This document shows positions 1 through 40,511 of a DNA stretch of 40,511 bases, piece after piece. The position numbers and the translations under genes are program-made. Below the pieces are notes generated by a model. That model saw only the letters and a program-made list of their open reading frames with translations. It did not search any database and was not told the origin of the DNA. How positions within the stretch are numbered: the stretch's first letter is position 1; each line of letters begins with the position of its first letter. The stretch spans positions 1 to 40,511 of the forward strand of contig DAIPKT010000001.1 of assembly GCA_036769645.1 (NCBI GenBank), given 5' to 3'. This DNA is from a bacterium. Lineage in GTDB: Bacteria; Patescibacteriota; Minisyncoccia; Minisyncoccales; DG-74-1.

Positions 1-326
1 CTTTCTACTAATTATTATTTTATCAAAGAACTAAAATTTTGCACCCCGCTCATTTCATTATATCAAAAAGTAGCGAAATTTCGCCGCTTTTGGTAAGGTT
101 TCTTTTATCTTCTAAATCTCTGCCCTTCTCTTTATCCAACAATCCTACCAATAAATTAGTCAATCAGAAGTAGATTCAAATGGTAGTTCGGTTATCTCTT
201 TTCCCCAATCAGCACATTATTATTCATGAATATTCACTAATTTGAAGACAAATCTAGTGAGTAAAAAATGACCTTTAGAACCTCGGTCACTCTACTTACT
301 TGGGCTTCAATTTTAAAATTAAAGAC

Positions 327-689
327 TTAACAAGTCAAATGAAATAGGCCAATTACTTTGTTTTGCTTTCCCTCCTTTAATTCTGATTCTCCTAAAATAA
401 TGTTAAAAGTTTTTACTGCCTCTTCAGTTTTGTCAATGATTAATTTAATCCCCTTTTCCTGAATAAATTTTTGGGCTTCTTCAGTCACTCTGGCAATACC
501 TAACTCACCTGTTCCAATGATTATCGTCTCTGGATTTTGCTCTATTGCCCTTTTGACATCCTCGACATTAATAACATGACTTTCTCCTCTCCACCATTTC
601 AAAACCTCACCCGTCCAACGAACCTCAAGATCGTGATTATATGTTTTCCCATTTATGGTAATTGAACCAAAATGATATTCTTCAATCAT
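327..689 (-). CDS. Mth938-like (DUF498) domain protein
   Basis: 120-aa ORF. It has the 'HDLEV...W' and 'IIIGTGELG' pattern that I recall from the Mth938/NDUFAF3-like family. Stop is TAA. Confidence 0.55.
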   Translation of the reverse strand: MIEEYHFGSITINGKTYNHDLEVRWTGEVLKWWRGESHVINVEDVKRAIEQNPETIIIGTGELGIARVTEEAQKFIQEKGIKLIIDKTEEAVKTFNIILGESELKEGKQNKVIGLFHLTC

Positions 690-899
690 AATTTAGGTTA
701 TAGGTTTTAGATATTAGATTATTAGTTTATTTAATGACCTTGTATTTTTGAAACCTGAGGTGGAACCGAGGGTTTCTCAGCTTGGCAGCCAACTGAAATA
801 ATTGCAGAGGCTGAGGTATCACAAATTGAATATAAATTTTTCCTCCCTCTCCTTTCTTTAATTGTTTTTAAAATTTCATAGATATTTATCCAAAAAGAT

Positions 900-2213
900 T
901 CACTCCTTTGCTGGCCGCTTTCTGGTTGCTAAAATTAATTTTATTATTAACCAGAGTAAAATTATTACTACGATAGTTAAAATGGTTGGTAAAAGCCAAG
1001 GATATCTTTCAGTGAAGGGTGGAGGAGGGGGCAAAATTTCCTCAAACAGTGGATTCTTTATCTGAGCTCCTAAAAAGGCCTCGGGGAGATCTTTTATTTC
1101 TAAATAAGGAAAGAGGGCTTCAATATCATACTCAGGATAATGAGCATCTGGATTTCCATAATAAAGTTTGTAATTTTTTAAAGGCTCATATTTAAATAAA
1201 ATTCTTCTCAAAATACCAGAGACAGAGATATCGATAATATTTATTGGTTTATCGTCTTTATTGAAGATTGTCAATTTTAAATAGCGGAAATTTGACTCAG
1301 GATAATCAATTTCTAATTTCGAGCCAGTAAATTTAGCTGTAGAAAAAGAAAAAATGACATCTCGATATTTAACCACTTGCCAATTTTGGTTATCGTTGCT
1401 TCCTTCTAAAGCAACTTCTCGGCTAAAATTAACATCAGGCGTACTAATTTTTAGAGAATTACTGGGAAGACCAATACTGCCTAAATCCAAAGTAATAAAA
1501 CTTGTTCTCAATCCTTCATTTATTCCTCTTTCAATTATTTTTAGAGGATAATTAATTTTTCTGGCTACCTTAGCTACCTGGCGATAGACTTCAGCTCCGA
1601 TAATTTTTAATGGCTCTTCTCCTCTTGAAATTATCTTCACTTTTAGATACCGATAAGTTGATTCCGGATAATTCAGAGTTGTATCTTGCTGTTTAAATTC
1701 GAACTCAGGGGGAGAATAATCGTAAATCCGTCCTTTATCATTTAAAACAAACCAATTTTCTTGGTCATTGCTTCCCTCAATAATTACTTCTCTTCTGAAA
1801 TTTATTGAGGTTGTCAAAATTTTAATTTGGTTATGCAAGATTCCAGCCTCTCCAAGATCAGCTATAAAAAATTGATACTCACCAGGAACAAAGCTGAGAT
1901 TTAAAATTTTTGTTCGATGAGATTCCCGAAGATAATATTCTTTTTCAACTAAAAGTTTGTAAGGAATTTCAGAGCCATTGGCTATTACCCTGATATCGCT
2001 TAAATTAGGTTTAGCATTTTCAAAAATCTGACGATCAAAAGGTAAAAGGACATAGCTGGGATAAAAAACCCCCTCTAATTCTATTTTTTTCTCATATCGC
2101 CATTTTTTAATATCGAAATCAGCCAAAGATGGAGTTAAATTTGCTAAGAAGAGAAAAGGAATTAAAAAAATGCCAAAAAATATTATTTTTAGAAAATTTT
2201 TGTTGAAAATCAT
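900..2213 (-). CDS. Surface-anchored repeat protein, DUF3999-like
   Basis: N-terminal signal/TM segment. Two internally similar beta-rich modules ('REVIIEGSNDQENW' and 'REVALEGSNDNQNW'). Proline run and a C-terminal TM anchor. ATGA overlap with the upstream DUF2339-like gene. The family name is from memory of the DUF2339/DUF3999 pairing and is unverified. Confidence 0.45.
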   Translation of the reverse strand: MIFNKNFLKIIFFGIFLIPFLFLANLTPSLADFDIKKWRYEKKIELEGVFYPSYVLLPFDRQIFENAKPNLSDIRVIANGSEIPYKLLVEKEYYLRESHRTKILNLSFVPGEYQFFIADLGEAGILHNQIKILTTSINFRREVIIEGSNDQENWFVLNDKGRIYDYSPPEFEFKQQDTTLNYPESTYRYLKVKIISRGEEPLKIIGAEVYRQVAKVARKINYPLKIIERGINEGLRTSFITLDLGSIGLPSNSLKISTPDVNFSREVALEGSNDNQNWQVVKYRDVIFSFSTAKFTGSKLEIDYPESNFRYLKLTIFNKDDKPINIIDISVSGILRRILFKYEPLKNYKLYYGNPDAHYPEYDIEALFPYLEIKDLPEAFLGAQIKNPLFEEILPPPPPFTERYPWLLPTILTIVVIILLWLIIKLILATRKRPAKE

Positions 2214-4258
2214 GGTTCCAGTAAAAATTCTTTTATTTTATGACGAAATCTTAAATAGAGATAGCCAGTGATGAGTAAAATTATCCCAAGAGTAATATAA
2301 GAACCAATCCGGTACAACTCTGCTAACCTCCAAGTATCATAGAGAAAGACTTTAAAAACCATCAGCCATAAAAAGGTCAAACCTAAGACTCTTATTGGTG
2401 GATATTTCAGAAATATTCCCAGGCAAATTATGATTATTGAATAAACTGACCAGATAAAAGATAAATAGAAATTTTGGGCTAAAGTTAAATCTTTTCCTGG
2501 GACATCATAAAAGACAAGTTTTCCCATAATCAATCCAATAAGAATCAAACCAGCAAGCTGAATGGGTTTATATTTTTTAAGAATTCCTACTAAGGATAAA
2601 ATTATTGCATATAAGCCCCAGAGAAGAGAGATTGAAAGATTTCGGAGAAATTGTAGATTTTTTATTTTCTCAAAATCTATTCTGACACACTCTTGAGGGA
2701 AGTAACCCCTTCGATAATACCTCAGACACCTTTCATAATCGTAAATACTTATTTCCTTTGGTTTTCTCAATTCGGCGATTTTTCCATCAAAATATCTTAT
2801 AATTTCATTGCTCAAAATCCAAAGGCTGAGGAAGTTAGCCGAAAGCAAAAGGAAAGGCAAAACAAATTTCTCTTCAACTTTTATTTCTTTTTGACCTAGC
2901 CACCAGATATAAGAAGCTAAATAAAAAGCTAAAATGCTGACAAAGAAGGCGAAAAACCTTTTATTAAAAATCGGAGTGAATTCTTCAATCCTTTCTTCCC
3001 AGGCCATATCAAATCCCAAAAGCCTGATTATCACTAACAAAAAGAGCAAAAGAGAAAAGGCTCTTAGATGATAGCTTTTCAAATAAAAACCTAACCAAGA
3101 AAGAACTACTGCTTCTGCCGCCCAGGCAATAGTAATCCAATATTGTTTCAATTGAATTGGAATGGCAATTGTTAGAAAAACTAAAGAAATTCCAGCTAAA
3201 AATAAAGTTAAATTAGGGTCTTTTAGTTTTCTCAAATAAGTAAGGTAAGCAAGGATGCAATAAAAGAAGGCCAAAATTACAGCGAAAAATCCCATCCAAT
3301 TCCGGTAATCCTTTACCAAAATCCCATAGCTCCAGCTAAAATAGATTGCGGCATTCATTGTCATTAAAGCCAAATCTGGCCATTCAGCTTTTCTTTTCTG
3401 AATGAAATGGTAAAAAATGGTGATGAAGGAAAAGAGGAGGAAAAAGATGGTTAAAACAAATTCGGTATAGGCAAGTTTTTCTGGTTTATAAAGAGCGGCA
3501 AACCAGGCTCCGAAGGAAAGATAGGTGAAAAGAAATCCACTAAAAGAAAGGAGTCGCCAATTTTTAAATGAAGATATGGCCAAAATTCCCAAATTCAAAA
3601 GAACAATATAGGCAAAAATGATATTTTGGTTAGCTGCGATATTTTTCACTCCTAACATAAAGGGAGTGAAAAAACCACCAACAATTCCTATAAAGGCAAT
3701 AGGGAGAGCATCATATCTCAAAGATAAAACTCCGGCTGTTAGGGTGACAATAATCATGAAGGCAAAGGCCGGAGCTAAATCAATGAGTTGATATAAATTG
3801 AAGGCAGCGAAGATTGATAAATATAAAATAGCAATTCCGCCACCAGTTAAGGCCTGGCTATATTTTCGATAGCGGTCTTTCAAATATTCGCCAAGAGTAA
3901 TTAAGATTATCCCGGCAGCAAGGCCAGCAATTACTCTACCAGTTGGACCCATACCCCATCTATCAATAGCATATTTTAAGAAAAATCCTATTCCAATTAT
4001 TATCGCTGCTATTCCCACTTTCACCAGCCAATTCCCACTCATTATTGTTTCTAAATTTATTATCTTTTTTGGCAAAGGAACTTCAGGCGCTTTCTCATAA
4101 GGTGGTGGTGGAGGCGGAACAGGAGGATAAAGAGGTGAAGGCAGGCCCTCTTCTAATTTTTTAACCCTCAATTTTTGATCCTCCAATTCTTCTTTCAATC
4201 TCTCAATTTCCTTTCTTAATTCTTCTATTTTTTGAATCAACTCATTATCTGGATTCAT
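2210..4258 (-). CDS. Polytopic membrane protein, DUF2339-like
   Basis: 682 aa. N-terminal coiled coil (LKEELEDQKLRVKKLEE), a proline-rich linker (PPVPPPPPPY), then about 20 hydrophobic helices. This architecture matches my recollection of DUF2339. Confidence 0.55.
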   Translation of the reverse strand: MNPDNELIQKIEELRKEIERLKEELEDQKLRVKKLEEGLPSPLYPPVPPPPPPYEKAPEVPLPKKIINLETIMSGNWLVKVGIAAIIIGIGFFLKYAIDRWGMGPTGRVIAGLAAGIILITLGEYLKDRYRKYSQALTGGGIAILYLSIFAAFNLYQLIDLAPAFAFMIIVTLTAGVLSLRYDALPIAFIGIVGGFFTPFMLGVKNIAANQNIIFAYIVLLNLGILAISSFKNWRLLSFSGFLFTYLSFGAWFAALYKPEKLAYTEFVLTIFFLLFSFITIFYHFIQKRKAEWPDLALMTMNAAIYFSWSYGILVKDYRNWMGFFAVILAFFYCILAYLTYLRKLKDPNLTLFLAGISLVFLTIAIPIQLKQYWITIAWAAEAVVLSWLGFYLKSYHLRAFSLLLFLLVIIRLLGFDMAWEERIEEFTPIFNKRFFAFFVSILAFYLASYIWWLGQKEIKVEEKFVLPFLLLSANFLSLWILSNEIIRYFDGKIAELRKPKEISIYDYERCLRYYRRGYFPQECVRIDFEKIKNLQFLRNLSISLLWGLYAIILSLVGILKKYKPIQLAGLILIGLIMGKLVFYDVPGKDLTLAQNFYLSFIWSVYSIIIICLGIFLKYPPIRVLGLTFLWLMVFKVFLYDTWRLAELYRIGSYITLGIILLITGYLYLRFRHKIKEFLLEP

Positions 4259-4275
4259 GTTTCATTTCTATAATA

Positions 4276-4773
4276 TCAAAATCTTCTAAAAATTAAAAGG
4301 ATAAGAAAGAAAAGTCCAATAAGGATCAGGGGCAAGATTAAAGAGAATAAAAAGCCTCTGGCCAGATATTTTCTTTTCCTCCAGAAATAAAAAATTCCAA
4401 AAATTTGAATTCCTAAAATAGCGAGAAGAAAGATCCGAAACAAGCTAAAGAAATACCTAAAGGGATAAAAAGGATAAATAAAAGCTGATAGAATCCCAAG
4501 AAGAAAATATATACCCAAACCAAATATAGCTGGGGTGAAAAATCCAGCTAAAAAATCTAAAAGCTTTTCCCTAAAAGTTTTATAAATTTTTATACTTTTG
4601 AAATCCCAAAAGCTAATCTTTTCCTTTGGCACAAATCCCTCGTAAACTATTCTTATTCCTTCTTCAATTTGATCTTTTGGATAGCTCGCCTCAATTAATT
4701 TTCTCTTCAAGACTTCTTGGGGAAATTTATTTTTGTTTTCTCTGAGATAATTTATAATTCTTCGATCAACCAT
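4276..4773 (-). CDS. Hypothetical membrane protein (soluble N-domain plus 3-4 TM helices)
   Basis: 165-aa ORF in operon register, 4 nt downstream of the activase stop. The C-terminal half is hydrophobic. Confidence 0.6.
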   Translation of the reverse strand: MVDRRIINYLRENKNKFPQEVLKRKLIEASYPKDQIEEGIRIVYEGFVPKEKISFWDFKSIKIYKTFREKLLDFLAGFFTPAIFGLGIYFLLGILSAFIYPFYPFRYFFSLFRIFLLAILGIQIFGIFYFWRKRKYLARGFLFSLILPLILIGLFFLILLIFRRF

Positions 4774-4777
4774 ATTT

Positions 4778-5743
4778 TTATTGAGGATTTAGATTTGACC
4801 ATTTTCCACATCTGTCTCCCCATCTGGCAATGACCTTTCCTTCAATTCTAGCCTCAATCACCTCGCAATGATTTGGACAGCTCTGGCATTGAAAAGAGGT
4901 ACATCTGATATCTTTATCTGAAATTTCAAAACCTAAAAATTTTGTTTTTGGAGAAGGATTTTCCTTAGCCAATAAAGCCACCCCAAATGCTCCCATTACT
5001 TTATTATAGGAAGGAACAATAATTTTTTGGCCCAGAGCCTCCTCAAATGCCTTTCTCATTCCAATATTTTCTGAAACTCCACCCAAAAAAACAATTGGAG
5101 GTTTTATATTTTTTCCTCTGGCAACATTGTTTAAAAAATTCCTGACCAAGCCTTGACAGAGACCGGCAACAATATCATGGGTCGGATGACCAATCTGCTG
5201 TTTATGAATCATGTCTGACTCGCTGAAAACAGTACATCTGGCTCCTATTGTTGTTGGGTTCTTTGATTTTAAAGCCAACTCGCCAAATTTTTCAACTGGA
5301 ATTTTTAATCGAAAGGCCTGAGCATCTAAAAAGGCACCTGTTCCGGCAGAACAGATGAGATTTAATGCAAAATCAACCACCACTCCATTTTCTAAAATGA
5401 TAATTTTCGAATCCTGGCCACCAATTTCAATCACGGTTCGAACATCAGGAACAAAATGAGTCACTCCCTTAGCATGGGCAGTAATTTCATTTTTGATCAC
5501 ATCGGCCCCGGTAATCACTCCGGTTAAATATCTGGCTGAGCCAGTGGTACCTAGGCTAGCAATCTCAACTTCTGGATTATGAGCCTGAATAAAATTTTTC
5601 AATTCTCTCATTCCTTTTTTGACCGCCTCAATTGGATTTCCTTCGGTCCGAAAATAGGATGAAAACAAAATTTGATTTTTTTCATCAATTAAAACGAATT
5701 TTGTTGAAATGGAGCCAACATCAATGCCTAAATATGTCTTCAT
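4778..5743 (-). CDS. BadF/BadG/BcrA/BcrD-type ATPase (2-hydroxyacyl-CoA dehydratase activase-like) with C-terminal Cys-rich tail
   Basis: ASKHA-fold motifs 'LGIDVGSISTK', 'EIGGQDSK' and 'NLICSAGTGAF'. C-terminal 'CTSFQCQSCPNHC'. 4-nt overlap with the upstream gene. Confidence 0.85.
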   Translation of the reverse strand: MKTYLGIDVGSISTKFVLIDEKNQILFSSYFRTEGNPIEAVKKGMRELKNFIQAHNPEVEIASLGTTGSARYLTGVITGADVIKNEITAHAKGVTHFVPDVRTVIEIGGQDSKIIILENGVVVDFALNLICSAGTGAFLDAQAFRLKIPVEKFGELALKSKNPTTIGARCTVFSESDMIHKQQIGHPTHDIVAGLCQGLVRNFLNNVARGKNIKPPIVFLGGVSENIGMRKAFEEALGQKIIVPSYNKVMGAFGVALLAKENPSPKTKFLGFEISDKDIRCTSFQCQSCPNHCEVIEARIEGKVIARWGDRCGKWSNLNPQ

Positions 5744-7842
5744 GATTTTTTATGTTGATGATAATTTTTAACAACATCAATAAAGGCCTCAAGTCGAGTA
5801 TCAATTCCAGCTTCGGCTACTTGCTCATCTAGAGAAAGTGATAAAAATGGAATTCCGCTTTCCTGATGAATTTTCTCTAAAATCGGCCGAACCGTCACCT
5901 CGGGCATACAATTTCTCGCAATTAGAAAATTCGCAACATAGGAATGATCATCTTTGACTGTCAAATTATAAACTTTCCCTTTAAAAATAAACCACTCTAT
6001 TTTACGAATGGGAACTAAAAAATAATTTTTCAATTCTCTGTGTTTGATAAATGGTTTTCTATCGGTTACTTTGATTTTTTCATCGCCTAATCTTTTTATT
6101 TCGTGAGCGGTGGCTATCTTAAGCATATAAGAAAGTTTTTTATCTTTAATATTCTGTTCCATAAATGATGGTTTGATTCGATTCCGTATCAGAAGCCAGA
6201 ATAATTGACTTGCTAAGTTTCGGGAGGTGGTTACTCCTCGATAAGTAGTCTCTCCATATTCGTCTCTGAAATTACCATCTCCTCTAAAAAATCCTTTTAA
6301 AATTTCTTTTTGTAAATTGGGTTCGAGAGTCATTAAATCATTGTGAAGTAATTTTTGATCACAATTCCTGGTTCTAAAATTTCTCTTAATTATATCAATA
6401 ACATCATTAATATATTTTCTCTCCCGAGGAGAAAAATCAAAATCGATGCCTCTTATATATCTTTTATTTTTTTCAGTATCATAACGGATTGAGCCTTCAG
6501 CTAACCAATAACCAAGCATTCTAAGTAAGTCTGGTGAGTAAGGAAACTGCTTGATCTCTTCCCATTTAGGTGCTCTCGTATACTCTTTTTGCAATTCAAA
6601 ACAACTTGAGCTCTTCACTTCCTTCGGAATTGGAATAGCAACAAAATCTCCTCTCTTAGCTTGATAAGCTGGAGTAAACTTTGGGTTTTTAATTTCTTTT
6701 GTCCAACTTCCCTTAAGTGTAGTTTTTACTAGTAAAATTGGATGTTCGGGAGTAACTGAAATTGTTAATAATTTTCCACCACAATCTATTTTTAATATTG
6801 GCCCTTGATAATTCCGACACCACTTATGGGTTACTTTTTTGAATCTTCCTTTATGAGTTAGAACTTTTTCTCCGACTTTTATTTCTTGAATTGGTTTTTG
6901 TAAATAACCTTCAACAGTGATATTAGTATCTTTGATAAAACAGCCAAAGGGAAGTAGATGAATTATCCCATCAAAATCTTCTTTAATATATTTTAGCATT
7001 TCGTAAATGGCGTCTCTTCCATGGCCGCCAACAGTTGATTTTAAATAGGGATTAATTTTTCTCTGAATTGTCCAGTCCTTCCAGGGGAAAATCAATTTTT
7101 TCAAATGGTAAATGAGACCCATTTCCCGATGGACCTCAATTCCTTCCAGGCCCAATTTTCTTTCTATTTCGAAATTTATTGCCGAGTCACAGACAGTATA
7201 AATTTCTCCAACCAAACCTACTTTTGGCAGATCATCCTTTTTCTCTATTTTAATTTCTCTCAATTTTCTTAAAGCCTCTTTTTTGAATTTCGAAAAATCT
7301 TTCTCTTTATTTATTTTTTCTAATTCTGAGAAAATCTCAGTTAACAATCTATCAGTTTTACCCTTCTCTACCTCCCTTGGCCTTAAATATTGAGCCATTC
7401 TCTCAATTTTTTCAATTAGTCCCAATTTTTTAAAGAAAAATCGGCCGGTTTTTATTATCTGCCAGAAGGAAGCGCCAGAAATTTTTTTAATTGCCCGATA
7501 AATATCTTTTGGAGTAGCCCGGAAATCTAAAAAATTAATATCATGACCAGCTTCTTTTAAAACTTTTTCTTGAATTGCTCCATAATATCTTTGTCGACAA
7601 GAACCGCCAACATTCTGAACCATAAAAACGGTATTAGCTCCTTTTTTTAGAGCTGGCAAATAATTTCCCAGGGTGACCTTCATTGGAAAACAATACATTT
7701 CGGGAGCAATTTTCGCTCCCTCGGCAATGGTCTGAGAGGTTGTTTTCTCTGGAGGAATAACTTCAAGACCCAATTGTTCAAATAGGGTCTTGAAAGCAAT
7801 AGTATAATTTCCAAATCTGGCAAAAGTAATTATTGGTTTCAT
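5740..7842 (-). CDS. Acyl-CoA dehydratase activase-related protein (DUF2229/HgdB-like), interrupted by one intein
   Basis: The extein sequence (~356 aa) has 'PEMYCFPMK', 'GGSCRQRYY' and 'HLLPFGC|MPEVTV'. Residues 301-644 are an intein. Confidence 0.75.
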   Translation of the reverse strand: MKPIITFARFGNYTIAFKTLFEQLGLEVIPPEKTTSQTIAEGAKIAPEMYCFPMKVTLGNYLPALKKGANTVFMVQNVGGSCRQRYYGAIQEKVLKEAGHDINFLDFRATPKDIYRAIKKISGASFWQIIKTGRFFFKKLGLIEKIERMAQYLRPREVEKGKTDRLLTEIFSELEKINKEKDFSKFKKEALRKLREIKIEKKDDLPKVGLVGEIYTVCDSAINFEIERKLGLEGIEVHREMGLIYHLKKLIFPWKDWTIQRKINPYLKSTVGGHGRDAIYEMLKYIKEDFDGIIHLLPFGCFIKDTNITVEGYLQKPIQEIKVGEKVLTHKGRFKKVTHKWCRNYQGPILKIDCGGKLLTISVTPEHPILLVKTTLKGSWTKEIKNPKFTPAYQAKRGDFVAIPIPKEVKSSSCFELQKEYTRAPKWEEIKQFPYSPDLLRMLGYWLAEGSIRYDTEKNKRYIRGIDFDFSPRERKYINDVIDIIKRNFRTRNCDQKLLHNDLMTLEPNLQKEILKGFFRGDGNFRDEYGETTYRGVTTSRNLASQLFWLLIRNRIKPSFMEQNIKDKKLSYMLKIATAHEIKRLGDEKIKVTDRKPFIKHRELKNYFLVPIRKIEWFIFKGKVYNLTVKDDHSYVANFLIARNCMPEVTVRPILEKIHQESGIPFLSLSLDEQVAEAGIDTRLEAFIDVVKNYHQHKKS
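5911..6942 (-). mobile_element. Intein (344 aa) with LAGLIDADG homing endonuclease, inserted in the DUF2229-family protein
   Basis: Starts with Cys1 ('CFIKDTNITVEG'). Block B 'TPEH'. LAGLIDADG motifs 'LGYWLAEGS' and 'LKGFFRGDGN'. Block F/G 'VYNLTVKDDHSYVANFLIARN' is followed by +1 Cys. The flanks rejoin as PFG-CMPE. Confidence 0.85.
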
Positions 7843-8604
7843 TTTTGGTATTCTGCCTCACATTCATCAATCATTCTTTCCACATCTCTTTCATCCTTAA
7901 CATCCTAACATGTATAAAAAAACTGTCAAATTCTTGTCTCTCTCTTAGCTATAATGATACTGAAGGCTTTAGAGAGAATAGAGTTTGGGCATTTAAGAAG
8001 GTAAAGGCAGTTTGGAAAGAAAGGAGAAAGCTCTCTAAAATTAAGGTTAAAGGTGTAATCCCTTTAACCAAGCAAGATGGAAAGAGATTGCTGATATAAA
8101 GAGAACCTGGCTTTAGAGATTTAAATTATCTTTTCAATAATTCAGATTTCTTCCTAGGTAGCAATATCAGTTGTCCATCACTAACCAGAATTAGATTTCT
8201 TGGCTGGTTCTACTCTAAAAACTGCTCTTTTGGGCTCAGGGCAGAATGAAGAGACTGAATTCAATGCTCCTCAATTAGGTCCTTTTGAGAGAACTTGTCA
8301 GAACTTCTGGAAGTCATTAGGAGTTGAGAGAAAGCTAAATAAGTTAAGTCAGAATTAGGCTTTATTAAATTAAAAACTTAATGCGTAATAAGAATTAGGG
8401 CAATTTTGGGCAAATTTTGGCAGGATTTTACGAATAAAATTGAGGTAAAGAGAGCTAAAATTTGTGGAAAACCTTATTACGCATTATCTTTATTGGTGAA
8501 GAGAGAAATTTATTCAAAACCTTATTTTATTATGGCTTTATCAAAAGAGGGGTGTCAAGGGCAAGGAGTTGAAAAAAATAAAAATTTGAGTTAAAATTTG
8601 GTCT

Positions 8605-9939
8605 ATGGAGAAATTTAAATTTTTAGATAAAAACAGGCTCTCTCAGTTTCCAAAAAATCCTGGGGTTTATTGTTTTAAGAAAGATAAAAAAATTTTATAT
8701 ATTGGCAAGGCAGCCAATCTTAGAGAAAGGGTAAAGAATCATTTCCAGCAGCCCAGTTACAGAGATTATTTATTTTTGGATAAAGTCAAAAAAATAGGTT
8801 ATATAAAAACTGATTCGGAAATTGAGGCCCTGATTTTAGAGGCAAATTTAATTAAAAAATATCAACCAAAATATAATGTCATTTGGCGAGATGATAAAAA
8901 TTATTTTTTTATAGCGAAAACTGAAGAGGACTTTCCAAGAATATTTTGGACTCACCAGATAAAACTAAAAACTAAAAGCTCTAAGCTAAAAGCTGAATAT
9001 ATTGGTCCTTTTGTTGATGGAAAGGCTTTAAAACAGACTTTAAAAGTCTTAAGAAAAGTTTTTCCTTATCGATCCTGTCGAACTCTACCTAAAAGACCTT
9101 GTCTTTGGTATCATTTGGGAAGATGCCTCGGGCCCTGCACCCTAAAATCAACAAAAATTCCGTTGCTACATAGCAGCGGAAGTTTGGTAAAAATCTCTCA
9201 GAGAAATGCCAAAAATTTAATGAAGATTATTCAAGAAGGAAAAAATCCAGCCTTAAAGGAATTAAAAAGGGAAATGAAATTAGCCTCAAAAAATCAAGAG
9301 TTTGAAGAGGCAGCCAAAATCAGGGATCAAATTATGGCTTTAGAGAGAATAATGGAACATGCCAAAATTTTTGAGCCAGAAATTGACGCTAAATTAAAGC
9401 CATGGCAAAAATTTGGCGTTAGTTGGCAGAAAATAGAGAGAGAATTAAGAAAAATTTTAAAAACCAAAAATAAAATATCAAGAATTGAGGCCTATGATGT
9501 TTCTAATATTGTTGGTCAAGCGGCAACTGGTTCAATGGTTACTTTTGTAAATGGTATTCCGGATAAAAATTTTTACCGAAAATTTAAAATCAAAATTGCT
9601 GGCAGACCAAATGATCTCAATATGCTCAGAGAGTGTTTAAACCGCAGGTTTAAACATAAAGAGTGGCCTTATCCCGATTTAATTTTAATTGATGGTGGCC
9701 GAGCCCAACTCAATGCCAGCCTCAAATGTTTAAGGTTCTGCCTTAAACAGATAAAGATTATAGCTTTAGCTAAAAGAAAGAATGAATTATTTATAGAAAG
9801 TCGGAAAAAGCCAATTTTACTCAAAAATTTGCCAAGGGAAATTTTTAATCTCATTTTACAACTAAGAGACGAAGCCCATCGTTTTGCCAGAAAATATCAT
9901 CATAAATTAAGGGATATTGACCTCTTCTCAGAATCTTGA
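8605..9939 (+). CDS. uvrC: Excinuclease ABC subunit C (short form, no C-terminal HhH domain)
   Basis: GIY-YIG motif 'PGVYCFKKDKKILYIGKAANLRERVKNHF'. UVR motif 'FEEAAKIRDQIMALERI'. RNase H-like endonuclease region 'IEAYDVSN...LILIDGGRAQL'. Confidence 0.9.
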   Translation: MEKFKFLDKNRLSQFPKNPGVYCFKKDKKILYIGKAANLRERVKNHFQQPSYRDYLFLDKVKKIGYIKTDSEIEALILEANLIKKYQPKYNVIWRDDKNYFFIAKTEEDFPRIFWTHQIKLKTKSSKLKAEYIGPFVDGKALKQTLKVLRKVFPYRSCRTLPKRPCLWYHLGRCLGPCTLKSTKIPLLHSSGSLVKISQRNAKNLMKIIQEGKNPALKELKREMKLASKNQEFEEAAKIRDQIMALERIMEHAKIFEPEIDAKLKPWQKFGVSWQKIERELRKILKTKNKISRIEAYDVSNIVGQAATGSMVTFVNGIPDKNFYRKFKIKIAGRPNDLNMLRECLNRRFKHKEWPYPDLILIDGGRAQLNASLKCLRFCLKQIKIIALAKRKNELFIESRKKPILLKNLPREIFNLILQLRDEAHRFARKYHHKLRDIDLFSES

Positions 9940-10301
9940 TAAGATTGAAAGAGATGTGGTCTTTATTTTTGCAAATGGTGGCTGGGATTTTGGGAATCTT
10001 TTTGGCCCAAAGATATGTTCCGGGAGTAGAGTTTATTGGACCTTGGCAGACATTGGTTTTAGCTGGAGTAATTTTGGGTTTAATCAATTTTTTCATTAAG
10101 CCAATCTTAAAAATAATCACTTTGCCTTTGAGAATTTTAACCTTTGGTCTTTTTAGTTTGATAATCAATATGCTGATGGTCTGGCTAGTTGATATTATTT
10201 TTCCCGAGCTAATTATTCCCGGAATAATTCCTCTTTTTTGGACATCATTGATTGTCTGGGGAATTAGTTTTATCCTTATAAAGTGGATGCCTGGCCGATA
10301 A
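9936..10301 (+). CDS. Small 4-TM membrane protein, phage-holin-4_2/DUF360-like
   Basis: 121 aa and almost entirely hydrophobic. 'INFFIKPILKIITLPLRILTFGLFSLIIN' resembles the DUF360 family. The true start may be the ATG at 9954. Confidence 0.55.
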   Translation: MIRLKEMWSLFLQMVAGILGIFLAQRYVPGVEFIGPWQTLVLAGVILGLINFFIKPILKIITLPLRILTFGLFSLIINMLMVWLVDIIFPELIIPGIIPLFWTSLIVWGISFILIKWMPGR

Positions 10302-10308
10302 AAGAAGT

Positions 10309-10524
10309 ATGGCTCAATATTTACCAATTGCTCAAATTACAGTAGCTATATTTTTAATTGTTTTTATTCTTTTGCAACAAAGAGGTACGGCTTTGGGTTC
10401 TGCCTTTGGAGGAGAAGCCGGATTTTATGCTACCAGAAGAGGTATCCAGAAAAAAATTTTTTGGTTAACCTGCCTTTTTGGGTTTCTTTTTATAATTTTG
10501 GCCCTTTTAAACCTTATCCTTTAA
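10309..10524 (+). CDS. secG: Preprotein translocase subunit SecG
   Basis: 71 aa with two TM helices. 'LLQQRGTALGSAFGG' is the SecG signature loop. Confidence 0.8.
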   Translation: MAQYLPIAQITVAIFLIVFILLQQRGTALGSAFGGEAGFYATRRGIQKKIFWLTCLFGFLFIILALLNLIL

Positions 10525-10564
10525 TCACAATTTTGGCCCAGGCCTCTCAGCTCACCGATTAATT

Positions 10565-12535
10565 ATGAATTACCACTGGCCTTCTAAATCTCAATGGAGG
10601 CAATTTTTTAAAATTCTTTCCAAAGAAGAAAAGATTATTTTCTCTCTTTTTTTATTTCTCTTTCTTGGCTCTTTCATTTTTCTTTCAATCAATTTTTATT
10701 TTAAGAAGACAGAAATTCAACCAGCTGAAGGAGGTAGTTTTGTTGAAGTGGTGATTGGCCAGCCGAGATTTATTAATCCAATTTTTGCTCCAGCTAATGA
10801 TATTGATAGAGATTTAACTGAACTTATTTTTTCCGGGCTAATGAAATACGATAGCGAGGGTAAAATTATTCCCGATTTAGTAAAGGATTACCAGATTTTA
10901 GATGATGGAAAAATTTATGAGTTTAATTTAAAGGAAAATCTTTCCTGGCAAGACGGTCAGCCCTTAACTGTTGATGATGTCATTTTTACTATTGAAACAA
11001 TTCAAAATCCAGAAACGAAATCGCCTCTCAGACCGAGCTGGTTAGGAGTAAAAGCGGAAAAAATCTCTGACTCAAAAATTGGCTTAGAATTAAGAGGACC
11101 CTCCAGTATCTTTTTGGAAAATCTAACCTTAAAAATAATTCCAAAACATATCTGGGAAAATGTTTCTCCCCAAAACTTTCCCCTTTCCTTTTTTAATTTA
11201 AAACCCATTGGTTCAGGTCCTTATCAATTGAAAAATTTGGTCCAAGACAAAGAAGGCAAGATAACTTCTCTTGATTTAATTAGAAATCCTCACTATCATG
11301 GAAAGACTCCAAATCTTCAGCAAATTTCTTTTCAATTTTTTGAGCAGGAAGAGGATTTATTGAAGGCAATCAAAGATGGCAAAATTGACGGTTTCTCTCT
11401 AAGCTCAATCAACTTTAATGAGGCTTGGCTAAAATTCAATCTTTATTCTTTTTCCCTGCCAAGATATTTTGCGGTTTTTTTTAATCCAAAAGAATCAAAA
11501 GCCCTGGCTGAAAGAGAAGTTAGACAAGCCCTAAATTATGGCACTAATAAAAAAGAAATTGTCAGAGAAATGTCAATCCCTGAAAAAGCAATTGTTGATT
11601 CTCCAATTTTGCCAGAAATTTATGGATTTAATAGACCTTCAAAAATTTATCAATTTGATCTGGAAAAAGCTAAGCTCCTTTTAGAAAAAGCGGGATTCCT
11701 CGAAGTTCAAACTGGAATTAGGGAAAAAGTTATTAAAAAAGAGCTGGCTTTTCAATTTAAGGGTAACTTAACTTTTGGTTCTCGTGGCAAAGAAGTAGAA
11801 GAACTTCAAAAATGTTTAGCCAGGGATAAAGAAATTTATCCCGATGCTGAAATCAATGGTTACTTTGGCCCAAAGACCAAAGAAGCGGTAATTAGATTTC
11901 AGGAAAAATACCGGGAGGAAATTTTAAAGCCCTTTGAATTGGAAAAGGGAACTGGCGAGGTCAGAAAGGCAACCAGGGATAAATTAAATGAAGTTTGTTT
12001 TGGAAAACCAGAAGAAAAAATTCCCCTTAAATTTTCCTTAGCCACTGTCAATCAACCGAGATTAATTGTAATATCCAATCTTTTGAAATCCCAGTGGCAG
12101 GCCTTGGGAGCTGAGGTTGAAATTAAAACTTATGATATCTCTACTCTGGAAAAAGAGATTATCAAACCAAGGAATTATAGCCTGCTTTTGTTTGGTGAGG
12201 TTCTGGGAATGATTCCCGACCCATTTCCTTTCTGGCATTCTTCTCAGAAAAAAGATCCGGGTTTAAATTTAGCCCTTTATGAAAACAAAGAATGTGATAA
12301 ACTATTAGAAGAGGCTCGTCAGAATTTGGATGAGGGAAAAAGAAAGGAATTACTGGAAAAATTCCAGGAAATTTTAATTGAAGATGCTCCGGCTGTCTTT
12401 TTGTACAATCCAGGTTATCTTTATTTTGTTAGCAAAGAAATCAGGGGAATAAAAGAAGGAATAATCGCCGAGCCCTCTCAGAGATTTATAGGGATTGAGG
12501 ATTGGTATCTCAAAACAAAAAGGGTATGGAGATAA
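10565..12535 (+). CDS. Membrane-anchored solute-binding protein family 5 (peptide/nickel type) with inserted PG_binding_1 domain
   Basis: N-terminal TM anchor. SBP_bac_5-like core ('GLMKYDSEGKIIPDLV', 'GSGPYQL', 'DPFPFWHS'). Residues ~400-478 (11762..11998) match the peptidoglycan-binding motif 'GSRGKEVEELQKCL...INGYFGPKTKEAVIRFQ'. Confidence 0.8.
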   Translation: MNYHWPSKSQWRQFFKILSKEEKIIFSLFLFLFLGSFIFLSINFYFKKTEIQPAEGGSFVEVVIGQPRFINPIFAPANDIDRDLTELIFSGLMKYDSEGKIIPDLVKDYQILDDGKIYEFNLKENLSWQDGQPLTVDDVIFTIETIQNPETKSPLRPSWLGVKAEKISDSKIGLELRGPSSIFLENLTLKIIPKHIWENVSPQNFPLSFFNLKPIGSGPYQLKNLVQDKEGKITSLDLIRNPHYHGKTPNLQQISFQFFEQEEDLLKAIKDGKIDGFSLSSINFNEAWLKFNLYSFSLPRYFAVFFNPKESKALAEREVRQALNYGTNKKEIVREMSIPEKAIVDSPILPEIYGFNRPSKIYQFDLEKAKLLLEKAGFLEVQTGIREKVIKKELAFQFKGNLTFGSRGKEVEELQKCLARDKEIYPDAEINGYFGPKTKEAVIRFQEKYREEILKPFELEKGTGEVRKATRDKLNEVCFGKPEEKIPLKFSLATVNQPRLIVISNLLKSQWQALGAEVEIKTYDISTLEKEIIKPRNYSLLLFGEVLGMIPDPFPFWHSSQKKDPGLNLALYENKECDKLLEEARQNLDEGKRKELLEKFQEILIEDAPAVFLYNPGYLYFVSKEIRGIKEGIIAEPSQRFIGIEDWYLKTKRVWR

Positions 12536-13179
12536 AAAAAATTCAAAATCAAAAATTCAAAATTCAAAATTACCAATTGGAAACTAAAGATGCCCAATTG
12601 ATTAGATATTTAAGTGAGATGAAGGATGTTCTTTACGATCAGAAGTGGGCGAAAAATGCTCCTGATTTTCAAGTTTATTATGTCTGGCGGGGGCTAAAAC
12701 CTGGTCAGAGTCCCTTCAGAAACTTAAGAGAGGAAAATGATATAAGATACGATATTACCATCATTCCAGCTAAAATGTTGGGTCAGGAATTTCCGAAAAC
12801 TAAAGGCCATCGCCATCTCAATCATTTTCAAGAATTAATTCAGGTCCTGGAAGGAAGAGCCTTCTATTTTGCTCAAAGAGGTCAGGGGAAAAAAATTGAA
12901 GACTGTTATGTAATTAAAGCGAAAAAGGGAAATTTTGTAATTATTCCTCCCAATGTTGACCATCTCACCATCAACCCAGGAGGGAAAAAATTAGTCATGG
13001 CCAATTGGATATTCAAGAAAGTAAAATCTGATTATAGTTTATTTGAAAAATTCCAGGGAGCCTGTTATTACTATACCAAATCGGGCTGGATTAAAAACAA
13101 AAATTATGATAAAATTCCTAATTTACGTTTTGAGAAACCCTTAAAATCGAAACCTAAAAATTTAGATTTTTTGAAATGA
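12526..13179 (+). CDS. Cupin-type (archaeal-type) glucose-6-phosphate isomerase
   Basis: Collinear with my recollection of Pyrococcus cPGI: 'RYLSEM', 'QEFPKTKGHRH', 'IIPPNVDHLTINPG'. Starting at ATG 12526 gives the same N-terminal length as cPGI and overlaps the SBP stop (ATGGAGATAA). The ORF track's TTG at 12502 is less likely. Confidence 0.8.
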   Translation: MEIKKIQNQKFKIQNYQLETKDAQLIRYLSEMKDVLYDQKWAKNAPDFQVYYVWRGLKPGQSPFRNLREENDIRYDITIIPAKMLGQEFPKTKGHRHLNHFQELIQVLEGRAFYFAQRGQGKKIEDCYVIKAKKGNFVIIPPNVDHLTINPGGKKLVMANWIFKKVKSDYSLFEKFQGACYYYTKSGWIKNKNYDKIPNLRFEKPLKSKPKNLDFLK

Positions 13180-14072
13180 CTCAAATTAAAAAAGCGGTTG
13201 TTCCAATAGCTGGTCTGGGGACAAGATTTTTGCCTTTAAGTAAGGTTTTACCAAAAGAACTTTTCCCTTTGGTTGATAAGCCAGTTTTACAATATATCAT
13301 TGAAGAAGCAGTAGCCTCTGGAATCAAAGAAATTATTTTTGTGATTAGACCGAAGAGAAAAGAGGTTTTAACTTACTTTAAGAAATATTTCAAAAAAACA
13401 CCAGAGTTAGAAGAAATTTTAAAAAAAAGAAAAAGGAATCACCTCTTAAAAGAGTTAAAAAAACTTGAAAAAATTTCGAAAAATATTTCCTTTTGGCATG
13501 TCTTCCAGAGAAAACCCTTGGGAGCCAGTCATGCTATTTTGCAAGCTGAAAAGTTAATTAAAAATGAACCCTGTGCAGTTTTATATGGTGATGATATCGT
13601 GGAATCTAAAGTTCCCTGTCTTTGGCAACTAATTGAAATTTTCAAGAAATATCAAAAACCAGTAATTGCTCTTTACCGAATTCCTAAAGAAAGTTTCCGA
13701 TTTTATGGAATGGTTGAAGTAAAGAAAATTGCCAAGCGTCTTTATAAAATCAAGAAGGTAGTGGAGAAGCCTTCAATTACTGAAGCTCCCTCCAGTTTGG
13801 CAGTGGTTGGAAAGCATATTATCACTCCTGAAGTTTTTGACCACTTAAAAAAAACCTCTTTTGATTTAAAGAAGGATCTAACTTTAAGTACAACTTTAAG
13901 CGAAATGGCAGAGGCTGGGAAAGAGGTTTATGGCTACGAATTTGAAGGAAAGTGGTTAGAGTGCGGAAATAAATTAGCCTATTTAAAATCAAATCTCTAT
14001 CTTTCTCTAAAACATCCTCAATTTGGCAAAGAACTTAGAAAAGAGATTAGGCGGACGTGGTGGAACTGGTAG
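13176..14072 (+). CDS. galU: UTP--glucose-1-phosphate uridylyltransferase
   Basis: 'AVVPIAGLGTRFLPLSKVLPKELFPLVDKPVLQYIIEE' and 'VEKP'. The last 7 codons and the TAG stop lie inside the tRNA-Leu gene. Confidence 0.88.
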   Translation: MTQIKKAVVPIAGLGTRFLPLSKVLPKELFPLVDKPVLQYIIEEAVASGIKEIIFVIRPKRKEVLTYFKKYFKKTPELEEILKKRKRNHLLKELKKLEKISKNISFWHVFQRKPLGASHAILQAEKLIKNEPCAVLYGDDIVESKVPCLWQLIEIFKKYQKPVIALYRIPKESFRFYGMVEVKKIAKRLYKIKKVVEKPSITEAPSSLAVVGKHIITPEVFDHLKKTSFDLKKDLTLSTTLSEMAEAGKEVYGYEFEGKWLECGNKLAYLKSNLYLSLKHPQFGKELRKEIRRTWWNW

Positions 14073-14134
14073 TCACGATAGCTTCAGGAGCTATTGGGAG
14101 AATTCCCGTGAGAGTTCGAATCTCTCCGTCCGCA
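14051..14134 (+). tRNA. tRNA-Leu (anticodon CAG), class II long variable arm, CCA not encoded
   Basis: Hand fold: acceptor GCGGACG/CGTCCGC; D arm GTGG..TCAC with GG in the loop; anticodon stem ATAGC/GCTAT; loop TTCAGGA; variable arm GGGA/TCCC; T arm GAGAG-TTCGAAT-CTCTC; discriminator A. Confidence 0.9.
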
Positions 14135-14136
14135 CA

Positions 14137-15816
14137 ATGAAAAAACAACAAATTCTTAAAATTATACCTCTCGGAGGATTAGGTGAGGTTGGTCGGAATA
14201 TGATGCTCCTTGAGTATAAAAGGATAATTTTAGTTATTGATATGGGTTTCCGTTTACCAGAAGAAGATATGCCAGGAATCGATTACATCATTCCCAATAT
14301 TGAATACTTAAAAGAGAAAGAAAAAAATATTTTAGGGATTCTCTTTACCCATGGTCACTATGACCACATTGGCGCTGTTCCCTATTTGATTGAACGAATC
14401 TGGCATCCCAATTTAAGAATTTTCGCTTCTCCTTTAACTCGGGGAATAATTTTAAAAAGGCAGGAAGATTTTCCTCAACAGCCAAAATTAGAAATAACTG
14501 AAGTGAAAGATGGCTCGAGAATAAAATTGGGTCCTTTTAGAATTGAATTTCTTAGATTAAATCATAATATTCCAGATAATTTAGGATTGTTTATTGAAAC
14601 CCCGGTTGGTAATATTTTCCATACCTCTGATTTCAAATTTGATCCCAGTCCAGTCAATGATTTACCAACCAATTTTCAGAAATTAAAAGAAATTGGGAAA
14701 AGAAAAATTTTGCTCATGATGTCAGACTCAACTGGAGCAGAACAAGAGGGTCATTCCCTTTCAGAAAAAACGATTGAGAAAAATTTGGCTGAGATCTTTA
14801 AAAAAGCAGAAGGCAGAATTATTGCCGCCACTTTTGCTTCACTCATTAATCGAATTCAGCAAATTATCACCCTTTCAGAAAAATATCAAAGAAAAGTAAG
14901 CCTGGAAGGTTATTCAATGAAAACCAATGTTGAAATTTCAAAGATTTTAGGATATCTCAAGGCAAAAAAAGGAACGATAATTGAGGGAAAAGAAATTCTA
15001 AACTATCCAGATAAAATTCAAACTATTCTCTGTACCGGAGCTCAGGGAGAAGCCGAGGCGGTTTTAATGAGAATTGCTAACCGGGAGCATCCTTATTTAA
15101 AAATAAAAAAGGGAGATACAGTAATTTTTTCCTCTTCGGTCATTCCTGGAAATGAAAGAACAGTCCAGATTATGAAAGATGAAATTTTAAGACAAGGGGC
15201 GAGGATTTTTCATTACAAAATGATGGATATCCATGCCGGTGGCCATGCCCAAAGAGAAGAACTAAGAAAGATGATAAAAATTATGAGGCCGAGATTTTTC
15301 TTTCCTATCCATGGCCAATATTCAATGTTGGTCAGCCATGCTGAGTTAGCTAAAGAAATGGGGCTTTCAGAAAAAAATGTCATTTTAGCTGAAAATGGCC
15401 AGATTATTAATCTAAATCCAAAGAAAATCTTTATTGAAAAAGAAAAAGTTCCTTCAAATTATATCATGGTTGATGGTTTAGGAATTGGCGATGTTGGAGA
15501 AATAGTTTTAAGGGACCGTCAGATGTTGGCCAAAGATGGAATGTTTGTCATTGTGGCAGTGGTTGATAGACAAACTGGCAAGGTCAGGGGCTCTCCTGAT
15601 ATAATCTCAAGAGGATTTGTCTATTTAAGAGAATCAAAGGAATTGCTTAGAGAAACAAGAAAAAGGGTAATTGGAATTGTTGATAAAGCAGCTGGTTCGG
15701 GAGGAGCAGTCAATTGGGTCTTTATCAAAGATGAAATCAGAAACAAAATCGGCCAATTCTTGTTTTCCAAAACTCAGAGACGTCCAATGATTTTGCCAGT
15801 TGTTATTGAGGTATAA
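14137..15816 (+). CDS. rnj: Ribonuclease J
   Basis: Metallo-beta-lactamase/beta-CASP motifs 'FTHGHYDHIGA', 'TSDFKFD', 'HAGGHA' and 'FFPIHGQY'. Start moved to ATG 14137 because the track's upstream extension (14023..) reads through the tRNA. Confidence 0.9.
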   Translation: MKKQQILKIIPLGGLGEVGRNMMLLEYKRIILVIDMGFRLPEEDMPGIDYIIPNIEYLKEKEKNILGILFTHGHYDHIGAVPYLIERIWHPNLRIFASPLTRGIILKRQEDFPQQPKLEITEVKDGSRIKLGPFRIEFLRLNHNIPDNLGLFIETPVGNIFHTSDFKFDPSPVNDLPTNFQKLKEIGKRKILLMMSDSTGAEQEGHSLSEKTIEKNLAEIFKKAEGRIIAATFASLINRIQQIITLSEKYQRKVSLEGYSMKTNVEISKILGYLKAKKGTIIEGKEILNYPDKIQTILCTGAQGEAEAVLMRIANREHPYLKIKKGDTVIFSSSVIPGNERTVQIMKDEILRQGARIFHYKMMDIHAGGHAQREELRKMIKIMRPRFFFPIHGQYSMLVSHAELAKEMGLSEKNVILAENGQIINLNPKKIFIEKEKVPSNYIMVDGLGIGDVGEIVLRDRQMLAKDGMFVIVAVVDRQTGKVRGSPDIISRGFVYLRESKELLRETRKRVIGIVDKAAGSGGAVNWVFIKDEIRNKIGQFLFSKTQRRPMILPVVIEV

Positions 15817-15851
15817 TTGATTTAATTTTCAAAAGAAAGTATAATCAAACT

Positions 15852-16067
15852 ATGAGACCTAAAAAGAAAAAATTTAAAATACCGGTAATTGATCTCAAAA
15901 AATATCGAGGAAAGCAAGTTGCCATTATTGATGGAAAAGTAGTAACTTCAGGAAAAACTACTGAGGAGGTTTTAAAAAAGGCTCAAGCTCTCTATCCCAA
16001 AAAAGAAATTTGGCTATTTTCTGTCCCCCACAGCGAGGTTTTCATTTACATTCTCTTAATGAAATGA
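15852..16067 (+). CDS. DUF5678-like small protein
   Basis: 'KYRGKQVAIIDGKVVTSGKTTEEVLKKAQALYP' matches my recollection of the DUF5678 pattern (YkGkWVAi.dgkVv). ATGA overlap with the next gene. Confidence 0.5.
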   Translation: MRPKKKKFKIPVIDLKKYRGKQVAIIDGKVVTSGKTTEEVLKKAQALYPKKEIWLFSVPHSEVFIYILLMK

Positions 16068-16516
16068 TTAAATATCGATTCCCTCATGGAATTCAATTGA
16101 AAGGAAATGGAAAAGTTGTCTCTCTCCCAGTAATACCAGTTCGATTTTATAAAAATTCTAAAAAAATCCCCTTATTGCTTTTAATAGACTCTGGAGCAGA
16201 AACTACTCTCCTAACTCGTAGCGATGCCAAGGCTTTAGGTATTGACCTAAAGAAGGGGAAAGAAATGATTATCTCTGGAATTGCCCTGACGAGAGTAATT
16301 TTTGGATATCGGCATAAAGTTGAAATGGAAATCGAGGAGAGTAAATTTGAAATCCCCGTTCTTTTTGCTGATTCTGATGAATCACCACGGGTCCTCGGTA
16401 GAGAAGGAGTTTTTGATAAATTTTTTATTTTATTTAATGAAAAGGGAAGGCAGACAATTTTTATTCTCCCTGATACTAACTCCAAAAAGAAATTAAGATC
16501 AATTCTTAATGATTAA
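16064..16516 (+). CDS. Retropepsin-like aspartic protease
   Basis: 'LLLIDSGAETTLL' is the D-S/T-G-A active-site motif. Single-domain size of ~150 aa. Start set at the ATG that overlaps the upstream stop. Confidence 0.65.
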   Translation: MIKYRFPHGIQLKGNGKVVSLPVIPVRFYKNSKKIPLLLLIDSGAETTLLTRSDAKALGIDLKKGKEMIISGIALTRVIFGYRHKVEMEIEESKFEIPVLFADSDESPRVLGREGVFDKFFILFNEKGRQTIFILPDTNSKKKLRSILND

Positions 16517-16542
16517 TAAAAAAATGGAAATTTTTTTATTTT

Positions 16543-17520
16543 ATGAGGATTTTTTCTGCTGTTAGGCCAACCGGAGAAGTCCATATCGGAAATTATTTGG
16601 GAGCAATAAAGCAGTGGATAGAGCTCCAAGAGAGTAATGAGTGCATTTTTTGTATTGTTGACCTCCATGCCATTACCACTCCTTATCAACCAGGCCAGTT
16701 ACAGAGAAACATTCTTGATTTAGCTGTTGCCTATTTAGCTGCTGGTTTAGATCCGGAAAAATGTATCTTTTTTGTTCAGTCCCAAGTAAAAGAACATACC
16801 CAGCTTGCCTGGCTCTTGGGAACAATTACTCCTTTAGGAGAATTAAAAAGAATGACCCAATTCAAAGAAAAGGTAAAAAGACATCCAGAATATGTTAATG
16901 CCGGTTTATTAAATTACCCCCTTTTAATGGCGGCTGATATTTTACTTTATCAAACTGATTTGGTCCCAGTTGGTAAAGACCAAAAACAACATGTTGAACT
17001 AACTCGCCAAATCGCCCGCTATTTTAATAAAAAATTTGGCCAAACCTTCAAAGAGCCTAAAGTTTTGTTACCAAAAATGGGAGAAAAAATCATGTCTTTA
17101 GCAAATCCAAAAAAGAAGATGTCAAAAACTGATGATCCAGCAGGTTGTATTTTACTTTTTGATGAACCAGAAGAAATTAAGAAAAAAGTGATCTCAGCTG
17201 TTACCGATTCTGGGAAAATTATCAAATATGACCCAATTAAAAAACCAGGGATATCTAATCTTTTGACAATTTACTCCCTTTTCTCCGGAAAATCAATTAA
17301 AGAGTTAGAAAAGAAATTTAAAGAAGGAAGTTATGAAAAATTCAAAAAATCTTTAGCCGAATTATTAATTGATTCTTTAGAACCTTTTCGGAAAAAAAGA
17401 AAAGAGCTCCTCCAGAGAGAAGTCTATTTAAAAGAAATTTTAGAGAGGGGAAGAAAAAGAGCCCAAATTATTGCCCAATCAACCATGGCTGAGGTTAGTA
17501 AGAAAATGGGTCTGATTTAA
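16543..17520 (+). CDS. trpS: Tryptophan--tRNA ligase
   Basis: Class I motifs 'HIGNYLG' and 'KMSKT', with TrpRS-like sequence throughout. Confidence 0.95.
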   Translation: MRIFSAVRPTGEVHIGNYLGAIKQWIELQESNECIFCIVDLHAITTPYQPGQLQRNILDLAVAYLAAGLDPEKCIFFVQSQVKEHTQLAWLLGTITPLGELKRMTQFKEKVKRHPEYVNAGLLNYPLLMAADILLYQTDLVPVGKDQKQHVELTRQIARYFNKKFGQTFKEPKVLLPKMGEKIMSLANPKKKMSKTDDPAGCILLFDEPEEIKKKVISAVTDSGKIIKYDPIKKPGISNLLTIYSLFSGKSIKELEKKFKEGSYEKFKKSLAELLIDSLEPFRKKRKELLQREVYLKEILERGRKRAQIIAQSTMAEVSKKMGLI

Positions 17521-18242
17521 TTTTCTTTCTTTTTCAAATCGTTAAAACGATATTTAAAAATATCTTTTTTTATTGGCCCAAAGAAGAACATATAAATTCC
17601 GGCGAAAAGATATTTGAGATAAGTTTTTAGTCTGCCATCTTTTTCAAAACGCCGGGTCGAGGTTAAGATCGGCTTGGTTTTAATAAAACCGAATTTCCCA
17701 AATTTCCTCGCTGTTTTGACATAGAAATGGTCTTCAGCTATTTTTATTTCCTCATCGAATCCGCCAATTTTATGATGAATGTCTTTTCTAACCAAAATTG
17801 AATTGGTGGCATAGGCTGTGAATCTCTGAATTGATTGAACAAACCAATTATAAATTTTATAAGCAAATTTATCAAAGCTATTTCCATCAGGGTAGATCGG
17901 AAAAGAAGCTACATCTAATTTTCTTTTTTCAAATTCCTCTAAAAGATTCTTTAAAAAATTTTCTGGCAAATAAATATTATCGGCATCCATAAACAAGAAA
18001 ATATCACCTTTGGCTATTTTTGCCCCCTCATTCCTTCCTTTAGCTGGTAATCCGCCAGGAACAACTTTACAACCAAAACTTTTGGCAATCTCAACGGTTT
18101 TATCAATTGAACCGGCATCAGCAACAATTATTTCGTAATCATCAAAATTTTGCTTTTTAATTTCCTTAAGCAGTAAAGGAAGATATTTTTCCTCATTTAA
18201 AGTTGGAATGATAATGCTTAACATTTTTGAACTTAGCGCCAA
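17517..18242 (-). CDS. Family 2 glycosyltransferase
   Basis: 'LSIIIPTLNEEKYL', 'ADAGSIDKT' and 'FMDADN' (DxD). Convergent with trpS; their stop codons share one TTAA. Confidence 0.85.
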   Translation of the reverse strand: MALSSKMLSIIIPTLNEEKYLPLLLKEIKKQNFDDYEIIVADAGSIDKTVEIAKSFGCKVVPGGLPAKGRNEGAKIAKGDIFLFMDADNIYLPENFLKNLLEEFEKRKLDVASFPIYPDGNSFDKFAYKIYNWFVQSIQRFTAYATNSILVRKDIHHKIGGFDEEIKIAEDHFYVKTARKFGKFGFIKTKPILTSTRRFEKDGRLKTYLKYLFAGIYMFFFGPIKKDIFKYRFNDLKKKEN

Positions 18243-18271
18243 TATCTAATATTTTTTATCGTATTTTTAGC

Positions 18272-19282
18272 TCAGAACAATTTTTTAGCCTCCTGCCAAA
18301 TCTCTGGATTGTTTTGTTTCACCTTGAGCCAATACCACCATTCAGCGCCCCAGAGATAAAATTCATCCAGACCGGTTTTTTTGGCAAATTCAATATTATC
18401 TTTAAATCTTTCCAAATTCATAGTCTTTTCTTGTTCCTCTAGTGGTGATTCATTAAGGAGTTTTGGTCCCCAGGGTTCAGCCTGGAGTTCAACCACAATC
18501 ACCTTTTTATTAAATATTTTTTCAATGTATTCTGCTTTCCTCCAATAGAAAATCGGCGGCAAAGGGTAATAAACATAAATTCCGAGTTGCCTAAACCAGA
18601 CTTTCTTATACATGGTTACCCCAACCATATCACCAAGTTGGGCAGCCCTAATCCAGAGAGAACCTTCCCCACTCTCAGAAATAAGAATTGGTCTATTTTG
18701 GAAGTCTAAAGATTTTACCAAATTTACCTCTCTTTTTAAAAAATCTTTATCAACCCAGGGGCACTCCCCGAAAGGAAAAAATGGTTCATTTTCCACTTGC
18801 CAGGCCCAGATTGAGGGCCGTTCCCTATATCTTAAAACTATCTTTTCTAATAATTCTAAAATTTCTTTTTGCTGTTCCTCTTTAGCCAAATTTTTTGCCC
18901 AATTGGGAATATGACATTCTGGCCAACGAGGGGTTTTCATTCCAATTGCCAAAAGGATTTTTCCTCCTTTTTCTTCAGCTTCTTTTATTTGCCAATCTAA
19001 ATCTTCGAAATGGTAACTTCCTTCTTCTGGTTCAATCTGATCCCAGTGAGTAATTAACTTTATATTTCTTACTTTCAAATCATCTAATAAAGCTAAATAG
19101 GTTTCTCGCCAATCAAGTCCCAAAAGTTCAGCCTGCTTTTGTGAGAAATTCACTCCCCAGCTAATTTCTTCTGCCCGAGGAGGCTTCCCTATAAAAAGAT
19201 AACAACAAAAAAGAAAAATGAGTATTCCAAAGGAGATTAAAATCGGTATTAAAATTTTTTTCATCTCATTAGAAATTGTCAT
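18272..19282 (-). CDS. Membrane-anchored clan GH-A (TIM-barrel) glycoside hydrolase, GH42/GH5-like
   Basis: N-terminal TM helix. 'HWDQIEPEEGSYHFEDLDWQI' and a 'WQVENEP' acid/base motif. Confidence 0.6.
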   Translation of the reverse strand: MTISNEMKKILIPILISFGILIFLFCCYLFIGKPPRAEEISWGVNFSQKQAELLGLDWRETYLALLDDLKVRNIKLITHWDQIEPEEGSYHFEDLDWQIKEAEEKGGKILLAIGMKTPRWPECHIPNWAKNLAKEEQQKEILELLEKIVLRYRERPSIWAWQVENEPFFPFGECPWVDKDFLKREVNLVKSLDFQNRPILISESGEGSLWIRAAQLGDMVGVTMYKKVWFRQLGIYVYYPLPPIFYWRKAEYIEKIFNKKVIVVELQAEPWGPKLLNESPLEEQEKTMNLERFKDNIEFAKKTGLDEFYLWGAEWWYWLKVKQNNPEIWQEAKKLF

Positions 19283-20403
19283 GATTTTATCCCGATAGAA
19301 ATTAGAAGATAAATAAAATTTCTAACGGGCTCATAAACAGACTGAAGCTTAAAACTCGTTAAATAGAAAATTAAAAATCCGATTAAAGTTAAAAAAATTG
19401 CTCCAAAAATACAAGCCAAATAACCAAAATATTGGCTTAGTATCCCTCCAGATATTGGTCCTAAGATAGCTGCCAAAGATAAAGTTGATTTTAAAAGACC
19501 AGTTGCGCTGGCTTTTTCAATGTTCTTTTCCAAAACTAACTTTAAAGAACCAACATAAAGCAAACTCCAAGAAAAAGCTAAAAGAATTTGAGTTGGTAAA
19601 AACTGAAGGGGATTTGAAGCTAAGGTGAAAGAATAGAAAGTAATTGCTGAAAGGATGAAACCGGAAATTACTAAATTCTTACTCTTTAAATTATCTAATC
19701 TTGGCATTATCAAAAACTGAAAAAAAGAATTTGTGAAATAAATAATTCCAATCCAAAATTTTGAAATTCCAAAAGAAGCTAAATAAAGAGGGAAAATTGT
19801 CCAAATCATATGAGCTCCAGAGTGTCGAAGAAAAAAAGACAAATAAACCGGGAAGCTATTTTTTATTATCTTTAAAGGAAAAAGAGGAACCCGAAGAGAA
19901 ACCTTTGGGATTTCCATTTTTAAAGCAAAAATAAAAGCCAAAATAAAAAACAAAGAGCCTAAAGAAAATATCTTCCAAGAAATAGCTAAAATTCCAGCTA
20001 AAAACTGGCCTACCGCCCAACCTAAACTGCCAAAAGAACTAAATTTACCAATTTTTTTATTCAGATCATAAATATAGGCAATCAAAGCGGCTGGAAAAAT
20101 TCCGATACAAAATCCAACTAAGACTCGGGCCAAAAGTAATTGAAATGGAGTCTGGGCCAAAGCCTGTAAGGGAAAGGAAATAATTGAGGCCAAAAGCCCA
20201 AAAATTAAAAAATTTTTTCTCCCGTGAATATCAGAAAGTCGGCCAAAAATATAAAAAGAGAGAAACATCGCTAAACCATAAAAAGCACCGATTAAACCAA
20301 TCTCAAAATCAGTAGCTTTTAACTCTTTAGCAAAAATTGGGATAAACAAAAGTGAAGAAGCGATTGCCGACTCAGTTAAAAAATTAATGATATTAGCTCG
20401 CAT
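19279..20403 (-). CDS. MFS transporter
   Basis: About 12 TM helices. MFS loop motif 'GRLSDIHGRK'. Confidence 0.8.
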   Translation of the reverse strand: MRANIINFLTESAIASSLLFIPIFAKELKATDFEIGLIGAFYGLAMFLSFYIFGRLSDIHGRKNFLIFGLLASIISFPLQALAQTPFQLLLARVLVGFCIGIFPAALIAYIYDLNKKIGKFSSFGSLGWAVGQFLAGILAISWKIFSLGSLFFILAFIFALKMEIPKVSLRVPLFPLKIIKNSFPVYLSFFLRHSGAHMIWTIFPLYLASFGISKFWIGIIYFTNSFFQFLIMPRLDNLKSKNLVISGFILSAITFYSFTLASNPLQFLPTQILLAFSWSLLYVGSLKLVLEKNIEKASATGLLKSTLSLAAILGPISGGILSQYFGYLACIFGAIFLTLIGFLIFYLTSFKLQSVYEPVRNFIYLLISIGIKS

Positions 20404-20412
20404 TTTTAAAAT

Positions 20413-20661
20413 TTAGCTAAAATTGCTAAACCAGCTCCAATTAATAAAAAGTAAAACAGTGAAAATCAACAAAAAAGATGGTCCCTCCTAATAAAATCCA
20501 AAAAGCCAAAGGAAATCAAAGAAACTGCCCAATTTTGTAAAAGCGCCAGCTGCTCCTGCCTAATTTAGGATTAAAATTCCCAAGTTTTTTATTTTCAGAC
20601 TTTCTCTTTTCTTAAAAATTTCTTCGCCCACTTTTTGAGTGAAAAGAAAGACTATTGCCAT
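20413..20661 (-). pseudogene. 82-codon small membrane-protein frame interrupted by two in-frame TAG codons (codons 34 and 58)
   Basis: Hand translation: MAIVFLFTQKVGEEIFKKRESLKIKNLGILILN*AGAAGAFTKLGSFFDFLWLFGFY*EGPSFLLIFTVLLFINWSWFSNFS(TAA). No TAA or TGA occurs in this frame, despite the AT-rich sequence. Confidence 0.35.
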
Positions 20662-20707
20662 CAAAAAGGTTCCAATTCTTGTCTAAATGAAGCCGTTGAT
20701 AATACGA

Positions 20708-22009
20708 TTAACCAAAGCATATTTTTTGAATATTAAAGATTCCTAATTTTTCTCCTTCAATAAATCCTTCCATAGCCATTTTAGCTAAATATCCTTTTTC
20801 CAACCAGTCAAAAAGCCATTGATTGGTGTAATTTGGATTTCCTTGCAAAGCTCCAAATCCTGATTTCAAAAGCCATCTCTTATTAAATTCCTCTTGGGAA
20901 CCAATGGGCGGAGAAATAATAATGGGTATTCCTAAAGCAGAATAAAAAGAGAGTTCTGATGGTTTCGTCCATAAAATATCGGTTTTTCTTAAAAGAGAAT
21001 TAAATTTTTGAAAGTAATTTTCGATATCCCTTTCAAATATGATTTTGATGTTTTCTCCTAAATATTCCATTAAACCCAGTCTTTTAAGATTTTTCCCAAA
21101 ATATTCTTTAACTCTTTCTCTAACCCCGGCTGATAAAATTATTTTGATTTGGCCTTTTTTAATTTTTTCGGCTAAGCTCTTTAAAATTTTAATTCCGATT
21201 TCTTTTTGGGCTCCGGCGCCACCAACCGAAAACATTAGGGTTAAGGGATGATCAGATTTTTCAGGTAAAGAACCCAAATTTTCTTCAATCAAAACTTTAT
21301 ATTTGTGAAAATATCTTCTTTTGGGATCTAAATTTAAAATTCGATATCCTAAATCTTCTTTTAAAATCTCCATTTTTTCTGAACCAATGTTTTCCAAGGG
21401 CAAAGGGTAACCAGTCAAAAAAATATTTTCTTTTTTTACCCCATAAAGTTTCAATCTTTCAACTACTCTTTCAGTTGGAGCCAAATATTTAATTTTACTT
21501 TTTTGAGAATTCAGTGGTGCCCAGGTTCTCGAAATATCGCTATCACAAACAACACAAAAAATTTCGCCAGGATAATTAAAAAATTCAGCCATGAAGGCTG
21601 GGATGAAAAAAGTACTAATAAAGGTTGAAGGTGTTACCTTCAGTTTTTCAATCAAATCCTTTCCCCAGCCCTTTTTGATTAAAGAAAAAATTTGTTTTAA
21701 AGCCAGATTGGGTTTTGATAAATCTCTTTTTGGATAAAAAGTTAAAATTTTTTGAAACTGGTCATAGATTAAAAAAGAGAGTTTACCCACTAAAGGAATC
21801 CTCGAAAAACGGGAAATAAATTCGTAAAATTTTCTTGTAGTCTCCCAGATTTTTTTATCTTTTTCTGGAATTCCCTGATAATCATTAGCATTAATAACTT
21901 TTCCTTCAGGAGCTAGATTTCTCAAAGGATAAGCAGTTCTCTGATGCCCATAACCCATATTGACTGAGATGACCCAGGTTTTTTGGTTCATAAATTTCCT
22001 CACCTTCAA
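20708..22009 (-). CDS. GT-B fold glycosyltransferase (MGDG synthase/UgtP/MurG-like)
   Basis: N-terminal 'NMGYGHQRTA', central 'SVGGAGAQ', and C-terminal 'KPSELSFYSALGIPIIISPPIGSQEEFN'. This follows the GT28-type pattern as I recall it. Confidence 0.5.
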   Translation of the reverse strand: MKVRKFMNQKTWVISVNMGYGHQRTAYPLRNLAPEGKVINANDYQGIPEKDKKIWETTRKFYEFISRFSRIPLVGKLSFLIYDQFQKILTFYPKRDLSKPNLALKQIFSLIKKGWGKDLIEKLKVTPSTFISTFFIPAFMAEFFNYPGEIFCVVCDSDISRTWAPLNSQKSKIKYLAPTERVVERLKLYGVKKENIFLTGYPLPLENIGSEKMEILKEDLGYRILNLDPKRRYFHKYKVLIEENLGSLPEKSDHPLTLMFSVGGAGAQKEIGIKILKSLAEKIKKGQIKIILSAGVRERVKEYFGKNLKRLGLMEYLGENIKIIFERDIENYFQKFNSLLRKTDILWTKPSELSFYSALGIPIIISPPIGSQEEFNKRWLLKSGFGALQGNPNYTNQWLFDWLEKGYLAKMAMEGFIEGEKLGIFNIQKICFG

Positions 22010-22035
22010 TTATATCAAATCCATTGGCTAGCTTA

Positions 22036-22073
22036 AACTGACGCCAAATTCTTGCCATGGCTTGAATTTAGCG
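22036..22073 (+). repeat. 38-nt direct repeat, copy 1 (contains imperfect hairpin and GCCATGGC palindrome)
   Basis: aactgacgccaaattcttgccatggcttgaatttagcg, compared with copy 2 at 22663..22700. There are 4 mismatches, all in two short patches. Confidence 0.85.
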
Positions 22074-22080
22074 CTATAAT
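22052..22080 (+). promoter_or_regulatory. Candidate sigma70-type promoter (TTGCCA-17 nt-TATAAT), embedded in repeat copy 1
   Basis: The -10 ends 6 nt before ATG 22087, which implies a leaderless or near-leaderless mRNA. Confidence 0.4.
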
Positions 22081-22086
22081 TGAGAT

Positions 22087-22668
22087 ATGGAATTGAAGAA
22101 ATATAAATATTATTTTGCTAAACCAAGGTCAGAAATTGTAAAAGATATTTTTTCTTGGATTGCAATTGCTGGAGCTATTTACATTGCAGCTAGCTCTCCA
22201 TATTTTATTAGAAACATTTTAAATAATTACAAGAAGCTGAATAAATATCCGAAAAAGAAAGTGAGGGATACTTTTTATAAATTAAGAAAACAAGGATTAA
22301 TCGAAATAAAAATGAAGGGGGGTCAAATTTATATTAGCCTAACAAAAGAAGGAAAAAGAAAAGCAGGAATGTTTCAAATTGATAAATTAGAAATAAAACG
22401 CCCGAAAAAATGGGATGGGAAATGGCGATTGGTTATTTTTGACATTTCCCAACTCAAAAAAATTTATCGTGAGGCCTTTCGAGGAAAATTAAAAGAGCTG
22501 GGATTTTATCAATTGCAAAAGAGTGTCTGGGTTCATCCCTTTGATTGCCAGGCAGAAATTGAATTATTAAGGAACTTTTTTGGTTTAACAGAAAAAGAAG
22601 TAAGATTGGTAGTAGCTGAAAATATCGGTGATGATAGAAAACTAAGAGAGAGATTCAAGCTCAACTGA
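22087..22668 (+). CDS. PaaX-like regulator (N-terminal TM segment, winged-helix, PaaX_C/Cas2-like fold)
   Basis: 'VRDTFYKLRKQGLIE' looks like a winged helix. 'WDGKWRLVIFDI....REAFRGKLKELGFYQLQKSVWVHP' matches the PaaX C-terminal pattern. Confidence 0.5.
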   Translation: MELKKYKYYFAKPRSEIVKDIFSWIAIAGAIYIAASSPYFIRNILNNYKKLNKYPKKKVRDTFYKLRKQGLIEIKMKGGQIYISLTKEGKRKAGMFQIDKLEIKRPKKWDGKWRLVIFDISQLKKIYREAFRGKLKELGFYQLQKSVWVHPFDCQAEIELLRNFFGLTEKEVRLVVAENIGDDRKLRERFKLN

Positions 22669-22700
22669 CGCTAAATTGATGCCATGGCTTGAATTTAGCG
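22663..22700 (+). repeat. 38-nt direct repeat, copy 2 (perfect 9-bp stem CGCTAAATT/AATTTAGCG, 14-nt loop)
   Basis: aactgacgctaaattgatgccatggcttgaatttagcg. It includes the TGA stop of the PaaX-like gene. Confidence 0.85.
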
Positions 22701-22726
22701 ACAGTAAGATGCTCAATAAAAGAATT

Positions 22727-24202
22727 TTAATATTGGAGGAATTTTAATTTTTGGCTTTTCTGTAATCGCCAGGTAATTAGACCCAAAATTAAATAGGAAA
22801 TGGCTAGCCAAATCCAGGAAATTTCTAAGGTTTTAAAGGCAAAGGGAATTTTTGAGGAAATATCCACTATTTTTATTACATAGGTTAATAAAAACCAAGT
22901 CGGCAAAGATAAAATCCAACCCAGGGGTTGCCAAATTGCTCCAAAAAAAGCAAAGAGAAAACCAAAAAGCATTATCAAATAGAGCCAAGGAACAATTAAG
23001 AGATTAGTAATTGGAGCGACAAAAGAAATATAGCCAAAATTATAGATTAAAATTGGCAGGGTAAAAATTTGAGCTGAGAAAGTCATTGCCAAAATATTTC
23101 TTAATTGAAAATCATTGGGAACTTTTTTAAACCATTCTTGAAAAATTGGCATCAGATAAATTATTCCCATCATGGCTAAAAAAGAGAGTTGAAAACCAAC
23201 ATCCAATTTTAAAAGCAAAGGATTTTGGGCTAACATTAGGGCAGCGGCAAAAAATATTGAATGAGAAGAGAGACTTAGCCTTCCCAAATACTGACCGAGA
23301 AGAAAAAGCCCACCCATAATTCCAGCTCGAATAGCCGAAGGCTGAAGACCGCTCAGGACAATAAATAAAACAATTAAAATTATTGAAAAATAAAAGGCCT
23401 GTTGTCGCCAAAAACCTAAACCAATCAAAATTGTCATTAAAATACTAGTCAAAATGGTAACATGAAGCCCGGAAATAGCGGTAATGTGTCTTACCCCGGC
23501 TCTATTTAAACTCTGTTTTAAATCCTCTGAGATCTGCTTTTTGTCTCCCAAAATCATGGCTGACAAAATTGAACTTTGAGGTGGAGAAAGATTTTGAGAT
23601 ATGCTTTGTCTTAATTTATTTTTAAAAGATAAAATTTTGGCATAAATTATTGAAGTTAAACTTTGATAATTCTCTCTTTCTAGGAGTTCAATTTTTGGCC
23701 AATAGATTACTGAATAAATCCCATCTTTGGCTAAATAGCCTGGGTAGTCAAAATCTCCCAGCTCTTTGGGACTTTCCAATTTCCCAGTAATTTTTAATTT
23801 ATCTCCATAGTGATATTCTGGATAACGATTAGTAGTGACTAAAACTTTTCCCTCTATTTTTTCTGGCCTGACTGTTAATTTTATATTCTTTTCTCTGATA
23901 TCTGGTTCTTTAATAATTTCTCCTATTAAAGTAATTTTTTGACTCAAATCATTATATTTTCTTAACTCATTATTTAAAACTTTAAATTCAGCTAATTGAT
24001 GGCGCCAAATTCCAACCACTAAAAATAAAATGGAAAATCCAATTACGACCAATTTTTTGGATTGCCAGAAAATAGAAATTGGTAAAATTCCAAAAACTAA
24101 AAATCCCAACAGATAAATTTGGGGAATTGTAATGATTGAACTTAAAAAAACTCCTCCAATAAAGGAAAGGCAGAGATAAAGGAGAATTTGTGAGGAGGTC
24201 AT
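22727..24202 (-). CDS. comEC: ComEC/Rec2 DNA-uptake channel (no metallo-beta-lactamase domain)
   Basis: DUF4131-like N-terminal region plus a Competence domain with 'AGVRHITAISGLHV'. Multiple TM helices. Confidence 0.85.
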   Translation of the reverse strand: MTSSQILLYLCLSFIGGVFLSSIITIPQIYLLGFLVFGILPISIFWQSKKLVVIGFSILFLVVGIWRHQLAEFKVLNNELRKYNDLSQKITLIGEIIKEPDIREKNIKLTVRPEKIEGKVLVTTNRYPEYHYGDKLKITGKLESPKELGDFDYPGYLAKDGIYSVIYWPKIELLERENYQSLTSIIYAKILSFKNKLRQSISQNLSPPQSSILSAMILGDKKQISEDLKQSLNRAGVRHITAISGLHVTILTSILMTILIGLGFWRQQAFYFSIILIVLFIVLSGLQPSAIRAGIMGGLFLLGQYLGRLSLSSHSIFFAAALMLAQNPLLLKLDVGFQLSFLAMMGIIYLMPIFQEWFKKVPNDFQLRNILAMTFSAQIFTLPILIYNFGYISFVAPITNLLIVPWLYLIMLFGFLFAFFGAIWQPLGWILSLPTWFLLTYVIKIVDISSKIPFAFKTLEISWIWLAISYLILGLITWRLQKSQKLKFLQY

Positions 24203-24264
24203 TAATAAATCTTAAGGAAAATTTAAATAATTTTCAAAATAAAAAGTTAAAATTCTATCTCAAT

Positions 24265-24293
24265 TTGACAAAATTTTTGGCTTATTTAATATT
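24265..24293 (+). promoter_or_regulatory. Candidate strong promoter (TTGACA-16/17 nt-TAATAT)
   Basis: Consensus -35 at 24265..24270. The -10-like hexamer lies at 24287..24293, about 20 nt upstream of a GAGGAGG Shine-Dalgarno. Confidence 0.5.
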
Positions 24294-24314
24294 TAAATTA
24301 GAGGAGGTGTTTAG

Positions 24315-24494
24315 ATGAGCGAAATGAGCAAAGAAATGCGGAAAGAGTTGAAGGATATTTATGAAATCCTTAACGAAATCTGCACACTTCTAATGGGTCT
24401 CCACAAGGTATTGGGATCCTATGAAAGAGGAAGATTTGGGAAACTGACTGAAAAAATCGAAGAAAAAATCAGGGCTCTTTCAAAAGAAAGTTAG
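24315..24494 (+). CDS. Unannotated 59-aa helical protein (below the ORF-track length cut-off)
   Basis: GAGGAGG lies 7 nt before the ATG. Sequence: MSEMSKEMRKELKDIYEILNEICTLLMGLHKVLGSYERGRFGKLTEKIEEKIRALSKES, TAG stop. It is followed immediately by an intrinsic terminator. Confidence 0.6.
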   Translation: MSEMSKEMRKELKDIYEILNEICTLLMGLHKVLGSYERGRFGKLTEKIEEKIRALSKES

Positions 24495-24527
24495 CCGAAA
24501 ATGTAAAATTCATTTTCGGCTTTTTTT
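24494..24527 (+). terminator. Rho-independent terminator
   Basis: 10-bp stem GCCGAAAATG/CATTTTCGGC, 7-nt loop, then T7. Confidence 0.75.
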
Positions 24528-24542
24528 ATTGCCCAAATATTA

Positions 24543-25238
24543 TTATCTTAACTGGCAAACATCAAAAAATGGGGAGATGGCTTTTTGAATTTCTAAAAGA
24601 TATTCTTGGGGATAGGGCTTTATTTTTTCAAATTTTGGGTCAAGGGTTTTTTCTGGTCGGAAATTCTGTAAATAATATTTTTTAGCTGGTGAAATCCAAC
24701 GAGCAATTTTTAAAATATCTTCTTTTCCTAAAATTGTGGGGACTAAGGTTGTTCTAAACTCATGCTCAATCTTGTTTTCCCGTAAAAGCTTGATACTTCT
24801 TTCAATATTTTTTAGATTTACTCTTTTTTTGCAGATTTTATTATATTTTTCCTTTGGAGCTTTAACATCCATAGCTATGTAATCAACTAATTTTTTATCA
24901 ATCAAATCCTTCAACATTTTTGGATTAGAACCATTAGTATCAAGCTTTACTAAAAAGCCCTCTTTTTTTATTTTTTTAATGAAATCTGGTAAATCCTTAT
25001 TAATTGTTGGTTCGCCTCCTGACAAAACAATGCCCTCTAATAAATTTTTTCTTTCTTTTAAAAAAGAAAAGAAATCTTCTTCTGAGATTTTAGGCTGATT
25101 TTTAGTTTTTTCAGGCAAGACCAACTCTGAATTGTAACAAAACCGACAATGAAAATTACAGCCACAAAGAAAAACTATGGCCGCCAAGTGGCCCGGATAA
25201 TCAATTAAAGTTAATTTTTGGAGCCCACCTATTTTCAT
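24543..25238 (-). CDS. nrdG: Anaerobic ribonucleoside-triphosphate reductase activating protein (radical SAM)
   Basis: 'CGCNFHCRFCYN' (CxxxCxxC), 'LSGGEPT', and NrdG size. Confidence 0.9.
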   Translation of the reverse strand: MKIGGLQKLTLIDYPGHLAAIVFLCGCNFHCRFCYNSELVLPEKTKNQPKISEEDFFSFLKERKNLLEGIVLSGGEPTINKDLPDFIKKIKKEGFLVKLDTNGSNPKMLKDLIDKKLVDYIAMDVKAPKEKYNKICKKRVNLKNIERSIKLLRENKIEHEFRTTLVPTILGKEDILKIARWISPAKKYYLQNFRPEKTLDPKFEKIKPYPQEYLLEIQKAISPFFDVCQLR

Positions 25239-25905
25239 AATAATTTTCCATCAACCATTTTTAAAATTTTTTGGGCAATTCGGGCAATTTTTTCATCATG
25301 GGTGACAAGCAAGATGGCAACCTTTTCTTCTAAATTTATTTTTTTAAAAGCTCAGAAATTTCCATCTTTGATTTTAAATCCAAATTTCCGGTTGGCTCAT
25401 CAGCTAATAAAATCTTTGACTGATTGGCCAAACTTCTGGCAATTGCCACCCTTTGACATTCCCCGGCTGATAATTGTCTTGAATAATGAAATAATCTTTG
25501 TGATAAACCAAAAAAAGCTAATAATTCTCTTGTTCTCTTTTCTCGAAAATTTTTTGGAAAGCCAGCCAGAACCATTGGAAAGATGACATTTTCTAAGGAA
25601 TTTAAATTTGGCAATAAATTATAAGTCTGGAAAATAAAGCCAATTTTTCTTAACCTCAGTAAATTTAAATCCCTTTCCCTGAACTTTGAAGTATCTTTTT
25701 CTTCAAAGAAAATTTTTCCCTTTGTTGGCAAATCAATTAAGCCAATAAGATTTAGCAAAGTTGTCTTTCCTGAACCAGAAGGTCCCATAATGGCTAAGAA
25801 TTCTTTTTCATCTATTTTTAAATTCAAATTATCAACTGCCTTGATTTCTTGATCCCCCATTTTGAAAATCCTTAATAAATTTTCGGTTCTAACTACCTCA
25901 TTCAT
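25235..25905 (-). CDS. MacB/LolD-type ABC transporter ATP-binding protein, reading frame broken at an A7 run
   Basis: Walker A 'GPSGSGKTT', signature 'LSAGECQR', Walker B 'LLADEPT'. The 0 frame stops at 25336 (..ELLKK*). The -1 frame continues 'INLEEKVAILLVTHDEKIARIAQKILKMVDGKLL*' and ends in an ATGA overlap with nrdG. Confidence 0.8.
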
Positions 25906-27043
25906 ATTTTAAAGATTGGGCAATGTTTCCCTTGGAAATCTTCCAGGCAGGGAAAAGACCACCTAAAATTCCATTTAAAATTAAAATTGAAAAACCGGTG
26001 ATTATTAGCCTAGAACTGACAATTGGCTGAATAAAGGCCATTCCAAAAAACTGGCTTGTGATTAAAGTTATTCCCTTTGATAAAAAATAACCACCAATTA
26101 CCCCAAAAAGACCAGCTAAAAAACCTATCAAAATTGATTCGTTTAGAATTAATAAAAAAACAAAATTTTTAGAAGCGCCAATTGCTTTCATTGTGGCAAT
26201 TTCCTTTACCCTTTCACTGGTAGCCATAATCATTGTGGAAAGAACAAATAAAATTCCTATTAATAAAGAAATTGAGGCAACAGTAATATGGACCGCCCTG
26301 GCTATCCCAATATAATCCATTATCTGAGCTAAACTTTCTTCTAAGCTCAGATCTTTTAAATCAGGTGAAAGATTTTCTATTTTCTTAGCGGTTTCTTTTG
26401 TTCTATCTGGGTTTTCTAAGGTAATAGCTGCTAAACTAATCTGATTTTCTTTTTCAAAGATTTCCTGGAGAGTTTTCAAAGGTAAATAGACAATCATATC
26501 TTCAAAAAGGACTCCTCCAGTTTCCAAAATTCCAATTATTTCTAATTTCCTCCCTTTTAGATTAAATTTTTCTCCTAAATTAAGATTTTGGGTTTTGGCA
26601 ATTGTTGAAGAAAAGATGATTACTTCTTTATCTTCAGGTTCAATCATTCTTCCTTTTTCCAATTTTAAATAAGGTCTTAAATCTTTCAGAAAATTACTTT
26701 CAATTCCAATTAAAGCCAAAAATGGGATTGGTAAACCCTCAAGAAAAATGTTTTGAGTTAAAACCGAATAGACGCCTTTAACATTCTCAATCTCTCTAAT
26801 TTCTGAAATTAAATCTAAGGAAAAAGTCTGATGAGCTTCCAAGAAAGGAGTCGGATGAAGGGCAATTTCTTTTGCTACAACCTGAATTTGTTCACCCTGT
26901 GTTAAAATTACTTCATTGACTTGGATAATAAATCCTTCGCTTACTGATAAAAGAGAAACAGTAAAGGTAATGGCAATTGTTACTGCCAAAATTATTGTTA
27001 AAAGAGCTCTAACTTTCCTCCTAACTAAATTTGTAAGAGCCAA
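25898..27043 (-). CDS. FtsX/MacB-type ABC transporter permease
   Basis: N-terminal TM helix, a periplasmic domain, and three C-terminal TM helices with 'MKAIGASKNFVF' (FtsX-like). Overlaps the ATPase gene by 8 nt. Confidence 0.85.
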   Translation of the reverse strand: MALTNLVRRKVRALLTIILAVTIAITFTVSLLSVSEGFIIQVNEVILTQGEQIQVVAKEIALHPTPFLEAHQTFSLDLISEIREIENVKGVYSVLTQNIFLEGLPIPFLALIGIESNFLKDLRPYLKLEKGRMIEPEDKEVIIFSSTIAKTQNLNLGEKFNLKGRKLEIIGILETGGVLFEDMIVYLPLKTLQEIFEKENQISLAAITLENPDRTKETAKKIENLSPDLKDLSLEESLAQIMDYIGIARAVHITVASISLLIGILFVLSTMIMATSERVKEIATMKAIGASKNFVFLLILNESILIGFLAGLFGVIGGYFLSKGITLITSQFFGMAFIQPIVSSRLIITGFSILILNGILGGLFPAWKISKGNIAQSLKYE

Positions 27044-27066
27044 TTTTAAATTTTCAAAAAAATCAT

Positions 27067-30000
27067 TTAAAGAGTTTTTGGAATTTTAAATTCTTTTCTC
27101 TGCCTAAATTCTTGTTGTTTCCCAAGATTCCATTGAGAAATTGGCCTGAGATAGCCAACTATTCGAGAATAAACTTCGCAAGGCTGTCTGATTGGACATC
27201 TCGGACATTCAAAATGTTCTCCTTCTAAATAGCCATGGCTAGGACAAATACTATTGCCTGAGAAATTCGGTTTATTATTTCGTCTTACATAAATAACATG
27301 ATTAGGAACCTCTACACAATAAACATAACCAGAGTACTTCACTTTATGTTGAATCTCTTTTAAATAAGTGTACTTATGAGTTCTTTTTGTTACTATTCCT
27401 TTATTATCTAAAATTGAAGCATCAAAACCAATCTTAAGATAAATTTCCTGAAGATCGTCTCTTAAGCGTTTAGAAAAAGAAGAGCAATAATTAGTTCCTT
27501 TAATTCCATCTCCTTTAAGATACCATTCTAAGAATAATCGGAGCATTTTAGGAGGTAACATTTTTAATTCTTGGGGAATGTATTTAGTTCTAGAGTTGCC
27601 AAATTGGGTTAAATAATGCCAAAGTTGCTTATTGTGAATATGGAAGCCCTGGGATGATTCTGAAAATTTAAAGGGTAATTCTTTTAACATTTCTCTAATT
27701 TCATCTCTTGTTTTACCATGCTTTTTCTGGGTAATCACTATTTCGGGTTTATAAGCTGCATCTCCTCCTTTAGATCCTCTGACCGACCCTTCGGCTATCC
27801 AAATTCCAAAAAACTTCAACCAGTTACTCATCGGAATTTTTATTGCTGAATAATTTTCCACTATGCCTCTCTTTCTATTTTTAACCATGGAAACAAAAGA
27901 TGGCGAGCAATTAACTAATGCCGCAATCTCTGCTTGGGTTTTATTTTCATATTCGTTTAATAACTTTTTGATTTCTGTAGTTAGTATTGTTTTATTATTT
28001 ATTACACTTGGCAAAATAAAAAATTCTTGCATTTTGCCTTTCCATTTATAACCTGTCATTGGAACTTTATCTATGCTACTAATATCTTTTGCCTTTACAA
28101 AATAATATATTTTTGTGCTTTTTATAAATTTCCCTGTTTTAGGATCTCTCATTATGACTTTTTTGCCCGAGACAAACATTCTATGGTCAGGTGTTACCAT
28201 ACAATCAAATGCTTTACTTTTAAAATGAATCATTATCCCTTGATAAGGAAATTTAAATCTGCGCAACGGTTCTTGATAACTTAATTCTTTTGTCTCTGGA
28301 TTTGCCGTTAATACCTTCTCTCCTTCTTTAAGTTCACTAAACCTTTTCCATCCGTTTTCGGTTAAAATTTCTGTCTTCTCGTCGTAACAAAAAGTCGGAG
28401 TAAGGGTGATATAAGGCAATTTGAAATTCTCAAAAATTTTTTTAATTAAATTTTTCACTGTTTGAATATCAGAAATTCTTTCCCCTAAGAAGAGATGCAA
28501 AACAGTATTGTGGATAAATACCAAACAATTTTTTCCTGCCAAATAATTGTGATTCTTTTTGGTCATCAAATCATAAAATTGATTATCTTTGACATCAATC
28601 TTTGAGACATTTTTTACTCTTACTACTGGGAGATGTCGTTTTTTTCGATTGGATATTTTTTCTTTAATTAATTTAGGATTAACTGTAACTTCAAGCTTAT
28701 CTTTTATCATGGTTAATTGATAGGCAGGAATTCTTAATCTCCAAATGTTAACTTCATTTTTTCTTTTTGTTTTCTTTAAAGACTTACTAATCATTATTCC
28801 TGCTTTGACACATATTTCTAAAATATCTTCTGCTAATTTAGGAGAGACACTCTGGTATTCAAAGTCGCCATCTCTTTTAGAGATAGTTCCATCACTATCC
28901 ATCAAACCTGATAGGAAGGCAAATATATTATTTTTATTTAAATTTTCTTTTACTTTTTGAGGAATGCAAACATCGTAAACTTTCTCCCCGGGTTTGAAAC
29001 CATATTTGAAAAAGAATTCCGAAACTTCTCTTTTAGAAGTAGTTAATTCTCTTTCAGGCTCACTTCTTTTATCATTTTTAATCACTTTGGCTTTTACTCC
29101 GAAGTATTTTGATACGATCTCCTTTGCTTTTTCTAAGGCTTCTAGATGTTCGCCACTAAAGCGAACTTTATATTTCTTCAAATTGTTTCCGCCTCTATTA
29201 TCAATGAATTCTGAAATACAACCATCTCCAATAAAAAATCCAATAAGCCACATTAAATCACTATTCAATTCTGGTGATATCTCTGGATATAAATTATGAA
29301 AATTCTGTAAAATATAATCACCCACTTTAAGTTCGTCGGCTCTTTTCTCTATAACTCTATATTTCGGAAGAAGCTTATATCTTTTTCGACATTCAGGGTG
29401 ATATCTTAGGTGAGCAGGAAAAGCTTTTATAGCCCCTAATTTCTCTTCACAGACTGGACAGGTAGGATTTGGTTTAATTTTTTCTAAGACGAAAAATGGA
29501 TGCCAATCAGAAGTTGTTATATCTAAATTTCTTTCTCCTTTTATTCGAATTTTATTATATTTTTTTACATCAATAGAAACTGCCTTTATAATCTCATCCC
29601 ATTCGCTAATTCCTTTTTCTTTGTTATAGCTTAGAGCTTTAATCGGTTTCAATTTCTCAAAATTCTCTACAATAAATTCTATTGGGAATAAACCTTTATC
29701 AGTTAGAACTTTATTACCTCTCTCGATACATCCCCCTGTGTATTTTGTTTGCAATTCATCCTGGAGTTTTAAGGCCTCAAAAATATCATCGGTATAGTTT
29801 ACTGGAAGTTGGGAGCTATTAGTATAAAAGGGAACTTTTTTTGTTCCGGCTGTGATAATATTTGGATATTTTTCTTTATCTTTTAGGCAAAGCCTATAAG
29901 CACAGCTCTCAGCCGGTGTCGCCTCTAAATTATAGAGGTTTCCAGTTTCTTTCTGATATTTTACCAATCTTTCTCGCATAAAATCTAAAACCTCTAAAGC

Positions 30001-33000
30001 AAATCTCCTTCCTCTTTTTGAAGCAATATTTTCTCCAATAAAGTTCAAAAGGGCTTCATTCATTCCAACCAAGCCAATGGTTGAGAAATGATTTCCATAA
30101 TAACTGCCTCTCATTTTTTTTACTCCTTCTAAATAAACTTTGGAATAAGGATATAAACCTTTTTCAATCAGATTTTCCAAGACTTTTCTTTTGATTTCCA
30201 AAACCTCCTTTGCCAAATCCATCACCTTTCCTAATCTCTCAAAAAATTCTTTTTTGGTTTTTGAAAGATAACCAATTCGAGGTAGATTGACGGTGATAAC
30301 GCTGATTGAACCAGTGTTAGCCCCCGAACCGAACAATCCTCCCCCACCCCGATTGTAGAGTTCACGCAGATCGAGCTTAAGCCGGCAGCAATTAAAAGTG
30401 ATTTGGCCTAAAGAGTGGACAAAAAGATGGTTTTTTTCTAATTCTAGATCGTAAAATTCCCTTATCTGATTATAATTTCGAATTCTTGTCTCTTTCGCTC
30501 TCACTAAATAAATATCACTATTTTTAATTTTTAAACTTTCATTAGTATGAGCATTATATTTCTCTAAAGTATTGAATCCCACCATTCTTGATTTTCTAAG
30601 ACCAGGAACTTTAGTAGTGGAAACTGCCATCCAGCCTGGGATCCTTTCGGCCAAAATTGGGTTATTCATCCATCTGCTATTCCTTTTTAGTTTTGATTTC
30701 GAATGTTGTAAATAAATTACTTGACTTCTCTTTTTCAATCGGTAAGTTACTGGTTGACCAATCAAAGAGAGGAGTAAAACTAAATCTCGAGATAATTCTA
30801 AATCATTGAGGTGAATTTCTCTTCTTTTCTCATATCCATCTCCTTTGAAATAGAGAGCAAGAAAATTTTTAATAACATTTGCTGGACTATCGAATAAAAT
30901 TTGAGGTAACCTTCCACATTTTTTAAATCCGGCATTATATAATTTTCTAGCTAAGTTTGAATTATAAACATAAAGGTAGTAAGTATTATATCGAGGGTCT
31001 TGCTTTTCTTTACTCTTCAAGCCAAAAGTTTTTTTAATTAATGATTTAATTGTATTTAAGTTTTCAAAATCTCCAGTTTTAAAAGAAAATTGTATTCCTC
31101 TTGGCTCACCATAATGAGTGTAACCTTTTCTATTTTCAAAAAGATAATTTCCATCGGCTACAAAATAACCCAAAATTTTTGCTAAATTTTCTTCTAAGAT
31201 AAGATCTTCAATTTTCTGATATTCTTTGGATAAAATATTATCATTTACTCTTTTGAGTACTAAAAGATAATCTCCTTTTTGAATATCTTTGGCAAATTTC
31301 ATTTTGATTCCCTCTGGAGTATAAACTGGTACCGGATGTTTTAAAGAGAATATTGCTTCTTTCCCATCCTCAGTAGTAATTTCTACTCCTTTGCTATCTA
31401 GGATCTTTAAAAATCTTTTTACCGGCGACCATTCTAGTTTTAAAGTCTCTGGATTCAATGATAAAACTTCTAACTTTCCTGTTTTTCTACAGTCTGCCCA
31501 ACCTTCTTTATCAAATTCTTTTACTTTATAATTTTCAGCTATTTCTTTAATTGGGGCTCTTTTTATCCTCTTTGAATTTCTGATTAAAATCTCTTCATTT
31601 CCGTCGAGACACATTGCCCTCGCTTCCTCCGGTTTCATATCTGAGTTAATGTAATTGGCGAAATAATTTATGCCATATTTTGCTGAGGTTTCAAAGATTC
31701 CATCAAAAGCTGGCTCATCCCAGGGAAAATCTCTGGTAATATTTATAGTTGGGATGGGAAAGGAAAAACTTCTCCCAAATTTATCACCCTCTAACATCGC
31801 CTCATAAAAAGCTCTATTAAAGATTTTCATTTCTTCTTCAAATTCTCCATAGGTTTCTTTTTGGGGCTTTCCACCAATAATTATTGGAAGTTTGGCAAAT
31901 ACCGGCGAAGGTCTAAGATCCAGGGTCAAATTCGAAAAAGGACAATTTCCAGTTATAAAAACTTTTCCTTTTCTCCGGGCAATTATTGTTCCGTTCTCGG
32001 TCTGAGGACACCAAATTATCCCTTCGTAATTTATCCTCTTTATTTTTGTAATATAGGTTTCTGGATGACGAATTATTCTTAGAATATAAATATCCTTTTT
32101 ACCCACAGTTCCTGGAATTGGCTTTTGTCTGCGAACAGTAAAACCATAACCAGCATTAACAATAATCCTCTCTAAGTCATCAAGTAGTCCTAAATCTGAA
32201 GTGGCAATTTTACAATTTTCTTTACCATCTCCTCTTAAATAAGTCTCTAAAAACAACTTTGATTGTCTTGCGCTTAAATTTAGTAAATATTCAGGGATAA
32301 AGTGAACATTTTCTCTTGTCCTAAACCACTGGTGAATTTTCCTAGAGCTTTCTGCATTTAACCTTATCTGTTGGACTTCATCTCCTAAAGATGTTGCTGG
32401 GTGATTAGTGTACTCTAATTTATAACCTTTCAATAAATTAATTATTTCGTCATAATATTTCCTATTTTTAATTTTCGATTGATAAATACTTACTCGGTGG
32501 CAACATCTATACTTCCCTGGTCTCTCCACACTTCCCTCACTTATTATCCAAGCCATTAATTTTATTTGCTCGTCACTGATTTTCGCATCGGGATTTTGAT
32601 TTTTGCCAGCAATAGGAACAATAATTGGAGATTTCAATTTCAGAACATCTTCTATTGGTTCTAAAACATATCTTTGAGTATTAAATTTTTTCCTTAAAAC
32701 TCGGTGTTGAGGAGAAACCAGTTGATCTTGAATTCTATTCATTAATCGATACATTTTCCCTTTATATTTTCTCCTAAAAATAAATTTTACTTTCTTATTT
32801 TCTATTTCTTTAGTTTGGAGATTTAAAGTTTTAATCTCGTCGCCTTCTTTTATTTCATCGTGCTTTTTCCATCCTTCGGGAGTTAATATTTCAGTATCTT
32901 CTGATATACACTGAAACCCTACCCTAGTCGGCGTAGCCATGTTAAACAAAAATTCCTGAAGAGCCTGTTTTACTTGAGGATAGCTTAATCTATCATAACG

Positions 33001-33735
33001 AATAAAGGGAGCTAAAAGAGTATCAAAGTTTGAAAAACTGACTGCGCCTGCTACTTCACCAGCAAGGGTGAAGATAAAATTTACTGCCTGACCCAAAGCT
33101 GATTCAAGATGCTTTGGCGGTTTTGAAGATAATTTTCCGGCCACTCCACCAAAACCTCTCAATAAGAGATCATAGAGATCCCAGCCAGAACAATAGACAC
33201 CCAAAGTATCCAGTTTATCTAAATGCAAATCTCCAGATTGATGAGCTTCTCTAATTTCTTTAGGATAGATTTTGTTTAACCAGTATTTCCTAACCACATG
33301 GGAGGTGACATAATGATTTAATCCTTGTAAAGAAAAAGCCATATTGGCATTTTCTTTAACCTCCCAATCTAATTGCTCTAAATATTGATCTACTCTTTCT
33401 ACTGCCTCTTCGGTCGCCCGGACTGCCTCCCTGATTCTCCTTCTTTGTTCTCTATATAAAATATAGGCCTTGGCAGTTTCAACCAGGCCTTCCAAAATTA
33501 AAACTTCCTCAATAATGTCTTGAATCTGCTCAACATGGGGAATTTTTTCTTTTTTAAAGCGAAGATTTAAAATTTGAACTACTCTCTTAGAAAGTTTTTT
33601 TGCTCGATTGCCATCTCCCTGACCGGTAGCAGTTAAGGCTTTAAAAATGGCCTCAGAAATTCGGGTCGGGTCAAATTCAACAATTTGACCGTCTCGCTTT
33701 TTTACTTTGGTGATTTCATTTTGAACCATTATCAT
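27067..33735 (-). CDS. nrdD: Class III anaerobic ribonucleoside-triphosphate reductase carrying four inteins
   Basis: ATP-cone 'KVKKRDGQIVEFDPTRISEAI'. Finger-loop 'CCRLKLD'. 'YTGG|TVLH'. Zn site 'CPSHGY..CPRC'. Glycyl-radical motif 'SRIVGYLRP'. The exteins sum to ~706 aa by my count. Confidence 0.95.
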   Translation of the reverse strand: MIMVQNEITKVKKRDGQIVEFDPTRISEAIFKALTATGQGDGNRAKKLSKRVVQILNLRFKKEKIPHVEQIQDIIEEVLILEGLVETAKAYILYREQRRRIREAVRATEEAVERVDQYLEQLDWEVKENANMAFSLQGLNHYVTSHVVRKYWLNKIYPKEIREAHQSGDLHLDKLDTLGVYCSGWDLYDLLLRGFGGVAGKLSSKPPKHLESALGQAVNFIFTLAGEVAGAVSFSNFDTLLAPFIRYDRLSYPQVKQALQEFLFNMATPTRVGFQCISEDTEILTPEGWKKHDEIKEGDEIKTLNLQTKEIENKKVKFIFRRKYKGKMYRLMNRIQDQLVSPQHRVLRKKFNTQRYVLEPIEDVLKLKSPIIVPIAGKNQNPDAKISDEQIKLMAWIISEGSVERPGKYRCCHRVSIYQSKIKNRKYYDEIINLLKGYKLEYTNHPATSLGDEVQQIRLNAESSRKIHQWFRTRENVHFIPEYLLNLSARQSKLFLETYLRGDGKENCKIATSDLGLLDDLERIIVNAGYGFTVRRQKPIPGTVGKKDIYILRIIRHPETYITKIKRINYEGIIWCPQTENGTIIARRKGKVFITGNCPFSNLTLDLRPSPVFAKLPIIIGGKPQKETYGEFEEEMKIFNRAFYEAMLEGDKFGRSFSFPIPTINITRDFPWDEPAFDGIFETSAKYGINYFANYINSDMKPEEARAMCLDGNEEILIRNSKRIKRAPIKEIAENYKVKEFDKEGWADCRKTGKLEVLSLNPETLKLEWSPVKRFLKILDSKGVEITTEDGKEAIFSLKHPVPVYTPEGIKMKFAKDIQKGDYLLVLKRVNDNILSKEYQKIEDLILEENLAKILGYFVADGNYLFENRKGYTHYGEPRGIQFSFKTGDFENLNTIKSLIKKTFGLKSKEKQDPRYNTYYLYVYNSNLARKLYNAGFKKCGRLPQILFDSPANVIKNFLALYFKGDGYEKRREIHLNDLELSRDLVLLLSLIGQPVTYRLKKRSQVIYLQHSKSKLKRNSRWMNNPILAERIPGWMAVSTTKVPGLRKSRMVGFNTLEKYNAHTNESLKIKNSDIYLVRAKETRIRNYNQIREFYDLELEKNHLFVHSLGQITFNCCRLKLDLRELYNRGGGGLFGSGANTGSISVITVNLPRIGYLSKTKKEFFERLGKVMDLAKEVLEIKRKVLENLIEKGLYPYSKVYLEGVKKMRGSYYGNHFSTIGLVGMNEALLNFIGENIASKRGRRFALEVLDFMRERLVKYQKETGNLYNLEATPAESCAYRLCLKDKEKYPNIITAGTKKVPFYTNSSQLPVNYTDDIFEALKLQDELQTKYTGGCIERGNKVLTDKGLFPIEFIVENFEKLKPIKALSYNKEKGISEWDEIIKAVSIDVKKYNKIRIKGERNLDITTSDWHPFFVLEKIKPNPTCPVCEEKLGAIKAFPAHLRYHPECRKRYKLLPKYRVIEKRADELKVGDYILQNFHNLYPEISPELNSDLMWLIGFFIGDGCISEFIDNRGGNNLKKYKVRFSGEHLEALEKAKEIVSKYFGVKAKVIKNDKRSEPERELTTSKREVSEFFFKYGFKPGEKVYDVCIPQKVKENLNKNNIFAFLSGLMDSDGTISKRDGDFEYQSVSPKLAEDILEICVKAGIMISKSLKKTKRKNEVNIWRLRIPAYQLTMIKDKLEVTVNPKLIKEKISNRKKRHLPVVRVKNVSKIDVKDNQFYDLMTKKNHNYLAGKNCLVFIHNTVLHLFLGERISDIQTVKNLIKKIFENFKLPYITLTPTFCYDEKTEILTENGWKRFSELKEGEKVLTANPETKELSYQEPLRRFKFPYQGIMIHFKSKAFDCMVTPDHRMFVSGKKVIMRDPKTGKFIKSTKIYYFVKAKDISSIDKVPMTGYKWKGKMQEFFILPSVINNKTILTTEIKKLLNEYENKTQAEIAALVNCSPSFVSMVKNRKRGIVENYSAIKIPMSNWLKFFGIWIAEGSVRGSKGGDAAYKPEIVITQKKHGKTRDEIREMLKELPFKFSESSQGFHIHNKQLWHYLTQFGNSRTKYIPQELKMLPPKMLRLFLEWYLKGDGIKGTNYCSSFSKRLRDDLQEIYLKIGFDASILDNKGIVTKRTHKYTYLKEIQHKVKYSGYVYCVEVPNHVIYVRRNNKPNFSGNSICPSHGYLEGEHFECPRCPIRQPCEVYSRIVGYLRPISQWNLGKQQEFRQRKEFKIPKTL
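27253..28389 (-). mobile_element. NrdD intein 4 (379 aa, LAGLIDADG, with HTH-like insert)
   Basis: aa 1783-2161. N-terminus 'CYDEKTEILTENGW', block B 'TPDH', LAGLIDADG motifs 'FGIWIAEGS' and 'LEWYLKGDG'. Ends 'NFSGN' followed by +1 Ser. The flanks rejoin as LTPTF-SICPSHGY. Confidence 0.88.
28507..29730 (-). mobile_element. NrdD intein 3 (408 aa, LAGLIDADG, with embedded C2H2 zinc-finger motif)
   Basis: aa 1336-1743. N-terminus 'CIERGNKVLT', block B 'TSDWH', LAGLIDADG motifs 'LIGFFIGDGC' and 'LSGLMDSDG', block F 'FYDLMTKKNHNY'. Canonical end 'VFIHN' followed by +1 Thr. The flanks rejoin as YTGG-TVLHLF. Confidence 0.9.
30391..31611 (-). mobile_element. NrdD intein 2 (407 aa, LAGLIDADG), inserted at the catalytic Cys finger loop
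   Basis: aa 709-1115. N-terminus 'CLDGNEEILI', LAGLIDADG motifs 'ILGYFVADGN' and 'LALYFKGDG', block F 'FYDLELEKNHLF'. Ends 'QITFN' followed by +1 Cys. The flanks rejoin as ARAM-CCRLKLD. Confidence 0.88.
31945..32910 (-). mobile_element. NrdD intein 1 (322 aa, LAGLIDADG)
   Basis: aa 276-597. N-terminus 'CISEDTEILTPEGW', block B 'SPQH', LAGLIDADG motifs 'LMAWIISEGS' and 'LETYLRGDG'. Ends 'VFITGN' followed by +1 Cys. The flanks rejoin as RVGFQ-CPFSNLT. Confidence 0.88.
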
Positions 33736-33867
33736 ATTTTACTTTAACAAAAAAACTAGGTCAAACTTATTCAGGTCCTCTTAAAAGCTGAATTTATCCA
33801 CCTGACTTTTAAAAAATAAATCAGGCATTATCTCTCCTTGGCCGATGGGTGAGGTAGCATCCCCAAT

Positions 33868-34800
33868 CTAAAATCCAGTGACAATGACGGTTACTTTTAT
33901 CTCACCTTTTCTCAATTTTTCATCCGGACCCCTTTGGGAGGCTCCAAAAATCACCTTAGCTTGGGGGTTAATTTCCTGAGTCAAAATTCTTCCAATTTCC
34001 TCAATCTCAGAAAGGGAGAGGTCCTGGCCACCGGAAACATTAAATAATATTCCCTTTGCTCCTTTGGGAGAAATATCTAATAAGGGTGAAGTAATAGCCG
34101 CTTTGGCTGCCATTTCAGCTCTTTTTTCCCCGGCTGCCCGGGCCATTCCAAAAAGGGCAGTTCCTGAATCTTTTAAGATTGTTTTAACACTAGCCAAATC
34201 AACATTGATGATACCAGGAAGGATTATTAAGTCAGAGATTCCCTTCACCCCTTCTCTCAAAATATCGTCGCAAAGCCAGAAGGCAGTAATAAGGGAAGTT
34301 TTTGGGTCTAAATTTTTTAATAATTTATCGTTTTCAATGGTAATTAAGGCATCAACCTTCTCTTTGAGTTTTTCTTTTCCAGCTAGAGCAATTTTTCGCC
34401 GATAATTTCCTTCAAAAGAAAAGGGTAAGGTGCAAATAGCAAGAGTTAAAATTCCTAAATTTTTAGCAATTTCAGCCACCACTGGAGCAGCTCCCGTAAA
34501 AGTTCCTCCACCAAGACCTCCAGTTAAAAAAACCAGATCTGACCCTTTTAAAATTTCTTCAATCTCTTTTCTTTGTTCTTCAGCTGAGGCCTTTCCAATT
34601 TCTGGATTCATTCCAGTGCCCAAACCCTGAGTGGTCTTTTTTCCGATCCTCAATTTCAAATCAGCCTTAATTTTCTTTAAATCTTGGTAATCAGTATTGA
34701 TGGCAATTAATTCCACCCCCTCAATTTTAGATTTTTTCATTCTGGAAACAGCATTGCCACCTGATCCTCCAATTCCCACCACTTTTATTTTAGGATTCAT
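33868..34800 (-). CDS. ftsZ: Cell division protein FtsZ (core only; ends in TAG immediately after the globular domain)
   Basis: 'GIGGSGGNAV', the tubulin signature 'GGLGGGTFTGAAPVVA', and 'VTVIVTGF' at the C-terminus. Confidence 0.9.
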   Translation of the reverse strand: MNPKIKVVGIGGSGGNAVSRMKKSKIEGVELIAINTDYQDLKKIKADLKLRIGKKTTQGLGTGMNPEIGKASAEEQRKEIEEILKGSDLVFLTGGLGGGTFTGAAPVVAEIAKNLGILTLAICTLPFSFEGNYRRKIALAGKEKLKEKVDALITIENDKLLKNLDPKTSLITAFWLCDDILREGVKGISDLIILPGIINVDLASVKTILKDSGTALFGMARAAGEKRAEMAAKAAITSPLLDISPKGAKGILFNVSGGQDLSLSEIEEIGRILTQEINPQAKVIFGASQRGPDEKLRKGEIKVTVIVTGF

Positions 34801-35999
34801 GGTATGAATATTTTAAAAATTCGTTTTAATTTAGAACCTATTCCTTCATTGGAAAAAGAAGGTTTCATTGTTTCTTTTTCCAAATCCTGGCCCAAGAGGA
34901 CTAAGCCGGCCACCGTGGCCAGACTTAAATCTTCATCCAAGTCTTCAATTCCTTTTGGTTTTCCCAGTCTGACCGGCAAATGAAATTCTTTCTTAGCCAG
35001 TTCAGTTATTCTTGGCAATTTCGCTCCTCCACCAGTCAAAACTATTCCGGCTGGTAAAAGTTTCTCTTTTGAAATTTTCTTTAATTCTCGGTTAATTTCT
35101 CGAAAAATTTCAGAAACTCTAACTGAAATAATATTTGTCAGCTGTTTCTGAGAGAAAACTAAAGTCTCTTCTTTATTTAATTTTATTTTCTCTCTTTTTT
35201 GGCCATTTTTTAAAAGACAATTTCCAAATTCAATTTTGATTCTTTCAGCAATATCAATATCGGTTTTTAAACCAATGGCAATATCATTGGTAATATTAGC
35301 TGAGCCAATTGGTAAAATAGCTAAATGGGTTAAATTCCCTTCTTCAAAAACTGCCAGATCACTAGTTCCGGCTCCAATATCTAAAATCGCCACTCCCAAT
35401 TCTTTTTGCTTCTCAGTCAAAACTGCTCGGCCAGAAGCTATTGGGGAGGGTACCATATCTAAAATTTGTAATCCCGAATCTAAAACTGCCTTGGTTAAAT
35501 TTTTAAAATAGGGAGAAAAGCCACCTAAAACTAAAACTTCAACTTCCAATCTTACCCCCTTTAAACCTAAAGGCTCTTTTATTCCTCTTTCTCCATCAAT
35601 GATAAATTCTTTTGGTATGACATCAAAAATTTCTTTATTAGAAGGAAGATTAATCGTCTGGGCAGCCTGTAAAACCCGATTGATATCTTCTTCCGAAATT
35701 TTCTGGTCAGCCCGAGAGACAGCAATTGTCCCCCGAGAAGGCATTGAAAACAAATGCGAGCCGCCAATATTCAAATAGAGAGATTCAATTTTCTGAACTT
35801 CCTCTTTTATTTTCAAAAAATTTTCTCTCAAAATTTGAGAAACTTCCTCAGGATGAATAACCACTCCCCTTCTAATTCCTGAAGAAGGTGCCTCTTGATA
35901 ATTGAGAACTTCTAATCCCTCGGGCTTTCTCTTTGCCACCAAAATCTTAATATTTTGGCTCCCAATATCTAAACCACAAATTAAATTGGTTTTAGCCAT
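34797..35999 (-). CDS. ftsA: Cell division protein FtsA
   Basis: Actin-fold motifs 'GLDIGSQNIK', 'LDIGAGTSD' and 'GIVLTGGGAKL'. The C-terminus 'KLKRIFKIFIP' is an amphipathic membrane-targeting helix. Confidence 0.9.
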   Translation of the reverse strand: MAKTNLICGLDIGSQNIKILVAKRKPEGLEVLNYQEAPSSGIRRGVVIHPEEVSQILRENFLKIKEEVQKIESLYLNIGGSHLFSMPSRGTIAVSRADQKISEEDINRVLQAAQTINLPSNKEIFDVIPKEFIIDGERGIKEPLGLKGVRLEVEVLVLGGFSPYFKNLTKAVLDSGLQILDMVPSPIASGRAVLTEKQKELGVAILDIGAGTSDLAVFEEGNLTHLAILPIGSANITNDIAIGLKTDIDIAERIKIEFGNCLLKNGQKREKIKLNKEETLVFSQKQLTNIISVRVSEIFREINRELKKISKEKLLPAGIVLTGGGAKLPRITELAKKEFHLPVRLGKPKGIEDLDEDLSLATVAGLVLLGQDLEKETMKPSFSNEGIGSKLKRIFKIFIP

Positions 36000-36406
36000 T
36001 ATTTAAAAATTAAACTTAAATAATAATTTTCTTTTTCTGCCATTTTTTGGCCTGCCTTTTCCGATTTCTCATGGTCATATCCCAAAAGATGGAAAATCCC
36101 ATGGATTAAAACTCGGATTAATTCCTTTTCAAAAGTCTCTCCAAATCTTTTGGCATTTTTCTTAATCTCCCTTAGACAAATTACTATTTCTCCTAACCCT
36201 AAGTTTTTATTGGGAAAAGCTAAGACATCAGTGACTCGATTTTTTCCCCGATATTTTTTATTCAATTTCCTCATCCTTCCTTGACCAACCAAGGCAATTG
36301 ATAAATCAGCCTCTTTTTTATTCTCGCTCTCCAGAACCTTTTCAGCAACTTTTTTTAAAAATTCTTCATCAATCTGAACCGTAGTTAAATTATTAATCTC
36401 AATCAT
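35999..36406 (-). CDS. ybeY: rRNA maturation endoribonuclease YbeY
   Basis: 'HGIFHLLGYDH' zinc motif. 135 aa. Confidence 0.9.
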   Translation of the reverse strand: MIEINNLTTVQIDEEFLKKVAEKVLESENKKEADLSIALVGQGRMRKLNKKYRGKNRVTDVLAFPNKNLGLGEIVICLREIKKNAKRFGETFEKELIRVLIHGIFHLLGYDHEKSEKAGQKMAEKENYYLSLIFK

Positions 36407-36972
36407 GAACTCTTTAATATTTCATTTAAAATTTTAATTGTTGACTGCTGAACTGCCCAATTTTTAATATAATTTAGGTCTAATTTGTTTTTCTGGATAT
36501 CTAAAACAGTTTTGATATCTTCTAAATGTCTTGATGATTTACTTTCTTTATACCAAATGAGTTTACTTAAAACTAAATCTTCAGGTGAAACAAAGAATAT
36601 TTTTTGTTTATCAATTTTTTTAGCTATCTTTCTTTCCAATTTTAATTTACCATAAATATCAACTCTGCCACCCTTTACCCAAAAATCTACTTTTAAACCA
36701 GTTTGAGGATGAATGAAATTAAATTCTCCTTTTTTTTCTAAGGCTTCTATCATTGCCTCTTGGCTTACATAAACATCTTTGTCTAGAGATAAAAGCTTCT
36801 TTGAAAGAAGGGGTAATTTTTGTGGAGATAGTTCCACAATTATATCAATATCGGCAGTATAACGAGGCTTTCCCCAGGCAGCTACTGCCATTCCACCAGT
36901 AACAGCGTAAGGAATCTTAAGCACCTCGAGAATTTTAGCTATTTTAGATAGGAGCGTTTCAGGAGTAATCAT
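36403..36972 (-). CDS. Minimal Pol-beta-superfamily nucleotidyltransferase-fold protein
   Basis: 'TGGMAVAAWGKPRYTADIDIIV' fits the GG-x13-DxD NTase signature. A helical C-terminal domain follows. Confidence 0.55.
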   Translation of the reverse strand: MITPETLLSKIAKILEVLKIPYAVTGGMAVAAWGKPRYTADIDIIVELSPQKLPLLSKKLLSLDKDVYVSQEAMIEALEKKGEFNFIHPQTGLKVDFWVKGGRVDIYGKLKLERKIAKKIDKQKIFFVSPEDLVLSKLIWYKESKSSRHLEDIKTVLDIQKNKLDLNYIKNWAVQQSTIKILNEILKSS

Positions 36973-37139
36973 TTTGATTTATTTTTATTTGATTTCGTAA
37001 TTATTTGAGATTCTTTTATTTTTTTTCCCAACATGAAAAGTTGGCTGGCAATTTTTATCTTTTTCTTTAGTGACATTTTTTGATAAATTTTATTTTGAAG
37101 CTTTTCCGCTTCTTTTGGGGTTAAAATAGTTTTATTCAT
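36969..37139 (-). CDS. Unannotated 56-aa Lys-rich ORF filling the gap between the yqeY-like and NTase genes
   Basis: Hand translation: MNKTILTPKEAEKLQNKIYQKMSLKKKIKIASQLFMLGKKIKESQIITKSNKNKSK*. Its ATG overlaps the upstream stop (ATGAATAA) and its TGA overlaps the NTase ATG (ATGA). Confidence 0.45.
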   Translation of the reverse strand: MNKTILTPKEAEKLQNKIYQKMSLKKKIKIASQLFMLGKKIKESQIITKSNKNKSK

Positions 37140-37692
37140 TTTTTGATGTTAGTAGTTCTTTGACTATTTTATTAACTAAACTACCTTCGGCTTTTCCTTT
37201 TACTTTTGGCATGAGTTCTGCCATTACCTTTCCTATATCTTTGAGTTCAGTCGCCCTGAGTTTTTCAATAACTTCCTTGGCTAATTTTTTGATTTCTTCT
37301 TCAGATAATTGTTCTGGTAAATATTTTTGCAAAATAGCAAGTTCGGCTTTCTCTTTGTCTATGAATTTCTCTATTTTCCCTTTTTCCCCACCTTCGCCTC
37401 TGGCTTCGGTGCATCCGCCGTAGCCTTTGGCGTAGGCGGAAAATTCTAAAATTGCCTCTTTTCTTTTTTTAATTTCAGAAGTGACAACTTCAATTACTTC
37501 ATCATCAGTTAGGCGACTTTCTTTTTCTAATTCTTTCCCAGTAAATTCTGGTTTTTCCTTGCTCAATTTATATCTTTTTTCTTTTTCCTTATTAAAAATA
37601 GCTGCTGAAAGAAGGCGTAAAACCGAAACCTTTAGTTCCTTTTTTTCTTTTAAAGCCGAATTTAAATCTTCTTGAATTTTTTCCTTTAACAT
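37132..37692 (-). CDS. GatB/YqeY domain protein (with Gly-rich insertion)
   Basis: 'LPEQLSEEEI' and 'GKVMAELMPKVKGKAEGSLVNKIV' are nearly identical to B. subtilis YqeY as I recall it. Confidence 0.8.
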   Translation of the reverse strand: MLKEKIQEDLNSALKEKKELKVSVLRLLSAAIFNKEKEKRYKLSKEKPEFTGKELEKESRLTDDEVIEVVTSEIKKRKEAILEFSAYAKGYGGCTEARGEGGEKGKIEKFIDKEKAELAILQKYLPEQLSEEEIKKLAKEVIEKLRATELKDIGKVMAELMPKVKGKAEGSLVNKIVKELLTSKNE

Positions 37693-37697
37693 TTTAA

Positions 37698-37916
37698 TTA
37701 TTCTATTTTGCCCAGTTTTTTCAATTTCTCATATTCTCTTTTCTTTTCTTCTCTTCTTAAAGCAGCTCTTTTTTTCATTTGCTCAGATTTTTCCCTTTCC
37801 TTGAAACGAACTTTTCTTGCCCTAACTAAAATTCCACTCTCTTGGAGAGCTCGGGTAAAACGGCGAATCAAGGCCTGAGAAGTTTCCCTTGGCTGTTTTT
37901 TAATTTCCAGGGCCAT
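37698..37916 (-). CDS. rpsU: 30S ribosomal protein bS21
   Basis: 'ALIRRFTRALQESGILVRARKVRFKEREKSEQMKKRA' is a typical S21 pattern. 72 aa. Confidence 0.85.
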   Translation of the reverse strand: MALEIKKQPRETSQALIRRFTRALQESGILVRARKVRFKEREKSEQMKKRAALRREEKKREYEKLKKLGKIE

Positions 37917-38253
37917 AGGCTAATAAATGCAAATGTAAGTGGTCAATTACCTGACCACCTGGCCGACCAACATTAATTTGTAATTTATATCCTTTTAAAT
38001 TTTTCTCCCTGGCAATTTTTTGGGCAGCTAAGATTAGCTCCCCCATCAATTCTTTATCCTCGAGTTCTAAATGATCTACTGAAGCGATATGTTTTTTTGG
38101 AATAATCAAAAGATGGATGGGAGCCTGGGGATGAATATCTTTAAAGGCAATGATCTTCCCATTTTCATAAACTATCTCAGCCGGCGCTTCCTTATTCACG
38201 ATTTTACAAAAAACACAGTTTGGCATATTTTTACTTTTTAAGTTTTTTTTCAA
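37900..38253 (-). CDS. HIT family (histidine triad) protein
   Basis: 'CVFCKI' and the 'HLHLHLL' histidine triad. Confidence 0.85.
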   Translation of the reverse strand: MKKNLKSKNMPNCVFCKIVNKEAPAEIVYENGKIIAFKDIHPQAPIHLLIIPKKHIASVDHLELEDKELMGELILAAQKIAREKNLKGYKLQINVGRPGGQVIDHLHLHLLAYGPGN

Positions 38254-39514
38254 TTTCTTTAATTACCTTTTCTATTTTTATCGTTTCCTGTCTTCCGGTA
38301 GCCATATCTCTGATTATTATTGTTCCTTCTAAGGCCTCTTTTTGGCCTAAAATTAAGGTATATTTTGCTCCAATTCGATCAGCCATTTTTAGCTGAGCTT
38401 TAAGAGAATCCCGGCCAAGCGACTCCCCAACCAAAATTTTGGCCTCCCTAAAATCCTCAATCAATTTTAAACTTTTTCTTTTGGCTAAATCTCCCAATTG
38501 AGCCAAAAAAACTTCAGCCCTCTTTTCTTTAGGAAATCTGATCGCTTTCGTCTTCATTAATTGAATTATTCTCTCTACCCCACCAGCTCCACCAACAGCT
38601 GGAGTCTCTTTTCCACCCAAAATTTTGACCAAGGTATCATATCTTCCACCAGCAACCAGAGTTCCCAATGCTTTGCCTTCCGGGGATTCCTCCATTATTT
38701 CAAAAACGGTTTTGGTGTAATAATCTAAGCCTCTAACTAAATAGGGGTTTAAATGATAAGGCAATTCTAACTCATCCAAAAATTCTAAAACTTCTTTAAA
38801 ATGTTGATGGCAGATTTCACAAAGATGGTCTAAAATCTGGGGAGCCTGGGCTTTGAGTGGCTGACATTTCTCTTCTTTACAATCTAAAATTCTTAAGGGA
38901 TTTTCTCTCAACCTCCGTCGACAATCTGGACAGAGAGCACCTTCCCGCGACCTAAAATAATTTACCAAGAGTTTTTTATAGTAAGGCCGGCACTGACTAT
39001 CGCCAATACTATTTACCTCAACAATTAAATTTTTCAATTTCAATTCTATTAAAATATTATAAAAAATTTGGATAATTTGGGCATCTACGACTGAACTCTC
39101 TTCTCCTAAAACTTCAAAGCCAAATTGCCAAAACTGGCGAAATCTACCTAACTGGGGGTGTTCGTAGCGAAAATAAGGACCGAAATACCAGAGCTTGACT
39201 GGTTGGGGAAGATTTTCCATTCCATGTTCAATATAGGCTCTGACTATTCCCGCTGTTTGTTCTGGTCTTAAAGCTAAATAATCTCCACCTTTGGTCCGGA
39301 GGGTAAACATTTGTTTTCCAATAATGTCAGTAGCTAGTCCTATTCCTTTGGAAAAAAGTTCGGCTTCTTCTAAAATTGGGGTCTCAATTTTTTGAAAATT
39401 ATAAAAATTGGCCATCTCCTGGCAGATGTCAAAAATCTTTTGAAAATATCTCTGCTCTTCTGGTAAAATATCATGCATTCCGGTTGGGGTTTGAAATTTA
39501 GGCTTCTTAGCCAT
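38231..39514 (-). CDS. hisS: Histidine--tRNA ligase
   Basis: 'PTGMHDILPEE', 'LRPEQTAG', 'FRYEHPQLGRFRQFWQFGFEVLG' and 'GGRYD'. Start set at 'MAKKPKFQTP' (ATG 39514), 1 nt after the lepB stop. The track's 23-codon upstream extension overlaps lepB. Confidence 0.93.
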   Translation of the reverse strand: MAKKPKFQTPTGMHDILPEEQRYFQKIFDICQEMANFYNFQKIETPILEEAELFSKGIGLATDIIGKQMFTLRTKGGDYLALRPEQTAGIVRAYIEHGMENLPQPVKLWYFGPYFRYEHPQLGRFRQFWQFGFEVLGEESSVVDAQIIQIFYNILIELKLKNLIVEVNSIGDSQCRPYYKKLLVNYFRSREGALCPDCRRRLRENPLRILDCKEEKCQPLKAQAPQILDHLCEICHQHFKEVLEFLDELELPYHLNPYLVRGLDYYTKTVFEIMEESPEGKALGTLVAGGRYDTLVKILGGKETPAVGGAGGVERIIQLMKTKAIRFPKEKRAEVFLAQLGDLAKRKSLKLIEDFREAKILVGESLGRDSLKAQLKMADRIGAKYTLILGQKEALEGTIIIRDMATGRQETIKIEKVIKEIEKKLKK

Positions 39515-39515
39515 A

Positions 39516-40070
39516 TTAATAAGTAGGTACTTCAAATTTAGCCAGGGCAGTAATTGGCCAGAGTCTAAGGAAGACTCGACCAATGATCTCTTTTCTTCTT
39601 AATGGTCCCCAGCGTCTTGAATCAGCCGAGGCCTCTCTATTATCTCCTAAGACAAAATATTCTTCCTCAGCTAAAGTCACTTTAATCTCTCCAGGAGTAA
39701 AAATACCGGGAGGAAGATATTCCGATTCATTTAAAATTTGCCTCCCTTTTTGATTATAAATTATCACCTTGCCTTCTTCAATCTCAACCCTTTCTCCTGG
39801 CAAACCAATAATTCTTTTAATATATCTTTGAGATGGATTTCCCGGATATTTAAAAACCACCACTTCTCCTCGCTGGGGATCTCTAAATCGATAGGAAATT
39901 TCATCAATAATTAAATAGTCACCACTTTCAAAGGTGGGTTCCATTGATTGGCCTCGGACAAAAAAGGGCTGAAAAATAAAATAGCGAATAGGAACCACTA
40001 TTAATAAAGCGATAATAACAATTTTTGTAATTTCCCAAATAAAAGTGAGGAAGTTTCTCATATTCTCCAT
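39516..40070 (-). CDS. lepB: Signal peptidase I
   Basis: N-terminal TM helix. 'GQSMEPTF' (catalytic Ser), 'YIKRIIGLPGE' (Lys) and 'GDNREASADSR'. Confidence 0.9.
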   Translation of the reverse strand: MENMRNFLTFIWEITKIVIIALLIVVPIRYFIFQPFFVRGQSMEPTFESGDYLIIDEISYRFRDPQRGEVVVFKYPGNPSQRYIKRIIGLPGERVEIEEGKVIIYNQKGRQILNESEYLPPGIFTPGEIKVTLAEEEYFVLGDNREASADSRRWGPLRRKEIIGRVFLRLWPITALAKFEVPTY

Positions 40071-40317
40071 TTTTTGGACTTTAAAAGTTCATAACCAATT
40101 ATCACCCTATTTATCCTCATCTGGCAAAACCTGGCCATAGTGCCATCTTTTTGTTTTGGGAACTCCTTCATATAAATTAAACTTTTAATTTCCTCAATTG
40201 ATAAGGATTAGGCTCATCTTCAATAACAATATCAACATTATCTAACTTTTCCAAAAATTTTTCAGTAATAGCCCTAATTTCTTTATTTACCAATTTTTCA
40301 AATTTTTTTCGTTCCAT
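40071..40317 (-). pseudogene. Decayed Zincin_1 (DUF1025)-type metallopeptidase remnant
   Basis: Frame A reads MERKKFEKLVNKEIRAITEKFLEKLDNVDIVIEDEPNPYQLRKLKV*. The +1 frame continues NLYEGVPKTKRWHYGQVLPDEDK*. A third frame reads INRVIIGYELL... The HExxH-containing C-terminus is absent because lepB starts at 40070. Confidence 0.45.
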
Positions 40318-40374
40318 GATTTTACAACCTTTTTTAAAAAGCTTCTAATTACTTATCACCTTTTTGCCAATTTT

Positions 40375-40511
40375 TTAAAATTTTTCTTTTTTACAATTAA
40401 ATCTTTTAAGATCTTTTTTGAATTTTTTTCTCATGGCTGCCTCAAATCCATCTAATTTATAAGTTATCTCAAATCTATTTTTATCATTTACTGGATAAAA
40501 AGGAGTACTGA
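40375..40511 (-). CDS. 3' end of an unidentified ORF that runs off the window
   Basis: Open frame ...STPFYPVNDKNRFEITYKLDGFEAAMRKKFKKDLKRFNCKKEKF*, with no recognisable family. Confidence 0.3.
   Translation of the reverse strand, partial: STPFYPVNDKNRFEITYKLDGFEAAMRKKFKKDLKRFNCKKEKF

Follow-up and report, generated by a model that had tools for sequence, protein, structure and literature searches.

The host gene and its reading frame

The window, by which we mean the whole 40,511-nucleotide stretch of DNA that was analysed, contains on its minus strand a gene predicted to encode a DUF2229/HGD-D protein that is interrupted by a long in-frame block, followed by a gene predicted to encode an activase. 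The main features of this locus are as follows.

5740..7842, minus strand: host gene, an open reading frame for the 700-aa precursor of a DUF2229/HGD-D protein ('B' subunit), intein included (Pfam DUF2229 at 50.6 bits, plus intein domains)
6943..7842, minus strand: N-extein, aa 1-300, ending in ...DGIIHLLPFG and holding the invariant Cys51 and Cys82
5911..6942, minus strand: intein, 344 aa, precursor aa 301-644, CFIKDTN...FLIARN, between HLLPFG and CMPEV
5740..5910, minus strand: C-extein, aa 645-700 and the stop codon, beginning CMPEVTVRPILEK and homologous to the C-terminal part of HGD-D
4778..5743, minus strand: partner gene for an ASKHA 'activase' of 321 aa (BcrAD_BadFG / TIGR00241), whose translation is coupled to that of the host gene

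The host gene has no overlap at its start, and its stop codon shares four nucleotides (ATGA) with the start of the activase gene. The frame of the precursor runs uninterrupted for 2.1 kb at 33% GC. Within the intein block there are no stops in 344 in-frame codons, compared with 20-33 stops in each of the other five frames, and the probability that the block is open by chance is ~6e-14 as calculated from base composition. Thus, the block is not a chance open reading frame.

The translation contains every element that a first-pass annotation had reported for an intein at 5911-6942, namely a length of 344 aa, a Cys at position 1, the TPEH motif, the endonuclease motifs WLAEGS and FFRGDG, an ARN end, and a Cys at position +1. 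That annotation had also described the host as an otherwise ordinary protein of ~356 aa belonging to the DUF2229 / acyl-CoA dehydratase activase-related family. Joining the exteins in silico gives exactly 356 aa, and this spliced extein exceeds the Pfam thresholds for both DUF2229 (53.1 bits against a cutoff of 29.4) and HGD-D (31.6 bits against 28.4). The joined flanks, HLLPFG-CMPEV, match the family consensus exactly. The insertion lies precisely at the conserved Cys motif, as had been proposed, with the junction just before the Cys (HLLPFG|CMPEV).

Anatomy of the intein

We are confident that the block is a canonical class-1 intein with a LAGLIDADG homing-endonuclease domain, most likely splicing-competent and probably immobile. 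Its parts, all on the minus strand, are listed from the N-terminus.

6913..6942, minus strand: block A, CFIKDTNITV, with the N-terminal splicing nucleophile Cys1 at nt 6940-6942
6730..6762, minus strand: block B, ISVTPEHPILL, with the T-x-x-H motif, intein aa 61-71
6043..6630, minus strand: LAGLIDADG homing-endonuclease domain, about intein aa 105-300, boundaries approximate (Pfam LAGLIDADG_3; segment missing from mini-intein alleles; Foldseek matches to TliVMA, PI-SceI and PI-PfuI)
6487..6528, minus strand: LAGLIDADG motif 1, LLRMLGYWLAEGSI, containing LGYWLAEGS, acidic residue Glu, intein aa 139-152
6352..6381, minus strand: point at which 32 aa are deleted in frame, NFRTR^NCDQK, compared with full-length alleles (alignments)
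6268..6303, minus strand: LAGLIDADG motif 2, ILKGFFRGDGNF, containing LKGFFRGDG, acidic residue Asp, intein aa 214-225
5908..5976, minus strand: blocks F and G, KVYNLTVKDDHSYVAN-FLIARN, plus the +1 Cys (TIGR01443; alignment to the Methanocaldococcus jannaschii KlbA intein, 2jmz)
5911..5913, minus strand: terminal Asn (Asn344)
5908..5910, minus strand: +1 Cys

Cys1, T64, P65, E66, and H67 are invariant in an alignment of same-site inteins (8/8), and the block F His is intact in the window's intein. Profile searches for the splicing blocks, whose absence would have spoken against an intein, gave matches above cutoff for LAGLIDADG_3 (26.0 bits against 22.5) and TIGR01443 intein_Cterm (21.1 bits against 15.6). 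The Pfam Intein_splicing profile matched at E = 1.2e-7, with a score of 32.1 bits that is slightly under the cutoff of 35.8. An AF2 model of the intein, which was built from eight sequences and is of moderate confidence (pLDDT 61), was compared with known structures using Foldseek. Many inteins were returned at probability 1.00, and the best matches were TliVMA, PI-SceI (Sce VMA1), PhoVMA, and PI-PfuI (E = 3e-12 to 7e-7). The window's intein is thus predicted from sequence and model to have a Hint fold. Like these four inteins it has a split Hint domain, a two-motif LAGLIDADG endonuclease between blocks B and F, and Cys1 ... Asn|Cys chemistry. It differs from them in sequence (11-16% identity), in its host, which in those cases is a V-ATPase or a ribonucleotide reductase, in the loss of ~32 aa from the first half of the endonuclease, and in having Arg for the penultimate His. 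The KlbA (MJ0781) intein from M. jannaschii was the only solved protein found by sequence (2jmz, E = 2e-4). Blocks B and F/G of the two align, including ...VYDLTVEDNHTYIA, whereas 2jmz is an archaeal mini-intein without an endonuclease that resides in another host protein. The KlbA intein starts with Ala, not Cys.

Weak Pfam matches to Hint, Vint, PT-HINT, and Hint_2 raise the alternative that the block is some other kind of Hint domain, such as a bacterial intein-like (BIL) one, or an inserted domain native to the family. These matches are all below threshold and cover the Hint fold that such proteins share. BIL domains have no endonuclease, usually lack the pairing of Asn with a +1 nucleophile, and occur in variable, non-conserved regions of their hosts. 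By contrast, the block in the window ends in Asn followed by Cys(+1), contains a LAGLIDADG endonuclease, and is inserted precisely within a highly conserved motif; its best structural matches are bona fide inteins, and 119 of the 120 nearest orthologues are without it. We consider this alternative to have almost no chance of being correct and rejected it, given an Asn|Cys junction, the presence of an endonuclease domain, and orthologues with an empty site.

As a canonical class-1 intein, the Hint domain would excise itself after translation. Cys1 would carry out an N-S acyl shift, the resulting thioester would be attacked by the +1 Cys, and cyclisation of Asn344 would free the intein. The exteins would then ligate as ...HLLPFG-CMPEV..., restoring the conserved motif and yielding the junction peptide ...HLLPFGCMPEVTVR. 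If so, the window's intein involves no new mechanism and works like many known inteins.

Two features set this copy apart. Relative to the full-length alleles P0121, P0122, P0123, L001, and L003, 32 aa are missing between NFRTR and NCDQK in the alignment. The predicted secondary structure (AF2 model, pLDDT 61) contains two hairpins in the second half of the endonuclease but a single one in the first. This suggests that the deletion takes out the second beta-hairpin and the next helix of the first half, a structural reading that leans mainly on the alignment. The window's endonuclease does not have the complete alpha-beta-beta-alpha-beta-beta-alpha unit in each half (the DNA-binding saddle), and it is probably a defective LAGLIDADG member by descent. 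The second feature is the penultimate residue of the intein, Arg343, which takes the place of the usual His. A penultimate His is common and assists Asn cyclisation but is not defining, and active inteins without it exist. Relatives mostly have His at this position; P0123, at the same site, has Lys, and the activase intein of L002 has Ala, suggesting that this residue varies within the clade. Splicing may be slow or impaired, given the penultimate Arg and an Intein_splicing score below the gathering threshold.

The host family, the +1 cysteine and the partner activase

The host is a subunit of an uncharacterised two-component iron-sulfur system, powered by an ATP-dependent activase, whose relatives include benzoyl-CoA reductase, 2-hydroxyacyl-CoA dehydratase, and the double-cubane cluster protein (DCCP). 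An AF2 model of the 89%-identical orthologue P0001 (pLDDT 87) had full-length matches in the PDB to DCCP, BzdNO, HadBC, and MbdON with E = 4e-9 to 4e-5. The top 15 PDB matches of this model all belong to the BCR / HAD / DCCP superfamily, with query-normalised TM-scores of 0.47-0.61. In a profile search against the PDB, the alignment was confined to the C-terminal ~60 residues, where the C-extein aligns with residues 310-371 of HadC (3o3m_B) and with DCCP (6eno/7yyl). Thus, the host resembles HadC/HadB (3o3m), DCCP (6eno, 7yyl), and BzdNO/MbdON in full-length fold, in C-terminal sequence including the Cys, and in having an adjoining HgdC-like activase, and differs from them in having 12-16% identity. 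The PlsA/Ger ether-lipid reductases contain the same Pfam domains, BcrAD_BadFG, DUF2229, and HGD-D (PMC13159169). This likeness is one of Pfam domain content; in Ger the domains are fused, whereas in the window's system they are on separate small proteins.

Exactly three Cys are invariant in 56 orthologues: Cys51, Cys82, and Cys301, the last being the +1 Cys. A 3xCys [4Fe-4S] motif is a hallmark of the superfamily according to a review of DCCP, in which a 7-Cys motif is also given (PMC7317905). Cys301 aligned with the Cys of '...KFCDPE' in HadC and of '...QFCQPY' in DCCP. Being one of the three invariant Cys and aligned with those of HadC and DCCP, Cys301 is a probable ligand of a [4Fe-4S] cluster, in this case the third ligand of the subunit's cluster. 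The suggestion in the first-pass annotation that the interrupted motif contributes to Fe-S binding is therefore plausible. Since inteins mark functionally critical residues, the insertion independently flags Cys301 as essential and most likely a [4Fe-4S] ligand. Related alleles likewise flag Cys51 and a Cys of the activase.

The activase gene is intact and matches TIGR00241 at 202 bits. Its product aligned with HgdC (1hux) and has a Cys where HgdC has Cys127 and Cys166, the pair that binds the cluster in activases of this type. A 2022 PNAS paper lists the ligands of the activase. The site NLI|CSAGTG, which corresponds to HgdC Cys127, is empty in the window and filled by an intein in relatives. 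In the closest relative with an empty host site, a second DUF2229 subunit ('A') precedes the B gene. No 'A' subunit or remnant of one was found upstream (7843-8604) or elsewhere in the window, where significant matches (E 6e-8 and 5e-4) lay only inside the B gene. A search of the 760-bp upstream gap for RNA genes or repeats likewise gave no credible candidate. With the 'A' subunit absent, the whole iron-sulfur system may be decaying in the window, although L002 has the same two-gene arrangement.

Alleles, relatives and the state of the copy

Orthologues were surveyed to determine whether the block might be native to the family. This survey covered the best 120-150 of ~1,300 to 6,800 family members. 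The 120 best homologues of the extein shared 68-89% identity with it, and 119 of them were 353-380 aa long with an empty site and an uninterrupted PFGCMPE-type motif. The remaining one, P0020, has a mini-intein of 176 aa inserted there. The spliced extein is up to 89% identical to intein-free orthologues, including the empty-site orthologue in L074, the DNA of which matches the window's joined flanks at 57 of 72 positions and to which the N-extein is 85% identical. This empty allele supplies a candidate target sequence for the endonuclease. Most orthologues by far have an empty site, so the block is not native to the family.

Homologous inteins occur at the same LLPFG|CMPE site in Patescibacteria and Dehalococcoidia. 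They include full-length alleles of 366-383 aa (P0121, P0122, P0123, L001, L003, and P0145), partly deleted alleles (the window's copy with 344 aa and L002 with 313 aa), and mini-inteins of 161-201 aa, in each of which the deletion boundaries differ. Comparison of the window's copy with L001 gave a dN of 0.16 and a dS of ~1.3 for the endonuclease, and a dN of 0.16 and a dS of 0.69 for Hint-N. Such purifying selection and the open frame are indirect evidence for splicing. The dN of the intein against L001 (0.16) was lower than that of the N-extein (0.245). The extein of L003, from Dehalococcoidia, is 29% identical to that of the window and its intein 43%. P0130 has 31% identity in the extein, and in the mini-intein 42% by BLAST (30% of the query covered) or 50% over alignment A1. 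In these distant pairs the intein is conserved more than its host, which we counted, along with the lower intein dN against L001, in favor of horizontal spread. We infer that endonuclease-mediated homing brought the element into the conserved coding sequence surrounding the Cys of the CMPE motif, and it would have passed horizontally between Patescibacteria and reached Dehalococcoidia as well.

The first-pass annotation had raised the possibility of a new intein allele. This needs qualifying: no paper was found linking inteins to the host family, but the allele itself is already present many times in public data. Full-text literature searches returned no relevant paper on the DUF2229/HGD-D family as an intein host, a result that falls short of proving absence, and the main text of the survey by Novikova et al. 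2016 does not mention such a host. Inteins in Patescibacteria are essentially undiscussed in the searchable literature. The JGI pipeline annotated two fragments of the same allele as 'intein/homing endonuclease'. Copies of the same-site allele are numerous in public metagenomes and genomes; it has been seen before, though not described. With DUF2229/HGD-D, the catalogue of inteins gains a host family and an insertion site that had not been described, the host being a metabolic iron-sulfur enzyme subunit in Patescibacteria. The public alleles, with empty, full-length, partly deleted, and mini forms and transfer across phyla, provide a compact example of the homing cycle, and they also supply a collection of natural mini-inteins, ready for use, whose junction has Cys at +1.

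The penultimate Arg and the internal 32-aa deletion, taken with the absence of the 'A' subunit that the closest relative has and with the non-coding gap of 760 bp upstream, could also be read as signs of a dead intein in a dying gene, such that splicing is lost, the 700-aa product is non-functional, and the operon is leaving a reduced genome. However, the deletion affects only the endonuclease domain, which is dispensable for splicing, and there are mini-inteins at the same site without the whole domain. The intein retains Cys1, the T-x-x-H motif, the His of block F, and its terminal Asn, and the +1 Cys is present as well. The 2.1-kb frame has stayed open at low GC, which for the intein part alone has the small chance probability given above. 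The exteins are 85-89% identical to intact orthologues, and the pN/pS of ~0.12 for the C-extein and the intact coupled activase also argue against a dying gene, as do the relatives with a penultimate Lys or Ala, which have intact genes as well. We therefore regard a dead intein as very unlikely. Since the splicing residues are intact save for the penultimate His-to-Arg change and 32 endonuclease residues are gone, the window's copy appears to be splicing-competent but immobile. It is most likely in a late stage of the homing cycle, still splicing and no longer homing.

The inteins nearest to that of the window precede other conserved Cys: Cys51 of the same family (P0148), the activase residue equivalent to HgdC Cys127, and Cys of SufB, IscU, and DnaG. 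In BLASTP searches with the window's intein, same-site alleles scored 280-510 bits and activase inteins 211-219 bits. They were followed by the SufB, IscU/NifU-like, and DnaG zinc-finger inteins, which aligned over their full length with 98-138 bits and 25-32% identity. These last inteins (for SufB, e.g. L008 and L010) end in ...(H/G)N|C; they stand before a conserved Cys, as the window's intein does, and differ from it in host family and insertion site. The splicing of the SufB intein has been studied experimentally in Mycobacterium tuberculosis (PMC8891592).

This pattern brings up another reading, in which the intein is conditional and kept for regulation. A disulfide between Cys1 and Cys+1 under oxidising conditions would block splicing, so that an oxygen-sensitive Fe-S enzyme would mature only under reducing conditions. 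Several observations are consistent with this: both nucleophiles are Cys, the +1 Cys is a probable cluster ligand, related inteins lie before Cys51 and at the HgdC-Cys127 position of the activase, both partner genes are occupied in the L002 genome, and copies without the endonuclease persist. Stress-sensitive splicing has been proposed for other inteins (PMC4760082), and the experimental work on SufB intein splicing cited above was also counted on this side. However, the great majority of orthologues are free of inteins, and the patchy distribution and the series of decaying endonucleases are what a purely selfish homing cycle predicts. Selfish inteins generally insert before conserved catalytic or ligand residues, so a regulatory role is not needed. 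We consider redox gating unlikely. The same low probability applies to the broader proposal that one intein lineage repeatedly colonised cluster-ligand Cys within a single two-component Fe-S system (Cys301, Cys51, and the activase HgdC-Cys127, with both partner genes occupied together in one genome) and was kept after endonuclease loss as a redox-gated maturation switch. Were this the case, oxygen would block splicing by way of the Cys1-Cys(+1) disulfide, and both the oxygen-labile enzyme and its activase would be assembled only under reducing conditions.

The window also contains four inteins in an NrdD precursor (27067..33735, minus strand), at aa 276-597, 709-1115, 1336-1743, and 1783-2161 of a 2222-aa open reading frame. 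Like the DUF2229 intein, they are in the same genome, have Cys1 and LAGLIDADG domains, and have a GC content below that of their exteins. The first-pass annotation had taken the motifs WLAEGS and FFRGDG as signs of kinship with NrdD inteins 1 and 4 and of spread within the genome. This did not hold up; the motifs are generic to LAGLIDADG proteins, and the four NrdD inteins are remote from the DUF2229 intein (23-35 bits). Recent intragenomic spread between them was rejected on the basis of 19-25% identity by BLASTP. NrdD inteins 1 and 4 are closer to each other, with 27-39% identity.

The intein, its host gene and the empty site

The DUF2229/HGD-D 'B' subunit gene of the window carries a 344-aa intein directly before Cys301 (spliced-host numbering) and overlaps an activase gene downstream:

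5740..7842, minus strand: host precursor ORF, 700 aa
5911..6942, minus strand: intein, precursor residues 301-644
4778..5743, minus strand: HgdC-type activase gene

These intein coordinates match the first-pass annotation exactly, and every motif it listed was found in the translated ORF. The intein reads CFIKDTNITV...ISVTPEHPILL...LGYWLAEGS...LKGFFRGDG...KVYNLTVKDDHSYVANFLIARN and is flanked by ...DGIIHLLPFG and CMPEVTVRPI.... Its frame is open over 344 codons of 32% GC DNA, with 20-33 stops in each of the other five frames; the probability of this by chance, from composition, is ~6e-14. Profile searches of the intein block detected LAGLIDADG_3 (26.0 bits, cutoff 22.5) and, as predicted, splicing blocks, with the intein C-terminal region TIGR01443 above its cutoff (21.1 bits, cutoff 15.6) and Pfam Intein_splicing matched at E = 1.2e-7 but below its cutoff (32.1 bits, cutoff 35.8). 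The sole solved protein detected via sequence was the M. jannaschii KlbA intein (2jmz), with which blocks B and F/G align. An AlphaFold model of the block was of moderate confidence (pLDDT 61; only 8 aligned sequences) and best matched the endonuclease-bearing TliVMA, PI-SceI, PhoVMA and PI-PfuI (E = 3e-12 to 7e-7).

With the intein removed, the remaining 356-aa protein exceeds the Pfam cutoffs of both DUF2229 and HGD-D. Searched against 5.8 billion proteins, the extein gave 1261 homologues, with source names including Patescibacteria, Parcubacteria, Nealsonbacteria and Paceibacterales. The best 120 of these (68-89% identity) were inspected; 119 are uninterrupted (353-380 aa), and in one, P0020, the insertion point of the window intein holds a mini-intein of 176 aa. 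The empty site in 119 of the best 120 homologues bears out the reading of the block as an inserted intein and not a native domain. The closest empty-site relative, P0001 (89% identity), lies on genome locus L074, where the DNA at the empty site is identical to the joined flanks of the window at 57 of 72 positions. The remaining window genes are typical chromosomal ones (FtsZ, FtsA, tRNA synthetases, UvrC, RNase J, ComEC, NrdD).

Same-site alleles and loss of the endonuclease

An intein-only search, a one-genome-per-species scan and an all-against-library search recovered homologous inteins sharing the junction LLP(F/L/A)(G/S/F)↓C...N↓CMPE with the window copy (↓, splice junction; P numbers, database proteins; L numbers, genome loci).

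Inteins at the Cys301 site
Full-length, 366-383 aa: P0121, P0122, P0123, L001, P0145, L003/L004 (Dehalococcoidia)
Partly deleted: window copy, 344 aa; L002, 313 aa
Mini-inteins, 161-201 aa: P0020, P0127, P0129, P0130

The site is likewise occupied in P0146 and P0147, and P0151 is a truncated example. Aligned to the full-length alleles, the window intein has a 32-aa gap between NFRTR and NCDQK, corresponding to the second β-hairpin and next helix of the first LAGLIDADG half; the secondary structure of its model agrees with this loss, showing two hairpins in the second half against one in the first. The deletion takes away half of one DNA-binding sheet, so the window endonuclease is probably inactive. 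In the L002 intein ~67 aa are missing, the first LAGLIDADG helix among them. Deletion boundaries differ between the mini-inteins, so the endonuclease appears to have been lost independently. Since full, partly deleted, mini and many empty sites coexist, the series represents a textbook homing cycle of invasion, endonuclease decay, and reduction to a mini-intein or loss.

The splicing nucleophiles and the T-x-x-H motif are all intact in the window intein and invariant across the clade. The penultimate position tolerates change in this lineage: in place of His, the window intein has Arg, P0123 has Lys and the activase intein of L002 has Ala. Inteins without the penultimate His can splice. We infer that the window intein keeps splicing, perhaps slowed. 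That splicing is redox-gated and the intein retained for regulation is quite improbable.

Relatives at other sites and probable horizontal spread

BLASTP scores against the window intein
Same-site alleles in Patescibacteria: 382-510 bits
Dehalococcoidia allele: 280 bits
Activase inteins: 211-219 bits
SufB, IscU, DnaG inteins: 98-138 bits
Four NrdD inteins of the window: 23-35 bits

The nearest non-allelic relatives interrupt the partner activase at ...NLI↓C...N↓CAAGTG (L005, L006, P0133-P0137, P0140), directly before the Cys aligned with the HgdC cluster ligand Cys127. These inteins (~417 aa, 36% identical to the window intein) are hosted by other Patescibacteria, including the complete Nealsonbacteria genome CP179887.1; the corresponding site in the window activase, NLI-CSAGTG, is empty. 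In L002, adjacent DUF2229 and activase genes are both occupied, with products 672 and 740 aa long. Related activase-intein entries also include L002:5119-7341, P0156 and P0184.

P0148 (666 aa), a distant DUF2229-B family member whose extein is 33% identical, carries a 367-aa intein (43% identical) before its first invariant Cys (AEMM↓C...VVHN↓CMPFKVTLG, equivalent to Cys51), and its Cys301 site is empty. The +1 'CMP' context common to both sites hints at a jump between them. With inteins at Cys301, the Cys51 equivalent and the activase Cys127 equivalent, one lineage appears to occupy three conserved-cysteine positions of a two-component system. The next-nearest relatives (25-32% identity), from CPR bacteria, DPANN and other archaea, all directly precede a Cys in conserved motifs, which suggests that the clade favours such sites:

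SufB: L008, L010, L011, L013, L018, L036
IscU/NifU-like: L009, L016
DnaG zinc finger: L015, L030, L031, L041

Resemblance to NrdD inteins 1 and 4 had been taken to suggest spread within the genome, an idea not supported by the 23-35 bits that the four NrdD inteins score against the window intein. The motifs WLAEGS and FFRGDG were rejected as a sign of kinship, being generic to LAGLIDADG proteins. Between themselves, NrdD inteins 1 and 4 share 27-39% identity.

Inteins of the NrdD (anaerobic ribonucleotide reductase) gene, all minus strand
27067..33735: precursor, 2222 aa; four inteins; extein 707 aa
31945-32910: intein 1, aa 276-597, +1 residue C
30391-31611: intein 2, aa 709-1115, +1 residue C
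28507-29730: intein 3, aa 1336-1743, +1 residue T
27253-28389: intein 4, aa 1783-2161, +1 residue S

GC content is 0.30-0.32 in the window intein and the four NrdD inteins and higher, 0.35-0.38, in the exteins.

Purifying selection has acted on the intein. Between the window and L001, dN and dS are 0.16 and ~1.3 for the endonuclease, 0.16 and 0.69 for the N-terminal Hint part, and 0.245 and ~1.5 for the N-extein; if anything, the intein has diverged less than its host gene. In distant pairs, intein conservation is clearly above that of the host. The Dehalococcoidia L003 intein is 43% identical to that of the window and its extein 29%; the P0130 mini-intein is 42% identical by BLAST, covering 30% of the query (50% over the alignment of inteins), and its extein 31%. 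Lower divergence than the host in L001 and higher conservation in these distant pairs point to horizontal spread and not vertical co-descent.

Host function and genomic context

The model of an intein-free orthologue was confident (pLDDT 87), and its top 15 PDB matches belong to one superfamily: double-cubane cluster protein (DCCP), the benzoyl-CoA reductase (BCR) subunits BzdNO and MbdON, and 2-hydroxyisocaproyl-CoA dehydratase HadBC. In the DCCP/BCR/HAD superfamily, a 3xCys motif binds a [4Fe-4S] cluster (PMC7317905). Only cysteines 51, 82 and 301 are invariant in 56 orthologues; Cys301 aligns with the Cys of HadC KFCDPE and DCCP QFCQPY and lies in a loop between a β-strand and a helix in the orthologue model. 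On these grounds the earlier suggestion that the PFGC/MPE motif has an Fe-S role is reasonable, and we infer that Cys301 is a probable ligand. In bacteria, the ether-lipid enzymes PlsA and Ger have the same Pfam set, BcrAD_BadFG, DUF2229 and HGD-D (PMC13159169), which offers a lead to host function.

Our full-text literature search found no paper linking inteins to the DUF2229/HGD-D family or to Patescibacteria, and a DUF2229 literature search returned no intein paper; the main text of an intein survey (Novikova et al. 2016, PMC4760082) does not mention the family. The allele proposed as possibly new thus seems undescribed, but it is already in public sequence collections, with two fragments auto-labelled 'intein/homing endonuclease'. 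In mechanism and architecture it resembles many known inteins; modest interest is added by the probable Fe-S ligand link, the occupation of several sites in a single enzyme system and the complete decay series.

The activase gene (TIGR00241, 202 bits) overlaps the host gene at ATGA, and its product carries Cys at the HgdC Cys127 and Cys166 positions. Beyond the HgdC-aligned region it has a Cys-rich C-terminal ~55 aa (CTSFQCQSCPNHCEV...WGDRCGKW); relatives conserve this extension, which may provide an additional site for a metal or cluster. In the L074 operon, a second DUF2229/HGD-D subunit (323 aa) is encoded upstream of the host gene; it is absent from the whole window and likewise from L002. 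The equivalent position in the window, 7843..8604 (760 bp upstream of the host), is interrupted by stops in each of the six frames, matches no Rfam family and lacks notable repeats.

Also relative to L074, the window has three genes between the activase and a DUF498 gene (327..689), within 900..4773 on the minus strand: a membrane protein (165 aa), a DUF2339 membrane protein (682 aa) and a DUF3999 protein (437 aa). Elsewhere, the mechanically called TTG start of the RNase J ORF (14023..15816, plus strand) at 14023 makes it overlap a tRNA-Leu(CAG) gene (14051..14135, plus strand); the true start presumably lies 3' of the tRNA gene.

What the first reader, a model, noticed from the sequence alone, without database searches (positions are those of the whole stretch)
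27067..33735. Single nrdD gene carrying four full-length LAGLIDADG inteins (about two thirds of the ORF is intein)
Removing four Cys1...Asn blocks (aa 276-597, 709-1115, 1336-1743, 1783-2161) leaves a contiguous ~706-aa class III RNR. All expected motifs are then intact: ATP-cone, CCRL finger loop, YTGGT, Zn ribbon, and the RIVGY glycyl radical site. Each insertion lies in a conserved catalytic or structural motif. Each keeps both LAGLIDADG acidic residues, so the endonucleases may still be active. Three of the four lack the canonical penultimate His (they end ..TGN, ..TFN, ..SGN). Four inteins in one host protein is at the upper end of what I know to be described. The enzyme is presumably essential here, since no other RNR is visible in this window, so all four must splice.
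Basis: partly seen in the sequence, partly recalled or inferred. Interest (0 to 1): 0.7.

Follow-up and report, generated by a model that had tools for sequence, protein, structure and literature searches.

The report
Anaerobic RNR gene with four inteins
One gene for the oxygen-sensitive enzyme that makes DNA building blocks, in a tiny uncultured (CPR/Patescibacteria) bacterium, is interrupted by four self-splicing protein parasites (inteins); this is real and near the published record, but public databases already hold many similar genes, some with five.

Summary
The ORF at 27067..33735 lies on the minus strand and encodes 2222 aa.

- **Host protein.** Removing the blocks leaves a 706-aa NrdD that matches Pfam NRDD 1-562/562 and NCBIfam NF006126 end to end. 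An NrdG2 activase gene lies 1.8 kb downstream.
- **Inteins.** Each block has Cys1, a block-B His, a terminal Asn, a +1 Cys/Thr/Ser, and two LAGLIDADG motifs 93-111 aa apart with the acidic residues intact.
- **Independence.** Each intein occurs alone at the same site in a close relative. All four, including their endonuclease cores, show dN/dS of about 0.1.
- **Penultimate residue.** The non-His penultimate residues (G, F, G) are traits of their allele families.

Four inteins ties the highest count I found reported for a bacterial protein; five is reported for a eukaryotic Prp8. Databases go further. Among 126 related NrdDs of at least 900 aa, eight carry four inteins, including the isolate Desulfonema magnum, and two carry five, spread over about 12 sites.

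Verdict: a new member of a known kind, of moderate interest. Splicing and endonuclease activity are inferred, not shown.

The parts
27067..33735 (-). nrdD precursor ORF, 2222 aa (258 kDa). It consists of five extein segments and four inteins.
   Evidence: ORF listing and translation. The exact protein is in the public collection, with a second record that differs by 1 aa.
32911..33735 (-). Extein 1 (aa 1-275): ATP-cone plus the N-terminal part of the NrdD barrel. Ends ...TRVGFQ.
   Evidence: Pfam ATP-cone at aa 10-99; DP alignment to P0003; coordinates.
31945..32910 (-). Intein 1 (aa 276-597, 322 aa). Cys1; SPQH block B; LAGLIDADG motifs LMAWIISEGS and FLETYLRGDG; F:4 Cys; ends TGN, +1 Cys. 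Inserted at GFQ|CPFSN.
   Evidence: TIGR01445 scores 28.4 bits, above the 24.5 cutoff. The A1 family profile hits PI-PkoII and I-DmoI. In 60 alleles C1, H and N are invariant, E 59/60, D 59/60 and penultimate G 60/60. The same intein occurs alone in P0121. dN/dS is 0.09.
31612..31944 (-). Extein 2 (aa 598-708). Runs CPFSNLT... to ...EEARAM.
30391..31611 (-). Intein 2 (aa 709-1115, 407 aa). Cys1; SLKH block B; motifs ILGYFVADGN and FLALYFKGDG; F:4 Asp; ends TFN, +1 Cys. Inserted directly before the CCRL finger-loop motif.
   Evidence: Pfam Intein_splicing 49.1 bits (GA 35.8) and LAGLIDADG_3 28.6 bits (GA 22.5); TIGR01445 27.6 bits. In 58 alleles C1, H and N are invariant, the acidic residues are D in 56 and 54, and the penultimate residue is F 31 / H 26 / W 1. 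It occurs alone in P0074. dN/dS is 0.09-0.12.
29731..30390 (-). Extein 3 (aa 1116-1335). Runs CCRLKLD... to ...TKYTGG and contains the finger-loop Cys pair.
   Evidence: In the alignment to T. maritima NrdD (4coi), CCRL aligns with CCRL; coordinates.
28507..29730 (-). Intein 3 (aa 1336-1743, 408 aa). Cys1; SDWH block B; motifs LIGFFIGDGC and LSGLMDSDGT; FYDL block F; canonical IHN end, +1 Thr. Carries a CPVC...HPEC insertion at 29389..29460.
   Evidence: Pfam Intein_splicing 52.8 bits and LAGLIDADG_3 58.7 bits; TIGR01445 25.7 bits. All 43 alleles are canonical. It occurs alone in P0008. dN/dS is 0.10.
28390..28506 (-). Extein 4 (aa 1744-1782). Only 39 aa separate inteins 3 and 4: TVLHLF...LTPTF.
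   Evidence: The same I3-E4-I4 arrangement is present in metagenome contig L020.
27253..28389 (-). Intein 4 (aa 1783-2161, 379 aa). Cys1; TPDH block B; HTH-like insert at 27865..27942; motifs FFGIWIAEGS and FLEWYLKGDG; F:4 Cys; ends SGN, +1 Ser. Inserted just before the C-terminal Zn-site Cys.
   Evidence: On its own it is weak against HMMs: Intein_splicing 25.1 bits (GA 35.8) and TIGR01445 15.3 bits, both below cutoff; LAGLIDADG_3 23.8 bits (GA 22.5) passes. Hint_2 scores 34.9 bits (GA 28.4) in the full-length scan. The AF2 model has pLDDT 88.6 and pTM 0.81. The best Foldseek PDB hits are PI-PkoII (5.5e-14), VMA inteins, PI-SceI and I-DmoI. Alleles occur at the same site in P0126 (73% identical), L005 (82%, where it is the only intein), L020, L021 and L025.
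27067..27252 (-). Extein 5 (aa 2162-2222 plus stop). Contains SICPSH...CPRC (Zn site) and SRIVGYLRP (glycyl-radical motif).
   Evidence: Aligned to the C-termini of T. maritima and T4-type NrdD; coordinates.
24543..25238 (-). nrdG, the radical-SAM activase for NrdD. It is on the same strand, 1.8 kb downstream, separated from nrdD by two ABC-transporter genes.
   Evidence: NCBIfam TIGR02495 NrdG2 scores 239.4 bits, above the 131 cutoff. Pfam hits are Radical_SAM and Fer4_12.

Best explanation
This is a genuine single-copy class III (anaerobic, glycyl-radical) ribonucleotide reductase gene, nrdD, from a Parcubacteria/Nealsonbacteria-like CPR bacterium. Four independent class 1 inteins have colonised it, each carrying a two-motif LAGLIDADG homing endonuclease.

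The 258-kDa precursor is expected to mature by four autocatalytic splicing reactions. Each reaction follows the standard steps: an N-S acyl shift at Cys1, trans-esterification to the +1 Cys/Thr/Ser, cyclisation of the terminal Asn, and an acyl shift back to a peptide bond. The products would be an 81-kDa NrdD and four free inteins of 38-48 kDa. NrdG then activates NrdD.

As DNA endonucleases, the free inteins would cut intein-less nrdD alleles at their own insertion sites and be copied in by repair (homing). This explains why each intein sits in a highly conserved motif, and why presence or absence at each site is mosaic among relatives.

Shown here: the anatomy, the boundaries, homology and fold, conservation of the catalytic residues, purifying selection, and independent occurrence of each intein. 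Inferred: actual splicing, endonuclease activity, and essentiality.
For: - Boundaries were reproduced independently.
- The exteins are 79-88% identical over 99-100% of their length to about 705-aa intein-free NrdDs named Nealsonbacteria/Parcubacteria/Patescibacteria. They match NRDD and NF006126 end to end.
- HMM, profile and fold evidence supports HINT plus LAGLIDADG domains.
- The LAGLIDADG motifs are spaced 93-111 aa apart.
- Splicing and endonuclease catalytic residues are almost invariant across 43-60 alleles per site, and all are present here.
- dN/dS is 0.09-0.12 for the inteins and 0.08-0.16 for the endonuclease cores, against 0.06-0.07 for the exteins.
- Each intein occurs as the only intein in a relative: P0121, P0074, P0008 and L005. 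Neighbouring pairs occur in other assemblies: P0127 has I1+I2, P0125 has I2+I3, and L020 has I3+I4.
- A second database record (P0002, JGI, a 9.9-kb contig) carries the same four inteins and differs by 1 aa.
- nrdG2 is nearby, and no other RNR is present in the window.
- The synteny ftsA-ftsZ-nrdD is shared with relatives L001 and L003.
Against: - No biochemical evidence exists for splicing or cleavage.
- Three inteins lack the penultimate His, which normally assists Asn cyclisation. This trait is fixed in their allele families, and splicing without that His has precedent (Chen, Benner & Perler 2000, cited in PMC4031507).
- Intein 1 has no Pfam LAGLIDADG hit, and intein 4 is below the intein HMM cutoffs when scanned alone. 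Their assignment rests on the family profile and the AF2 model.
- dS is near saturation (1-2.4), so the dN/dS values are approximate.
- The window is a metagenome-assembled contig, and I could not retrieve the P0002 contig to compare DNA.
- Essentiality is judged from 40 kb only.
Confidence: 0.88

Rival explanations
1. The inteins still splice, but some or all of the endonuclease domains no longer home. They would be kept for another reason, such as structural support for splicing or DNA binding, or they are only recently inactivated.
For: - The homing-cycle model predicts degeneration once an intein is fixed. A few alleles in relatives have lost an acidic residue: N, Q, Y, A or K at the LAGLIDADG positions. 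Mini-versions of 144-194 aa exist at sites 225, 273 and 384.
- The inteins' divergence from their alleles is similar to the exteins' divergence: 69-83% against 77-88% aa identity. That fits long vertical co-inheritance as well as it fits recent homing.
Against: - All eight catalytic acidic residues are intact here.
- The endonuclease cores have dN/dS of 0.08-0.16, as constrained as the splicing domains.
- Intein presence or absence among close relatives is mosaic, which implies ongoing gain and loss.
Confidence: 0.3
2. The four-intein arrangement is a metagenome assembly chimera. Strains that each carry one or two inteins were collapsed into one contig.
For: - The window is a MAG-type contig.
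- Close relatives carrying one to three of these inteins coexist in public metagenomes, and the exteins are conserved enough to bridge assemblies.
Against: - A second record from another source (P0002, JGI) has the same 2222-aa protein with one substitution.
- Every neighbouring pair of inteins is also seen in other assemblies.
- The nearest alleles of each intein are only 73-84% identical, so no sampled donor strain could have supplied them.
- The reading frame is intact across all eight junctions.
Confidence: 0.04
3. The gene is a decaying pseudogene, or yields a dead enzyme, because at least one intein cannot splice. The three without a penultimate His are the candidates.
For: Three non-canonical C-termini (TGN, TFN, SGN) and non-Asp F:4 residues (Cys) in inteins 1 and 4.
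Against: - A 6.7-kb ORF is open in a 33.6% GC genome, with P about 1e-77 by chance.
- Extein dN/dS is 0.06-0.07.
- The Gly-Asn ending is fixed in 60/60 alleles across many phyla, and Phe-Asn occurs in 31/58 alleles. Both therefore function in other hosts' NrdD.
- Cys is the second commonest F:4 residue in known inteins (PMC4031507).
- The activase gene is intact.
Confidence: 0.04
4. The inteins act as conditional (redox or oxygen-sensitive) switches. Cys1/Cys+1 pairs in inteins 1 and 2, and F:4 Cys in inteins 1 and 4, would form disulfides that block splicing until the cell is reduced. The oxygen-labile NrdD would then mature only under anoxia.
For: - Cys1 with +1 Cys in I1 and I2, and extra Cys at F:4 in I1 and I4.
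- Conditional splicing through disulfide traps is described for other inteins (my own knowledge; related reviews are PMC5874633 and PMC4031507).
Against: - Nothing in the sequence requires it.
- In alleles the +1 residue at site 273 is often Thr or Ser, and F:4 is Ser in 26/60. The cysteines are therefore not conserved as a switch would predict.
- CPR bacteria of this kind are obligate anaerobes/fermenters, which is general knowledge and was not tested here.
Confidence: 0.1

Closest known systems
Trichodesmium erythraeum ribonucleotide reductase gene with four inteins (Liu, Yang & Meng 2003, J Biol Chem 278:46826; cited in PMC10710043 and PMC2874743)
   Same: A bacterial RNR catalytic-subunit gene carrying four inteins in one ORF. 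This was the previously described maximum per protein.
   Different: The host is a cyanobacterium and the gene also contains three group II introns, as the paper's title states. It is a different RNR from the glycyl-radical NrdD here. Here all four inteins are full-length with endonuclease domains, and the host is a CPR bacterium.
Multi-intein NrdD genes already in public databases: Desulfonema magnum strain 4be13 NrdD (P0154, 2206 aa, four inteins); 'Thaumarchaeota archaeon SJ3.Bin56' NrdD (L007/P0212, 2826 aa, five inteins); P0124 (2631 aa, five)
   Same: The same host protein, the same kind of LAGLIDADG inteins, and shared insertion sites. Alleles of inteins 1, 2 and 3 are present.
   Different: Different combinations of sites. 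None of the four- or five-intein genes that I found uses site 642. The combination 273+383+603+642 was seen only in P0001 and P0002. As far as my literature searches show, these database entries are unannotated and not discussed in papers.
Anaeramoeba ignava Prp8 (five inteins) and archaeal MCM proteins (four inteins), PMC10710043; haloarchaeal MCM sites, PMC10643990
   Same: One essential protein with several inteins at distinct conserved sites, some of them close together.
   Different: The hosts are eukaryotic or archaeal and the host proteins are unrelated.
Structurally characterised intein homing endonucleases: PI-PkoII (2cw7), TliVMA/PhoVMA inteins (7qss-7qsu), PI-SceI (1vde), PI-PfuI (1dq3); free-standing I-DmoI
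   Same: A two-domain architecture of a HINT splicing domain plus a monomeric two-motif LAGLIDADG endonuclease. These are the best profile and Foldseek matches for the intein 1/4 family.
   Different: Only 9-15% sequence identity. The penultimate residue is Gly rather than His. F:4 is Cys. Intein 4 has an extra HTH-like insert between the HINT and endonuclease domains.

Membership tests
Class III ribonucleotide reductase catalytic subunit (NrdD) | Full-length, contiguous match to NrdD family models once the insertions are removed | tested here: met
   Pfam NRDD 1-562/562, 628.5 bits. NCBIfam NF006126 3-683/684, 1024.5 bits (cutoff 548). TIGR02487 540 bits.
Class III ribonucleotide reductase catalytic subunit (NrdD) | C-terminal glycyl-radical motif (RVxGY), a finger-loop Cys, and a C-terminal Zn-binding Cys cluster | tested here: met
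   SRIVGYLRP, AMCCRL and SICPSH..CPRC are present. They align with the corresponding T. maritima NrdD (4coi) segments. Metal binding itself was not tested.
Class III ribonucleotide reductase catalytic subunit (NrdD) | A cognate radical-SAM activase (NrdG) encoded in the genome | tested here: met
   TIGR02495 NrdG2, 239.4 bits (cutoff 131), at 24543..25238 on the same strand.
Class 1 intein | An in-frame insertion absent from orthologues, located in a conserved host motif | tested here: met
   The DP alignment to P0003 gives four clean insertions. More than 100 intein-free orthologues exist at 79-88% identity. The flanks are conserved down to T. maritima NrdD.
Class 1 intein | N-terminal Cys/Ser nucleophile, block B (T/S)xxH, C-terminal Asn, and +1 Cys/Ser/Thr | tested here: met
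   All four have Cys1. Block B is SPQH, SLKH, SDWH and TPDH. All end in Asn, with +1 C, C, T and S. These residues are invariant in 43-60 alleles per site.
Class 1 intein | Penultimate His (G:6). This is typical but not obligatory. | tested here: not met
   Only intein 3 has it (IHN). Inteins 1, 2 and 4 have Gly, Phe and Gly. This is a family trait. Splicing without this His has published precedent (reference 74 in PMC4031507).
Class 1 intein | HINT-fold splicing domain recognised by curated models or by structure | tested here: met
   - I2 and I3 pass Pfam Intein_splicing.
- I1, I2 and I3 pass TIGR01445.
- I4 passes Hint_2 in the full-length scan, and its AF2 model matches intein structures.
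- I1 is covered by the A1 family profile.
Class 1 intein | Autocatalytic protein splicing | not testable with these tools
   This needs expression and an MS or Western assay.
LAGLIDADG homing endonuclease (monomeric, two-motif) | Two LAGLIDADG motifs about 100 aa apart, each ending in a catalytic Asp/Glu | tested here: met
   Spacings are 102, 104, 111 and 93 aa. The acidic residues are E/D, D/D, D/D and E/D, and they are conserved in alleles.
LAGLIDADG homing endonuclease (monomeric, two-motif) | Homology or fold match to known LAGLIDADG enzymes | tested here: met
   Pfam LAGLIDADG_3 is above GA for I2, I3 and I4. The I1/I4 family profile matches I-DmoI over 160 positions at 2.5e-7 and the PI-PkoII endonuclease domain at 1.7e-14. 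Foldseek matches I-DmoI with TMt about 0.6. I1 alone has no Pfam LAGLIDADG hit.
LAGLIDADG homing endonuclease (monomeric, two-motif) | Site-specific cleavage of the intein-less allele | not testable with these tools
   Only indirect support is available: purifying selection on the endonuclease cores and mosaic presence or absence among relatives.

The most novel reading that the evidence does not exclude
The four inteins are not merely parasites. They would act as a layered post-translational gate on an oxygen-labile, single-copy RNR. Cys1/Cys+1 pairs (inteins 1 and 2) and F:4 cysteines (inteins 1 and 4) would trap the precursor under oxidising conditions, so dNTP synthesis, and hence replication, starts only when all four splice.

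A second reading is not excluded either. One intein lineage (Cys1...Gly-Asn, inteins 1 and 4) may have re-targeted itself repeatedly within nrdD to sites 178, 225, 273, 410, 573 and 642. That would make NrdD a natural record of homing-endonuclease specificity switching.
Probability: 0.1. Interest if true: 0.65.

Novelty: new member of a known kind. Interest (0 to 1): 0.35.

Why it matters
On its own, this is a well-formed example of a known phenomenon: multiple homing-endonuclease inteins in a ribonucleotide reductase. It ties the highest count I found reported for a bacterial protein.

It matters mainly as a pointer to a wider pattern. NrdD of anaerobic bacteria and archaea appears to be an exceptionally dense intein host. 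In the small sample examined here it has about 12 insertion sites and up to five inteins per gene. I found no paper that analyses this.

Streamlined CPR bacteria carry these elements too. This 40-kb window holds five inteins in total. CPR bacteria are already known for homing-endonuclease-rich rRNA genes.

The allele series collected here would be useful material for intein engineering and for studying how homing endonucleases change target:
- an ending that is always Gly-Asn;
- a position that toggles between Phe and His within one allele family;
- related inteins sitting at different sites of the same gene.

Tried and rejected
- **BLAST HSP chaining.** Counting insertions this way undercounted. 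It merged inteins 3 and 4 because the 39-aa extein between them gives no HSP. I replaced it with a constant-cost jump alignment.
- **Single-sequence PDB searches.** Searches with inteins 1 and 4 gave only marginal hits (E 0.19 and 3e-4). A family alignment (A1) plus profile search and an AF2/Foldseek model resolved the assignment.
- **P0002 contig.** I tried to fetch the JGI contig to compare DNA with the window, but it is not on record. The metagenome scan did not return it either. It did return other contigs with the I3-E4-I4 arrangement.
- **Window genome.** It is not among the GTDB representative genomes scanned, so the organism is named only through its closest NrdD relatives.
- **Literature searches.** 'inteins' + 'Patescibacteria' returned 0 papers. 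'intein' + 'candidate phyla radiation' returned 5, none about CPR inteins. The NrdD + inteins search returned only phage or database papers.
- **Recent duplication.** I considered whether the four inteins are recent copies of one another and rejected it. I1 and I4 are about 30% identical (same family). I2 and I3 are related to the others only at E of about 1e-3 to 1e-2.
- **Rfam and tRNA scans.** Neither found anything in the gene region.
Full report
**1. The observation**

The window (40,511 bp, 33.6% GC) has an uninterrupted ORF at 27067..33735. It runs ATG to TAA and encodes 2222 aa. At this base composition a stop codon is expected about every 13 codons. The chance of 2222 open codons is about 1e-77, and the next longest ORF in the window is 700 aa.

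The exact protein is already in the public protein collection from an NCBI contig of 40,511 bp. A second record (P0002, JGI/IMG, a 9.9-kb contig) differs by one residue, Q166E.

**2. Boundaries and the host protein**

It is 79-88% identical over 99-100% of its length to more than 100 intein-free proteins of about 705 aa. Where these are named, they are ribonucleoside-triphosphate reductases of Candidatus Nealsonbacteria, the Parcubacteria group, or Patescibacteria.

I wrote a jump-alignment DP with a constant cost for long insertions and aligned the precursor to the closest intein-free orthologue, P0003.

The joined exteins match family models end to end:
- Pfam NRDD 1-562/562 in one stretch, 628.5 bits, against 533.9 bits in five pieces for the precursor.
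- Pfam ATP-cone.
- NCBIfam NF006126 positions 3-683/684, 1024.5 bits against a cutoff of 548.

The alignment to T. maritima NrdD (4coi) runs through all four junctions:
- ptrvgfq|cpfsn aligns with QPIRT-TQ|SPYTN.
- am|ccrl aligns with AS|CCRL.
- kytgg|tvlh aligns with KVSGG|AILH.
- tptf|sic aligns with NTKI|SVC.

So each intein sits in a motif that is conserved between homologues that score only E 1.3e-33 against each other.

An NrdG2-type activase (TIGR02495, 239 bits) lies at 24543..25238 on the same strand. The gene order ybeY-ftsA-ftsZ-nrdD is shared with related contigs. None of the other 30 ORFs of at least 100 aa that I scanned has an RNR domain.

**3. Are the four blocks inteins?**

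All four begin with Cys. Each has a block-B (S/T)xxH: SPQH, SLKH, SDWH and TPDH. All end in Asn and are followed by Cys, Cys, Thr and Ser.

| Intein | TIGR01445 intein_Nterm | Pfam Intein_splicing | Pfam LAGLIDADG_3 |
|---|---|---|---|
| I1 | passes (28.4 bits) | below GA (28.2 bits) | no hit |
| I2 | passes (27.6 bits) | passes (49.1 bits) | passes (28.6 bits) |
| I3 | passes (25.7 bits) | passes (52.8 bits) | passes (58.7 bits) |
| I4 | below cutoff (15.3 bits) | below GA (25.1 bits) | passes (23.8 bits) |

Intein 4 does pass Hint_2 in the full-length scan.

To settle inteins 1 and 4, I aligned them with 18 relatives taken from other NrdDs (alignment A1). In that alignment C1, the block-B His, the motif-1 Glu and the terminal Gly-Asn are invariant. 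The motif-2 Asp is present in 19 of 20.

The A1 profile hits the following PDB entries:
- PI-PkoII, 1.7e-14.
- VMA inteins, about 1e-13.
- The AceL NrdHF intein.
- I-DmoI across nearly its whole length, 2.5e-7.

An AlphaFold2 model of intein 4 built on A1 is confident (pLDDT 88.6, pTM 0.81). Its best PDB fold matches are all intein homing endonucleases: PI-PkoII at 5.5e-14, the Tli/Pho VMA inteins, PI-SceI and PI-PfuI. I-DmoI matches the endonuclease core.

Each intein has two LAGLIDADG motifs 93-111 aa apart. The catalytic acidic residue is present in all eight.

**4. Are they functional?**

Allele series from related NrdDs show near-invariance of the splicing and endonuclease residues:
- Site 273, n=60: C1, H and N 60/60; E 59; D 59.
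- Site 383, n=58: C1, H and N 58/58; D 56 and 54.
- Site 603, n=43: all canonical.

I made codon-level comparisons with the closest alleles for which DNA could be fetched (L001-L004).

| Region | dN/dS |
|---|---|
| Whole inteins | 0.09-0.12 |
| Endonuclease cores | 0.08-0.16 |
| Exteins | 0.06-0.07 |

These values are. dS is close to saturation, so they are approximate. The direction, strong constraint, is clear.

The inteins are more AT-rich than the exteins: 30-32% against 37% GC, and GC3 of 21-26% against 31%.

The missing penultimate His is a lineage trait rather than decay. Gly is fixed in 60/60 site-273 alleles and in the related site-410, 225 and 642 inteins. Within the single site-383 allele family the position toggles between Phe (31), His (26) and Trp (1).

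Splicing without this His has published precedent, and Cys is the second most common F:4 residue (PMC4031507).

**5. Independence of the four insertions and the chimera question**

Each intein occurs as the sole intein at the same site in a close relative:
- P0121 carries I1.
- P0074 carries I2.
- P0008 carries I3.
- The Patescibacteria MAG contig L005 carries an I4 allele, 82% identical.

Neighbouring pairs also occur elsewhere: P0127 has I1+I2, P0125 has I2+I3, P0126 has I2+I4, and L020 has I3+E4+I4.

The nearest alleles are only 73-84% identical. Together with the second database record, this makes an assembly chimera unlikely.

The four inteins are not recent copies of one another. I1 and I4 belong to one family at about 30% identity. 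I2 and I3 are only distantly related to them.

**6. How unusual is it?**

In the literature, four inteins per protein was the stated maximum (the Trichodesmium RNR of Liu et al. 2003, and archaeal MCMs) until five were reported in Anaeramoeba Prp8 (PMC10710043; PMC2874743). RNR is the second most intein-rich bacterial protein (PMC4760082). My searches found no paper on inteins in CPR/Patescibacteria and none on multi-intein NrdD.

The databases tell a different story. I examined 126 NrdD relatives of at least 900 aa returned by two searches. The number of intein-sized insertions per protein was:

| Inteins per protein | Proteins |
|---|---|
| 1 | 6 |
| 2 | 81 |
| 3 | 29 |
| 4 | 8 |
| 5 | 2 |

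The insertions fall at about 12 sites. The four-intein set includes the cultured Desulfonema magnum (P0154, 2206 aa). The five-intein genes are P0124 (2631 aa) and P0212, which is L007, a MAG labelled Thaumarchaeota archaeon (2826 aa). Each has five insertions bounded by C/S...N|C/S/T.

Site 642 (intein 4) is the least used of the window's four sites: 3 of 297 insertions in that set. Several metagenome contigs also carry it. The combination 273+383+603+642 was seen only in P0001 and P0002.

**7. Verdict**

The gene is a real four-intein nrdD of a CPR bacterium. It most likely matures by four standard class 1 splicing reactions and releases four probably active LAGLIDADG homing endonucleases.

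It is a new member of a known kind. It ties the published bacterial record, but unannotated database entries already exceed it. Splicing, cleavage and essentiality remain inferences.

Noticed in passing
window 5911..6942 (-), inside ORF 5740..7842: There is a fifth intein in the window (344 aa). It has Cys1, TPEH block B, LAGLIDADG motifs LGYWLAEGS and GFFRGDGN, and ends ..IARN|C, so the penultimate residue is Arg. The host is a DUF2229/HGD-D (2-hydroxyacyl-CoA dehydratase-like) protein, and the intein is inserted in LLPFG|CMPE. The gene lies next to a BcrAD/BadFG-type ATPase gene (4778..5743). Removing the intein raises the HGD-D score from 20.4 bits (below GA) to 31.6 bits (above GA), with the match spanning the junction.
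   Followed up: partly
window 27865..27942 (-), within intein 4: Intein 4 has an insert that looks like a helix-turn-helix (KTQAEIAALVNCSPSFVSMVKNRKRG). It lies between the HINT domain and the LAGLIDADG core. It gives a weak Sigma70_r4_2 hit and is modelled as three helices. Some site-410 alleles have a similar insert, and several relatives carry a precomputed HTH_38 (PF13936) hit.
   Followed up: partly
window 29389..29460 (-), within intein 3: Intein 3 has a CPVC...(16 aa)...HPEC segment in its N-terminal half that looks like a zinc knuckle. It gives a weak DUF7501 hit and is also present in the P0008 allele.
   Followed up: no
related proteins, alignment A1; NrdD sites 178, 225, 273, 410, 573, 642 (P0003 numbering): One intein lineage begins C-x-[SD]-[ED]-x-T-x-[IV]-L-T and ends Gly-Asn. 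It occupies at least six different sites of NrdD in different organisms. Inteins 1 and 4 of the window both belong to it. Intein 4's nearest non-allelic relatives are site-410 inteins at about 40% identity. This suggests repeated re-targeting within one gene. Relatives of this lineage also occur in non-NrdD hosts (L011, L013, L015, L017, L019).
   Followed up: partly
related proteins P0113, P0230, P0232 and others (NrdD site 178...LGPY|TFFG...VHN|C): 19 of 23 insertions at site 178 begin with Thr (TFFG or TYFG) rather than Cys or Ser. That is an unusual N-terminal residue for an intein. The window's gene does not carry this intein.
   Followed up: no
L007 (JAAOZP010000017.1, MAG labelled Thaumarchaeota archaeon SJ3.Bin56) and P0124: These NrdD genes are 2826 and 2631 aa long and each carries five bona fide intein insertions. 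That equals the published per-protein record, Anaeramoeba Prp8.
   Followed up: partly
window 25336..27043 (-): A MacB/FtsX-type permease gene and an ABC ATPase gene sit between nrdD and nrdG. In relatives L002 and L004, nrdG directly follows nrdD.
   Followed up: no
window 14023..15816 (+) and tRNA at 14051..14135: The mechanically listed TTG-start ORF for RNase J overlaps a tRNA-Leu(CAG) gene. The true start of the RNase J gene is therefore probably downstream of the tRNA.
   Followed up: no
window 36403..36972 (-): An AbiEii-like nucleotidyltransferase (type IV toxin family) ORF lies between ybeY and the YqeY-like gene. Its Pfam score is only just above the cutoff.
   Followed up: no
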